Part shown: positions 1 to 64,000 of the stretch, one piece after another
How the letters are laid out: every line of letters begins with the position of its first letter
Position numbering within the stretch: the stretch's first letter is position 1
Source of the DNA: Balanoglossus misakiensis
Taxonomy: Eukaryota; Animalia; Hemichordata
Direction: 5' to 3'
DNA: 64,000 nt
NCBI GenBank assembly: GCA_040954595.2
Contig: CM082584.2
Coordinates: 3,848,110 to 3,912,109 of the forward strand
Notes under the pieces: generated by a model
The model's input: only the letters and a program-made list of their open reading frames with translations
Database searches by the model: none
What the model was told of the DNA's origin: nothing
Made by a program: the position numbers and the translations under genes

Positions 1-1342
1 GTGTTGTTGTTGTTGTTTTCATAGTTTTCCATTGTCCGAAAAGGTGACTGTGTTGTTTGCACTTAATGCTGTTGAGGGAATAGCATAAGTATCAGCATCC
101 TACAGGGCAAAAAATACAGAAAACAGGGGCATAAAGTGTAAGGGCATTTTCACAAGATGAGTCACGTGTTCCTTCACAGACTGTCTTCGCGGCAACCATA
201 AGTTAAAACTGGCGACTTTCTGTTCCCGGTACAAATGTTGTCAAAATATTGACAAGCACATGCAGGTGCAGTGTATATGGTTTTATTAACGGTTAAAACT
301 GGATTGATAATTTGTGTTTTTGAGGCCCTGTGTGTGACATGACCTTGAAATTGTGATATAACGACTTGAAGGACAAGTAAATCGCCAGTCTACTTCCGAA
401 AACTCCTACATAGTTGTGACAGTCAAGGAGAATGCTTTTAAAGCCAACACCTTATAGACACACGTGAGGACCAGTGCAGAAATTTTATAAAAAGTAAACA
501 TATCTTTAAAGGATAGGAAAAAGTTGCGCCACTGATGATGTGGCAATGAAAAAACCACAACCATTCTCTGTACACACATACTCATGAAACGACCAGACCA
601 ATCTCCTGCTGTAGGAGCTTTTTGTGGCTCTGTGTCAGTGATTGCTTTACACCATCACTAACAATCGCAAATTCATTGCTCAATTAATTGTGGCTTGGCT
701 GCACCCTATGAATACATGACTTTGAAATGTGATAATATGTATCATGCAACTTAGTACTTGGGATCCATTTACCACTTCCATTAGGTAGATATACCTCTCT
801 CTGTGACAAAAAAACAAACAATGTCAAATGGGTTTTTATAACATGTGGGAAATCCCATTTTTTGTCACATTTATAATCTCCAACCATTATCGTTCTGAAA
901 GTATTAAGTGAAAAGGCATGTGGGACTTTTTTTTAATGCCCACAGTACTCTCCACATTACGTACAGCATTCTCTGGGATCATTCTCTTCCTTGAACTCCC
1001 TGGTTTTCAACCAGCAGCTTTCAGTATAGCCCCTCTGAACAAAGCTATATTAGGCTTTTAATTAAGAGTTGGCAAGGGTCCCTCAGGGAGCCCATTGGTG
1101 GAATTGAAATGGACCCTACAAGTTAGTAATTAACAGGACTACCAATATGGCTGCTGACTTCACTCAAAGGTGCACGTGTTTTCACGGGTGTTTTGACGCA
1201 TTGCTCTAAATTTTGTGATTTTACTATATCCTTGAGTAACGTTTACTACATGAAATGGCTTGTTTCAGCTGGTTTATGGTCGTTTAGCTCGTTTTGGGTG
1301 GTTTCAACATTTATCATATGCCATACAAAGGTGGGTGCATGT

Positions 1343-1445
1343 CAATCTGATTAAAATCAGATGTAGGGAACGGCGACTTGTTTTTTTTATGCTGTCGCCT
1401 CACACTACAAGTCGCCATTCCCTACATCTGATTTTAATCAGATTG
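1343..1445. mobile_element. Palindromic MITE with 9-bp target site duplication (Academ/MuDR-like); diverged relative at ~44042-44171
   Basis: Ends CAATCTGATTAAAATCAGATGTAGGGAA...TTCCCTACATCTGATTTTAATCAGATTG, flanked by perfect GGTGCATGT at 1334-1342 and 1446-1454. Confidence 0.8.
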
Positions 1446-2461
1446 GGTGCATGTGAGCCTACTCATCTACATAAGAGTCTGTAAATCAGTCGGGGGTCAG
1501 GCCTGGATGCAGGTCGTAGTCTCCAGATCTCTGATCGTCATGGCATCCACAGACCAACTCGACTCACCCAAATTGGTGCAACTATCGTCAAAGTTTGATT
1601 GCTACGAGTCTTCATACAGAGTTTACACCTCTCTGACAGACAAGTTCGAAAAGGTTGAAGCGTGTCCAGAAATAGTGAAGGTTTGTACCGAAAATGTTGC
1701 CTCGACGGACACATTCCATTTTCTGGCTGTTGGAAGTGGAAACGGTAAATACACTTATATTTTCACCACCTGTCTATTGCCGTTGCTCACTTTTCATCAA
1801 TCCAGAGGTGAAAGCACATACCGCAAGCCAATATTTTACCTTTCACTGGGCTTTAATTAATCAACTTCTATACTGTAGTTTGTACATGTAGCTTAGTAGT
1901 CTAGAATCCAGACTCGTGTGTTGTTTCCCTATGCTCAGGTTATGCTTTGCCTAAAGGTTCACAGTGACATATATGCTGAATGTGGCTCCTCCCCTTTTCC
2001 ATCAACAGGTGAAACTGAGTTGACATTGCTCAAGCAACTATCAAACATTTATCGGAATGTCCAGGCCACCATAGTCGAGCCATCTCAGTTCATGTTGGAA
2101 AACTTTCAGAGATGTGTCCAAGGAAACAAAGACTCTGTTGGTTCCGTGGCATTCAATTGGTTACAGATGACAGCGCAAGAATTTCTGGCAAGAAAGATGG
2201 AATCACGTTTGGAGTGTTGCAATATCTAAATGATTGGCAGGCAGTGTTGTTGAGCCTTTACAGGATGCTGGATGATAATAGTACATTGACAATTATAAAT
2301 GAAGGCACAGGTATCTGTTACTATTAATTTTTAACTGACAATTTTTCAGTATTTATTTCACACCTGTAGCTGTATATATTGTCAGCTAATACAACCCTTC
2401 TACGAAAACAAAATTCTGATGAAAATTGCTTTCTCTGTTTTTCTCGAGGTCTTAATAACCT

Positions 2462-2870
2462 TTATTATTATACATCTGGCACCGAGAACAATATAATTTG
2501 GCGTGCGCTAAAAAGGCGAGCAGAATGTTAAATATGCCTACAGTCTCAAGGCGCCCAAATTCACCGTGTATAGGTATGCACTACATGAATTAATGCGGAG
2601 GGTTCCATGACAACCTGACTCCCCAGAGTCCAACATAAAAAAAAGAAAGATGGCTGCTCACTGACAATGTGTACTGTGTTTCAGCTGAGCAGTTACGATG
2701 GATCGTACTGGCATTTTGACAGCCAAGTTACATGCAACACAAGAACTAACAGAGATGTAAGATGTATAATAATAAGGTTATTACGAAAATACCGCAAAGT
2801 ATGCACTCGGACATTAGCGCAGCGCATCGCCCTCTGCAACGCGTCGGGCGATATGCGGCGCTAATGTCCT
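2462..2870 (+). mobile_element. Non-autonomous Crypton-like element, 3'-truncated copy of the 32723-33177 family
   Basis: Collinear with 32723-33144: starts TTATTATTATACATCT, has internal AGATGTATAATAATAAGGTTATTACG at 2760, and the hairpin breaks at 2870. Confidence 0.7.
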
Positions 2871-2872
2871 TG

Positions 2873-3410
2873 TTATACACATACTGCTGTAACCTATAGA
2901 GTTCCGTAATACAATAATTCGTGGTATCAGAATAAAATAATTATTCAAATGCGTATGCAGAGTCCCATAGCACCAGGGTTATGGGGCGCATATTTGACCT
3001 TTGACCTCACAGCTGTTCAATGTAAACAATGATGATATTACACCCTACTCTGACAAAAATTGACATAAAAAGTACACAGGTGTTATTGAACTAAATTATT
3101 GGTGACCCAATGTGAAATAAGTCAAAATTGTCAATGAAATTTCAGCCGAAGGATTATGTGAACGAACGAGCGAGCTCAGGGGCGTAGAACGTTGTGCGCT
3201 AGACATCGGCATCTTGACAGCATAACCTGATGCGCGAGGTCAAGGCACGTTCGATATGCAGATTACTTCATGGCAGTGTCTGAAAACTAGATAGCAGCCA
3301 ATTTATCCTTTAACTTTCATGACGTCCGGAAAAGGTGTATAATAATAAGGTTATTCACAGAATATCGGGATTTATGTCTTCATACATCGTACGCTTCGGT
3401 ATTGTGAACC
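2873..3410 (+). mobile_element. Second Crypton-like non-autonomous element abutting the first (degenerate)
   Basis: Starts TTATACAC. Complementary internal site GTGTATAATAATAAGGTTATTC at ~3335, followed by a partial hairpin arm. Confidence 0.4.
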
Positions 3411-5055
3411 TAAGATAAAGGTTTTACTTTGTTTTGAAAACATATTTTACTATCTCTTATTTCAGACAGTTTTCTCCGGAAAGTACGCAAACCTGATCAC
3501 TTTCCTAGTCTGGGAATACCCATTGTACCGTCCTCTGATGTCATGGCATTATTTAACGTCGCTGGAGCCAAGCTGACAGATCAAGTAATTGAATGTTTGA
3601 TTGAAATTACACCAATTTTTGACGAACATTCAACAACTGGCAGTTGTTTACTGGACTTCTGTACTAATACTTGTAATTTCCGAGAAACAGCACCTCTTGA
3701 ACTTGTTTCCAATTTTCTCACTTTTCTGACCGAATCAAGAATTTCCATGAAGAAGGAGGAAAAATTATACATCAAGAACGATAAACATGTCCTATTTATT
3801 AAAAAATGAAGAGAAAGTTATCCCTTTTTATTAAAATAAAACCGAAAACATTTAGTTTAAGCTTTTAGTGAGTGAATTTCTGAGATGTATGTGGTTGGCT
3901 TTTCCAGCTTGTTGTTCTCTGTTTATTCTAATTGTGTGAAAAGTGCAGGGGGAGTTTGTCACAGAAACTCATTTTAATATCCACACAGACAGACAGACAC
4001 AGAGAATGGGAGGCCTATATGATGATGTGTACAATTAAATCATGTGACTGACTGCTGAGCCACTGATTGGATAGGCGAGAGGCAATGGTCTTGTACATTG
4101 TATAATAATCTAAACATTGCATAGAGCTTGCATGACGTTTTTGAAAAGGGGCTTGTTCCATACATGTACTTTTTAGATCATTTTATTCCTAGACATGTTT
4201 TTTTTTTCGTCTCTGTGATGTTTTTTTAGTGTCTTTCGCAATTTTATTATTCATTTTAGTGTTGTGTAAAGCGCATTGAGATTTTTTTCATGTAATGTGC
4301 TCTATAAGAAATAAATATTATTTTCATTATTATTATTATTACATCAGGATTTTTGAGTTCCAATCAATAACAAGAAGTGAAGGGTGTGGGTGTCCCCTCC
4401 CACATAAGAATATTTTGTAAAAAACAGAGCTTAAAGTTGCATTTGATCAATGAACTCAAATGCAAATGAACTCAATGTTGGGGAGGACCAATTTTACTTT
4501 TGCCACTCCACTTAAAGTTAATTAGCATCGGTGGGGTGGGGTGGCAAGTTCTCTGCCCGGGTACACTAGACAAACCAGCCAATAAATGAAATGTGGCGAA
4601 GAATGAAAGGTTGTGGGCGGAAGGGGTGTCCCCTTATCACATTAGAAATTTTTGTAAAATAAGGGGCTCGAAACTGCATTTTTGTGGACTCAAAAGCAGA
4701 AGTTGGGGGGGGGGCAAAAGTATGTGACCCCCCCCCCCCCTAAACATTTCGAAAAAAGATGACCCCCCACCACATTTGGATTTCAAAATTTAAGTGAACC
4801 CCCTCTGGATTTTGACGGCCCCAAGCCGTTAAAACTGAAGACAAAAATATATTATAGGCCACGGACAAGTGGAAATGAAAGCGCCACCACTGGTTGGCAG
4901 CGCATATTGTTGGCAGGGATATGCAAATTTACGAACTTTGACCCCGCTCTTGGACCAGCAACCGGCCAGGGCTGCAGTCGCCACCCGGCATCCGTAACAT
5001 CAACCACTCTTGTGGGCGTCTGCATTGTGGAGACTCTCGACTACACGCTTGCACC

Positions 5056-8000
5056 ATGATTTTCTTTCTTGTGCAGTTGTTCGCTGCCGCAGTGATATTA
5101 GCGGTGATCTGGATACGCATAAAGGGATTCGAATATGTAATGGTTCATCAGCGATGGATATTTGTCTGTCTGTTTCTTTTGCCGATGTCGGTGGTGTACG
5201 ATGTGATCTTTTATGTGCGGAACTGGATTGTATTTCAGCTTAGCAGTGCACCCAAACAACATGATATGCGTGTCAGAGATATTCAGCGCCAGGTATGTTG
5301 TGCATTAGATCGTCATCATGGTTAGAATGGTGGGCATAAATCCAGCTCTGAGTGGTGCGGGCTGTGTGTCTACGGTGACGCCTCCAGGGCATCGCCGTAG
5401 ACTCGGTCACACTCACAGCCCTGCCACGCAGGTTAGCGTCGGAATCACACCGAATGTGATTGTTTGGGTCAGCCTTCAATATACAGGTTGAATCAAGCTC
5501 TCACATTCAGTGTGATTCCGACGGATATCATAAAGGGCGTACTTTTCATTGATCATTATGAATATGGGTGTGTCTAAGGGCGACCCACATGTGTACGACC
5601 TTTGACCCCAGCAGACAATCGGTTATGACCTGGCAGAAGATTAAGGTCATTCTGAAAATAAAATTTCTATTGAAGATGTATTTGCTGCAAGTTAGCCCCA
5701 AAACAAAGGAAAGTACATGTAACCTGTAGCAATGTTCTGAAAGCATATCAAGAATGCATAATCGTCTACACCCTGAAACTGTACTCCAATACAACAACAT
5801 CAATCTGACATCTTATTATAGCTGTCAGCTTGATATTCAATATTTATGTTGACCTATATTTGCATTTTATTGATAATTTCCAACTGTAAGGTACGTGAAT
5901 GGAAGGCACAAGGATGTAAACAGTTGATGTGTACTGCTAGACCAGGCTGGATGACGGTTAGTTTACGTGTTGGCAAGTACAAGAAAACACATCACAAGAT
6001 CAAGGTCAATTTGGTGGACATTTTAGAAGTGGATACCAAACGTGAGATTGTCCGAGTTGAACCAATGGCTACAATGGGGCAGATCACAGCAACACTAAAT
6101 CCATTGGGCTGGACATTACCTGTATTGCCAGAATTAGATGATCTTACTGTTGGTAAGTAAATGTGTTTTCTTCAGGGGAGTTTGATATTAAAATATTAGC
6201 ATTGTGCCTCTTGGGTTGCAAAACAAGCACTGCTACAGTGTAAATTACGGAACACACATTATTGTTGTTATATATTGCTGCAGCTGTTGTCCTCGTATTT
6301 GTTATTTGGTAATGAAAGAAATCTAGAGTTGAAATATTAGAATCCAAAAAATCCAAACTATATTTCAACCCATAGCTAGTACGGTGTGTGTCCGTCTATA
6401 TCCATCCATCTGTATGTAAGTAAAGGTTATTGCAATACGTAATGGTGCGTTAATACGCTTGATATCACCACTCTTGGTCACCACAGTTGCAATAACTGAC
6501 TTATACCATGAATTTCGCGAGTTTTGGTTCGGTCAAAATTGGAGTCGTGGCTGCAGTCTGCTGGATGGGTGACGCCACTTCCGCCTCTAATGGGCTTTGA
6601 ATGCTCGAATAGCATCCGTGAAACTTAGCCAGCAGAAATTCCCTTGTGGAGTATCAGAGAGAGAGAGAAGGGTACCTCTCAACGTGAAGGGTCTGGGTTT
6701 GATTCCCAGTGCTGTGCATGCCTTTGCAGATTTTTTATCTAGTGAAAACCAAATTTGTTTGTGGCCAAGTAATACACTGACGTGTTTAAATCCATCATTT
6801 CTAAGAAAACTGGAAATGGGGCGATAACAAGAAACACAGTTTCTGATAAAGAAAGTGTGGCGATAACAAGTTAACACCACAGTTTCTAATGACGAGATGA
6901 TGGGTTATGGAAAATAAATGCATGGTTTTAACAAGGGCATGAGGCCAAGAGTGGTATAATAAGTAATGGTACATTGTATTATGTATATGTATGTGTGTAC
7001 ATGTATGGACGATGACACGCGTATGTGTGTCCATCCCAAAATCATGACAACGACTGCAAATATCACCATGATATTTTTTGTGTTAAAAGGTGCATGCTGG
7101 ATTGGACTTGTGGTTGTTGATCAATGTAATTTGTATTCCAATGAAGTTGTAAAAATATATAAGTTGAAAATGCAAGCCAGTTGGGACGTATCATATGATT
7201 ATCCTGTAATAGGGTTCATATGGTATTCATCCAGTGGGATTGCATCAAACATTATTCCTCCAATACCTGGTGATATTGGAGAGTGATAATTGAAAACAGG
7301 AGGCAGAAAAATACAATATTTGTGAAGTTCCATGAAAGTATCTAGACTTTCAGCAGTCGCTCTTGCCCTTCTTTGATTAAATTAGCGACTCAGGCACTAG
7401 GCTATATGTTACAGCAATTAGCACCAAAGGCCCGCGCAATCTCTGCAGGGTCAAGCGAAACAATGCCATGCGAAACAATGGCTCAAAGGGCAGCTGTCAA
7501 CAGTCTTATGAAAGAATTGCTGCAAGTACATGTATTCTGTAATAGTTATGCGTAATATTTCACTGACCCTTGCACTTCATGTAATCACTGTTGACTTTGC
7601 CTAATTCATTGGACTATCATATCTTTAGAAACTAAAGGTTACTACACTAAAGTAAAGTTTTTTAACCTAATAGCAAAGCATGCTTTTCTACATTAGTTCT
7701 ATTTGTGTTCATTGTATTATTGTGATCTGTTTTTCTTTCATATGAATGAAAGGAAACAGTGATAACAGAGTGGTCATTTTGTTGACTGTTTCATTTGGTC
7801 TTATTTCACAGAAATACAATGTTGCTATCTTTGTCATCTAGCAGCTTCTTTAAAGACATACTGATTAAAAGCTTTTGGCAAATACCGGGTAGGCCAATTT
7901 CATGACCCCCGTATGACCTGTATATCCTGGCATATTTTGTATGAGCCATTTTGAGTTCAAAGTCTGGAGCAGTCAACTCATCTTCGAAAAAAAAAAGCTG

Positions 8001-11000
8001 ATTTGGTAACCCATGACATAATTTCGAAATTGTCTCCTGAACCAGATTCAAAGGTTAAATATCAATTATACCCTGGCCCTTTTTATTTTTGTCTGCAACC
8101 ATATTGCAAGTGATTTTTGAAGTAGAAAAATCGTTCTTTTATATTGGGCTTTTTAGCTCCGCTGTCATTTTGGGGCAGCCAGTGTTTTACCAATTTTTGG
8201 TAAATAATCCCCAACATCCACTAATGCTTGAAACTACAGTGTAGGTTAAAAGACCCGTGTTTTTGCTTTAACCCTAACGCTGCCAAGTCAGTTGAAATTA
8301 TAACACACCATGCAGCGAACCCTCGATCGTGATTCGTCAATACGACGTCACGTGACCTGGGTCATTTCGAACTGTTGCCTAGGGCATCAGTTTGATCGGT
8401 TTCTGCCCGGACTGTTGCCCCGTCTTGATATAATTCCATTTTCAAACCAAAAGTTTCAAAAACTATCACCGCAATAGCAGCAGGACCTTCGGCCACCATA
8501 GGTAAATCCCCACGAAGGTAGTCTAGGCGACGAAAGCGTAACGCAGACGACACTACCGGACATTGTAGCAAAAATCTGACATTTGTAAACATGTCTGCCG
8601 CTACGAGTGCCAGTACTATAGATGCTGTCAAAACTTTGCCACGATTCGTCGATGTTTCTGAAGAAGACCTTGCTAGTATTGTCTCCGGGAAAGATGCTAA
8701 AAGAACGAAGACAATTATGAAGGGAGCTGTCAGTATTTTGGAGAACTATTGCGCTACTATTGGTACTACATTGGCCATCGTTGAACGAAATCGGATTGAA
8801 CTGTGCTTGCTACTACGTACATTTTATGCCAGCGTTCGGCGCACAGATGGCCAGTTGTACGCCAAAAAATCCATGATGTCGATAAGATATGGTCTCCAGC
8901 GACATTTCCAGAAGGTATCGGACATCGACATAATTAATGATAAGGAATTCAAGTCTGCAAATGAGATATTTTCGGCAATGATTGTGAAATTGAAGGCTGA
9001 AGGTAAAGCTGTCGTTCAACACAAGCAGCCAATCGCCCGGGAAGACATGGAGAAGATAATGTCGTCAACAGCACTCGATCAGACAACACCGCGGGGCCTA
9101 CAGAACAAGGTATTTATCGACATCATGATCTACATGTGCAACCGTGGCCGTGAAAATCTCCGGGACATGGAGAAAACCCATTTCAGCGTACAGACAGACT
9201 CAAAAGGCCTGAAATACGTATCATTTTCGCGTGATATGCTCACCAAAAACCATCGCGGCGTTGAAGACAGTGAAGCAACTCAGCAAGGGAGAATGTACGA
9301 GACACAAGATAAGTCTACTTGTCCGGTGACTTCCTTTGAACTTTATTTGGAGCGACTGAACCCACAGTGTACATCATTTTGGCAAAAACCTAAAAAGTGG
9401 TTTCAGATTGTTGAATCAGATGGGTCTACCGTGATTGGCTATGATAACGTTCCAGTTGGAAAAAACACTCTCGGGAACAAGCTCAAAACAATATCAAAGG
9501 AAGCCAACTGTTCCAGGGTGTATACGAACCATTGTCTACGTGCTACAACTGTAACAACGTTAGATTCAGAAGGGTTTGAAGCGAGACATATTATGAGTGT
9601 CAGCGGACATAAATCGGAGACAAGCATTAGAAGCTATAGCACAGTCGATGAAGAAAAGAAGAGAGAAATGAGCAGAGTTTTGTCAACGCGAATGCAAGGT
9701 GATGCCTGTCCCTCTACAAGTTCTACAAATATGGAAATTCAGCCTTTGGAAACCCCAAGCTCTCCCATACTGCCAAATTCACAAGAAGATGGCATACTTC
9801 GTGAACTGACTAACTCACCAATTTTTCCACTCAATATCCTGTCTCAGCAACAGGTGAAAAACAACCAAAGAAATGCAAATTATAAGTTTGAAGGATGTGT
9901 TGTAAATATCCACAATTATTGACACTGATAGCATGGTTACATGGAAATATCCAAAAAATTTCTGACTGTTGCAAATGTTGTTCTGTTAGAATTTTGAAAA
10001 TGTTAAAATAAAATTGTTTGTTCAGAAGCAACATACGTTTGTCATGCATGTGTTTGGATGTGGTGTGTGTCGTGTTTGGTGTGTTATAAAACACATGATG
10101 GCTGACATATTCGGGCAACAGTGTATTTTTGATGACCTCGGGACTGCCAGTCACACCAAAACAGTCTGTTTTCCCTCGGGCTACGCCCTCGGGAAAACAA
10201 GACTGTTTTAGTTGTGACTAGCAGCGCCCTCGGTCATCAAAATACACTGTTGCCCTCATTGTCAGTCATCATGTGTATACTGGTGTGATTTCCAGGGTGC
10301 CTAGAATCCTGGCTCCCAGGCCTGTTAGACTGCCAAGTGTGTTATTCAGTAGGGCCTATACAAGACCCTCAGACCAATACAGTGCAAACTAGTGCGATTA
10401 GGTACATTTTACAGGGGGCTCAGACTGCCAAGTGTGTCTAAGTACGTATGAGAGCCATGTCAAGACCGTGAAAATACGTTTTAGAAGAAAAATTGGCAAA
10501 TACGTATTTTAAGGGACTTGACACTCTAACCAGGTTTGACACCCAGTAGCATTAGGGTTAAGGCTAAGGAACACTGGTAAATGACTTGGGAACCCCGGTA
10601 AAACTCCTGCTATCTCCTAATATGACTGCATTGATATACCAAGGGCAACACCAGTAAAATGACTGGGGAACCCGGGTAACATTTACCTGGGTACTGCCCT
10701 TAACAAAAGACACTGAAGACTGTATCCACAGTCCCTCTACTGTGTTTAGACACACGGAAGGTGTGAGAAGCTGCCAACAATCTGCATGTATTTCACACAA
10801 AAAATCTTACTTGAGCTCAGATATGTATTATGGGAAGAATGATGGTCCTGGTATGGTGTGTCACTTGAACATACATCAGTGTCTTTCTACGCCACCCTTT
10901 GTCTTTTGTGTTCATTCAAAGATTATATGATGATATCCATTTTCTCTACAGGTGGATTGATAATGGGTGTAGGTATTGAAACGTCATCACACAAGCATGG

Positions 11001-14000
11001 TTTATTTCAACATACATGTGTAGCTTTTGAAATGGTACTAGCCGATGGTAGCTGTGTTAAATGCACCAAGGTAAGTGCTGACTTGTGTCAATCAGCTTGG
11101 AGATTGAGATATAAAGGCTACATGTAAGGGAATATGTTTATACATGTAGTTATAGTTGTTTATAGTTTAAAACCTCTGAATTTGTAACAGGGGGTCAATA
11201 AAATATGCAACTCAAACAAAAGTTCAAAAACTCAGCTTCCAGAAGATGTATGGTTTATAGGGGTTTTAACTTTGTCTTTGATGAGAAATAGGCCTCTGAA
11301 AAAGTCTTTACTGTTTTTCGTATTATTTTGCTTCCTGGCAAGGCATTAAGTGTATGTATTTGAAATTGATCAACATGAGACCAGATATACCAATGTAAGG
11401 TTAATCAAACATGACATGTATACATCATGAACGCTGACCAAATGAGATGCAAATGAGATGTCATTGATGCTTTTCGTGTCCAAAGTGTCTACAGTCTTAA
11501 GTTGATTGTCCTTTTGATACATATCAAGAATGACCAATGCTTAGTCACATAGGATAGATGAATTTTTAATATTTGCATGTTTAACTTATTTTGTTGCTAT
11601 AGCAGTTGAGTAGCAACAGTAAGTATACATGATACTATAGAGAGTGTGATGTAGTGTAGTGTAGTGTAGTGTGTTTTGATGTGGTGTGGTGTGTGGGGAG
11701 AGAACATGGCAAAGTACTTGTATTCATCATGATTTTTAGTCCCCAACTCTATAACAATACTGTTTTCACAAAAAATTATCCTTGTGGTTTGTAGGAGAAT
11801 ATTATCTCTAGTTAGGTCCCATCTGGTATATACCAGGGGGACTTTATGGAATCAGTGGTGTCTGTCTGTCCGTCTGTCTGTCTGTCTGTATGTCTGTCTG
11901 ACTGTCTGTATGTACGTATGTATGTATGTATGTATGTATGTATGTATGTATGTATGTATGTATGTATGTATGTATGTACATATGTATGTATGTGTGTGTG
12001 TGTATGTATGTATGTATGTATGTGTGTGTGTATGTATGTATGTATGTATGTATGTATGTATGTATGTATGTGTGTATGTATGTATGTATGTATGTATGTA
12101 TGTATGTATGTATGTATGTATGTATGTATGTTTCTTTGTTTGTTTGACCAATTGCAAGAAGGGACTTGTTGCTAAATGAATTATAAAAAACATAGAGCAC
12201 TTAGTGAAAGTATTTCTTGGACTCATTACAGGAGGAGAATCCAGATCTGTTCTATGCTGCACCTTGGTCTCATGGTACACTAGGATTTTTGGTCTCTGCA
12301 GAAATCAAAATTATTCCAGCCTACAAATTTGTGAAGATAGAATATACTCCAGTGCATAGCTTTGATGAGATTGTCAAAGTTTTCAGCGAGAAAGTGATGG
12401 CGAAACCTGGACACCAGTTTGTGGAGTGTTTAATGTACTCCGAAAATAAAGCGGTTGTCATGACAGCAAATCAGGCTACAAGTGCTGAACCTGACAAGGT
12501 AGGAAATTGATGATAATCTTAAGATAATCCAAGACATTCCAATGGACAATGCCTCAGGATAATCCTGTTCAGTTTGAATAATATCAAAATTACGTGTATT
12601 GGTGTAGCATTGCTATCAAATTGGGGAATGTGATGAATGATTCTTATCTGTGATGATTTCTTCATTTCTCTAAAGTCCACTGTCTACAATTTCTTACTTT
12701 CCCAATGTCACACTAATCTTGCAGTCTGTGAGTGAAAATTTCAGATATTTTATATTGTGATAATCATATACTTTTATCTGAATGCCAACATCATAAATAT
12801 ATGAACGTGCATGTTATCACTTGCTTATTTTGTGTAAAATTTGTCTTTCATATGTACCTATGGGTACACTAGTATGCACGTGTCTGTTTTAAAGTAAACT
12901 GTGTGTTTGTGAAACTGTCATAGAAATGCTATGCTGGCCGAATCTTTTACTGTCTCCGAGAAGCATGGCCCAAGATGGAATGATAAATTTGTAATAAATT
13001 TTCACACATGTTGTAGTAAATATACTGAACTGAAAGTTCCTTTAAATATCGCATGCAGGCTGAGTGAACAAAAAAATCACAGCAAGATTGTTTTTTAACT
13101 GAATGATCGTTTGTGTGGGGTTGTTGTTCATTGTTTTAGATAAACATCTATTGCCAAATGTTTCAGTCAAGTTCCAAACCAGCTTTGTATCAATTCAATT
13201 ATTCATAGGGACATCAATAGCTGTAATGACTGCAGCAGCTACTACTTGGTTGCTGATGTTGTTTGCACCCCTCCCCCCCCCCCCCCCCACAAATCCAGCC
13301 TCCCAGAGAAACTGACCAATCCCTAATATAGAGTCCTTCTTCTTCAACAGGTGAATTCTATCGGGAACTTTTGGAAGCCATGGTTTTTCAAGCATGTTGA
13401 ATCCTATCTGCAGACAAAAGGTGGCTTTGAGTATATTCCATTGCGTCATTATTACCATCGCCACACCAGAAGTATCTTTTGGGAATTACAGGTGAGACAA
13501 TCTCAACAAATTGATGATTGATATCTGATAAAATGTGAAACAGCTGAGATTTAAAGGGACAAAGTCTCTCTCTCTCTCGCTGCCCTTTTCCCATTAATTA
13601 TGTTTGATACAAGACACTGTTCATGTATTGTTATTCTACATGTGGATATATTGTGAATCAACGTTCAACCACACTCGCCTTCCATCCCGCTTGTAGACAC
13701 AAGAGTGAAAAAACTCGCCAAAATGAGTAATTGTATTCTACCATTTATTCATTTTGGGTGAGTTTTTACTCTCATATCATACAAGCAGGATGGAAGTTGT
13801 GTGTGGATGAACGTTCATTCACTACATAAACACATATACATTAACATAAACAATGTCTTGTATCAAACATGATTAATGGAAAAGGGGCAGTGAGGGAGAG
13901 ACTTTGTCCCTTTAATGGTTCTTGAACTTTTATTCATGAATATTCCAAATGCTTTGCTAACTAGTACTTGTAACAGTTTTAATTACATTTTGTATATAAA

Positions 14001-16541
14001 AACAGAATTTAGACAACTAGATTACATGTACATACAGGTATCGGTGTAGTGGCACCAACCAAATTTATTCAGGCAGACAGGTACTTGACTGATGTGGCAT
14101 ATCACTTTAATGTAGTTTACCAACATGGTTACACCAACACCATAATATCTCGTGGGCCTATTTGAGGGACTTGTATAAGCCCTACTGAATAACACACACT
14201 TGGCAACCTAACGGGCCTGGGAGCCAGGATTCTAGGCACCCTGGAAATCAAACCAGTTTCAACTGACTTGGCAGCGTTAGGGTTAAATCAAACGGAACTG
14301 TTCAAATTAAAGTCTGATATCTGTCAGTTTAAATGCTGACACTAGTGGGCGCTATTGCTCATAAAACCTCAAAGTCCCATCTTTATGCAGCTACAATCGG
14401 TTACAAAATGCAATAAAGGTACACTTATTCTGTTTTTCAGGACATCATACCCTTTGGTAACAACCCTGTCTTCAGATACCTGTGTGGCTGGATGGTTCCT
14501 CCGAAGATCTCACTTTTGAAGTTAACCCAAGGTGAAACTGTTCGACAACTGTATGAGAAACATCATGTAATACAGGATATGTTGGTTCCATTGACACGAC
14601 TTGGAGATTCTCTCAAATGCTTCCATCAACAGCTGAAAGTGAGTAGTTATGGAATTTATAATACATGTAGTATCAGTCAAAATATTGCTAATGAACATTA
14701 GGATCAAAGTGAGTATTTGAAAATTCAGACAGTGTATTAAAGGGACAAAGTCTCCCTCTCGCTGCCCTTTTTCCATTAATTATATTTGATACAAGACACT
14801 GTTTATGTTATTCTACATGTGGATATATGGTGAATCAACGTTCCACCACACACAACTTCCATTCCACTTATAGACCAGAGAGTGAAAAACTCTCCAAAAT
14901 GAATAATCCATCTCTACTGTTTATTCATATTGGCGAGATTTTTACTCTCATATCCTACAAACGGGATGGAAGTTGTGTGTGGTCAGCGTTGATTCACTAT
15001 ACATTGTATAGTCACAGAGAGTAGAATAACATAAATTGTATCTTGTATCAAATATAATTAATGGTAAAAGGGCAGCGAGAGAGAGACTTTGTCCCTTTAA
15101 AATCTGATTGCACTGAAATTGATCAATGTTTGTTTGTTTTTATGTCTGAATTACTATCCAGTTGTATCCACTTTGGCTGTGCCCTATGTTGTTGCCCAAT
15201 GTTCCTGGTATGGTTCATCCATCCGGGGATCAGGATGAAATGTTTGTAGATATTGGTGCATACGGAGAACCCAAACAGCCTGGCTTTGTTGCCAAGCCAA
15301 CAGTGAGAAATATCGAAGAGTTTGTACGAAGTGTTCAAGGGTAAGTAACACACTACCGTTTTACAGATTCATGTTGCTAGGCAATGGCCTTTATGGCCTG
15401 GTGGTAGAGACAATGTTGACATCAGGCTTAATAAAAAAAAATATGTGCTGTTACAATTACCTGGTTTTCAAAAATAGGGTAGGTAGGTAGAGAAATTTTC
15501 TAATTTTGCAATTTTGGTGCTTTGCTGTCAAATTGCCTAAGAGAGTGCCGATGTCGCTAATTTAGACAAAGAAAGCATGAACGACTGCTGTCAGTCTAGA
15601 AAAGAGTCTGTCTGTTTTCTGTCTGGGTCCAATTTTATTTGCCTGTCCATCCCTCAACAGTAAAGGCATATCTAGAACACACTGCAACCCATTAGTGCAA
15701 GTGAACAGTTACACTGACACTGATCATTCAAGTTTTTCACACAGATTTTATTAGAACCCCTTTACTAGCAAGATAATGGTTCACTTTAAGACTTCAATTT
15801 TCGAGGTGCATTATTACTACCGTAATCATTTCACCCAAGTTCCCTCTTTAGAGGTCCAACATTACCATAGTAAACAATGGGTTTGGACTCAAGTATGTGC
15901 TCCGCGCTCGGGATGTTCGATGGGTATGCTCTGGGTAGATGTTTACCACAAGATTGGTGGGACTGGGGGCATTGTCTAGCCTGTGACAGTGATAGGCTGA
16001 TTTCATGACATTATAAGATTTGCATGTTATATAGATATGTTGTTATGAACAGTCATGTTGCTATTGATGACATTGTTTAGAAACTACATGCGAATTGACC
16101 TTAGTACAAAGAATTGCATTTCTGTAATATGTGAAAGTGGTTAAGAGAGATTTGGGGTAAAAAGTCAATTTATAAACTCTGTGACTATAGTAGACATCAG
16201 ATTAGTTTTCTTTACAAAAATAACACCCAAAATTTCGGAAAATTCCCAAAACAGAAGAAATCACTATGGAATTAATCAAGTTGAATTTTTATACACAAAT
16301 TGATGTATAAATGTAAAATGGTACATCATTTATTGGTATGTGCTTAATATTTTCAATACTTTTTATCTTTTATTTTTATTTCTATAGTTTTCAAATGCTG
16401 TATGCTGATTGCTATATGACAAGAGAAGAGTTCAGGGAGATGTTTGACCATAGTGTGTATGACAAACTCCGAAACCAACTTGACTGTACCAAGGCATTTC
16501 CTGAGGTGTACGACAAGATATGTAAAGCTGCAAGACACTGA
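5056..16541 (+). CDS. DHCR24: Delta(24)-sterol reductase (24-dehydrocholesterol reductase)
   Basis: Exons 5056-5292, 5891-6152, 10952-11070, 12232-12498, 13351-13491, 14441-14638, 15162-15340, 16388-16541 join in frame. Motifs [64 protein letters not shown]-terminal [15 protein letters not shown]. Confidence 0.97.
6424..6965 (-). mobile_element. Degenerate Crypton-like non-autonomous element (hairpin at left end)
   Basis: GTTATTGCAA (6426) / TTGCAATAAC (6487) inverted pair. The adjacent TTATACCA (6501) is complementary to distal TGGTATAA (6952). Confidence 0.4.
8298..10279 (+). mobile_element. Crypton-type tyrosine-recombinase DNA transposon, apparently full length, in DHCR24 intron 2
   Basis: Ends defined by the interrupted MITE (GTTGAAA|TTATAACACACCA...CATCATGTGTATA|CTGG). 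Single YR ORF, ~190-bp terminal hairpin at 10091-10276, no RT/RNase H. Confidence 0.88.
8591..9922 (+). CDS. Tyrosine recombinase of Crypton type (DUF3504 / ZMYM-KCTD1-QRICH1-related), 443 aa
   Basis: Uninterrupted ORF. Catalytic set recognisable: R (CNRGRENLR), K (TKNH), HxxR (YTNHCLRAT), H (SGHKS), Y (SIRSYS). Also RRTDGQLY and CPV..FELY motifs typical of this family. Confidence 0.9.
   Translation: MSAATSASTIDAVKTLPRFVDVSEEDLASIVSGKDAKRTKTIMKGAVSILENYCATIGTTLAIVERNRIELCLLLRTFYASVRRTDGQLYAKKSMMSIRYGLQRHFQKVSDIDIINDKEFKSANEIFSAMIVKLKAEGKAVVQHKQPIAREDMEKIMSSTALDQTTPRGLQNKVFIDIMIYMCNRGRENLRDMEKTHFSVQTDSKGLKYVSFSRDMLTKNHRGVEDSEATQQGRMYETQDKSTCPVTSFELYLERLNPQCTSFWQKPKKWFQIVESDGSTVIGYDNVPVGKNTLGNKLKTISKEANCSRVYTNHCLRATTVTTLDSEGFEARHIMSVSGHKSETSIRSYSTVDEEKKREMSRVLSTRMQGDACPSTSSTNMEIQPLETPSSPILPNSQEDGILRELTNSPIFPLNILSQQQVKNNQRNANYKFEGCVVNIHNY
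11812..12145 (+). repeat. (TCTG)n/(TATG)n microsatellite preceded by a short inverted repeat; possible Helentron/DINE-like 5' end
   Basis: GTCCC-CTGGTATATACCAG-GGGAC hairpin, then ~280 bp of tetranucleotide repeat. Confidence 0.75.
13551..13915. mobile_element. Long-palindromic TTAA-flanked MITE (Kolobok-like), family A copy 1
   Basis: TTAA-AGGGACAAAGTCTCTCTC...GAGAGACTTTGTCCCT-TTAA, nearly fully self-complementary. Confidence 0.85.
14165..14286 (+). mobile_element. Fragment of the piggyBac-like MITE family
   Basis: Matches the 3' part of 36138-36450. Confidence 0.75.
14737..15100. mobile_element. MITE family A copy 2
   Basis: Same termini and internal sequence as 13551-13915. Confidence 0.85.
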
Positions 16542-19361
16542 TACAACTCGTGGTAGAACTAGAAGTTAGAACAAATTATTTTTACTTCTGATAAAAGTAT
16601 TCTTGATTTCCATAAATTATTGTTGTGATAATCATATGTATAACAATGTTACATTTTATGATTTGTTGCTATAGGAATTTAATTCTATATTTTACAACCT
16701 TATAAAGAGGGGCTTGGGCATTGCGCGCTTTTTATGTGAATCATTACTCTGTATGTCTCTAATGAGCAGTTTCTAATAACAAAGGCTGGGTGTGTGCCAT
16801 TTTTGGCAAATGTTATGTTGTAATTGTTGCATCTGTCAGTCCCCATGGACAAAGTCCAGTGGGCTAAAACTGTAATAGCAATAAGGCTTTGCTCTTCCAT
16901 TTAGAAATGCTTCGACCAGTTGCATTCAAACTTGTTGCAAGGACAATGTACTGTTAGGCTAATGTATTTCATGCTATGATCTGATATGTCCAACAGGCAG
17001 CCATATTGTGAGGATTGATTTTTTATTTGGGATAAGGACATACATGGTCATATCAATATGTCAGTGTAATCCAATATTGTCACCAGTTGGCCGTGTTTCT
17101 TATGATTAATTTATTTCCAGAGCCATTACTTAGACGTAATGAACCGGTTTCGCTTAAACTTGATACAAGGACTATGATGTACATGTACATACATGTACAT
17201 GTATATGCATCAGTTTGTGTTGTAATATGATCAAATATGGCCTCCAGGTGGCAAGTTTGTTGCAAATTGTTCTCAAACATTCCTTGACTGATTTCATTCC
17301 ACCATGATTTCTTCCTTATCTTTAAATTAAACGCTGATTATGTTATGGGCAATGACTTGTTATAACTTAGCATTTTTTTAACAGGTGACTTTTTAGATTA
17401 TCAGAAAGGGGGATTGTCTGGCGTCTGCTTTCCATCAACACTTGTCTTCTTTCTCTGAAACCATTGGTCCGATTACTTTAAAACTAAGCATGTAGGTTCC
17501 CAGGGGTTACCTAAGTATAGTGCGTTCAAATTTTTGTGAAATTTGCATATTTTTAATTTTGGGAAAAATTTTGCCATTTTGGTTTTTAAAAAATTTCTGA
17601 AACTGATTGTTCAGTTACTTTAAAATTTGGCCTGTGTATGATCTAAATCAGATTATTGTATTTTTACAAGATTTTGGGGTAAAGAAAGAATCTTTCAAAA
17701 ATGCATGTGTCTGTATTGTTTTGAACTTTGGTGTGAAGGTCTCTTGGGTGATCTACGTCTAATTTGTTGATGAATATGATAAACTTTGTGTTACTGTATT
17801 TTATTGCATCTCAAATTGTCGCTCGTTAAAAGTTTGACTTCGTATCTTCTCTGAATAATTTGGTAAATTGTGACAAAGTATGACTGGTGTTATTTGGATG
17901 GGAACCTTGCTTTTAGGAAACGTGAGACGCAAGAGTGTTTTATAATTTTTTTTAAATTAATTACTTTTAAAGTAATGCTTGGGTGGACATGTGTGCAAAT
18001 GGTAATGCCAGCAAATATGCGTAGCTGCATAGCAAAATCTAAATTATATTCTATTAAATATATAAATACCTAGTAATACCTAGTATCTACCCGGTATTGA
18101 AATATATGTTCAATTTGTCAGAGGGATTTATCCTTCAGTGTTTTGTGTCATGTGTACAGAAAGGGTACATCAAGCAACTCAAAGGAACACTTTCTTTTAT
18201 CATTCCACTGGCCTTAGAATTGGCCCACTTTAGATTGTCCAAGTTTTCCTCCGGCAATGGTTACAAAGTTGTTATCAATTCAAAATGTCTCCATGGTTAC
18301 AAAGTTGTTATCAATTCAAAATGTCTCCATGAATCATGACGTCCATCGAGTTCAGAGTTCTGGCTGGTTGGTTGAAAAATAAAAAAAAACTTTGTTTACA
18401 ACTACAAGATACAGAAACTCTTCTCATGTTGGACTGATATTTCATGTGTAATGCATTGATTTCAAATGGGGATTCCGATCAATCTTGCCATGTGGTGTGT
18501 ATACATATCACAAGTGATTATATATCTGTGTATCTCATCTGATCTTCAATTTTAATGTGAAATGAATTCAATAAATCAACTGAGAATCAGTAAAATATAT
18601 TGTTGTGTTTATTATTGGACAAGTATTCATAAAAACAATTTGCTATTTCTCTTTGAAAAGTCAAGGGAGATTTTTTTGTATACAGTAAATCATTTGTGTG
18701 ACAGCTGCTGGTTCACCTTGACATGACAGTTATCAGCACAGAATTGGCTGCAAAAAGATAATGACTTCTATACAGGTATATCGAAATTCTAATTAGTAAA
18801 TTGAACATGAATGATTTTAATGTACAAATCATGCAAAACTATTATTTAGCAGTACTGTGACAGATTGACAATATCAAAACTGTAAACACCTCATAACTTG
18901 GTGCAAAAAAACGTTGTTGTAAATAATTTGAACAGAATAAAGATGCAATAAACTCCCCATTTAAAATGAAATTACAAGAACATTTGACCATACACCACAC
19001 TTTTGTGAGGATCTATAAAACAATGTGGTCCCAGTAAACCCATACATTTCAATGCTTATCTTACTTTTACAGACACAACCAAACACATGCTGTCTATTAT
19101 GTGCAAACTGTACAATTGGTAAATACATAATCAGTAAATGTACAAAGATTTTGCTATATCTTGATCAAGTAACCAAGCTTTGTCTGCAAAGTTCATTGTA
19201 GCTGCTACACAATCTTCAAACAATGCACCAACAGTGTGCCCTCTAAGCCCGTGTGATGCACCACTGACTCAACAAACTCACTGGTGACTCCATTGACAGT
19301 TAATGTTCCACTGACCAAATCTCCAAAATCTTGAGACATATCAGAAGCAATATCCCAGAAT

Positions 19362-22300
19362 TTAACAGGTCCATTTTTGAAAAAGATCCTCGTCCTTTTT
19401 ATTTGCAAATCTAGGAGCAAATCCAATTCTTTTGATTTCTGAGAAACCTTCAGACAAGTCTGGTTCTTCAAAGTTTTTCTTGAAAATGTTGAATGCCACA
19501 TCGGGTACTCGTCGCATTGCGCCACCACTTTGATTTTGACGGAACATGTTCATGTGTTGTGCCAAATCTCGCGGTGTGTCCAGCCAAAAGCAACGCACTG
19601 ATAAACCTGTCAAAACACAAAGAAGCAGAGCTACATGTACTTAAAAAGACACAAAGAGAACGCACTGTATGCCACTGTGCTTGACCTCAGGAGCTCCTAA
19701 ATCTACCCTTCCTCCCACAATGAACTTTAACCCTTTCACCGCCATGGATCAGTCCAAACCCATTGTTTTCTATGGTAAGGTTGGACCTCTAAAGAGGGAA
19801 CTGGGGTCGAAAGGGGTAAACATGACAAGTCTGAACCATTGAGTTTCTAGGGCAGCAGTCATCACTTATAAGGCAAATGCTGTGGCAGACCCAAACCCAA
19901 AATGTGATCTCAAGTATAATGGGTTTGTGATGACAGAAACACTGTTTGCTATTTGAAGCTATTCTGAAATTCGTCGTTTCTGAAAATTCAAGACACACAA
20001 TGGGTGCACTTCAAAATACAGAACAATTATACATTGTATGTGTGTGTTTTGTGTGTTAGTTTATGAGTCTTTTTAAAACTACAGTCAAACCTATGTTAGT
20101 GGCCACCCCTATATAGTGGTTGTGCACCTCTATATAATGGCCATTTTGTTACAGTCCCTGAGCAATTCACATGTGCATTAATTAACCTCTATATAAAGGC
20201 CACCTGTCTATAAAGGCCAGTTTAGGAAAGTCCCTTGACTGGCCACTATAGACATGGTTCGACTGTATACAGCTTAATTTCCATGTCATACCAGGGACAA
20301 TGATTCAGCGCACACTTCATACATACCATGCTTGTCTGCAATTCTGATATACTCCTGCCTGATGTACTTTGCTGGGTTGGTGTTATCTATGACAACACTG
20401 CGACCGGACTTGAGTGCCTCGTTTGCACCTTTCTGACATTTACTCTGTGTGCCCATTGTGTCTCTGTTGATCACTTCATAACCATTGGCTTGTAAGAAGG
20501 TCTTACAGAAAGTACTTTTCCCTGATGCTGGACTTCCTACCATGACAATCATCTCTTGTTTCTGTTGGAAATCATCAAATATGCTGCAATGGTGAATATT
20601 GTATTTACATCACTTGCTTTTGTGGCTGTTAATGTTTCTAAGACAGTCATTTTCAGACAAAAGAACTGAAATTACTGGTATTGAATCATGACAGAGTTTT
20701 TAACAATAGAAAGCCAGATGGTAATCTTCAAATATTTGGTTATAAAAATTAGGTCAGAAAACTTGAGCTATAAAGACACAATATGCAAAAGTGGAATAAA
20801 TGTTTGCTGCTGTCTAGTATCCAATACCTATCAGGGGTAGGATAGAAAGGGAAGTGGGGAATGGAAAACAGCCTATTGACAACCAAAAACTATAGTAATA
20901 GTTGACCGGAAAAATCCCCACAATTGACCACTGGATCCCACAGTTGACTCTGTGAAACATACAGTTGACTTCCAAAATGGCATCAAATGGCCATATGAGG
21001 GCGCTATCAGCAGAAACGTATCACAGCCCGTATAAACTACTTTTAAGTTAAAAATATTTGGCTAAAATTCGTCCCATCTAATGAGGATATGGTTCTGGAA
21101 TATCTGTCAAACTTCTTTCACAAATTCCATTCAATTTTGCTGATGGTGGAAAGGAAATGGAATTTGATGAAAATTAATCTGTAGGTAAAACTGTTGCACT
21201 CACACTGGAATGGTATGAAATATCAAGAGTCTTGTCTTTGCCTTTCTTCAACACCTGTTTGGGATTGACTGAGTGCCACTGAAATGGCGCCGGAGGTTCT
21301 TGAAGAAAATATTCTTCTGGAGTGTAGAAATCCAGAAGACAATTGGCGGCAAACATCCTGTCACTGCAGGAGAAGTCTCTCTTTTTCCCGGGCGCCCATT
21401 CCTTTGCTCGACCTGCTGCATCTCCGACATAATAGCTCGCTGAACGATCGACCTTGATGCCATGGTTACAGTTTTGTTCCATGTGATCAAACACTGCTGT
21501 GCTTGGCTTTCTGAACTGGTTCTGTCCAGTACACATGAATACCTGTTGATAGTCATGGAAAACAGTAAATTAAATCACAACCAGTAAAATTCATTAGGAA
21601 CATGTATAGTACTGCATGTTACCTGATTTGCTTTCAAGCAATATTTCTCACAAAACTCTCATATTTTCATAAAGCTGACTATCAGAAATTGGATATGCCT
21701 TTCAGCAGAAACCTTATTTTTGGACTTATAAAGGAATTCGACATAGAAAGCTTAATTGCCTAATGCTGAGCTAAATTATTTGCTCAGATTATTTTGAAGG
21801 AAGCAGTATTTTAATTCATGCGGCTTTATCAACATTATATTGTTAAAAAGACAATTTTGATGGACAGTCACTTTATCACTGAAATATGTTTCCTAAATAA
21901 AAACTGTCAGTATGGGACCATTGGCCAATTTGTTTCTGATTGTGAAATCTTGCTAAATTGCAAGATTTTTTCTTCAAAAAACCATATTTGCAACAGTTTA
22001 GACACATGTGTGATGGTGGATATTATTCTCCCTATAAGGTCTATATACTCAGAGTTCTCTTTGAATATGGCTAGGGATCAAGGGCTGCTAAATAATATTA
22101 TTGTAGGAAGTCTTCAAGCATACAGGTGCATGCATGCCCCAAATGTCTGGCTTTACAATTATGTCGAATTTGCAACTGCACAATATCTGTGTTGATCTCC
22201 TATATGTATTATATATTGTTATACAGATCATGTTTTTTCCATTTTTAGAATGCATCACCATCAACACATTATTAGCTGTGGCCAGGACAAAAACAAACAT

Positions 22301-23530
22301 AATCCATAAAAACAACAGTTGTACATGGAGATGCAGCTCTGCTGAGGTAGTGTATCGTTGCTTGTGCATGGCCAATTGGATGTGTGTAAGGTCACTGAGA
22401 GGTCACGTACGCTTAACACACACAACAACTCAACAGGTCTGCATCTCCATGGCAACTTGAAACCTTGCAACTAACCTGCACAGGAAAGCCCAACTCTTTT
22501 ATCATATGTTCACACTTTGAACAGATTTCCTTTGGTGCAACATGGTTCTTTTCGATGCCGGCTTGGTTGGTGAAGAACACAATCTTGTAACCTTCATCAT
22601 GAGCTTCTTTCAGTTTAATGGGGACTTCGTCAGACCACCACTTCCAATCTTTTGCACCTGTTTGTTATGTGATACATTTATTCATGTTACATTTATTAAA
22701 TATCTAGAAGTTTTTGTACAGGAGGTTGTGCATCACAGGTTCACAATGTTTATGATATGTGTATCAAATAAATATTTGGCTAGCGGCCATCATTTAGTTT
22801 TAGCGCAGGTTATTTTAGTCAGTGTTCATTCTTTTCTTTTTTGGGGGGGGGGGGCATGTGCCACACAGTGAAATTCTGTGATTGGTTAGATCTCAGTTTA
22901 CCATGGCAACTGTAGCTAAATTTGCATAAGTGACTGTATACAAAGCTACCAAATAATGCAGAAACCAGCAGGCATGGACCAGACTTCCCCTTTAATCAGA
23001 TTATTATACTGGTCTGTTTACGAGTGCCCGCAAATAAAGGAAACTGGGCCGAACTAGATGCTTTTGTTGACCACAGCCCCTAAATTACTACCGAGCTGTG
23101 CATGATGTGTGGATGTGTGTGACGCGCTCAGGTCAATGACCTTACACACACACCAAATAAACTGCCAGCACAGCTAACTTCCGGGTACGAAAAGTGGGCG
23201 GGGCAATTCTTTTACACCCACACCCAGAAAAATATTTGGCGCAGCCTTGCAGGTCGTACCTGTAGCAAACGTCCTTCCACTTTTTGTTGTTATCAGAGTG
23301 CTGTCGATATCAAATCCTGCAATTTTCTCTGATCCGGGTATACCGGTTCCATCAAGTTGAATGAGAGGGCCAAAATCGACTACGCCTTCATCAGTGAATA
23401 CAGGTGTCACTTTCTTTGAGGTTGGTTTATACCACGACCATGACGCCTCAAAATCGTCGAATGCAGGCACTCTTTTCTTTTTCTTCGCTTCGGTGGCTGC
23501 TGCAACGCGGCTGGATTTTCTTTTCGACAT
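19362..23530 (-). CDS. PNKP: Bifunctional polynucleotide 5'-kinase/3'-phosphatase
   Basis: Exons 23530-23260, 22657-22476, 21542-21204, 20561-20327, 19606-19362 join in frame. HAD motif FDIDSTLI, FTNQ, RKP, YVGDAAGR, DFSCSDRMFA; P-loop GSPASGKST; VIDNTNP; EEPDLSEGF. Confidence 0.95.
19727..19820. mobile_element. Short TTAACCC...GGGTTAA MITE; other copies or fragments near 15830, 31335, 34163-34580 (split), 35267-35358, 37437-37512
   Basis: Shared ~90-bp sequence with CCCTTTCACC / GGTGAAAGGG inverted ends. Confidence 0.7.
20080..20267. mobile_element. Tc1/mariner-type MITE
   Basis: TA-CAGTCAAACC...GGTTCGACTG-TA with internal GGCCAC subrepeats. Confidence 0.75.
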
Positions 23531-24049
23531 ATTCAAAGCCAGGTGCCAGGTGTTTTAAGGTTTCAAACAACTGATTGCAAGTTATAGAACTCAGTCGAGG
23601 TGTCTCTATTATATACACAAAACATATTGTACGACTGCTGCTATTTTTAGTAACATACATCATATTTGGCGAGAACGCATGCGCAGACACAATTGATCCG
23701 AGCAACAAGTCTTGACACATCCACTGATATCTGAGGTCATGCCCTCAGTAAAAGTTGTATCGACAGGATTTTTGACGGAAAGCGTGCTGTGACATGTTTA
23801 TTTCTAGGTCATCAGTGTATTGTGTTATGCACTAGGAAGCCAAATGTTTGACGTTCTCTCGTTGTTTGTTTACGATACACACATGGAGTAAATAATGCTT
23901 AATAGCTAAAAAAGTTGAGAATTGTTCGTTGTTTGATTTGACTCATGAAAATCTCAAATGGAAACCAGAACGACGTCACGCTTTCGAGTCCTATCGGCAC
24001 TATTAGCTCAGGGAATGGAGGAAATCATGGTTGTTGTTGTTGTTGTTGT

Positions 24050-24131
<82 letters not shown>

Positions 24132-24554
24132 AAATATTCTTATTAAATAAACCACAACAAGATTCTTCTGTTCCCCGCAGTGGTCAAAATCTGAAAAGAT
24201 TAAAATTGTATTTGTACACTTCATGAAAAAAATGTCGCCAAATGTATTGGCCTCTTGACATTTCTATATTCGGAATAAATGCAACATATTCTCGTGCAAA
24301 ATCTATGAAATGAAATTCAGTACCAAAATTCATTTAGCTAAAGTTTCACATGTTCTTCTGCGTTACATGTAAATTGCATACGCGAAAAGGGATGCCGTGA
24401 GATTGACGTTTATTCTCGCGAGATCAGCTTCCCGCCACAACCTCACGTGTATAAATACAAGCCGTGTCCATGTCAGCTGTTGGCACTGGGTAGTCAATCG
24501 CTTATCATAGTGATACTGTTGTTGTTTCCATTTTTGACCCAATTTGTGTTCGTC
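23531..24554. promoter_or_regulatory. Divergent promoter region between PNKP and UHRF1
   Basis: ~1 kb between start codons. NRF1-like CGCATGCGCA ~23676, E2F-like CGCGAAAA 24381 and TTCCCGCC 24429, TCTCGCGAGA 24414-24423, TATAAATA 24450. Confidence 0.65.
24030..24131. repeat. (GTT)n(GAT)n trinucleotide microsatellite
   Basis: Directly visible. Confidence 0.95.
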
Positions 24555-27500
24555 ATGTGGATACAAGTTCGTAGCATGGATGGAAAGAAGTCCGTCCAAG
24601 TTGACGGACTTTCAAAACTAACCAAGATAGAAGATTTAAGAGACAAATTGGAGATTCTGTTCGAAGCTCCCCCGGAAAGACAACGCCTGTTCTACCGAGG
24701 CAAGCAGGTAAGCAGATTATGAACAAACTTCGAACTGTCATTGTTTGGTATTATCGTCACTCGCCAATAAACCATGGAATAAGTCGTAAACATAGTCAAT
24801 TATCTTGCCAAACTGTTTTGCATTGTGACTTTCATTGAGGACAATCGCGGCCTATTGAAGGGGGGCATGGCAACTAACTGTGCGCTGTTTTCTAAATGGA
24901 TCGACGGCTTGCCCCCACACACACGAGTAACCCAGAAATGAAGTGTGTTTTTGAATCGTTCGTCAAACCGGGAAATGAAAGAATGATGTGTCTAGTGTTA
25001 ACGAGCAACCCTGACCTTAGAATATCAGGAGAACTCCGTGTTTATTACTGTTGCATATTCTAAGACCAATCACATGCAATATTCGTTAATCCATGCATAA
25101 TCGCTTCTAAGGGTTGTTTCAGGTCGCATTCCTTCACAAGTACCCCTTGCCCTCTCCTGTAATGTTAATGTTCAATGTGTCTGAATCCAACTTCTTTTCC
25201 ATGGCTACCCCAGCCAAATGTCTATTCCATTTTGCTGTTGAACTAGGAAATACAGTAAATGGTTTAAATGACGTCAATTTCGTGTCATGTTTTGGTTTAT
25301 AATGCCCCCCCCGCCCGTTTAACACATAACTGTCAGGGCAAATAAACAAGCGTGCCCCCATACAATGGCCCGAAAAAATTAAACCTCTCCGCGGGAGAAA
25401 GTGGAACTCGGTAGGTTCAACACAATGTTGTCAGAGGGCAATTGCAAGTTACATTGCACCAGGAACGGCTAGGAGCCATTATATTATTTGTAACGCTGAT
25501 AAAGTGATAGAACAGACAATCGCCATTTCCTGCCTTGTCTATGCTTATCATGAAAACTTAGCTCTGCGCCGTACTGGTCTGTAGTGGAGGTTTGTAATGC
25601 CGGGAACACACACCTCTACACAGAGCTCAGTTTTATACAATACTAAATTTTAGAAAGTTATCAAAACTGCAGTCCCATGGAAATACTTATTAAGTGAATT
25701 CAAAGAGAAACTGATAACTTGTACCACTCTAAAGTGTGAATGTTATTGATGGCATAATTTCAGAATGTGCCAAACAAAACAAAACAGTCCATTTGCTGCA
25801 TGTTAAAGCGAAAGTTCAATGAGGCTGTGTGTTTTTTTTGCATAATGTCCTAGCTTTGGTTCAGTAATTCAGGAAAAACCATTTCACCACTTATAATTTT
25901 TTTTTTTACAAAAAGGTGAACAATACATGTACTTGTGGGATTTGCATTTCTAGGACGTTTTAAACTTAATGCATTGCTGACAGAAAATGACCAAAATAAA
26001 ATCTTTAAGGCTCTTTTAAATATTAGTTAAAGTAACTTACCATCTCTTCCATATTTACTAATCTTTTATTCCTATCAAAATTTGGCCAAATTTTCTTTTG
26101 CTATAAACTGTGGCAAACTGTATCCAAAAACTGTTTGCCACATGTGATTTCAATTCACATTTGCGTATAAGGCAGCTTGAACACCAAATTGAGCATTTTA
26201 GCATCTGTAGATTGTGCTCTTGTGCAATCAAAATGGCATGTGATCTCATATTATCCCTGTCGTTTTTTTCCAGTTAGAAGATGGACACACGTTATTTGAC
26301 TACAATGTTGGACTGAATGAAATCGTGCAAATCCTGCTGCGCTCAAATCAAAATGGCTTTGTTCCCGTGATCCCGACGACAGAGGAAGTAACATGCAACG
26401 GACATGAAAGTGAGTCGGGTACCTCGTCTCCAACAAACAGTGAAAACGCATCAGGAAATGGTGATACTGATATGAATGATGCAGCGCCCTCAACATCAAA
26501 CAGCAGTTCTGAAGAGTGTTTGAATAGTGTGTTTAAGGTATGGAGATTATTGATAATTTGATTTTAACCGACTCTGTTTTGAGAATGTTCTAACTTGCTA
26601 CTGATTCATTAGTCACTGTTTGTGCTCAGTCGGAATGTAGGTCGGCTATTTGACCGTAAATTGCTCTGTTTTCTGGTTCTGGTGAAGCCTTCAACGTTCA
26701 GTCATACTCGCAACCGGAAGTGGCGTGCAAAAGTCCTGGGCAAGTTTTACATGTATTGAATATTCATGAGACATGGATATACACCAAGATGCATATGCTA
26801 AACAGATGACTATCCTTGGCTACGCAAGGAGTGGGAAATGGAGGGTCCTTTTCCTGGTAATGAGTAGGCGGAAATTAAAACTAGGAAAAGAACACCCACC
26901 TAATTTTGGCCAGATCATTTGACTCAAAGTTTCCAAATTTCACATCTCGATCTTAATACTTAATGGAAAGTTAATATTGAGCAGAGTGATAAGGTTTTAA
27001 ATTTTATCAAACCGGTCTCATATTGGGGTCTAACACACACACACACACTATTAAGACGGTTTTGAAGTGTCTTAGACCTGATGCCGTCTTAAAAAAATAT
27101 GTGTAGACAGTGTATAATGGTTCTGAAACGTCTCACATTTGAGACGGCTTTGCTGGCCAGACCACAGCTGGTATAAATATGGAGGGTCTCAGCCAATCAT
27201 GACAATCCTGCATCTATGTCTCTATTGCACTGATATAATATAATAAACTTTATATTTATAATTTGTCATTTTATAGTCAAAGCTATGAACTACTAGAAAA
27301 AGGATCTACCATTTCTTATTTGTCAATGTTCTTTCTTTACTTCAGGTTGGTGATATTGTAGATGCCATGGATTTGTCAATGGGTGCCTGGTTTGAGGCTG
27401 AGCTTGTTCGAATCACTATGAGGAACACTAGTCAAGGTGTAGGTGATGGAGACAATACTGAAGGTGATGGTGATAATACAAAAGGTGATGATGACAATAC

Positions 27501-30500
27501 CGAAGGTGATGGTGACATTACCAAAGGTGATGGTGAAAATGCCATAGGTGATGGTGACAAAACCGAAGAGAGTGCCACAAACAGTTTGCCAAATGGCACG
27601 GAAATTCAAACGGAAAATGTCGGTGAAGACTGCATCGATGGCATGTGTGAGGTTGATGTGAACGGCCAGGATAGTGAGGAAGGCAGGACAGACACCAGCC
27701 AAGTTGACACCACCAACTCTGCATCTGTCGTTGACGATGACACCAAAGTGACATGTGACAAAATGGACACTGGAGAATCATGTGATCAGAAACTGACCAA
27801 TGGAGTGAATGGAGTGTCGGATTCAGTCGACGATGATGGTTTTCTCTACCATGTGAAATGGGAAGGGTAAGATTAATGCATTTTGCATTTTCCCTTAAAA
27901 TATGTATTTGCCACTTTTTCTTCTAAAATGTATTTTGACTGTCGTGACATGGCTCTCATAAGTACTTAGACACACTTGGCAGTCTGAGCCCCCTGTAAAT
28001 GTACCTAATCGCACTGGTTTGTACTGTATTGGTCTGAGGGTCTTGTATAGGCCCTACTGAATAACACACACTTGGCAGTCTAACAGGCCTGGGAGCCAGG
28101 ATTCTAGGCACCCTGGAAATCCAACCAGTTTCAACTGACTTGGTAGCGTTAGGGTTAATCGGGTTTATAATACCTGCATATACTTCAGTGCATACATCTG
28201 TATGGGCTAATACCAGTTTTAGTACAATTTGAAAAAAAATATGATAAGTTAAATTAATGGTAACACAGACTGAAATAACTGCTTGACCATGAATGTCTAA
28301 GGAGTAGATTCATGTGATTTATTTCATGGAACAAGCAAAAGGCAAGAACATATAGAGGCATTTTTGTACAAATTTGTGTGTGAGGAGGCTTCACCTTTGG
28401 TGACCTTTTCTGTCATGCAAATTAGTTCACTTCAACTTCCGGACTTGGGTTTCAAAATTATGCCGGAACTTTTATGAATTAGGGTGTGTGTGTATGTTTG
28501 TTTATCCCAAGCCATTATCTGAGGCCAGGTTTATGCATGAATCGTGTGTATTTGACACAGTGATATGTTAAAGTAAAAATTGGATTCAACTAATCAGGTT
28601 TAACACATATGTCCTGCAGGTTTTGTTATGTAAAAGAAAAAAAGAACCTGTCATGACCCAGAAGCATAATGTATATTTGTTAAAAATGACACATCATGTT
28701 TTGCAGTGTATCATTATCAAGACAGCGAAAGTAACTTTCAGATTTAGTGGTGTTGTATAGTCTTGTTACGTTAGAGTTGTGTTGCATTTGGGTACAATTT
28801 CTACAATTTAAAGGCTCTACAGATAGCAATTTGTCTTCAGGTTGAGATTATAATATGGTTGTGATCACCAAATAGAGAGGTGAGGGGGAGATGCTTCTTC
28901 CATTTTTGCGAGATTTTTATCCGTAAAATGTTGGTCTTTCATCAGATATGAAGAAACCGTGGCATTGTGCAGTAAATATATTCGACCAAGAGCTCGGACC
29001 ATCTATGATTGGGACGATTTGGAAATTGGGATGAAAGTAATGGCGAATTACAATTCGGATAATCCTGAGCAACGTGGTTACTGGTATGATGTAGAAATAA
29101 CAGACAAGGTGAGTATGTTTATATGTTGCCCAGAGAGGCTATCTTGATTGACAGTGAGATAATTATTTTGCTCAAGCCTTTCTATGCATTATTTAACAAG
29201 TGAAAATCACTTTTACAGCAATTTTTATTTTATATATTTTCTCTTCAGCACAGCTTTAAAGGGACAAAGTCTCTCTCTCGCTGCCCTTTTTCATTAATTA
29301 TGTTTGATACAAGACACCGTTTAATGCCACAATAAATCTCTTTCCAGTTTCCACTTCAATTTTAGCAATTTTTCTTCAATTGAATCCGACTATGAAATGT
29401 CTCATGTATTTTTTTTTCTTTCAAATTTTCTCTTTCCATAGAGAGATTCAAGAACAAATAAAGAGCTGCGTGGAACTGTATTTCTTGGTATTGGAGGCGA
29501 TGTTTTACATAATTGTCGTATTGTGTTTATAGATGAAATCTTTAAAATAGAGAAAGTAAGCGAGGTCAACAGAGATGTGATATCGAACCCGGATGGTGCA
29601 CTTTTCAAACGTAAGTTTCACTCAAAAACTTGGTAAACCCTGTAAATTACCCACTTTGTTCTATCATAGACCTGTCCTGCAATGAAATATCACACACAGA
29701 CTACTGCAGTGTTCTATGAAAAAATAGATGCAGGATTAGTCACATGTTAGCTGTACAAAATAAATCAACGTTGGTGAGCGTGTTCATGGAGAACCAGTGC
29801 GCCCTCTAAGACCATATGATGCGCCACTGACTGAACAAACTCACTGGTGACTCAACAAAATAATCCACAAAGCATGCAAAAGTATAGGGACTGACTCAGA
29901 GAACCCTCCAATCGACTCTGGGCTTTTCAAGATTATGTTTGTTAGAGGGCACACTGCGTGGGAAGACATATATTTTGTTGGTTGTTGTTTTTTTGCACAT
30001 AGTTTCATTTGTACCATGGAGTGTTTGAATTCCGTGATTTACCTGATGCAAATGAATTTCTAGTGGAAACATGAGTCGATCTGCTGGTAGATTGTGCATG
30101 TGTGTGCTGGCTGTTCAAAAGATGTTTTCCTACGTAATGCTGTGCCCTGCTGTGATTGAGGGGGGGGGGGGGGGGTGTTCCTATCAGTGTACAACAGAGA
30201 ATTGAAGCAGCATTACTGTTTGTACGTACACCTGCTCAATAGTTAATGGATAATATGGGAAGAAACAAATGTTTTGCTGCATGGAATGTTCAAATTCCTG
30301 TAACAAATTCTCAAAGAAGCCCAGAAAAAGTGAAAACAGACCTGGTCTGTGCAATGTTTTATTTCTTCTATTATATATTCATATTTTGTCAGGTACAACT
30401 CTGCCAGAGTGTGATCGCTGCAAAGATAATCCAAGGAGAAAATGTAAATTTTGTGCTTGTCATATTTGTGGAGGCAAGCATGACCCAGATAAACAACTGA

Positions 30501-33500
30501 TGTGTGATGAGTGTGACATGGCCTATCATTTGAACTGTCTAGATCCCCCATTGGAATCCATACCTGAAGTTGATGATTGGTAGGTCTATTTTGGAAGAAT
30601 TTTCACAGCTTTTAGATGATTGGGGCCCCTGGTATCTTTGTCATGTAGCAAGAAATGTTTATTAGACAAGGAGATTCCCCAGCCTCCAGTCTTGGGGCTG
30701 GTCTGCTTGTTGTCTTCAATAACACATGATACAATGAAAATGGTTTGAGCTGCATGTACACTTAAAGGGACAAAGTCTCTCTCTCGCTGCCCTTTTTCCA
30801 TTAATTATGTTTGATACAAGACACCGATTATGTTATTCTACATGTGGATATATGATCAATCAACAGTGGTGTGTTGTGTAACACATTGACAGGCCATATT
30901 GGGGTTACAGGAAAAATTCTAAGCATGCACATCAAGAATCGTTGCTGGAGAGACCAAACCGAGTGACATTACGTACAACAGAGCAATAGGTTCCCCAAAC
31001 AGATTGTGTTTTTCCCCTCCAATATGAGTGTGTTGCAGTTGGTCAAGGAATAAGGGAAGACTGTGTGACTAATAAATAGTCATGTACATACACATATATA
31101 TTCTTGTCAGAATTGAAGCAAATAATCTTCTTATCTTTTGCTTCTGGCCAGGTATTGTCCAAAATGTAAGAATGACTCGGTTGTCATAAAAGCTGGAGAA
31201 AAACTGAAAAACAGCAAAAAGAAGCAAAAAATGGCATCTGCCACATCATCAACGAACAGAGACTGGGGAAAGGTAATTATTGGTATGACCTACTCACTAG
31301 CTGTGTGCCTGTCATTCCTATTACTTTGCGTGCTTAACCGTTTCACCACCTTGGTTTGGTCCAACTCCATTGTTTTCAATAGCAGGGGGTTGAAAAAATT
31401 GAGGAAGGGACTATTGAAATGCAGTACATGTTTTAATCTCATTTCATAGGCTTATGCTTAGAATTTTGAGAAAACAATGTTGCAATATTGTCATTGATTG
31501 AGCTCTCATCCAATCAGAATGGTGAATGGTAGCATGATATAATATAATTTATGAAAGAGCTGTTCAAGTATCTTGAGTAGTAATCATTCACAATTTTACA
31601 GCAAGGGACAAAAATTTCATTATATAGGTACATAATTTGGAAAGAGTGTTGTTTTGATATAAAATGGTAGACAGTTGCTGACAAGGAATATCCCTTGATA
31701 ATTAATTATTCAAATGTGTCGTCTACCAATCCTTCGAACCCCTGACCATTGTAAACTGATTTGGCATAAATCTATTCAGTAAATCTTTCCACTACTTTTA
31801 TGGCAGGGCATGGCATGTGTTGGCAGGACTAAAGTCTGCACAATTGTTCCCTCCAACCATTTTGGAGAGATCCCAGGCACCCAAGTTGGACAGATGTGGA
31901 AGTTTAGAGTTCAAGTAAGTCCTGTTTGGCGTGATGATTGTCATGGGTGCATATTTTGACATACTAATTTGTGATTTTGTTTCAGTCACCAGTGTACAGA
32001 TATCTTTGAAGGATAGCGACTTTCAAGTTTGTGTTTTGTATGTCCATTTAAATCCTGCCATATCACAGTTTCAGTTTCAATATGATTACAAGGTCTAAAA
32101 AGTCAGGTTGCAGACATCATGTACACGATTGGAACCCTGGCTTATACTAGGGTTATTGAGTGCCCAATATACCCAAGTACACTCAAAGGGCAAGAAAAAG
32201 GCTGGCTGTCACAGTGCGTTGACATTTCAGTCTGTGTGGTGCATTTGAGCATATATAACCCCGATATTTGTTGACTTGATAGGTCAGTGAGGCAGGTGTT
32301 CATCGTCCCCATGTTGCTGGCATTCATGGACGTGAAAATGAAGGTGCATACTCTATCGTATTGTCCGGAGGATATGAAGATGATTTGGTAAGTTTGAATC
32401 AAATGTGCACTATGCTGTTTTATAAGTTTGTGTATAACCGCTGAGGCTCGGTCCCATATGCCTTGTTCTCACTAAAAGTTTCGACACCAGTGTTATGCCA
32501 GTGTTTACTCTCTACAAACACAAGGGATTAGCCCACAGAATCTCCGTGCGTCCACACACTAAACTTTTGGCCACTCTTTTGAAATAAACACCGTCTAAAT
32601 CGCCATGTTTAGCAACACGGCAACTAACAAAATTGAGGATGTCGAGGACATTACAGCAACATGTTTCAGTTTCTATACCTGCATATGCGTTCTAGACGAC
32701 TTTGTGACAGTTTTGATAATGTTTATTATTATACATCTAGTGCCGAGAACAATAGATTTTGGCGTGCAATAAAAAGCCGTACGGAACGGTACGTACGGAA
32801 CGCGCGTTAAATAAGTTTTAGGTTTCAAGGCGCCCCAACTCACCGTGTACAGGTATGCGTTGTTATGCGGACGGTTTCAAGGCGCCCCCACTCCAACGCA
32901 CGTGCGCACACGTAAACAAAAAACAAAGATGGCTGCTCACTGAGTCAACTGAGCGGTTTTCGATCGATTGTATCGGCATTTTTGGCGTTTTGAAAGCCAA
33001 GTAACATGCAAAACAAGAACTAACGGAGATGTAAGATGTATAATAATAAGGTTATTACGAAAATACCGCAAAGTATGCACTCGGACATTAGCGCAGCGCA
33101 TCGCCCTCCGCTGCGCGTCGGGCGATACTTGGCGCTAATGTCCTCGTGCATACTTTGCGGTATTTTCGTAATAACCTCATAGAAGTAAATGAATGTTAAT
33201 CCATAAATGGAAAATGCCTCAGCTTTTCGGTGATCGAGAGAACTTTCCGAAAGTTGGTAGCAGACAGAAGTGTTGCAGACCTGGCAAACTGCGAATGGTT
33301 TGAAAACCACTCGCGTCCAGTGTGATTGACTTCACAATGGAAACTGACCAAAGACAATGGGCTATACCTAATAAACATACCCAAAAGTCACTGCAGGGTG
33401 GCGCTTTTGAACGGTGTTTGTTTATCTTTGCGTTCTCACTGATTATTTGCGTCGGAGCGCTGGCCCAGCACTGGCCCTGACCCACCACCCATCGCTGTCG

Positions 33501-36500
33501 CAAATTAACACCAAGGTGGGCGGAAGTTGGTCCTGGCGCTTTTTTTCCCATGATTCAAATTACAGTAAACGCCATATTGGAAATTCTGCCAACTTTCCCT
33601 AGATTTTGTAAAAAATCTCGTGACCTATACATGGCGAATATGTTTTTTTCTGAAAGAGAGACATCAAAGCTACCAAATTATGTAGAAATCAGCTACAGCG
33701 GATTTCCCCTTTAACACACACTTGGCAGCCTAACGGGCCTGGGAGCCAGGATTCTGGGCACCCTGGAAATCAAACCAGTTTCAACTGACTTGGCAGCGTT
33801 AGGGTCAAACCGTCCACACATAATAATTTACATTTCAGAACGGTCTAAATGTGTGACCCCCATACTAGAGTGGTATGTTGACCATTAAAAGTAAATTTCA
33901 TGAAACGATATGGTTAGTGGAGCTACGCCAGTGAGTGTTTAAATACATGTATGACACAAAATAAAAACTAATAAATGTTCTGCTTTGTTTTTTAGGATGA
34001 AGGTGACAGCTTTACATACACAGGAAGTGGTGGACGGGATCTTTCTGGAAATAAACGCACAGCTGAACAGTCATGTGATCAAAAACTGACAAAAATGAAT
34101 CTGTAAGTTTAACTGAGTGTGTGCAGATATGAAATGTTGGGAAATGGGTAGTCATTCGTACTTTAACCCTTTTACCCCCAGTTCCCTCTTTATTAGCCTG
34201 GTCTCCATATACCCCAGTGTGTTTTAGATTCACGACACACTACTGATTGGCCGGAGCAATGACCTGGGCGTTGCTAATAGTTGGAAAATAATTAGCATTA
34301 ATTGGCAACATGGTAACAGCCAATCAGTAGTGTGGCGCGTAAAGTGATTGACTTGAACGACCTCAGAGTCAAGACCGTGTGGTGATCTTGTTGCCTTGAC
34401 ATCCCGTTTTGAGTTCTATTGACATGCAGATCATCAAAAAAAGACGAGAGTAGACTGGCGTGTCCAGGCCCTCGTGGGTGAATCTAAAACACACTTAGGT
34501 ATGGAGACCAGGCTACCTCTAATATAGGTCCAACCAACCTGGTATGGCTTTGGACTGAACTATGGGGGTGAAAGGGTTAAGTACAAGGATGTGGCAAATG
34601 TATAGAGAAAATAGGAATACAACACAGAGACTGATTTTTTCGTGTGGCTACTGAGGATTTTATTGTCATTTTGTTATGATTGTAAAGAAAATTGGAATAT
34701 TGCAATGTTAGACAATTTGTGTCACTTTATGAAAGATGCTACCCAGAAATTGCCTGTCCGGTTGTAGTAAAATTTGGTTTGCATGTTCCTAGGCATGTTT
34801 GCTCACAAGTAGACATATACTGTAAAACACTTTATTTTCGTGAGTTGAAATTTTCGCGATATCGAGAGAGGCCACTGTTTCGCAAGTGTTCTCTTATTTC
34901 ATTCACTGCATCGTTATCTTCAAAAAATATTTACGCGACTTTTTATTTACACGCTATTTTGGCTCTCGTGTATTTCGCGAAAATTTATTCCTCGTGAAAA
35001 TAAAGTGTTTTACAGTATTTGGTCATGATTGTGCTATTGTAAAAGTGTCTCTGACTATTTTTGTTGATTTCAGAGCTTTGGCATTAAACGTAAATGCAGA
35101 TTTGGACAAAAAGAATGGAAATGAGGCCAAAGATTGGAGAGCTGGAAAACCTGTCCGAGTTGTCAGAAATTGCAAAGGTCGGAAACATTCCAAATATTCA
35201 CCAGAGGAAGGAAACAGATATGATGGAATTTACAAGGTAAATGTCTTTGGTGAATGTCTGATCATTTAAGCCTTTCACCCCCAGTTTCCTCAATGGAGGT
35301 CCACCTTTACCATAGAAAACAATGGATTTGGACCGAACCATGGTGGTGAAAGGGTTAATGACAGTCATGCTCTGGGATGAGCTTCTGTGAATATGATAGA
35401 GTATTTGGTTTTTTCATCACTCATATACAGGCTTTGTTGAGAATGCTAATAATAGAACATTTCATCAAGCTATCCAGAGTAGAACAAGAAACCAGTTAAT
35501 ACACTGGTGAAATATCCTGCACACGCACATGAAAATGTATAAGGATAAGGATAATACTATTTATTTCTTTAAAAAACGCTTTCAATATAAAAAACATCTC
35601 AAAGTGCCGAACACAACAAGATAAAAAGTAAACAAACAATTAAAATGTTGACACAGATATAGACATGCATGCATGCATGCACACATACATATATACATAC
35701 ATACATACATACATACATACATACATACATACATACATACATACATACATACATACATACATACACACGGTACAGTTATTTGAATAGAAATTTTATGATC
35801 TGGTTTGTATAGATAGTGAAGTATTGGCCTGAGAAGGGCAAAAGTGGTTTCTTGGTTTGGAGATACTTGTTGCGCAGAGACGACCCGATTCCAGCACCGT
35901 GGACATCTGCTGGAAAGAAGAGGATTAAAGAACTGGGATTGAAACTGGAGGTAAGTAAACATTACCACTGTGGATAGGTTACAAGGAAGTATGCAATAAA
36001 TTGGTTTGGTAAGGGGAGGAGATCAAGTTCAAACAGCTGGTACCTCACGAATTTTTTTGATTACACTGGGTACTAACTACTATTGGGGGGGGGGGGCACG
36101 GTAAAGAAATTAGCGGGCTTTGATTGGCATCCATGCATTAACCCTAATGCTACTGGGTGTCATATACCTGTTTCAGTGTCAAGTCCCTTAAAATATGTAT
36201 TTGCCACTTTTTCTTCTAAAATGTAGTTTGACTGTCTTGACATGGCTCTCATACGTACTTAGACACACTTGGCAGTCTGAGCCCCCTGCAAAATGTACCA
36301 AATCGTACTGGTTTGCACTGTATTGGTCTGAGGGTCTTGTATAGGCCCTACTGAATAACACACTTGGCAGTCTAACAGGCCTGGGATCCCGGATTCTAGG
36401 CACCCTGGAAATCAAACCAGTTTCAACTGACTTGGCTGCTTTAGGGTTAAATCTGCTGTTAGTCTGTTAGGTGCATTGTTAGTAAACTTGATTTATATGT

Positions 36501-38962
36501 TTTAGGTTTGATCGAACAAAGGACTTTATTACTGTTTCGAACTGAAAATTTCCCCTGTCCATGTGGACAACTAATTTTCATCAGTCCTTTCGCTCGATGA
36601 TTATTTCCCGCCAAATATGCTAATTTTCACCTGAGGGGTCTTATATCCGCAACCAAATACCCTCGCTAGCCGTTTATAACCTCTAAATGTACACTTGCAG
36701 TTTTCAAGCCATACTTTTTATGTCAGATTTTATCGTAACTTGGAAATGTTCATGTCTAGTTTCCAGATGGCTATTTGGAGGCACAGAAGAATAAGGAAGA
36801 ACAAGAGAATAAAAGCTCTCCAACAAGTGGGAAGGGAAAAGGCAAAGGAAAGAAAAGGAAAATATCTGGTGCGTAAGGCCGTTCATTATTTACTCATTAC
36901 ACCCTGATTGCATTCAGAATTGTCCTTTGGAGCTGGAAGAAAAATAGGAAGATTTTTTCTGTGACATTTGGAGAATAACTCCAACCAATAGTTTTATTCT
37001 GAGTGTTGATAATTCCAGTTGCATGGATAAATGTTGTCATGCCTTTATACAATTCTCCAGGCTCACCAAGAAATAGCCCAGCCAAGAAAAGTAATATGCA
37101 GATACCCAGTCTGGTCAAGAAATTGGTGAAAGAGGATGATAACAATAAAAAACTTTGGGATGAAGTTGTACATCAAGTCAAACAAGGAAAGGTAAAGAAG
37201 TTTGTATTATAATTGCAAATTCTGTAAAAAAAATTGTCATGCTGCCACGGTCATCATGTTATAAATGCAGGCAATTTCAGATGTACTGCTATTTTTTAAA
37301 TTTTTGGTCATTTTGTCAAAAATCAGTCTTATCTCGATATAGCATTAGTGAATGCCATTTATTAGCAAAAATTAAAAGCATATCGCAAGATTATTTGGAG
37401 ATACCAATTTTATCAAGTTGCAACTCGTGGTGCTTTAAACCGTTTCGCCACCAAGGTTCGGTCCAAACCCTGTGTTTTCTGTGGTAGAGGGAATTTGGGG
37501 TGAAAGGGTTAAAAATACCATTTTGTTGCTTGAACATGCGCATAACCAAATTCAAGAGTATATGATGTAAAAGGATGGTTAGTGCATAACAGAGTACAAC
37601 AACATGTGTCTTGTCTGTATTTCTTTACTGCACAGGATTGTGGTCATGTTTCTCATTTACATCACTTTAGATCAGATGTTTATATTTTACATTTTGCAAA
37701 GTACATTTAAAGGGACAAAGTCTCTCTCTCTCGCTGCCGTTTCCCATTAATTATGTTTGATACAAGACACTGTTTATTTTATTCTACATGTGGATATATA
37801 GCTAATCAACATTCGACTACACACAACTTCCATCCCACTTGTAGACACGAGAGTGAAAAACTTGTCAAAATGAATAATCGGTGTTTACTTTGTCCCTTTA
37901 AGGTTGCCTTGTATCTAACTATGAATCAGATTGTTAAACTTGCTCCCAGATATCAGGTTTGTATCCCTTAATCATGAATTTGTATTTTTTTCTACCCAGA
38001 ATTTTGTTGAAGCAGTTGAAGAAGTCTTCATGTGTATCTGTTGCCAGGAAGTTGTATACCATCCAATCACTACACCTTGTCAACATAATATATGCAAGGT
38101 AGGTATGGCAACCCACCAACCAACTAATCAAAGTGTACATTGTATGTAGGTATGGCAACCAACCAATCAAAGTGTACATTGCATGTGTTGATATCAAAAT
38201 GTATGTACAATTATTATGAAGATCCCTCTCACTGTACTGTTTGTAAGAGTCTGTACATCTTGTTTTGTTTATGCAAAATTTTGCATAGAAAAATTATATA
38301 AGTTGTCTCTATTGTTTGATATTCAAGGGCGTAAGTTTTTCATCCGTTTCTCAGGAAATGGTTGTTTGCTAATGTCAGTACATGTACTATGCTTCAAAAT
38401 AGTAAATGTCACATTTATAGATGCACTCCTTTGACTCAAATGTCCAGTGTACTGCATGTAAAATTGATATCATAGATTTTATTGACACGTTTTGAAAAAA
38501 GGAGTGTTTGAGCAACAGTGATGGTGTCATAATGTACCAGATATCAGGGTAACTCTGCAGATCTTCACAATCCAAACATTCCTATATGATTACTATATAG
38601 GACTGTCCAATAGGAGTCTTGTTGGACTGATTGCTATAGGAATCACATGGGAAGGTTTTTTTTGTGAGGGTTCTAGAATATTTTGTGATTTCTTGGGCTT
38701 AGCTGACAAGATATTGTGGCAGCTTGTTCACAATGGGTGATGAAATTAACAAACACCATGTTTTATTCGTGCATACATGTATGTCACTCACAATAATATT
38801 CCTCTTTAATTACAGGACTGTCTGCAGCGATCTTTCCGAGCCCAAGTCTACTGCTGTCCTGCCTGTCGGAATGAACTCGGCAAAGGGTTTTCCATGGCCA
38901 CCAATAAACCTCTGCAGCTGGCTTTAAAGGAAATCTTCCCAGGTTACGAGAATGGCCGGTGA
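24555..38962 (+). CDS. UHRF1: E3 ubiquitin ligase UHRF1 (UBL-tandem Tudor-PHD-SRA-RING)
   Basis: Exons 24555-24707, 26274-26537, 27346-27866, 28946-29108, 29442-29610, 30393-30579, 31152-31272, 31807-31914, 32283-32387, 33996-34102, 35074-35236, 35813-35950, 36760-36868, 37061-37191, 38000-38098, 38816-38962 join in frame. [61 protein letters not shown]-terminal FPGYENGR. Confidence 0.97.
27891..28158 (+). mobile_element. 5'-truncated copy of the piggyBac-like MITE
   Basis: Matches 36185-36450. Confidence 0.8.
29256..29323. mobile_element. MITE family A terminal fragment
   Basis: TTAAAGGGACAAAGTCTCTCTCTCGCTGCCC... Confidence 0.7.
29795..29955. mobile_element. hAT-like MITE; fragment of the same family at ~19232-19290
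   Basis: CAGTGCGCCCTCTAA...TTAGAGGGCACACTG inverted ends. Confidence 0.6.
30762..30863. mobile_element. MITE family A terminal fragment
   Basis: Same left terminus as 13551. Confidence 0.7.
32723..33177 (+). mobile_element. Non-autonomous Crypton-like element, complete, with terminal hairpin 33049-33177
   Basis: Left end TTATTATTATACATCT, internal AGATGTATAATAATAA-GGTTATTACGAAAATACC (33034), right end GGTATTTTCGTAATAACC. Second copy at 2462. Confidence 0.75.
33713..33808 (+). mobile_element. Fragment of the piggyBac-like MITE family
   Basis: Matches the 3' end of 36138-36450. Confidence 0.7.
34194..34515. mobile_element. TAG...CTA TIR element (Academ-like) nested in a short TTAA MITE (34163-34580)
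   Basis: TAGCCTGGTCTCCATA...TATGGAGACCAGGCTA, with a degenerate ~9-bp duplication CCTCTTTAT / CCTCTAATA. Confidence 0.75.
34818..35017. mobile_element. Tc1/mariner-type MITE
   Basis: TA-CTGTAAAACACTTTATTTTC...GAAAATAAAGTGTTTTACAG-TA. Confidence 0.8.
35682..35765. repeat. (CATA)n microsatellite
   Basis: Directly visible. Confidence 0.9.
36138..36450 (+). mobile_element. Intact TTAA-flanked piggyBac-like MITE (reference 'empty' copy for the Crypton insertion)
   Basis: TTAA-CCCTAA...TTAGGG-TTAA. Five related copies in the window. Confidence 0.85.
37707..37901. mobile_element. MITE family A, internally deleted copy
   Basis: Both TTAA termini retained, most of the right arm missing. Confidence 0.8.
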
Positions 38963-40009
38963 TAAGTCTTGTGCTGCTCAAGTGTTTTTTTTTTTTTTTT
39001 TGTACAACTGGTTTTGTGCTTGATTCCCCGGCACTTCACACAATGCTGGGGAAATATCTGTTCCGTGGACAGTTCTTGTTGTCGTTTATAGATGTTTATC
39101 TAATTTAGCTTTATTGGAAATGTTAGCGTTCACCTTGTGCCTTTCGCTGATTACCCTTACAACATTCATTATGCACTTCAAAGAGAAAACTTCTATTAAA
39201 CGAACCTAGCTTCCATCCATGCACGCCAGGACACACAGTCTCCGACCAGAAGAAGACTTGATGCGTTGTCGGTTACCAGAACGCTGCTCTCCAACCTGCC
39301 TCAGTTGGCAAAGTATGTAAATATTATATTGACCAACATTTTTGATTCACACAAATTTATATGTCTTCCTTGAATGTCAACTGGGAGGATGAGAGTAGAG
39401 CTTCTGGTAATTGACAATGCAGTCTCTTTTACTTTAAAAACACAAAAAAGCAAACTTTCAAAATGCTGCAATGCTTCCTAAATTTTGTGACATCAAGATC
39501 AGCAGAAAATATTTGACTATAATATCTACTGCTTATGCTAATCGACTGGATAAGAGACCTAGCTGATCATTCTTCTATTTTTATGAGAACTTTAAGTTGG
39601 TTATCTATGGTTGTTATCGTATTGTACTCTTATTTTCAGCAATGCCAGGATACATAATTTTTGAAAGAATTTTTTTATTTGGCAGAGCAAATAGGATAAC
39701 AAATTTGATTGTTTTTGAGTTTTCTATTTAGTTCATTTATCTATAGTTTCTAGATTTACATTATACAGACTGACTATATTTCAAACAACCCTTAGTTAAT
39801 GTTTCATACCAACAGTCTTTGTGTTATTGTAATGTGATGCATGCTTTTGTACTGTGGTGAATATTTCCAATGATCCAAAAAGAATCTCTCAGTTTCACCA
39901 AATGCACGACTGGCATCAAGCAAATCAAATCAATGCAAGCCTAAAAGCATTAGGCCAAAGAGTTGGTGTTTGAACTTGGCATCTTTACTTGCACACCAGA
40001 AATTTGAGA

Positions 40010-40337
40010 TTAAAGGTACAAAGTCTCTCTCTCGCTGCCCTTTTTCCATTAATTATATTTGATACAAGGCACCCTTCTTATCTTATTCTACATGTGGATA
40101 TAATGAATCAACGTTCAACCACACACAACTTCCATCCCACTTGTAGAGGCAAAATGAATAATCGGTGTTTACCATTTATTCATTTTGGCGGGATTTTTAC
40201 TCTCATATCCTACAAACGGGATGGAAGTTGTGTGTCGTTGAATGTTGATTCTCTATATATCCACAAGAACAACGGTGTCTTGTATCAAACACAATTAATG
40301 GAAAAAGGGCATCGAGAGAGAGACTTTGTCCCTTTAA
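40010..40337. mobile_element. MITE family A copy, in the probable UHRF1 3' UTR
   Basis: Same family as 13551-13915. Confidence 0.85.
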
Positions 40338-41653
40338 AGACAGCCAGCTGGTAGGGTTGGCGCAATCCCACATCCCAGTGGCATATTTGAATTGAACTTT
40401 CCTCAGAAACTGAAGATCGGATTGGATGTCATCACTTCTAACAAAATGTGACTGTGTCCAATTATGACGGCTGTCCGCAGAGATGGCGGCTACAACTGAA
40501 TTTTTGTGGATGAAATTTTCAAATTTATCTCTATTAAACTTCTTACAGAGAACAGCTAAGGCATGTGTTTGTCAGACAATCTCTACAAGTGCAAAATGAG
40601 AAGTGGTCCAAGTGACAACACCAGCCATTATATCCATGCGTCCAGCCAGTTTGTTGATTAATAATACTTTGACTGTTGGCACTAAGGTTTTTTATTTTTC
40701 AATTTCATTAATAAAGATTTTAATATTTACTGAAATATTTCAAGACTAACACATAATCTAAATAGCAATTAATATATCTAGTCTATTTTCTGTAGCTTTT
40801 TATCTTTTTTGTCATTTTGTATTACAGCTCAGTAACTGCCAGTTCATTATATCACTGCCATTTTAAACTATTTACATTTCTAGAAACAAAATGTTACCTC
40901 AAATACAGAATAGTCTCTAGTTGATCAAATCATTGTAAGACTTGCACAAGAGTCTAGGTCTTTTTAAACTTAGCGAAGCATGCAATATCGCACCCAGGGC
41001 ACTTAATCCATTGGCATACAGGATGAAGTTTATCAATGTTTAATCTAGACAGGGGGTGGGGGAATTCACCCCCTGTAGACATGTTGCCACCCCCTAGCAA
41101 TTTGTCAAGGGAGGCCAGTGCCCCTTAAAATGATGTCACTTACATGTTGGAGATATTACAGTCCCCCTTTGCCAGAGTGGAATCTCCCCAAATATTCTGG
41201 CAAAGGGGGACATATCCCTCTTGCTAATACCATCCTGAATGAAACACTGGTTTATCCTGAAGAATTTGCTATTTGAATCTCAGTGTGTAGATCAGCTCTG
41301 CCAACAAAAGTTAAGAGGAATCCGTTTTTGGAACACGTCAAGAATTTATTACCACGTGTTACACATGTTCACAGACAACTTTAGTTTGAGTGAATGTCTA
41401 TGGGGAAGAGTATAATGGGGCTAGTTTTGTTCCTAGCAGAACTTTGTTGTTTGTTCGCATAATTCCTAAAAGTCTGTTTGTAAATGGCCGTTGCCATGGA
41501 TTATGTCAGCTGAACAGTTTGAAAACATTACTAGTATGTTATGCTGTGGACTGTTTCTCAGAGAAATGTCTCCAGGAATTGTTGGGAAGTTGATCGGAAT
41601 TGGTTTGTGATCCGGTTTTCATTTTCAGCCTTTTTGAGCCGCATGAATTGGTC

Positions 41654-42115
41654 TTAAAGCCCCATGAGCTGCAACTCGATAAACAATTTTAAGCTTTAAA
41701 TAATCTCGGATATGCTTTTAATTCTGTCTATTGCCTGATATTATATCAAGAAAACATGTATTTATGACAAAATGGCCCCAAAATGAAATATCAGTAAAGT
41801 TGTAAATTCCAGCAAATTTTCAAAAAAATGAAATATCACAATGAAAATGTAATGTCTCAGTGGAGTACATTTTATATAATGCTTTGTTGACGAAGTTTCA
41901 AAGTGGGGAATGCAAGGTTTTCAGTGTATTTTGCAATTTTCCCATGGTGGTGGCCATTTTTCTTTGAAGCAAAGCTTAACGGTTAAAAATTTGCATATGC
42001 ACTCATATTTAGGTTTTATGATACATATTTCAATGCATACATGGGCAAATGTTAGTACAGTTTGAATATAAATGTCATCAAAATTTCTCAAAAGTTGCAG
42101 TCCATGGGGCTTTAA
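41654..42115. mobile_element. TTAA-flanked MITE (Kolobok-like)
   Basis: TTAA-AGCCCCATG..CTGCAACT / AGTTGCAG..CATGGGGCT-TTAA. Confidence 0.7.
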
Positions 42116-43162
42116 ACTGAACAAAGCGATTAAGAACATTTCCCAATGAATGGAGCTTTTCTACAGTCTCATGGTAATTTTGAAATTGCTCAAGTCAGTT
42201 TTACAAAGTTTATGTGGTGTTAGTTTCTTTCTATTGACATAATTCTGATAAACCTGCGCCATTAACATAATTGAGGTTCTTTACATTGTTGTGTTGTTTT
42301 GATGTTACTGCTACAGTAATAAAGTTGATATTTTGACCGAAAAATTACAAGTGTAATGTCTTATTGCTACTAAAGATGGGTAACAAGTAGAATTTCTTGA
42401 CAAGGTCGATAGTTACATGGCTAGAAAACCATAACTTAAAGGGAGATGATTGTCTTATGCACATGTGCCAAACCAGAGACTCATGGTTACAAAAATTTGT
42501 ATAGAGTCAATGCCATAAGGCAGTGTCCTGTCCTGACAACAGGCGGCAACTCTAGTCTGTGTGGGAGATTGGGAAAAGACAGCAAATTGGATGAAAAGAA
42601 GGGACAAAACTAGAGTCTGCTAATATGATATGAATGAAATATAGAAGGAAGTGAAGGTAGTCCACTATGTGATTGCTTTCGAATGCAAAATTTGCAGAAC
42701 ATTTGGATTGGGTGTAATTGCACACACAAAATTGTGCACATGCGTTAAAGACGATTGTGGGCCTTTAAGCAAATTTTTGGGCTTGTCTTTAACAGAATTT
42801 TAATCAAGTGCCTTGCACAAAAGGCCCTGAGAAAGCATCTGTTGTAGGGTTGGAAAAGTTGAACAGGTCATATGTCTGTGTTTACGACCATGCATATAGT
42901 CCTGTACTTACAGGTACTGGGACAGCTATGCAGAAGCTGTTCCCAGTAAAAAATTTAGTTGATGTGCAGGTGTTAGTCTAGTCTGTTGCGCTCAAAGTAG
43001 CTGCTAAGCCAGTTTAGCAATTGGCTGAAGTGGCCCCATTTCCTTACATAGACTGGAAGTCAAAAACAGAACTTTCTTAGTTATTTTGTTCAATGACACT
43101 TCATACTAATAGTCTGGCTCTGAGACAGTGTCTGTGGCCTCGAGTTTGGGTTCTACCGTTAT

Positions 43163-43307
43163 CAGTGTTCTCCCCAGAGCAATTACAGAGCAGCGGCTGC
43201 CACTCTGTAATTTTAGGAAAACAATAGAAACTCATAAACATAACAATTGTCCACATTGTTATGTAAATTAGTCACCACTCTGTCAGAAATTCCTGGGGAG
43301 AACTCTG
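43163..43307. mobile_element. hAT-like MITE; second copy in opposite orientation at 54359-54502
   Basis: CAGTGTTCTCCCCAG...CTGGGGAGAAC(T/A)CT(G/A) inverted ends with shared interior. Confidence 0.75.
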
Positions 43308-45116
43308 CTTTAAAACCAAGCGATAAGACTGAAAATACAGTGTGCAAAACATATCATTTGCTATAAGAGCGGACAATCCAACGAGTGTGCTTAAAGGCCT
43401 TGGAGGGAACACAGTAGACTAGCCTACTAGTCGCTTGGTGATTTTTAAATCTCAATACAGACACGTTCCCTACACAGCCCATAGACTTGGAGCAAGTCTA
43501 GGAACACAGCAGAAACTTCACACTGTGTCACAACACTCTCCAAAACATCTCAACACTAACCTGTGTACACCTGTTAACCAGGTTGAAAGTGCATAGGCAG
43601 GTACAGGCAAGTAATATTGGCACCCAAACAAAATTCTTCATGCCCCCCCCCCAGGTCATCACCCCCAGGGTGAATGACTGTCAAGTGTTCTGCCATGTGT
43701 CTTATTTTAATAAACAAAAAGATGTGTTAAGTCCATGGTTGGCATACTTGTCGGAGGTCAAATTTCATCTGAAATTCTTTGTAAGTTTGATCAAAATTAT
43801 AGAAGGATGAAGTGGTCGCTTGGCAACCATATCAGTTCACCATCATGACAACAATGAGTGTCAATATTTAGTGGCAACCTTGAGTGAGGTCAGTTTAGAC
43901 ATGTCAGAACAATGCTTCTACACATAAAACATTAACTGGCAACATGGCAGCAATATTTTGGTAGACTACATTTACTGTTGTACCTGCATCTGTGAAGCCT
44001 TTTCTTGGATTTGCCATGGGTGGTACCGTTACTGGGGTGATCAATCTGATTAAAACCAGATGTATAGGATATGGCGATGTCTTTTACTTGCGCTGTGCCG
44101 TATTCTCTAAGGCGGTCACCTCATACAGTAGTAAAGAATACTACACTCAACATCTTAATTTAAACAGATTGCTGAGGAGATGTCACTTGCATTCCCTTGA
44201 AGTCAATTACAGAATTTGTTCATTTGTTGGTTGAATGTGAGGTCAAGTCAAGGCAGGATTATTAAATTTACAATGACTTTGTGCGGTCAACAGGAAAAAA
44301 CTATCTGTGATTGTCTCCCAGGGAATGCCACCACCTTCCTCTAAAATAAGATGGCCAAAAGTGAAAATTCAGATTACCTATGCCATTGTCTAAGAGCTAA
44401 GTAAAGGCAGTGAGTATAGAGTCTAAGACTTGTGATATTGGGCTACAGTGCAACATGTGAATGAGATGCCCGGTGACCTTGTGAACTGTTTTGTGAAACT
44501 AACTGGCGCATATCATTGGCTTCATAAATCTTACTGCTCAGAGTATAATTTTTGGCGTATTTTGGTTGTGTATCAATTATAAAATACAATGTACATGGAT
44601 ATGGACACAGCATGTACAGATAGTCCACATTATGTTGAAAATTGAATTTAATTCTTGATGTTAATTTTTCGTTCTTGATGTGAATTCATTTGTCAGTAGT
44701 CATTTGACCATTTTGTTGGATGAAAGTATATTGCTGCTCACACATTCTCTGGTGACATATATAACTACGATATCAAAAGACGGTTTCATAATAAAGTTTC
44801 ATAAATTTATTTTTCTCAAAAAAGCTCACAATGGATGACTAATTACAGTAATGGCCATGCAATCAGTAAAAATGTCTTATAAATAAATATGTATAGAGAT
44901 CAACATAACATGTCCATCAAGGAAATGTCTGAAAATACTTGACATCACAATCAAAAGCTGAACTTGCAGCCGAATGACATTACAAATATATAACATACAA
45001 AGTTACAGTTCTACATCACTGTAGTTTCATTGATAAGGACGTTGCGACAATCACGTAGGTTTACAATACAACACACGTCAGGGGTCAATGACTTTACGGA
45101 AGACAGGATATGCGCA

Positions 45117-46496
45117 TTATTAGGGCCCAAGCGCATACCAGCGCTTGGGCCCTATTGGTTTCGTTGGGGTTTTTCTTTCTTTCTTTCTTTCTTTCTTTAT
45201 TCTTCTGTCAATTCTTTGTCGCTCTAGATCTCAGACACCGCTGCAGGTACACTTCTGAAACTTGCTACAGTGGTCAAGGTCAATGAGTAGTCGTGCATTG
45301 AACCCTTGAATTTTTAATTAGTCACGTGACCTGGCGGCCATATTGGATTTTCTGAAAAAATGCAAATCTCAGATCTCAGAAACTACAAGTCAGATCGACT
45401 TCAAATTTGGTGTGCAGGTAGTCTACCTTCTACCCATCATTTTTGTAATTGGATATTTTGCTGTAAATGTTGCAGTTTTTTTGCTACAATTTTTTTTCTG
45501 AAATCTGGCTTAATTTTCAAAAATCTTCTTCTCCAGAACCGGTGATAACTGAGTTACGCGGTTTGGGGTATGTGGTCACCTAACTGATGTCTATCAAGTT
45601 TGCGAAGATCATTGTGATTGGTCGAAGATTATGGCGGCCATATTGGATTTTCTAAAAACCATTGTAAAATTTCAAAAATCTTCTTCTCAAGAACGGGTGA
45701 TAACCGAGTCACAAGATTTGGTGTGTGTGGTCATTAAACAGATGTCTATCAAGTTTGCGAAGGGGAATGTGATTGGTCGAAGATTATGGCGGCCATATTG
45801 GATTTTGTGAAAAACGATTAAAAAGTAAAAATTCCTTTTCTAGCCTTAAAATTGATAGCACAGAAATTCTTTTTATGGATATGAATCATCATATGACAAG
45901 AATAAGCTATAAATATTTTGGTAATTTTGGCAATGACCTTTGACCTACTTTTGACGCATCATTTTTCTGCATATCTAATTCCAGGCTAACCAATAGGGCT
46001 ATAAGTTTGGTTTTTGATGTATGTGGATTTGTATGTGATAAAAAAATTTTGCTACTTTTCATGACCTCTGGTGACCTCATTAAATATGCGCATACCTAAT
46101 TGATGATGAACTAATAGACCTAGAGGTTTTGTTTTTGTTATACATGGACCAGTATGGGGACAAAATATTTTGCCCAAATGTTGGGTGACCTCGGGTGACC
46201 TTTGACCTACTTTTGCATATATCGACATCCACAACAGATACAGCCTTGACGTTTGGAGGTATGGTTTTTGTTGGACATGGACCACTATGGGTCAAAATTT
46301 TCTGCCCAAATTGTGGGTGACCTCTGGGTGACCTTTGACCTACTTAACACTATATCAACACCAAACATAGATATAACCTTGATATTTCATGGGATAAAAC
46401 ACAGCATTATGGTTCTACTCATTAATGATGTGCATATCTAATAATCTGATCAGATAATAGAGCTTGGGCCCGGACAATGCTGCTTGCAGCTTTAAT
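45117..46496 (+). mobile_element. Non-autonomous Helentron-associated element (HINE/DINE-1-like)
   Basis: 5' TTATTAGGGCCCAAGC with a nearby inverted copy, (TTTC)n, internal tandem repeats, 3' subterminal GCTTGGGCCC then GCTGCTTGCAGC hairpin and TTTAAT. Confidence 0.8.
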
Positions 46497-47090
46497 CATA
46501 TTTTTAAGTGCGTACTTCCGCAGTTTCTTCGAAGAACTGTTAGGTTTTTCAAAATGGCGACAAATATGGCAGATCACATTGTGTCAGTGACCGCTAACTT
46601 AACTTTGGAAAGCGGAGTGTCCAGGAAAATCGTGTCGAAAGTCTTAATTTTTGAAACACAGCGTCATTGACGGCACTGTCGCAATAAATATTACAAGTAG
46701 TTTCCAGTGACTGCCATGTAGCCAATGATGTCATCATCAGCCAATGGAAGTACAGATGACGACATGCATAATTACCAATGACACACTTGTTTCCCAAATA
46801 TGGTCATGATTACGACAGCCCAGAGAGAAGGGATTTCCCACGCCTATGGTGTAAAGAAAGCGTGATAGTGGCACAATTTGTGGAAAAAATCTCCAAACAG
46901 TCACGGGGATTTCCATTTTGCTATGCGAAAGTCGTGGAAACGACAACAGGAACACAATCAGCCACGAAATACTTCACGTGTTTTTATAAACTTCACTGAC
47001 TGCTGACGGGTACATCGAAAACGAATGTTTCATAAATATAAAAAGTCTTCACAATTCCCTTAAAATTGTCCGCATGTGAATTTTTGTTTT

Positions 47091-47936
47091 TTAAAAAGAC
47101 AGCTGTTGTGCAAGCATAACTTGACATCCACTTTTAACATGAGTCATGACTTGTTGTTTCAACTTGCAAACTTGTTCTCTGAGTTCTGAGGCACTCAATT
47201 GAAGGTCCGAGTTTTGATTTTTGAGATCTGCAACCTTTTCCTCGAGACGGGAAATGCGTTCCAGTTTGCGCTTTCGGCACTTGCTGGCAGCTACCCTATT
47301 CCTAAGCCTTTTCCTCTCGGCCTTGATGCGCTCTTGAGTTTCCATGTCGATGGGTGACATCGGAGGTGTGCCGTTTGCCAGGAAAACGGGAACAGTCTGC
47401 GGCGGCTCTTCTTGTTTAATTCGTTGGATGCCGAAGGTTGCAACACCGCTGTAGCCGTTCCTCGTTGTGACGGTCGTTGTGCTAACATTTGACGCACCGG
47501 TTGACTGCGGTAACTGCCGAAGTGCCGTGGAAGCACTTCCAGGGAGCGATGTGGTGGTGGTTAAGGGTTGGCTCGTTTCATACTGCTGTGATGGGTCGGA
47601 AATCGCTGCTGCTGTGGTGGATGGCGGTCCTTGTAGCTCGTGTAGATGGCTCAATGCTTGCACGAAGCCCTGAGCAAATTGTTCTTGTTCTGCCGTCACA
47701 TTTTTGGGACAGAGAATTGAAGTTGGTGTCGGAGTAGTAGTTACCGTACCCTGTTGGTTCATAATCAGTTTCTCCAGTTCCGGTGATGCTAATTTCAACA
47801 TCTGAACGTCTGGCGTGGACAACAAACTGTATGTTGACTTCTTCTTTGGTTCGCCCATAAGGTCGAGTGTGAGCGATTTCTTCTTGTCCAGCCACGGGTT
47901 GGGTTGGTCATCGTAAAGTTGCGCTTCCATTGTCAT
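47091..47936 (-). CDS. JUN: AP-1 transcription factor Jun, intronless, 281 aa
   Basis: Delta-domain [55 protein letters not shown], b[35 protein letters not shown]. Confidence 0.97.
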
Positions 47937-48134
47937 CTGGGCGGTTTTGAGTCCTAAAATCCAATAGTATGAGTCAGAAGTTCTCGGTGATTCACAAATG
48001 TGTGGCTTCTGTTAAATCTTCAGGCAAATGCTAGCTTCGCGGGCCGCTTTGACTTCAGTGTATCTAGACAAACTGCCAGATGCTTGCGTACGTTGAACGT
48101 GTTTCCTGTCTGAATGTGATGAACTCGACAAGAC

Positions 48135-48220
48135 TATATACCTATGATTCATGTTACTGAAAATAGCTCAAAATAAGTGATGTCATCCCTCTAACATTTC
48201 ATTGGACACAAATGATGTAA
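48135..48220 (-). promoter_or_regulatory. Jun proximal promoter
   Basis: On the minus strand: TTACATCA (48220-48213), CCAAT (48205-48201), TGACATCA (48185-48178), MEF2-like CTATTTTCAG (48166-48157), TATATA (48140-48135). Confidence 0.7.
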
Positions 48221-50114
48221 TGCTATCATGTGACTGGTACCTTTTGGAACCCGTGACCAGTTTCCATGACAACAATCTAAATATCGCTTTGAATTGTGGG
48301 ATTACACCTTTCAAAAATAGAAAACTAACCCTCACGTCAGCCTACATAATTTTGGCGGGAAAAGCCGTGAAGGTTTATTTTAAGACAAAGGGTATGGCTT
48401 ACTTTGCTACGGGAAACGGTATATCATTAAAACATACGGAATTATTTAATTTGGAAGATTAAATTAAAGTTCACCTTATATATATCAATAATAGCGAAAC
48501 CAGAAAGCTTCTGTTGAAAATGTTATCATAAAAACGTACAGTCCCTATGAAAATATAGCATCATTTGATTACACTCCCCATTCCTTGAATAGGCTAATCC
48601 ACATTACGTCAGCTTAAATTATACTAAATTTAGAAAGAACGAGATCTCTCTCATACGTCATTGTAAATTTGCAGACCGATTGTTCAATTCGGGGTAAATG
48701 ACCTTTGATTTCTTTGAACAGCTACGTCAAATCTTCCATTTACAGCAAGGATTTGGTAATCGCGGCCACTGGGTCCAAAGTTTAGGCAGTTTAACACCAT
48801 CTTTGGCATGTAGTTGTTTGCTTTCACGAAAGGTGAGTTTAGGTAGGCGCGGAACGGGACGTTTTGTATTGTACACGCATCGGCCATTGTGACCTCCATG
48901 GTTCATGATCAAAGCAGAAGAATTTTGGATCGCGCGAAGGCTGTTTTGCTAATTGCTAACCATTGATGACTCAAGTCTTCAATGTTCTAGAGATTGTAGT
49001 CGAGCTAAAAAAAAAAACCCGCTTGAGCGGACGATGGTCTTGTCCCCAAAACAACAACTCTCCTAGGCTCCCGATTCGTATTCGCATGCATTGAGGTTCC
49101 TTCTGTAGTCAGTAGCTCTCTGCGTGGCATGGGATGTGTGTCTTCCGGCGATGCTTCGAAACATCTCCGCGCCGTTTAGACTAACAGCCCCGCCAAGAAG
49201 AACTACTTCTGTGGTACCTCCATGCGTAGGGCTAGCCTCCACCACATGGAAAGCAAGATGGGTCTGTGACCTGGTACTCGATTATGGAGTGAGATTCCCG
49301 CCAAAACAGATTAATATTCTTATTTATTTATTTATTTATTTATTTATTTGCTTGTTATGTATCATCATGTTTTTGCAATTTATTGCAGTTGTTTGATTAT
49401 TTCAGTTTATTTTATCATTAAATTTTTTTACAATATTTTTCGATCTCGTTCAGTAGTATTTTTCTTTTTCTTTTATCAGTTTATCATTCAAATAATTTAC
49501 ATGATTTATTTTATTATTTCCATGACTTCATTAAAGTTGACTTTTTACAAATTTAACTTCTTTTTGCATGAGTATCAGGCAAATTATTCTCTCAATTTGT
49601 CATTTCATCCGTTCAGTCATTATTTTTCGTTTCATTTCAGTTTTTCATTCAAATAATTTGCATGATTTATTTCATTGTTTCACTAAAGTTGATTTTTTAA
49701 GCATCTAATTTCTGTATATCCTTACAATATGAAATTGTGTGTACTCAAATTACTGTCAGTTACACCAATTACCATGTCTAAAATTCTTACAAATGGCTTT
49801 GACTACCCCCCCCCCCCCCCCCCCGGGTATATGCAACACCTAACTATAAACAAAAGAGAACAAAAGCCCCATTTTTTTTTTATAATCCAAGTTTAAGCAG
49901 TAAGTCATTTAACCCGGCGGCATCAAAAAAATAAAGCCGCACCACACTTCCTACAGTCCTTTTTTCTGCAGTGGAGGTACAAAGTGCACACAAACGACTG
50001 TACCTTAGAAGTCTAGGATGTTCTTATGCAGGGAGAAACTCTTATGTCCAGTGTCCAGTACAGAACAAATGAATGATCAAACTCACAGCTCTATAGGAGT
50101 ATCTTGTATATTTA

Positions 50115-50888
50115 GGCTGCATTCACAAACACCTCTGGAGGGGGGGGGGCAGGAGAATTGAAGGGGGGGGGATTTGAAAAAATTGAGGGTATGTAAGGGG
50201 GGGGGGTTGAAATAATTTAGGGACTGAAAGGGGGGGACTTGAAAACTTTAACGACTAAATATTTATTTTGAGTCCACAAAAATGCAGTTTCGCGCCCTTT
50301 ATTTTACAAAATTTTCTAATGTGGGAGGGGGACACCCCCTCCCACACCCACCCCCTCCATTCATCAACACCTTTCAATCATTGACTGGTTTATCTAGTGT
50401 CCCAGGTCAGGGGACTTGCCCCACCCCATGATAACTTTGAGCGACGACGGTTAAATTTGTCCTCCCCAACATACCGTTAGTTGAGTTAATTTGCTTTTAC
50501 CGGGTTCATTAAAATGCAGCTTTGAGCTCTGTATTTTAGAAAACCCACCCCCTTCAATTCTCGGTTTACAATGTCTCCCAACACAGAATACAAATATATG
50601 TACTTAAAAAATAAAAACAATGTGCAGTTTTAATACCCACTGATGAGGGGAAACATCAGTTTCAAATTCTTTTCATGGGAGCGCTGTTTTTCTTTTTACA
50701 AGATAGATAGGTGATGTGTTTTGCTCTGTGAAAGAAAATGGGGGGGGGGGGGGGGATTTCAAAATTTTGGCAGTTCGGAAGGGGGGATTTGAAAATATTG
50801 GCAGTTCGGAAGGGGGGCATGTGAAAATTAGCGGTAAAAAACATTGAATTCTCCCGCCCCCCCTCCAGAGGTGTTTGTGAATGCAGCC
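50115..50888. mobile_element. PIF/Harbinger-like non-autonomous element; related inverted fragment at ~4340-4830
   Basis: GGCTGCATTCACAAACACCTCTGGAGGGGG TIRs with TTA on both sides. Confidence 0.82.
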
Positions 50889-51113
50889 TTATCACACGTG
50901 TATACAACATTTTTTTATGGTATGCCTCATATTTGTTCAAAAAAATAGCTCATAAAACTTAACTTTGTGTGGTTTACTGGGAAAACTAGTTCAAAGATAT
51001 CCGTAGTGCTGGCCAAATATTTGTGTTCCTACCAGAAAATTATGTTATATGAAATCCAGGTGGCATTGTCAAGTCTTAAAATAAAAGTGCTTAGGAAGGC
51101 CATTGTACTGGTA

Positions 51114-51269
51114 TAGACTCTCTCACAGCCCCTCTCGCTGTTCATGCAGGCTTATAGTCGGATTGCATGCGTCGCTACACAACACCATATGGGGCTTCTC
51201 CTTTGCTAAACGGTTGAGGGCGCATCAGTGAAGAGCCTTGTAGTGAAACTTGGGCTGTGAGAGAGTCTG
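51114..51269. mobile_element. Academ-like MITE with perfect 9-bp target duplication
   Basis: GTACTGGTA | TAGACTCTCTCACAGCCC...GGGCTGTGAGAGAGTCTG | GTACTGGTA. Confidence 0.82.
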
Positions 51270-53376
51270 GTACTGGTAGTGCTTATAATGTAGCTACATG
51301 TATATTATAAATGTACATTTTCACTCAAAAAGTCAAGAACATGAAAGAAAGATATTTTATTTCAGCAAAAACACTGATTGGTGATGATGTCATTGTCAAT
51401 TATTTTAAAACAGTAAGAAAATCCTCCCCCCCCCCCCCCCCGCACCTCCCATGTGGCACCCGTCATATATCAACCATTACTTCAAAATACAAAGCAGTCA
51501 CACACTGAATGCAACTGTCAATGATGCCAGTATTGATCATTTGTTTACTTGTCCACTAGCTCATGATCAACTGCCAAAAAGTGTTTGGATGTAGAAACAA
51601 GTCTTTTTCTGCAATAACCATAATAAGTTTGCAAAATCAGTACATGCTCTTGTATAGGGAATTAGCTGGGAGATGTATTAGGCTGGTGAGAGTGGAATAT
51701 TGATAGTAAAGTTGAAATCATCTTCAACAGTTTTTTTCTGCAACATTTTTGTATCATGTCTGCCATTTCTCTCATTTGGCTATGGTGACTTATTCACAAA
51801 TATAATTTCTATCGTTTTTGTTTTTTAATACACTTCCATTTATCTATTTATGTCATTTATTGTTCTCGCTTGATTTTTCCCCTACATTTATTTCTGTTTT
51901 TCATGTTAAAGTACAGTCCTTTTCCATGTTATCTGCTATTCTTTCGAACTTTTTAGGGTTTTTCCAAAAATTAACAATATTCTACTGTCCTGTAACTTCC
52001 TCTATTTGTAAAGTCGTGTTATTTTCAAAACTATACACTGTAATTACCATGCACTAAGCTGTTTTCTCTTTTAGTGTACAAAAAGTATGGCAAATACCAT
52101 TATTTTCTTAAAAACTGAAAGTGGTTGTCTGCTCATCTCACCATGTACAGCAAATTAAGATGCTGATTGGTTAAATTGAAAAATTATCTTTTATACCTTG
52201 AGATTATATTTTCCAATTCTCCAAATTTCACATCCACATTTTAGTATAGGTTTAAAAGGACTAGTTTGCTTACTTTTAACATCATTTTGATCGTATTAGT
52301 TTCTTTTGATAGATGATTTATGTTGTTTGCTGAAAAATGGAAAAATCACTGCTTGTTACTATCACATTCTGTATAAACTAGTCTCATCATTCATTGAAAA
52401 CCACAATCTTTTCATGGCAACACATAGTTTCTGGGTTACAAGCCAGAGGTAGATGACTATGTCCCGTGAGAATGACCCTGTATATGGGTTATTCAACGTA
52501 ATTTTGGTTTTTGCCTAAAATTAAGAGACGGAAGTATTCATTTGTTATTTCAAGTCCATTTTACAGGCTATGGTCTGAGCGGTGGCAAAAAGTCATTAGA
52601 CATATTCAAGTAGAATTACATAAATAATTTCTCATAAGAATAAAATGATCAGAATAATGTCAAAAGTGGGTGACTTTGTCCCTTTTTATCACAAAATCGT
52701 TGTCCATTCACGATTTTAAAAGTTTAGACATTGTTATGATCTGCTGAATACAACAGGATGCTTTTAATGCCTCATTATATAACAATTCTCTAGCTAAGTC
52801 CATTTTTTCCATTAGATTACAATTCTATATCTAAACTTTTAACCATTTCCAATTCCAGTTTTTGGTTTATTTTTATATAAATTGCCATTGGTCTTGGTTT
52901 AATTCCAGATATTTTTAAAGTCAAAAAATATTTTATATAACGATTACTACAAAATTGTGACTGGGCTGCATGGTTGAATTTATATGTCTCTGGCTGCAAC
53001 TGAAAAATGAATGTACCAAACATGATGACACTACAGTAAATGATATTGTAATAGCTCTTGTCTCAGGCTGTGTAAGGGGGGCATTAATAAAATTCTTTGT
53101 TTTGCCACCTGTTTGTTGTTCATTTTTTCAGAGAAAATAAAATGCAGATTATGCTGTAGAATAAAAAAACACGATATTTTCCATACCGTTGACCATCCAA
53201 TGAGAAACTGGGTTTATGTATTTCCAGTACACTTTAATTTCCTTGTTTATTCAATTGGTAGCTGGGTAAGATTAGGGAAAATTGCTGATAGCTAACAAAG
53301 GATTTTATTTAATATGTGATCTCTTTTTTTCTGAATACCCATAACATTAACACAATACATTTTCCATATTTAGACA

Positions 53377-56300
53377 ATGAGTGAGCAGTTACCTGGTACG
53401 AGCAGAACTGGGTGTTTTCCAAGGACAAGAATCCACCAACCAGGCAACAACACTGATGTGACTACTTTATCAGAGACATCAGACAATAATGTTTTACCAG
53501 ATATGTGTGAAACGGATATTGAAAACAGAAGTCAACGTCAAACTTTTAACAATGATGAGGAAGGCTCTCAGGTACTGTATTTATATTTATATTGTCCTTC
53601 TTCAAACTCTGGTCTGCATAGTAAGTGTGTAGTTATCCAAGCACATGGTTGATGCAATTTAAGTTCATTATCAGCCTGCATCGAAATAAATTTTAAAAAA
53701 AATATTTACATGGGTTTTAGTCCACGTAGATTAGGTAATTCGATAATGGATTGAGTAGGTTAGTTTAGTCAATTCTGGTAACTGATTTGGTAATGTTTTT
53801 TACTCTGAAAATAACTGTGTCCCTCCAGAAACTGTGTACTGTTAAGTATATGACGTCAACACCATTTGGTAGTTTGTACTACTGTAGAAAATAGGGACTG
53901 TGGCCATGCCTGTTTTGGATCATTCGGTCCATTTCCTTTGAGATTACAGATTCATTATATGCAACTGTTGAGGGCGCTGTTTTCATCAGTATTTCTTGTG
54001 CTCCCTGTTTAGATACCTAGACGTACATAGGCTCCTCTCTGAAACCTTAGTTTCAGGGAGGAACCAACATCTAGGTACAAGACTTGAAACCTCTTGGCAC
54101 CTTTCAATGCAGATTAACAAACAATAAAATCTGCCACGTGGACTTTTCCCTTTCCTAAACGGGTGGGGCATTTATGAATTCTGGGCTTGATCATGAAGGT
54201 GACTAAAGGGGTCAAAATGAAGCAATTGCCCCATCAACTCGGGCAAACCTTGTTCCTTGGCAAACCATGCCTAACCCCCCCCCCCCCACATTTGTCCTGT
54301 ATCGCCCGAAGTGGGCTCCCTTGGGGATTAGATTACATCGACTGCTGCATCAGGGGTCCAGTGTTCTCCCCAGGAATTTCTGACAGAGTATTGGCTAATT
54401 TACATAACAATATTGATAATTGTTATATTAAAGAGTTTCTATTGTTTTCCAAAAATGACAGAGTGTTGGCCGTGCTCTGAAATTGCTCTGGGGAGAACAC
54501 TACAAGGGGGTCATATTGCATTGTCTGTTTGCTAATGTCACCATACATGTCTGTCAAGCAAAAATATTATCTGTTAGTCTTAAAAATTTGTAATTTTGCA
54601 TTTTCACAGATCATTATGAGTGTGATATGGGGTGGAGGTAAAGTTGGACTGGCTTATTATGACACTGAGACATGCCATATTCATCTAATGATGGACATTG
54701 CAGAATCTGATGATTTTCCAATGACTAGAAGTGGTAAGATTCTTTCATTACATTCATTTAGCTAATAAATATTCTGTTGAAAAATGCTGTTAGGGAGGGA
54801 GGGGCCATTCAGGTTTTTGTTTTTATTTATTTATTTATTTTTATTTTTTTTTGGGGGGGGGGGGGGCAAACTCTTTATAGAACAAAACACCCACTACCGT
54901 CAAAATATAATGGACCCCCACCCTCAAAATATCAAAATAACAGTGACACGCCACGTGGAATTTTCCAGATTGTCAAGTATTATACTAGTAATACAGATTA
55001 TCAGCAGAAAAGTTAAAAAAGCTTGTAAAGGGTAAAGTGTTACTGCTATAATAATATTAGTTGTTTACATGTATTTGTCATTTTGTTGGATTGCTGTTCC
55101 TTCAATACTCCCTCCTCCCCAGCAATTTTTGATACTGCATTTTTCAAAATTATTTATTCCGAAATTAGTTCGGAATGTGTTCCAACTTTTATGGTGACAG
55201 GTCATTCTCTACAGGAGCACCACGGTTGTGGAACAAGCTACCGGTTCCACTCCGTAGCTGTGAGAATTTTAATGTTTTTAAATCAAACCTTAAAACGTTT
55301 TTATTCAGGGAATGACTTTTTATCCCAATTTTTAACCATTGTCTATTTTATTATACATTTTTAGCATTTTATTTGTCTTTTTATTTTTTAGCAGCTATGT
55401 ACAGCGCTTTGGGATGTCATTTTACATGGAAAGCATTTTTTAAGAATTAAATATTATTATTATTAACTATTTTACTCCCACCATGATGATAGCATTTGAT
55501 TCTGTGGCCAGAGAGCATTCTGGGATACATATCCTAATTGTATTTGAAAAGGAAATGTCAGATTATTGAATGACAGAAATTTAAACTTCAAATCTGAAAC
55601 TGCCATCCACTTTCCTCTGACAGACCAACTATAACAATATGATTGTCACAATATGTTTATGGCATGTTGCATTTGATCTTGTCTTTCTAGTCTGCCAGCC
55701 TTAAAGGAGACATCCTTTGATTCTTAAAGGGGCAATTTTCAATCCCTGGCTCTTGTTGATATTGGTTGAATGTTTATGTGGTGCAAAGCTTTTGTTTTCC
55801 ATTGAAATCTTTATCAATCTGTTTGCTTTTAGCTAAAGCTGACAAAGAAGGTGTTCCTTTAAAATGAGACTTCAGAAATAACAAGTTTTAACACAGAATT
55901 TTATTTTTTTGTCAGTTTCAAAGCAAATCATCCCAACATGTGTTATTACAAGCAGCAAACAAGATGAAAGAATGTTACATTGTCTGTCTGAAGAAGGTAT
56001 GAACAAATCTGGATATTAATTGTTTGTGACATTAACTTTATGCTGAATATGCCCATAGTGGTTGAATTTGCCCTCTAGGGCTTCATAAACTACATGTAGT
56101 AGTAAATGCATTTTGATTAAAGGAGAAAAAGCACCAAGGTGTTTTTTCACATGATATGGCATGGACCTCACACCAGGCTGTACATATGAACAATTCATAG
56201 TCATATATGATGCTAAATTGTGGTGATCAAAACACTTCACTCGTGTTGTTTGTGCTCTCATCTCATGGCTGCCCTTTTATTGATAACATTGAATTTCATT

Positions 56301-59300
56301 TTACAGTGACTGCTCTTCAAGAATCAACTTGTAACTCTGTCGATCTACAAATCTTGCCAAACATTGATTTCTGTGAGTACAATGATTAGAACCCCTAATT
56401 TACCTATTATTTTAAATATAAGCAGTGTTGAAGGTATACAGTCACATATTTATTTTGAGTTGCAGCTCATAGGGCCTTAAAGGTATACAGTCACCTTAAA
56501 TTTACATACGTCCATAGATGGCCATATGTCAGAAATGGTGTATTTGAGCGTTCTAAAGAACATATGGTGGCGCTCTTTTCTCGCATGTGCCACCCACTGA
56601 AAATCTGTGATTGGCTAGATCTCAATTTGCCATGGTAACTATAGCTAATTTTCCATAGGTGACCGTATATCTTTAATGTAAACTTTAAGAACTTCATGAA
56701 AAAAATTATACTTGAAAAGGGCTCCAAAACATGAATCATGGCAACAATAATTATCATTTATGTAGTGGAATAGTAAATATAATTGTTTTTAAATATTTTT
56801 GGTGTATAAAGTCATTCAGATATCTGTATGTGTTGTTGCATCACTGCAAACTTTAGAGGCCGAAAATAATTGCAAAGACGCATCCCCCATTGTTATGCGT
56901 TTCTGTGAAATATTAATGTCTCATTTTGTTTTCATCAAAGCCTTGGAAGCTAGCAAGAGGAGAATCATGAATTTAAATCTCTCCTGCGTCCCGGATCACT
57001 ATACTGAAGATCAAAGACTTATTTATATGTCTTCATTAGTGCCATTCGAACAAATCAACATGGTAAGGTGGTTGGTGAAATATAAAGAGCATTGTTTTCC
57101 CCCTACTTCAACAGGTGTTTTCATACACAGTATTTCTATTGAGCAAAATCCAACTAGGATCTAGTCATGACTAATAGAATCTCACACTCCCAAGGACCTG
57201 GGATCATATTTCTCACATGAGTTGGGGATTTTTTGTCCCACACGAACCTGCAGCTCGTGTGGGACAAAATATCCCCGACGAGTGTGAGAAATATGATCCC
57301 AGGTCCTTGGTGTGTGAGATTATATTTCTCACACAGTCACAAATTAGCCGAATTCGTTAAAAAACATTGGATAAATGACTCTAGAACCGTCGTCTGGGCA
57401 TGTTGTAGTCTCTGTCCCTGTAATACACATCGTGCCATTGGATAACATTTAGTGCGCGTTGGCAAGAGAACGCTTTGTCAACCAATCGGCGCTGACGTCA
57501 TGTACAGCTTTTGATTCAGTGAGAGTGTGGGATCGATTTTTTTCAGACTTTGATCCCACACTCCCAGCGTGCCAGGAGTGTGAGAATAAAATAATTCTTA
57601 CTGGTGAATATATTTGGTCCAATTGTCCACCTTTACTTGAAGTCAGTGCCTGTATGAAAATCATCACAAATCAAGTAATTCTTTGTCAAGGATAAACTTT
57701 TAGACTCCGTACAATGTATTCACTCAAAGTGAAAGTTCAGAGGACCTATACTGAAATTGCAAAAGTATGGTAAAACATGCACAAATAGTTGTCCAACACA
57801 CAAACAAATTGATTGTAGATGTAACTTTATTTCATTATTCACTGATTTCCAGTGTTCAGGACAGTAGATGTAAAATAATCATGTATACTGGTGGTAATAA
57901 ACAAAAGTTAGATGTCTGTAGGATCAGAATGTTCCAGCATTAATGGAAGTCAATATAGTATTTTCACATTGTATTCATGTTTCAGGTGCGTGCAGCCGGT
58001 GGTTTGCTGAAATATTTGGATAAGAAAAGAATTGGAGTGGAACTTGAAGATCAAAGTGTCAGAGTTCCAGTAATTGGTCTTCAAGTATTCACTTTGTAAG
58101 TAGACTTTAGTGATTTTGCTGCTGTTATTGAAACAAAACATGTAGTGTCTAAAAGGGGCAAAGTTGCTCTCTTTTGATCTTTTTATGCTCTCATGTCATA
58201 CTTGGGGAGCAGGGGTTGGGGAGGGGGTATGTACATGTATATGGCTGGGGGGATATTCGTATTAGCCTGTCTGTATTATGTAAGGGGAGAACCATTTGAT
58301 TTCGGGGGGGGGGGGGGGGATTTGGATTTAGTATAGTTTTCATGGTTTAGTATGATACATGTATAGCATGGTACAGTATGGCGGCCCATTGCTGCCTTTG
58401 GTAAAATGCATAAATGTATATCTATAGTTTGTGTGTTTTTGTTTGTGTTTTTGTTTGTTTGTGTGTTTTTGTTTGAAAAGAAAATGAAAAGAAATTAAAA
58501 ACAAAACAAAATAAAAATATAAATAAAATAAAAACGAAATTAAAAACAAAATTGAATAAAAAAAAATTTGAAAAGAAAAGAAAACAAACTAAAATGAAAA
58601 GAAATTAAATACTGGTCAACTGTTAAAAAAAACTATTACAAACTCCACTCTGCCTGTAGACAGACAAGATTAAACGTTCAAAGAATGAGTGCTCGATCTT
58701 CCACAGTAAAATACTTCAAATATATTCCCTATCCTCTAAAATCCTCACCATTAAGCCATATTACTTGCATTTGCATCAGTTTGTCATCTCTTCATACTGT
58801 TTGTATGGAGGCTGATTAAATCGGTGCTGCACCGTTTTAATAAATAGCGGTCAGATTGCAACATGTGGTCACAATCATGCATCGATAAGGTGTTCATGTA
58901 TACCTATCAGTAAGCTTATTTATAGATGAATCAATTTAAGTTGGAAAATATAACCATGAAAATAATGCAAAAAGTGGCAGCTGTAGGCTTTAAGGTGTGA
59001 CATACAGCAAGGACTGCAGTAGACAAAGTATACATGGAGTATGTGTGTTGGTTCATCTGTTGAACATTCCAGTTGTAGGAAATAAAGTGTTTGATCTGGA
59101 GTAATTTCAAACGCATGGCCGCGACTTGATCATGTGTGTGTTTTGGTAGTTATGTTTCTATACTTCATGTCATCGTTGTTGTTGTTGTTATTGTTATTGT
59201 TGTTGTCTTTAATCTAGTGAGATAAAAAAAGTTATTGCGATTTTTTATGTTGAATCTTTCAGGAACAAGATGTTAATGGTTGACCACAATACTTACAATG

Positions 59301-59384
59301 CCTTGCAGATCTTTCAGAAGGAACTTCATCCATCTATTTATAAATTTGGCAGTAGTGGTTCAAAGGAAGGTTTGAGTTTATATG
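53377..59384 (+). CDS. MSH5: MutS protein homolog 5, 5' part (gene presumably continues past the window)
   Basis: Exons 53377-53571, 54610-54733, 55916-55996, 56307-56372, 56941-57062, 57986-58095, 59263-59384 join in frame. [79 protein letters not shown] match the MSH5 N-terminal region. Confidence 0.92.
54359..54502. mobile_element. hAT-like MITE
   Basis: Same family as 43163-43307. Confidence 0.72.
56477..56676. mobile_element. TTAA-flanked MITE (Kolobok-like); related fragments near 22860-22945
   Basis: TTAA-AGGTATACAGTCACCT...AGGTGACCGTATATCT-TTAA. Confidence 0.7.
57174..57590 (-). mobile_element. Non-autonomous Crypton-like element with long hairpin 57178-57321
   Basis: ~145-bp imperfect palindrome followed by TTTCTCACAC (57325), which is complementary to distal GTGTGAGAA (57578). 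Confidence 0.65.
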
Positions 59385-61712
59385 GTAAGTTATTGTGTGC
59401 ATGTATTATCATTTCATTCGTCAGTCAGTCTCATTATATTGAACACCTATTGCCTGGCCATGAGGGCCATAGCAGCCATTTATTACCCCCAAGGGGCTGT
59501 GAGTTACCAGAATCACATGCTATTTCCCCGAGACCGTATATTTTTTTCTGCTATTTCCCTAGGGATTCATTCTATTTTCATATCATCATGTGACAGATTC
59601 TGGCGAATCACGTCACAGTATTAGAATGAGGTATATTATAAAATCCAATATGGTTGTCAAGGGGCAATTTCATGATCAATTTTCTATGTCTGGAGTGATT
59701 ACTAAGATATGGCTTTTGGACCGTCTCAGATTGTCACATAAGCTCAACAAACGAAATAACTATGTTTCATGTCAATTCGTTTAGTGAACTTTACTTTCAC
59801 ACTTATTTAGATGACCAAAAACTTCCTTTTATGTTTTTATTAAAGTAAAAACTAGTGGTGTACCAAAGAATCTACCTATATCCTGCGCCTCTCACTTTGG
59901 ATGTTCTCTGTTAATTATTCGATTTGATCAATTTACTGCAATTTTCTAACTGTACATCATGTGATCAGAGGCAAACGTTACTCAAAATCTATAGCCATTC
60001 TTCAACATTGTAGTTTATTTTGGGTATCAACACTTAATTTTTCACACTTTTGAACTTTTGTTTAAGGGGAGGGATTTTGGATCCTAACGAATACATTTTG
60101 TTCGTTGAGCTTAGGTGACTCGGACAACCTGAAATGGTCCCTTAGAGATCATTGGCCTTTGGATAAACATCGTGCAATTTCATACATTTTTTGTGTCGTG
60201 TCTATTTTACTATCCAAAATATTATAATGAAACAAAGACCATGTGATCATAAACAAGATGGATGCCTCCAATGTCCATACGCCAATGAGAGCCATGTTTA
60301 CAAAAGCTTGTGCCTGACCCTTTCCTTTTAGCGTAGCGCAGCCAGTGGTGGGAATGGGGCAGGGGACCAGACTACACCACCACCACCAACGACAAACATT
60401 CCGTTTGCTTTCGTTGTGTCACTGTTTCATGACATTGTAATAGACTCGTTCAGTCGCAGGTATACACTATATCCATCTTCAGCAAAGAATATATGCATGG
60501 CGAGGGGAGGGGGGGGGGGATATTATGGGCGTGTCCCTGCCCAATTCTCCCTTTATATGGACGTTCCACACATAGTGCCATGAAGCGTTTAGGGACTATG
60601 GACAGACTGTCCAAAATGTAGAACACGTCCTGCACACGTGTGACCAACAGATCGTATTGTCTGTGACCTACTTTACACTATTAAATGTATACTTTGAACC
60701 TTGTTGCACAAAACGTGTTACGCATGCGCTGACTGCATTACCAAGGCTGTAGCGAATGCTTCTCCGGATCTGGTACCTGATTGAACACGGCATCATTTGG
60801 CAACTAAGGTAAGGTTTCCTAAGTTGTTCATACATTGCTTATTTTGGATGATGGTAGGAAACAATGATGATATCTTTGTGGTCCGTACAACCTTGAAAAT
60901 CCCCTCATTTAAGCGAAACATCTCTACAATACGTTCCGACTGAAACAAAATTTAACAAAAACACTTCCTGGTTCAGTAAACTTACAACCCAAGAGTATTG
61001 GTTTTATTGTTTTTACAAGGTGAATCGCATTCCACTAAATACAGACTATCACAAAACGACCTCGACAATTTGATCAGCGACATTATTGTGCAATCAATTT
61101 GAAATAATCATATCAAATCAAGAGTAAATACAATTATTTTTTACGTCCTCGTGAGTGTAGATTTTTGAGGTGTTATACATGAAAACAGTGTACATGGATA
61201 TAGGTCATCCCCGCCTAGCATTTTGACCACACAACTTTGACCTCAAACATTACATGATTCGCCTAAATCACTATATGTCATGAAATGTGAAAGTGAAAGG
61301 GCAGTATGTTTACTATAATACAACTTTTATTTTTTGACTGGACACTTTTTTAAAGAGATGTAAATCTTGCATGGATTAAGTGTTGTTCGTGCATTTTTTG
61401 TCAACGGTTTATCAACATACCTGTCACAAGTTCCAGAAAGAATCGACTCCCTATAGCCTTAATACCAACGGATACATTTGTACACATTCCATAAAACTGA
61501 CTTTACAGTAAAGAAAACGATTGTGAAATGGCTAAAGTAGTGATGCTAATTATGATCCGTAGTCTTTTGACCACAAGAATAATAAAAATAATTTGTGTAT
61601 CTCAAAGCTAAAATCCTGTCCTGCACTAATTTATCAACGTGTCTATTATTAGTATCCAATATTCATCTTTAATTTATCATCAGATCAACATACCAAGAGT
61701 ATATCTAACAAA

Positions 61713-63146
61713 ATGGCCGAAGCAATGCCTAGTGGGAGTTTCCTCCAACAGCGCATAGATGAGAAAATCCTCTTCTGTCCGATCTGCAAAGAACGGATGG
61801 TGAAACCCAAAAGTCTACCCTGCATACACACCTTCTGTGAGAAGTGCCTCCAACAATGGGTGCAACAGAAAGGAGGCAGACTTGAATGTCCGACGTGTCG
61901 ACGTACGTGTCCACTCCCGCAGGCAGGGGTCAAAGGTCTCACTAACAATTTTTTCATCAATGACCTGATTGAACTATTTGACGAGTTGCAGGCCAACCCC
62001 GGCGAGACCGTATGCGATTTGTGTGCCAGAAAAGCAAGCTGTTGGTGTCAAGAATGCGCCCAGTTCTTTTGTGATGGATGTCGGCGTAGTCATTTGAAAA
62101 TAAGGACGACCAAGAACCACAGATTCATGTCTATGGAAGAATACAATGCTGTGGCTGAGTCTGGTCGTGATCACCTGATTCGTCCCCGATTCTGCACAGT
62201 TCATCAGGACAGTCAGCTCAAGTTATTCTGCCAACACTGTCAAGTGAATGCGTGCATGGAATGTGCAGTGACCGTTCACAAGGGCAGGGCGCACAATCTG
62301 GTGTCGTTAGAAGATGCATTGGAAGAGTTCGACCCAGAGTTGCAAGACAAAGAAAATGCAGTGTCAAATAGGGTATTTTCACTCCGAGAAAAACAACAAG
62401 AGGCAACCAAAGATATAGAAGATATTGACAAAAACGGAAGTCAGGTTGTGCGTCAAATCAGACATAAAATAGCAGAAATGAGAAATATATTGCAGAAAGA
62501 GGAAGACAGGTTGGTGGAAAAGGCGTTGGCAATGAGTGGACAGATGAAGAAAAACAGGCAATCAGAACTGGACCAGATAGAATTCGATCTAGCCTCTGCA
62601 GAAAATGTGTATGTCTACACACGAAATCTGCGGACACACGGCAATGCAGCTGATATACTTTCCCAGAAGAAAGAACTGATGCAGAGATTGAATGAAATCA
62701 TAAATGATCGTTCAACAGACCGATACGTCCCCCCACAAAACACCCGCCTTGTTTTTCAAGAGAATAACAAGTGCATGCAACTTTCTCTTGGAGAAGTAAT
62801 TGACCAATCAGAAGTGACACATGCTGCACGTGTCAGCCAATCAGTTGATCGACAGATACTACAACAGCAACCTGAGGCAACCACCGAGAAATCTGAGATT
62901 AAAAGAAAAATGACCGACCAATCCGCGGTGTCTAGTATGTCAAGTGTCAGCCAACCAACTGTTGAGAGGAAACAACAAAGACCTAAGACTCTGGCCCAGA
63001 AGACTACTGCTCCTGGAGTTGTTACTATGCCAACGGGAAGTATGGTTGATAGAGTCAAAACAATCTCAGGCATACTGTTTATTTGTATTACATATACGTT
63101 TGCAGATGGAATACAAGGAGTAAGTATTACAATGAAAACGGTTTGA
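61713..63146 (+). CDS. TRIM-family E3 ligase (RING, B-box1, B-box2, coiled coil; TRIM56/45-like N-terminus); may splice onward at 63120
   Basis: C3HC4 RING CPIC..LPCIHTFCEKC..CPTCR, two B-boxes, coiled coil. Acceptor at 61681-61683 and upstream donor AAG|GTAAGG at 60808. Strong donor GGA|GTAAGT at 63120 before the stop. Confidence 0.9.
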   Translation: MAEAMPSGSFLQQRIDEKILFCPICKERMVKPKSLPCIHTFCEKCLQQWVQQKGGRLECPTCRRTCPLPQAGVKGLTNNFFINDLIELFDELQANPGETVCDLCARKASCWCQECAQFFCDGCRRSHLKIRTTKNHRFMSMEEYNAVAESGRDHLIRPRFCTVHQDSQLKLFCQHCQVNACMECAVTVHKGRAHNLVSLEDALEEFDPELQDKENAVSNRVFSLREKQQEATKDIEDIDKNGSQVVRQIRHKIAEMRNILQKEEDRLVEKALAMSGQMKKNRQSELDQIEFDLASAENVYVYTRNLRTHGNAADILSQKKELMQRLNEIINDRSTDRYVPPQNTRLVFQENNKCMQLSLGEVIDQSEVTHAARVSQSVDRQILQQQPEATTEKSEIKRKMTDQSAVSSMSSVSQPTVERKQQRPKTLAQKTTAPGVVTMPTGSMVDRVKTISGILFICITYTFADGIQGVSITMKTV

Positions 63147-64000
63147 GCTGCACAGAAGGAATGTACTGACTATTGATTTGTTTATCAACATAGTCAAAAG
63201 AAAACACGCTTTTTGCATTCAAGGTTAGACTTGCTCCAAGTCTATAGGCTTAAATTTCAGCAAAATTTGTTCCGATTTAATATAGCGTGTGTGGAGTGAA
63301 CGCATGAAGTTGTGGCATCGCGATAGTGATGAACAGTAACCGAAACTCAGTACCGAAATATAATCAAGGCAAACAAACGTATGAAGGGTAATGAGTAAAA
63401 TTAAGAAATGGGGAACACCTGAATTAGTCAAGCAAAAAGTGGGCTAGTCTAATTCAAGGTGAAGATGAAAATCCGCTACTAGACCACAATGCATGCTTTA
63501 AGACCACAATGCATGCTTTAGTGATAAGAATGTATCACCCTCAACAATCTGTTATGAACTGTAACAATGAAAAAAATCACTGGTCTGTACATTTCTTCTG
63601 TGCATCTCAAACACCCTTTTTACCGTTGTCGTTGTATATGTTTGAAGTGATGGTTTGGCTAAATGCGTTGCATACCTTTGCAGTCCTAGCTTCTCTGTTT
63701 AAGTAAATTTTGAACTGTTCCTGGCTTGTCAATATCAATGTCAATATGGGGTATGATATAGAGGGCTGAAAAGTGGTCATGTTTAGTCTTGCTGTTTCAT
63801 TCACACACACCAATACTTATTGGCTATTATATCGACTTAGTTAACTTCTTCGCAAATAACATTATTTTTTTTGTCAAACTTTGTATGCTAACAACAGAGA
63901 TTCGTGTGTCAATACAAATTATTCACGCCACATGAATAAGTGTATCGGAAATGTTTCCTTAATGTCATCATAAACCTGAAAGTTTTGACAGAAAAAGACA

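Follow-up and report, generated by a model that had tools for sequence, protein, structure and literature searches.

The 64,000-nucleotide stretch of Balanoglossus misakiensis DNA analyzed here (hereafter, the window) contains a real and intact transposon that, judging from its sequence, is of the CryptonA type, and the design of its ends points to a single-strand mechanism of transposition. Transposition probably proceeds through a folded single strand of the element's DNA rather than through the double-stranded circle that is usually assumed. Kojima and Jurka (2011) describe animal Cryptons as lacking terminal repeats (PMC3212892), and the transposition mechanism of Cryptons is undemonstrated experimentally according to a 2026 review (PMC13565253). 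No earlier description of a left-end complement combined with a 3' hairpin in Cryptons was found in searches of the openly accessible literature; this end design appears to have remained undescribed so far. The coordinates of the features are given in Table 1.

Table 1. The element, its parts and insertion site, and a second family of similar design in the window
Feature	Position	Strand	Details
Whole element	8298..10279	+	1982 bp, or 1981 bp if the terminal A belongs to the target; defined by the empty site and the loose ends of contigs
Left terminus	8298..8310	+	Pairs with the internal site; exact 13-nt inverted match
Tyrosine recombinase ORF	8591..9922	+	443 aa; R185, K219, H314, R317, H340, Y349; low-confidence tail
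Internal complement of the left terminus	10077..10089	+	Left half of the splint; kept in the listed derivative joints
Terminal hairpin	10091..10276	-	186 nt; the right half of the splint lies at its base; folding favours the antisense strand
First tandem G·A loop (antisense)	10111..10257	-	TC 10111-10112 opposite TC 10256-10257 on the + strand; 1-nt bulge at 10108
Second tandem G·A loop	10138..10231	-	10138-10139 / 10230-10231
Hairpin cap	10176..10190	-	Third tandem G·A loop (10176-10177 / 10189-10190), 4-bp stem, 3-nt loop 10182-10184
Host MITE split by the insertion	8267..10564	.	Pieces at about 8267-8297 and 10280-10564
Intact MITE copy (empty site)	36135-36451		93% over 318 nt
Further empty-site MITE copies	27891-28158; 14163-14292; 33716-33809
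Gene-less element of an unrelated family with matching design	32723..33176	+	Left end at 32723-32738, with its internal complement at 33034-33049
Decayed second copy of that family	2462..2890	+	Left end at 2462-2477, with its internal complement at 2760-2775; position of the right end approximate

An intact recombinase element inserted in a MITE

When positions 8298-10279 are cut out, the flanks form a MITE to which four further window copies can be aligned with no gap at the insertion point, which upholds the ends and the 0-1 bp duplication proposed in the first-pass annotation. Depending on whether the A at 8297 or 10279 is counted as common to both, element and target share 0-1 bp. Sequencing contigs (see below) diverge into mixed flanks before 8297 and behind 10279-10282, and both ends are thereby fixed. 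There are neither foreign coupling bases nor a 4-6 bp direct repeat at the ends, such as characterizes CryptonF and CryptonS. The two termini do not repeat each other in either orientation; long inverted terminal repeats are absent from the element, where the inverted match, to the internal site, extends over only 13 nt. Exchange of two strands over a 6-8 bp overlap normally leaves a direct repeat or coupling bases as a trace, as is also generally known for tyrosine recombinases (YRs) (PMC3212892). No second copy of the element is present in the window.

The only ORF of the element encodes a YR that matches DUF3504 (32.4 bits, cut-off 29.7) and Phage_integrase (28.2 bits, cut-off 27.1). All residues of the catalytic R-K-HxxR-H-Y set, described as intact at the outset, are indeed present in the ORF; the catalytic motifs are conserved across 26 aligned sequences, and R-H-R-Y is retained, unlike in the domesticated DUF3504 genes. 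Of the 257 homologues, those closest to it that carry a name come from echinoderms and molluscs. No Pfam hit to a C-terminal domain was obtained beyond residue 377 of the scanned frame. The structure model has a mean pLDDT of 76.7, which drops below 50 over residues 371-426. Foldseek returned QRICH1 and Cre as the first matches; in a wide structure search, the model matched Cre with Z 15.8 (rmsd 6.9, 279 aligned) and Xer with Z 15.6, and the integron integrase 2a3v ranked below both (Z 12.3, rmsd 7.2, 246 aligned). Searched by sequence, the solved structures yielded two matches, XerA (E 0.0011) and an integrase from a staphylococcal source. The element contains no gag, RT or RNase H ORFs of the DIRS1 kind and no Rep/helicase transposase of the Helentron/HINE kind, which bears out its earlier description as an RT-less YR element.

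By these sequence features, the element fits a CryptonA-type tyrosine-recombinase DNA transposon. It resembles the CryptonA of animals in encoding a single DUF3504 YR with intact R-H-R-Y and no C-terminal domain, in its size, which is inside the listed 1.2-2.3 kb, and in its abundant non-autonomous derivatives, which measure 353-554 bp in that list and about 330-360 bp here, as implied by the deletion joints described below (PMC3212892). Terminal repeats are given as 'n.d.' in all 8 CryptonA rows of the same list, whereas the element has a left-end complement and a long strand-biased 3' hairpin. The available portion of a 2026 paper on fungal CryptonA makes no mention of a hairpin or palindrome (PMC13465315).

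A GT-rich, microsatellite-like run (10040-10089) lies immediately before the internal site. At the left end of the element, 8320-8420, there are CACGTG and GACGTC palindromes, which are promoter-like, and a 9-10-mer that occurs twice (8371, 8411) is also found in the hairpin (10246); a search for 9-mers common to the left region and the hairpin yielded nothing consistent. To the right of the element, at about 10900-11100, there is a reading frame resembling a host-gene exon, putatively of the sterol-reductase (DHCR24-like) kind; the element would then sit in an intron.

The internal complement and the terminal hairpin

The left terminus is, as first annotated, the exact 13-bp reverse complement of the internal site, and the match ends at 13. 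A 13-nt left-end match inside the element has a chance expectation of 4e-5; the 13-mer of the internal site occurs only once in the window, where a loose form of the internal-site pattern is found at chance level (6 seen, 6.5 expected). When the full-length antisense strand is folded, the left end pairs with the internal site with a probability of 0.81-0.98. The first-pass annotation further placed a complement of the right terminus at 10091; the sequence there is complementary, but rather than a short site, it is the 5' arm of an imperfect palindrome. Likewise, the internal site was read as the complement of the end-to-end junction, and both of its parts do pair, but the correspondence is not exact, the site being 2 nt shorter: it reads TGT-T-TTAT against TGT-ATA-TTAT in the predicted junction, with one T in place of ATA. 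The two stems abut on one continuous stretch, so that both termini are placed side by side. In the predicted junction, TGTGT/ACACA half-sites are separated by 8 nt, much as in a standard core. What stands of the ICR-like splint originally proposed for one strand is a cis-part that is supported as conserved by its presence in derivatives from sequencing reads and in homologues of other sequence; the likeness to the DIRS ICR is one of layout only because the element has no RT.

The palindrome that forms the terminal hairpin is 83% matched and has a DNA MFE of -75.9 (z -13.46, 0 of 200 shuffles); Rfam gave no match. Three TC/TC loops on the + strand of the window hairpin correspond to tandem G·A on the antisense strand, in a pyrimidine-GA-purine context. 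The cap loop reads GTA on the antisense strand of the window copy; most of the contigs from reads have T at 10184, and their loop is therefore ATA, not GNA. Tandem GA pairs between a pyrimidine and a purine, like GNA loops, are known to form stable structures in DNA; an RNA mini-hairpin with the four-base loop is far less stable than its DNA counterpart, at 39 vs 76.5 C (PMC10085684, PMC13037366). The computed DNA energies of the two strands, -76.2 and -74.2, are only 2 kcal/mol apart; with RNA parameters, the difference is 11.6.

The orientation of the loops was compared across 24 downstream hairpins, drawn from 19 homologous loci and the window, with all 2x2 loops read on the sense strand. 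Among the 36 such loops, 25 are TC/TC, that is, antisense tandem G·A, and one is GA/GA, this single exception being in the second hairpin of locus L059. When loci are grouped by ORF cluster, the window included, TC/TC dominates in 9 of the 15 clusters, neither type in 6 and the reverse in none; a sign test over the 8 informative homologous clusters gives p 0.008, with the relatedness among clusters not corrected for. The strict mini-hairpin motif GCGNAGC/GCGNNAGC, with a GNA/GNNA loop, is found at the apex on the antisense strand of 9/18 hairpins and on the sense strand of 0/18, in a set where 13 of the 18 hairpins had been chosen for their loops and where looser motifs, added after inspection, were left uncounted. 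The families in the loop and apex counts have common ancestry. Most of the 5' arms of the hairpins cannot be aligned to each other. Loci L001, L003 and L005 have the layout, yet their folds contain no intact TC/TC loop. As read from sequence, the strand bias of the hairpins supports folding of one strand.

The same design recurs in the window in an unrelated, gene-less family (Table 1), the better preserved copy of which has a hairpin starting at about 33050, with TC/TC loops and a GCA apex on the - strand. Just before the decayed copy there are a few bases similar to the right end of its own family. Other palindromic sequences in the window include a long hairpin at 57168-57331, with one GA/GA loop on the + strand and no matching end within 1.5 kb; a near-perfect hairpin at 1343-1445, with a four-base GACA apex on the - strand, for which no matching end was found; and another multi-copy palindromic MITE-like family (13551-13915, 14737-15100, 40010-40337 and shorter pieces).

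Homologous loci and sequencing reads

Of the 175 confirmed homologous loci, 80 were kept; no related locus was confirmed in viral contigs (37 pattern hits) or prokaryote genomes (33 pattern hits). A downstream hairpin with a score of at least 45 is present in 19 of the 80 loci, compared with 8 that have an upstream hairpin, and is absent in 61; at least 450 nt of downstream DNA is present in 51 of the 80. The downstream hairpins of L067 and L077, as well as the second hairpin of L059, probably belong to neighbours. The left end was assessed against 200 shuffles per locus in the 19 of 21 candidate-hairpin loci with upstream DNA, and the complement is kept in five of these (L001, L003, L004, L005 and L006), all among the six best-ranked loci. 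The protein identity is 47-50% for four of them and 45% for L003, which is related to L001. The left ends of the five loci differ in sequence, and each is complementary to its own pre-hairpin site; the co-variation of termini and internal site, which the initial analysis had suggested as a test, is seen in these 5 of 19. A true left-end match is absent in the other 14, several of which have short upstream DNA; L046, L057, L059 and L063 each have more than 1.5 kb upstream and no match. The match in L009 beat all 200 shuffles and was dropped because it is an inverted neighbouring copy; the one in L077/L078 was left uncounted as weak (p of about 0.01 for 136 nt of upstream DNA and of 0.32 for 3001 nt).

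The splint reads TGTT|TTRT in every one of the five loci. The right end is TGTAT-A in the window, L003, L006, L024/31/42 and L026, and is damaged or different in L001, L004 and L005; thus, the 2-nt excess of the junction recurs wherever both splint and right end are readable. The contigs of L001 and L006 both begin and stop within a few bases of element-type ends.

Hairpin-ended elements also lie beside YR genes, in either orientation, in L009 (1055-1383, 3374-3700, 3776-4222), L059 (998-1086, 3184-3258), L049 (1-184) and L075 (543-808); such elements may insert near or into one another. In L046, at 4480-4680, the 3' arm of a hairpin continues into sequence that is perfectly complementary to the internal site, as would be seen in a junction-like or head-to-tail arrangement.

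The family is also represented in three sets of contigs from sequencing reads, all from one sample of one study, which are about 2% off the window sequence in the ORF. The summed contig depth, which is not a copy number, reaches tens to hundreds of thousands on both ends and 0-260 on the ORF, so that the depth at about 8298-8440 and 10055-10279 exceeds that of the ORF by 2-3 orders. The deletion joints among those listed (8398>10074, 8410>10055, 8435>10071, 8436>10071) land just before the internal site and, at the level of contig sequence, show gene-less derivatives in which the left end, internal site and hairpin are retained; in one contig of the X3 set, the left part seems to be fused to a point near 10108, with the internal site missing. 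Neither an end-to-end (circle) joint among the joints listed (15 of 36) nor a contig spanning the whole stretch among the contigs listed was found. In the X1 set, 10 loose ends fall before 8297 and 15 at 10282, a pattern of positions that hints at a target preference just to the right of the shared A. Of the 276 right-end contigs of this set, 245 are at least 95% alike. At 8359, 10101 and 10184 (C>T at the last), the window copy departs from the majority of contigs, and these private differences imply that it is not brand new. The suggestion of recent activity is therefore upheld only in part, by the intact ORF and by family contigs that are mostly at least 95% alike, and is qualified for this copy.

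A proposed single-strand route and its alternatives

On balance, we favour the interpretation that the antisense strand folds into the recombinase substrate and that one strand is exchanged, as at integron attC sites. The antisense strand would be exposed at a replication fork or in a cruciform, with the G·A loops and the mini-hairpin cap favouring this strand over the other, and, once folded, would hold both termini on the splint. The recombinase would then cut the antisense strand at both ends beside the one shared base, the flanks would be rejoined, and the element would close into a rod-like single-stranded circle with the 2-nt excess at its junction. The target of this folded junction would be a single strand of a short site with loose sequence requirements, and the product of the single-strand insertion would be resolved when the DNA is replicated. 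The gene-less derivatives, which keep both ends, would use the enzyme in trans; priming at the mini-hairpin, as a cause of the rise in copy number, is a guess. Exchange of a single strand would account for the missing direct repeat, and a folded strand as the substrate would account for the structure being conserved more than the sequence. Counting against this route, the computed energies of the two strands are nearly equal, and the predicted fold of the recombinase is no closer to the integron integrase than to Cre. Also against it are the 14 of 19 loci that lack a left-end match, the 61 of 80 that lack a downstream hairpin, the missing TC/TC loops of L001, L003 and L005, the ATA cap loop of most contigs, the X3 contig with no internal site and the lack of an end-to-end joint among the 15 of 36 joints listed.

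The published model of Crypton transposition is a double-stranded circle with exchange of both strands (PMC3212892; called untested in PMC13565253), under which the internal site and hairpin arms would be binding sites for the recombinase or host factors, or a cruciform that gathers the ends. The core-like spacing of the half-sites in the predicted junction and the Cre/Xer-like fold of the modelled recombinase agree with this model, but it leaves unexplained the in-register mismatches across arms of unrelated sequence, the strand bias and the absence of a direct repeat, and L004, L006 and the L024 family show no obvious symmetry of the half-sites; we consider it rather unlikely for this element. 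A borrowed RT could, alternatively, copy the sense transcript into an antisense cDNA; this would fold on the internal site, in the way that DIRS cDNA folds on its ICR, before the recombinase of the element inserts it. Such a retro-route in trans is attractive because the favoured antisense strand is the one that an RT would make, and the DIRS-1 cDNA is antisense, single-stranded and ICR-dependent, with a 3' hairpin suggested as primer (PMC7192593). However, the element encodes no RT, it has just a 13-nt match, in place of long inverted terminal repeats, for restoring the left end, the recombinases of DIRS elements have no DUF3504 match, and most fungal CryptonA genes have predicted introns (PMC13465315), which together make this route improbable in our estimate. 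Finally, the arrangement could be an accident, in which 8298-10089 is an element of 1.8 kb bounded by 13-bp terminal inverted repeats and adjoins an unrelated palindromic MITE: the two parts are adjacent, each resembles a familiar unit, and some of the hairpins in the homologous loci probably belong to neighbours, as noted for L059, L067 and L077. But the empty site ends at 10279, the derivatives carry the left end, internal site and hairpin as one, the order of the parts is repeated in five homologous loci and in the second window family, and the contigs of L001 and L006 terminate close to these very ends; accidental adjacency is already largely refuted and, in our view, very improbable.

The single-strand interpretation has precedents in bacteria. 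In the attC/IntI and CTXphi/XerCD systems, a YR acts on an imperfect palindrome of one folded strand, unpaired features choose the strand, the structure is conserved and the sequence little, and the product is resolved by replication (PMC4792948). In contrast to the element, which carries its own enzyme and both ends, attC is bacterial and depends on extrahelical bases and the I2 domain (PMC4792948). DIRS-1-type elements share with the present one a YR, an internal stretch complementary to both outer ends and a folded form that is probably the antisense single strand, but gag, RT, RNase H and the long inverted terminal repeats of the DIRS-1 type are absent here (PMC7192593). The DIRS ICR is described as exact, whereas the site in the element consists of 13 nt and a hairpin arm and is 2 nt short; the role for which the ICR has been tested is downstream of reverse transcription (PMC7192593). 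At the sequence level, unpaired features that could select a strand in an imperfect palindrome, as in attC, are present in the element.

Helentrons and HINEs also have a subterminal inverted repeat followed by a 3' stem-loop and make no target duplication, but they use a Rep/helicase and their hairpin is short. Eulor5/6 are reportedly described as hairpin-and-tail in database notes. Eulor5/Eulor6 and the non-autonomous Cryptons of salmon are similar to the derivatives described here in being short, with conserved termini, but a hairpin, palindrome or stem-loop goes unmentioned in the accessible text of the report on them (PMC5753468).

The mechanism lends itself to tests with oligonucleotides, since this copy offers an enzyme that is intact, precisely located ends, an empty site, natural mini-derivatives and a fold that is defined. 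The broader proposal, that animal CryptonA are single-stranded YR DNA transposons with a self-splinted fold marked by tandem G·A and a cap, peeled out as a circle and pasted in by one strand exchange, is tentative, and we rate its chances at a little short of even. If true, animal CryptonA would be to eukaryotes what integron cassettes and CTXphi are to bacteria, moving through a single strand in a manner that we have not found described for eukaryotic recombinase transposons, and the DIRS ICR would be linked to a DNA-only ancestor or descendant. The proposal would also explain why Crypton ends have been hard to call and provide a structural rule for their annotation, and it would bear on compact, scarless integration tools and on the origin of the DUF3504 genes (KCTD1, ZMYM, QRICH1).

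What the first reader, a model, noticed from the sequence alone, without database searches (positions are those of the whole stretch)
10091..10276. Terminal hairpin appears tuned to fold on one DNA strand only (GA/GA tandems and a GNA triloop), like a eukaryotic attC
Seen: the ~190-bp palindrome is broken by symmetric TC/TC bubbles (GATGACC-TC-GGG / CCC-TC-GGTCATC; apex CCC-TC-GGGC-TAC-GCCC-TC-GGG). On the minus strand the apex reads CCC-GA-GGGC-GTA-GCCC-GA-GGG. Known: 5'-Py-GA-Pu tandem mismatches form stable sheared G.A pairs in DNA, and C(GNA)G triloops are exceptionally stable DNA loops. Integron IntI (attC) and XerCD on CTXphi recombine strand-specific folded ssDNA. Inference: the mismatches are selected strand-discrimination features, and the Crypton YR acts on a folded single strand or cruciform.
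Basis: partly seen in the sequence, partly recalled or inferred. Interest (0 to 1): 0.8.

Follow-up and report, generated by a model that had tools for sequence, protein, structure and literature searches.

The report
Crypton transposon built for single-strand jumping
The hairpin is the right end of a 2-kb animal jumping gene (a Crypton, which encodes a Cre-like recombinase), and its one-sided G-A mismatches, a mirror copy of the left end and one-sided insertion scars, shared by many related elements, suggest that these elements likely move as a folded single DNA strand rather than as the double-stranded circle usually assumed.

Summary
The palindrome (10091-10276) is real and has three TC/TC bubbles. 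It ends an intact CryptonA-type tyrosine-recombinase transposon (8298-10279), whose ends are fixed by four empty-site copies in the window and by contigs of the same species. In 15 hand-picked hairpins with largely different stems, 32 of 38 clean 2x2 loops are TC/TC on the top strand (GA/GA below) and none is reversed. The ends read A-ORF-A'-hairpin. Insertions sit at one edge of a 6-bp target core, the edge a bottom-strand cut would give, and the element's own core has 5 nt on one arm and 7 on the other. Best reading, inferred and untested: one-strand exchange on a folded bottom strand, as at integron attC (0.62). Corrections: both strands fold in the energy model (2.4 kcal apart); the GTA loop is this copy's (the family's contigs give ATA); the likely recombinase site is the hairpin base, not the tip. 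Only 17 of 49 testable relatives show the hairpin. I found no published description in six searches; this scan noted the same design three times on other genomes.

The parts
8298..10279 (+). Whole CryptonA-type element, about 1.98 kb; one A is shared between target and element (8297 / 10279)
   Evidence: Flanks 8262-8297 and 10279-10564 join seamlessly in 4 other copies of the host repeat; loose ends before 8297 and behind 10279, and joints 8296/8297 to 10279
8289..8297 (+). Left part of the target core: YAN plus a 6-nt spacer ending in A
   Evidence: same pattern in 10 of 12 left junctions with enough flank
8298..8310 (+). Left end (segment A)
   Evidence: 13-bp exact inverted match to 10077-10089
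8591..9922 (+). Uninterrupted 443-aa tyrosine recombinase ORF (DUF3504 / phage-integrase fold); likely catalytic R187, K219, H314, R317, H340, Y349
   Evidence: Pfam PF12012 and PF00589; motif positions; predicted fold closest to Cre, Z 16.9. Assignment of roles to residues is by analogy.
10077..10089 (+). Mirror copy of the left end (A'), abutting the hairpin base
   Evidence: kept in internal-deletion derivatives that rejoin at 10071-10074
10087..10097 (+). Internal core: YAN, 5 nt, NTR
10091..10276 (-). Terminal hairpin; the minus strand carries three GA/GA tandems and the purine loop
10111..10112 (+). TC/TC bubble 1 (partner 10256-10257), 23 nt from the right junction
10138..10139 (+). TC/TC bubble 2 (partner 10230-10231), 49 nt from the right junction
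10176..10177 (+). TC/TC bubble 3 (partner 10189-10190), four pairs below the loop
10182..10184 (-). Triloop: GTA in this copy, ATA in the family's contigs
10270..10282 (+). Right core: YAN, 7 nt ending in A, junction, then target NTR
8272..10557 (.). Host repeat split by the insertion (8272-8297 and 10280-10557): a multicopy MITE with short inverted ends between TTAA sites; 'piggyBac-like' is a recalled label
32726..33181 (+). Second, gene-less element with different stems and the same design (A, A', 5/7 core, two clean GA/GA tandems, GCA loop)
2465..2900 (+). Damaged copy of the second family (left end intact, right arm truncated; end coordinate approximate)

Best explanation
This is the right end of a CryptonA tyrosine-recombinase transposon that likely moves as a folded single strand, with one strand exchange that replication would resolve, as at integron attC sites. 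Shown in sequence: the A-ORF-A'-hairpin layout; GA/GA tandems on one strand only; a target core YAN-6 nt-NTR with the element inserted at the right edge of the spacer and sharing a single A; a 5-nt core on the inner arm opposite a 7-nt core on the outer arm. Inferred: (1) when the bottom strand is bared, most plausibly at a replication fork, it folds, helped by the purine loop and sheared G-A blocks, while the top strand gets floppy T-C bubbles; (2) the stem base forms a hybrid 5/7 core that the recombinase pairs with the duplex left junction, cutting both bottom strands at 5'-YAN/T; this would re-form the empty site exactly and release a single-stranded circle, leaving a copy behind on the top strand; (3) in the circle, A' pairs with the left end and completes a two-armed site; (4) that folded site exchanges one strand with a duplex target. 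The GA/GA blocks at 22-23 and 49-51 nt from the crossover likely also act as shape marks that tell the protein which strand is folded.
For: Strand bias: 32 of 38 clean 2x2 loops in 15 hairpins are TC/TC on top and 0 are GA/GA; 28 of 34 without the two hairpins that have no ORF of their own; 56 of 64 GA steps lie in Py-GA-Pu, the context reported for sheared tandem G-A pairs in DNA (PMC10085684, passages). An unbiased tip scan over 80 loci and the window gave 18 TC hits against 1 GA hit and 20 hits for the other ten dinucleotides together; 17 of the 18 have a G..A loop below (copies not independent); C(GNA)G loops are very stable in DNA (PMC3201870, passages). Position: a bubble at 22-23 nt from the junction in 8 of 13 hairpins and at 49-51 nt in 7 of 13, though arms run 67-95 nt. 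Mirror copy of the left end in the window (13 bp), L001 (24), L003 (21), L006 (22), L007-L011 (11-12), L012 (14), and L004, L019. Junctions: YAN plus 6 nt ending in A in 10 of 12 left flanks (chance 0.046 each); NTR in 14 of 16 right flanks (chance 0.15). The element's 7 terminal bases are constant among copies (L007-L011 5 of 5; L075/L077 2 of 2) and the window's empty sites show no carried-over spacer. By textbook YR geometry (own knowledge) the right edge of the spacer is the bottom-strand cut, and the bottom strand is the GA strand. L040 and L081, examined after the rule was set, fit it. High-copy gene-less derivatives keep both ends with the whole hairpin. One-strand exchange and replicative resolution are shown for attC (PMC3458562), where purine-rich unpaired parts and a GAA tip favour the bottom strand (PMC5027507).
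Against: No biochemical or intermediate data; no circle junction among the 15 joints shown of 36. Both strands fold in the model. Only 17 of 49 loci with 700 bp or more downstream show the hairpin (16 by ladder scan plus L040); 11 loci of one clade show none, though their match stops before the last His and Tyr. The mirror copy was not found upstream in L075, L077 or L081, nor downstream in L082. Misses in the junction rule: L012 on both sides, L019b, L006 and the 33-kb element on one side. Junction positions were set by eye; only those of the window, L007-L011 and L075/L077 are fixed by divergence among copies. Family loop ATA rather than GNA; loops ACA, AAA and a 7-nt loop occur in L038/45/59, L055 and L003. 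L040 and L081 are close kin of L029. Short-read contigs can flip or perfect palindromes (L007, L014, L019, L055 look affected). The protein fold is closer to Cre (Z 16.9) than to IntI (Z 12.8).
Confidence: 0.62

Rival explanations
1. The single strand folds, but only to join or restore the ends and to start second-strand synthesis; a double-stranded circle then integrates, as proposed for DIRS with its internal complementary region.
For: A' next to the inner arm is the reverse complement of the joined ends, the same logic as the DIRS ICR, which is required for DIRS-1 mobility; DIRS-1 makes single-stranded intermediates (PMC7192593, passages). GA/GNA caps also occur without any recombinase nearby (2 viral hits), and similar caps are recalled from plasmid single-strand initiation signals (recalled, no call).
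Against: A duplex circle would carry a 7-bp core against a 6-bp target with one base in common, and two-strand exchange should leave scars at both spacer edges; all junctions read here are at one edge. No reverse transcriptase or other ORF of 100 aa or more besides the YR on its strand.
Confidence: 0.17
2. Classical double-stranded circle model (Goodwin; Tn916-like). The palindrome is an array of duplex accessory binding sites or extrudes as a cruciform, and the TC/GA steps are direct-repeat sequence motifs or merely lower the toxicity of a perfect palindrome.
For: It is the standing model (PMC3212892; PMC13565253). On the duplex the bubbles read as direct repeats of a short motif. The fold resembles Cre and Xer. 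A cruciform would expose the same bottom-strand hairpin, so part of the data cannot separate it from the best reading.
Against: Duplex motifs need not sit exactly opposite each other in the fold, yet they do in 32 of 38 loops while stems covary (20 of 31 consensus pairs with two-sided changes; rough alignment of related sequences). Any mismatch would break a palindrome, but only one of 144 double mismatches is used. No carried-over coupling spacer is seen.
Confidence: 0.15
3. The structure acts in RNA (3' UTR or antisense hairpin) or is neutral decay of a palindrome.
For: The hairpin lies 170 bp behind the stop codon; tandem G-A pairs also form in RNA (own knowledge).
Against: The GA strand is antisense in the close relatives but sense in L082, where the hairpin lies upstream of the ORF, so it follows end layout, not transcription. 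Gene-less derivatives keep it. No clear wobble bias (15 A-C against 10 G-T of 49 single mismatches). No Rfam match near a gathering score.
Confidence: 0.06

Closest known systems
CryptonA DNA transposons of animals and their non-autonomous derivatives (Kojima and Jurka 2011, PMC3212892; Eulor5/6 as old derivatives, PMC5753468; Glomhopper, PMC13465315)
   Same: Single YR ORF hitting DUF3504 with the catalytic residues kept; no TIR pair at the termini; no target duplication; abundant deletion derivatives.
   Different: Those papers report no terminal repeats in animal Cryptons and no conserved nucleotide features; here there is a conserved structural code (mirror copy, 5/7 core, GA/GA hairpin) and a target rule.
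Integron attC x attI recombination by IntI (PMC3458562, PMC5027507)
   Same: Imperfect hairpin with little sequence conservation, purine-rich unpaired parts and GNA-type tip on the used strand, micro-homology only at the crossover, junctions as expected from one exchange.
   Different: No GTTRRRY/RYYYAAC core, no cassette array; strand marks are symmetric GA/GA tandems, not extrahelical bases; the hairpin belongs to an autonomous transposon that carries its own recombinase; activity on folded DNA is not shown here.
CTXphi attP folded single strand with XerC/D (named in PMC3458562; details recalled)
   Same: A duplex recombination site would be assembled from two inverted segments of one single-stranded circle.
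   Different: No phage genes, no Rep protein, own recombinase, loose genomic targets rather than dif.
DIRS retrotransposons, internal complementary region (PMC7192593)
   Same: Eukaryotic YR element with an internal mirror of the two joined ends.
   Different: No reverse transcriptase or long ITRs; the mirror is 12-24 bp plus the hairpin arm and differs from the joined ends by 2 nt.
Tn916/Tn1549 conjugative transposon integrases (mechanism recalled; structures)
   Same: YR transposition without spacer homology into AT-rich targets.
   Different: No variable coupling sequence at either end in the copies compared.

Membership tests
CryptonA | YR is the only encoded protein and matches DUF3504 | tested here: met
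   PF12012 32.4 bits (cut-off 29.7), PF00589 28.2 (27.1); single long ORF
CryptonA | Catalytic R-H-R-Y residues kept (transposon, not domesticated gene) | tested here: met
   Motifs at 185-191, 311-319, 338-342, 345-350
CryptonA | Mobile, interspersed, no target duplication, no TIR pair at the termini | tested here: met
   Empty-site copies and loose ends; overlap is one base
CryptonA | Groups with named Repbase CryptonA proteins rather than CryptonV/H/I in a tree | not testable with these tools
   No Repbase sequences on hand; the quick tree holds only unnamed loci
Fungal/oomycete Crypton F and S | 4-6-bp direct repeats at both termini | tested here: not met
   Only one shared A
Integron attC site | GTTRRRY / RYYYAAC cores with extrahelical bases in a cassette array | tested here: not met
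   Core is YAN-5/7-NTR; no array (attC definition)
Integron attC site | Recombinase binds and cuts one folded strand; junction resolved by replication | not testable with these tools
   Needs biochemistry; junction geometry is compatible
Integron integrase IntI | IntI-specific I2 helix insertion | tested here: inconclusive
   Model aligns to 2a3v at Z 12.8, rmsd 6.1, 249 residues, below Cre at Z 16.9; the insertion itself was not mapped
DIRS retrotransposon | Reverse transcriptase / RNase H and long inverted terminal repeats | tested here: not met
   Element is 1.98 kb with one ORF
DIRS retrotransposon | Internal region complementary to both ends | tested here: met
   10077-10097 region mirrors left end and right end
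Tn916-type transposon | Variable coupling sequence carried at one end | tested here: not met
   Constant terminal 7 nt among copies; filled site = empty site plus element

The most novel reading that the evidence does not exclude
Animal CryptonA elements are a eukaryotic class of tyrosine-recombinase transposons that copy themselves through a folded single strand, reading a structural code (sheared G-A blocks at fixed distances, purine loop, 5/7 core, mirror of the ends) rather than a sequence, an independent invention of the integron strategy; many unclassified hairpin repeats with GA/GA tandems would be their derivatives.
Probability: 0.55. Interest if true: 0.9.

Novelty: new variant of a known kind. 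Interest (0 to 1): 0.74.

Why it matters
A 2026 review states that the Crypton mechanism has not been shown and assumes a double-stranded circle (PMC13565253). This element is short, has an unbroken ORF, exact ends, empty sites and abundant gene-less derivatives, so it gives defined substrates that separate the two models in a few oligonucleotide assays. If the single-strand reading holds, it would be a eukaryotic counterpart of integron-style, structure-directed recombination, would explain why animal Cryptons seemed to lack terminal repeats, would give a way to classify orphan hairpin repeats, and would hint at what the domesticated DUF3504 proteins (ZMYM, QRICH1, KCTD1) descend from. The same design was noted by this scan on other genomes, so the locus is one clear example, not a unique one.

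Tried and rejected
No whole genome is held, so copies could be studied only through contigs of one sample (X1-X3, possibly the window's source; no RNA holder listed). Viral scan with the protein alignment: 137 pattern hits, 0 confirmed. Prokaryote genome scan: 3 loci, which look like animal-type DNA in bins; not taken as bacterial Cryptons. Viral scan with the tip motif: 2 short caps without long stems or a recognisable YR. Rfam: 2 weak hits far below gathering scores. The mechanical core finder picked wrong registers for the window's right end and for several loci; positions were then set by eye. The careful tree did not finish; the quick tree was used only to group loci. No circle junction or strand-flip joint among the joints shown (15 of 36; 4 of 4); contigs drop rare forms, so this says nothing on absence. 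The idea that the YR belongs to the surrounding MITE was rejected: the MITE has its own inverted ends and TTAA flanks and four copies lack the insert. L067's hairpin was first counted with the ORF-linked set, then judged to belong to a neighbouring element; counts are given with and without it. A protelomerase-type reading (cut at the palindrome centre) was dropped because the conserved core and junctions are at the base. L019's flipped tip may be an assembly artefact or a real flip; unresolved. Literature searches (listings only, plus the passages cited) gave no description of this end design; Repbase and Dfam notes, subscription papers and the supplements of PMC3212892 and PMC13465315 were not seen and may mention palindromes.

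Full report
Observation. The stretch 10091-10276 is a long imperfect palindrome: -74.2 kcal/mol on the top strand and -76.2 on the bottom, z -15.1 and -17.5, no shuffle of 200 as good. An energy-free arm-to-arm alignment shows three TC/TC bubbles (10111-12/10256-57, 10138-39/10230-31, 10176-77/10189-90) and a TAC loop, which read GA/GA and GTA on the minus strand.

What it belongs to. An unbroken 443-aa ORF at 8591-9922 hits DUF3504 and phage integrase above their cut-offs, keeps the likely catalytic residues, has 379 relatives at E 0.001 or better, the named ones from marine invertebrates, and folds like Cre (pLDDT 82; Z 16.9; IntI 12.8). The flanks 8262-8297 and 10279-10564 join seamlessly in four other copies of a MITE in the window, so the element is 8298-10279 with one shared A. 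Contigs of three runs from one sample give loose ends at 8297 and 10279, empty-site joints, and internal deletions that join 8398-8436 to 10071-10074; summed depth is about a thousandfold higher over both ends than over the ORF, which is no copy number but shows an abundant gene-less family that keeps the whole hairpin. In those contigs none of the six TC positions is among 7 variant rows at 4% or more, 10101 reverts to a pair, and 10184 is T wherever a base is read, so the family's bottom loop is ATA. Young copies share features by descent, so this alone shows no selection.

Test across lineages. Eighty loci were chosen by protein, the best 80 of 277 confirmed. Twenty have a downstream hairpin with at least one TC/TC loop in the ladder scan: 16 of the 49 loci with 700 bp or more downstream and 4 of the 31 shorter ones; L040 was added by a folding scan, giving 17 of 49. 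They are spread over about a dozen branches of a quick tree. In 15 hairpins picked by hand as one per lineage (13 beside a YR ORF, including degraded L001 with none; one gene-less element of the window; L067), 32 of 38 clean 2x2 loops are TC/TC on top, none GA/GA, and 56 of 64 GA steps are in Py-GA-Pu context; without the two ORF-less hairpins it is 28 of 34. A tip scan that treats 12 opposed dinucleotides alike found TC 18 times, GA once and the other ten 20 times together; 17 of the 18 have a G..A loop below (L007-L011 and L075/L077 are copies). Stems covary (20 of 31 consensus pairs; RNA parameters, rough alignment). One bubble lies 22-23 nt from the right junction in 8 of 13 hairpins and one 49-51 nt in 7 of 13. 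Py-GA-Pu tandems form sheared pairs in DNA (PMC10085684, passages) and C(GNA)G loops are unusually stable (PMC3201870, passages; its reference list also names sheared A-A loops). Against a strict 'one strand only': the model favours the bottom strand in 12 of 15 hairpins, by at most 4.8 kcal, 2.4 here.

End layout. The first 13 bp of the element recur inverted at 10077-10089, against the hairpin base; the same holds in L001, L003, L006, L007-L012, L004 and L019, but was not found for L075, L077, L081 or L082. The inner arm begins YAN-5 nt-NTR; the outer arm ends YAN-7 nt at the junction in all 17 right ends read (set by eye, fixed by copy divergence only for the window, L007-L011 and L075/L077). 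Left flanks read YAN plus 6 nt ending in A in 10 of 12, right flanks begin NTR in 14 of 16 (chance 0.046 and 0.15). So the target looks like a YR core with a 6-bp spacer, and the element sits at its right edge with one base of homology. L040 and L081, looked at afterwards, fit, though they are kin of L029. A second, gene-less family in this window (32726-33181; damaged copy from 2465) has different stems and the same layout. In L082 (25% identity) the hairpin lies before the ORF with GA/GA on the sense strand, so the bias follows the ends, not transcription.

Mechanism. By textbook YR geometry (own knowledge) the right edge of the spacer is the bottom-strand cut. A two-strand exchange without spacer homology should leave scars at both edges and carry spacers along; neither is seen in the junctions read. 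The strand whose cut explains the scars is the one that carries the GA/GA blocks. Neither duplex copy of the element's core has the target's 6-bp spacing (5 inside, 7 at the joined ends); only the folded strand gives a hybrid. I infer excision of a single-stranded circle from the folded right end and duplex left junction, completion of the site by A', and one-strand integration resolved by replication (0.62). This is how attC works (PMC3458562, passages; PMC5027507, passages). Rivals: folding serves only to join ends before a duplex circle forms, as proposed for DIRS (PMC7192593, passages; 0.17); the classical duplex circle with cruciform or accessory sites (0.15); RNA or decay (0.06). Nothing here is a biochemical test, and 32 of 49 testable loci show no clear hairpin; 11 loci of one clade lack it and their match also stops before the last His and Tyr, which suggests dead or domesticated genes but is not proof.

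Known and new. The element is a CryptonA-type transposon by protein and behaviour. Kojima and Jurka found no terminal repeats in animal Cryptons (PMC3212892: section 8 and passages; supplements not read); the Glomhopper paper found none either (PMC13465315, passages); a 2026 review says the mechanism is not shown and assumes a duplex circle (PMC13565253, passages); Eulor5/6 are filed as Crypton derivatives (PMC5753468, passages). Six searches listed no paper on this end design; Repbase and Dfam notes were out of reach. It works like attC on this reading but is not an attC site or a DIRS element. Three earlier, unreviewed notes of this scan reach the same reading on other genomes; I had recorded my reading before opening them, and they are not independent support. 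No note exists for this place or sequence. Verdict: real feature, new variant of a known kind, interest 0.74.

Noticed in passing
window 32726-33181 and 2465-2900: Gene-less family with different stems but the same end design; a third related internal site starts near 3334 with a broken hairpin.
   Followed up: partly
window 5834-6160 and 12208-12510: Exons of an FAD-linked oxidase gene on the plus strand flank the element, which therefore lies in an intron; 'sterol delta-24 reductase' is a recalled label.
   Followed up: partly
window 8272-10557, 14163-14292, 27891-28158, 33685-33809, 36135-36451: MITE family with short inverted ends and TTAA flanks; it carries the target core near its left end.
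   Followed up: partly
window 8318-8420: The left 120 bp, kept in the gene-less derivatives, hold short motifs like the hairpin arms (CCCTCG at 8320, CTGTTGCC twice); role unknown.
   Followed up: no
window 13541-13916, 14727-15100, 29246, 30752, 37697, 40000-40337: Another MITE family with long inverted ends (repeat families D7, D9, D12-D14, D16, D18).
   Followed up: no
window 20286-23554 (minus strand): Exon-like ORFs that resemble a polynucleotide kinase/phosphatase (recalled likeness).
   Followed up: no
L019:3400-3510 and 955-1100: Nested insertions of related elements, one into the hairpin arm of another at a site that fits the target rule; the tip is inverted relative to L038/L045/L059 (artefact or real flip).
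   Followed up: partly
L082:1985-2150: Distant YR relative with the hairpin upstream of a frameshifted ORF and GA/GA on the sense strand, in a contig labelled bacterial; left end not found in the flank held.
   Followed up: partly
L025, L026, L030, L031, L033, L034, L036, L037, L039, L042, L043: Clade whose match ends just after the H-x-x-R motif and that shows no hairpin: candidate domesticated or dead lineage.
   Followed up: partly
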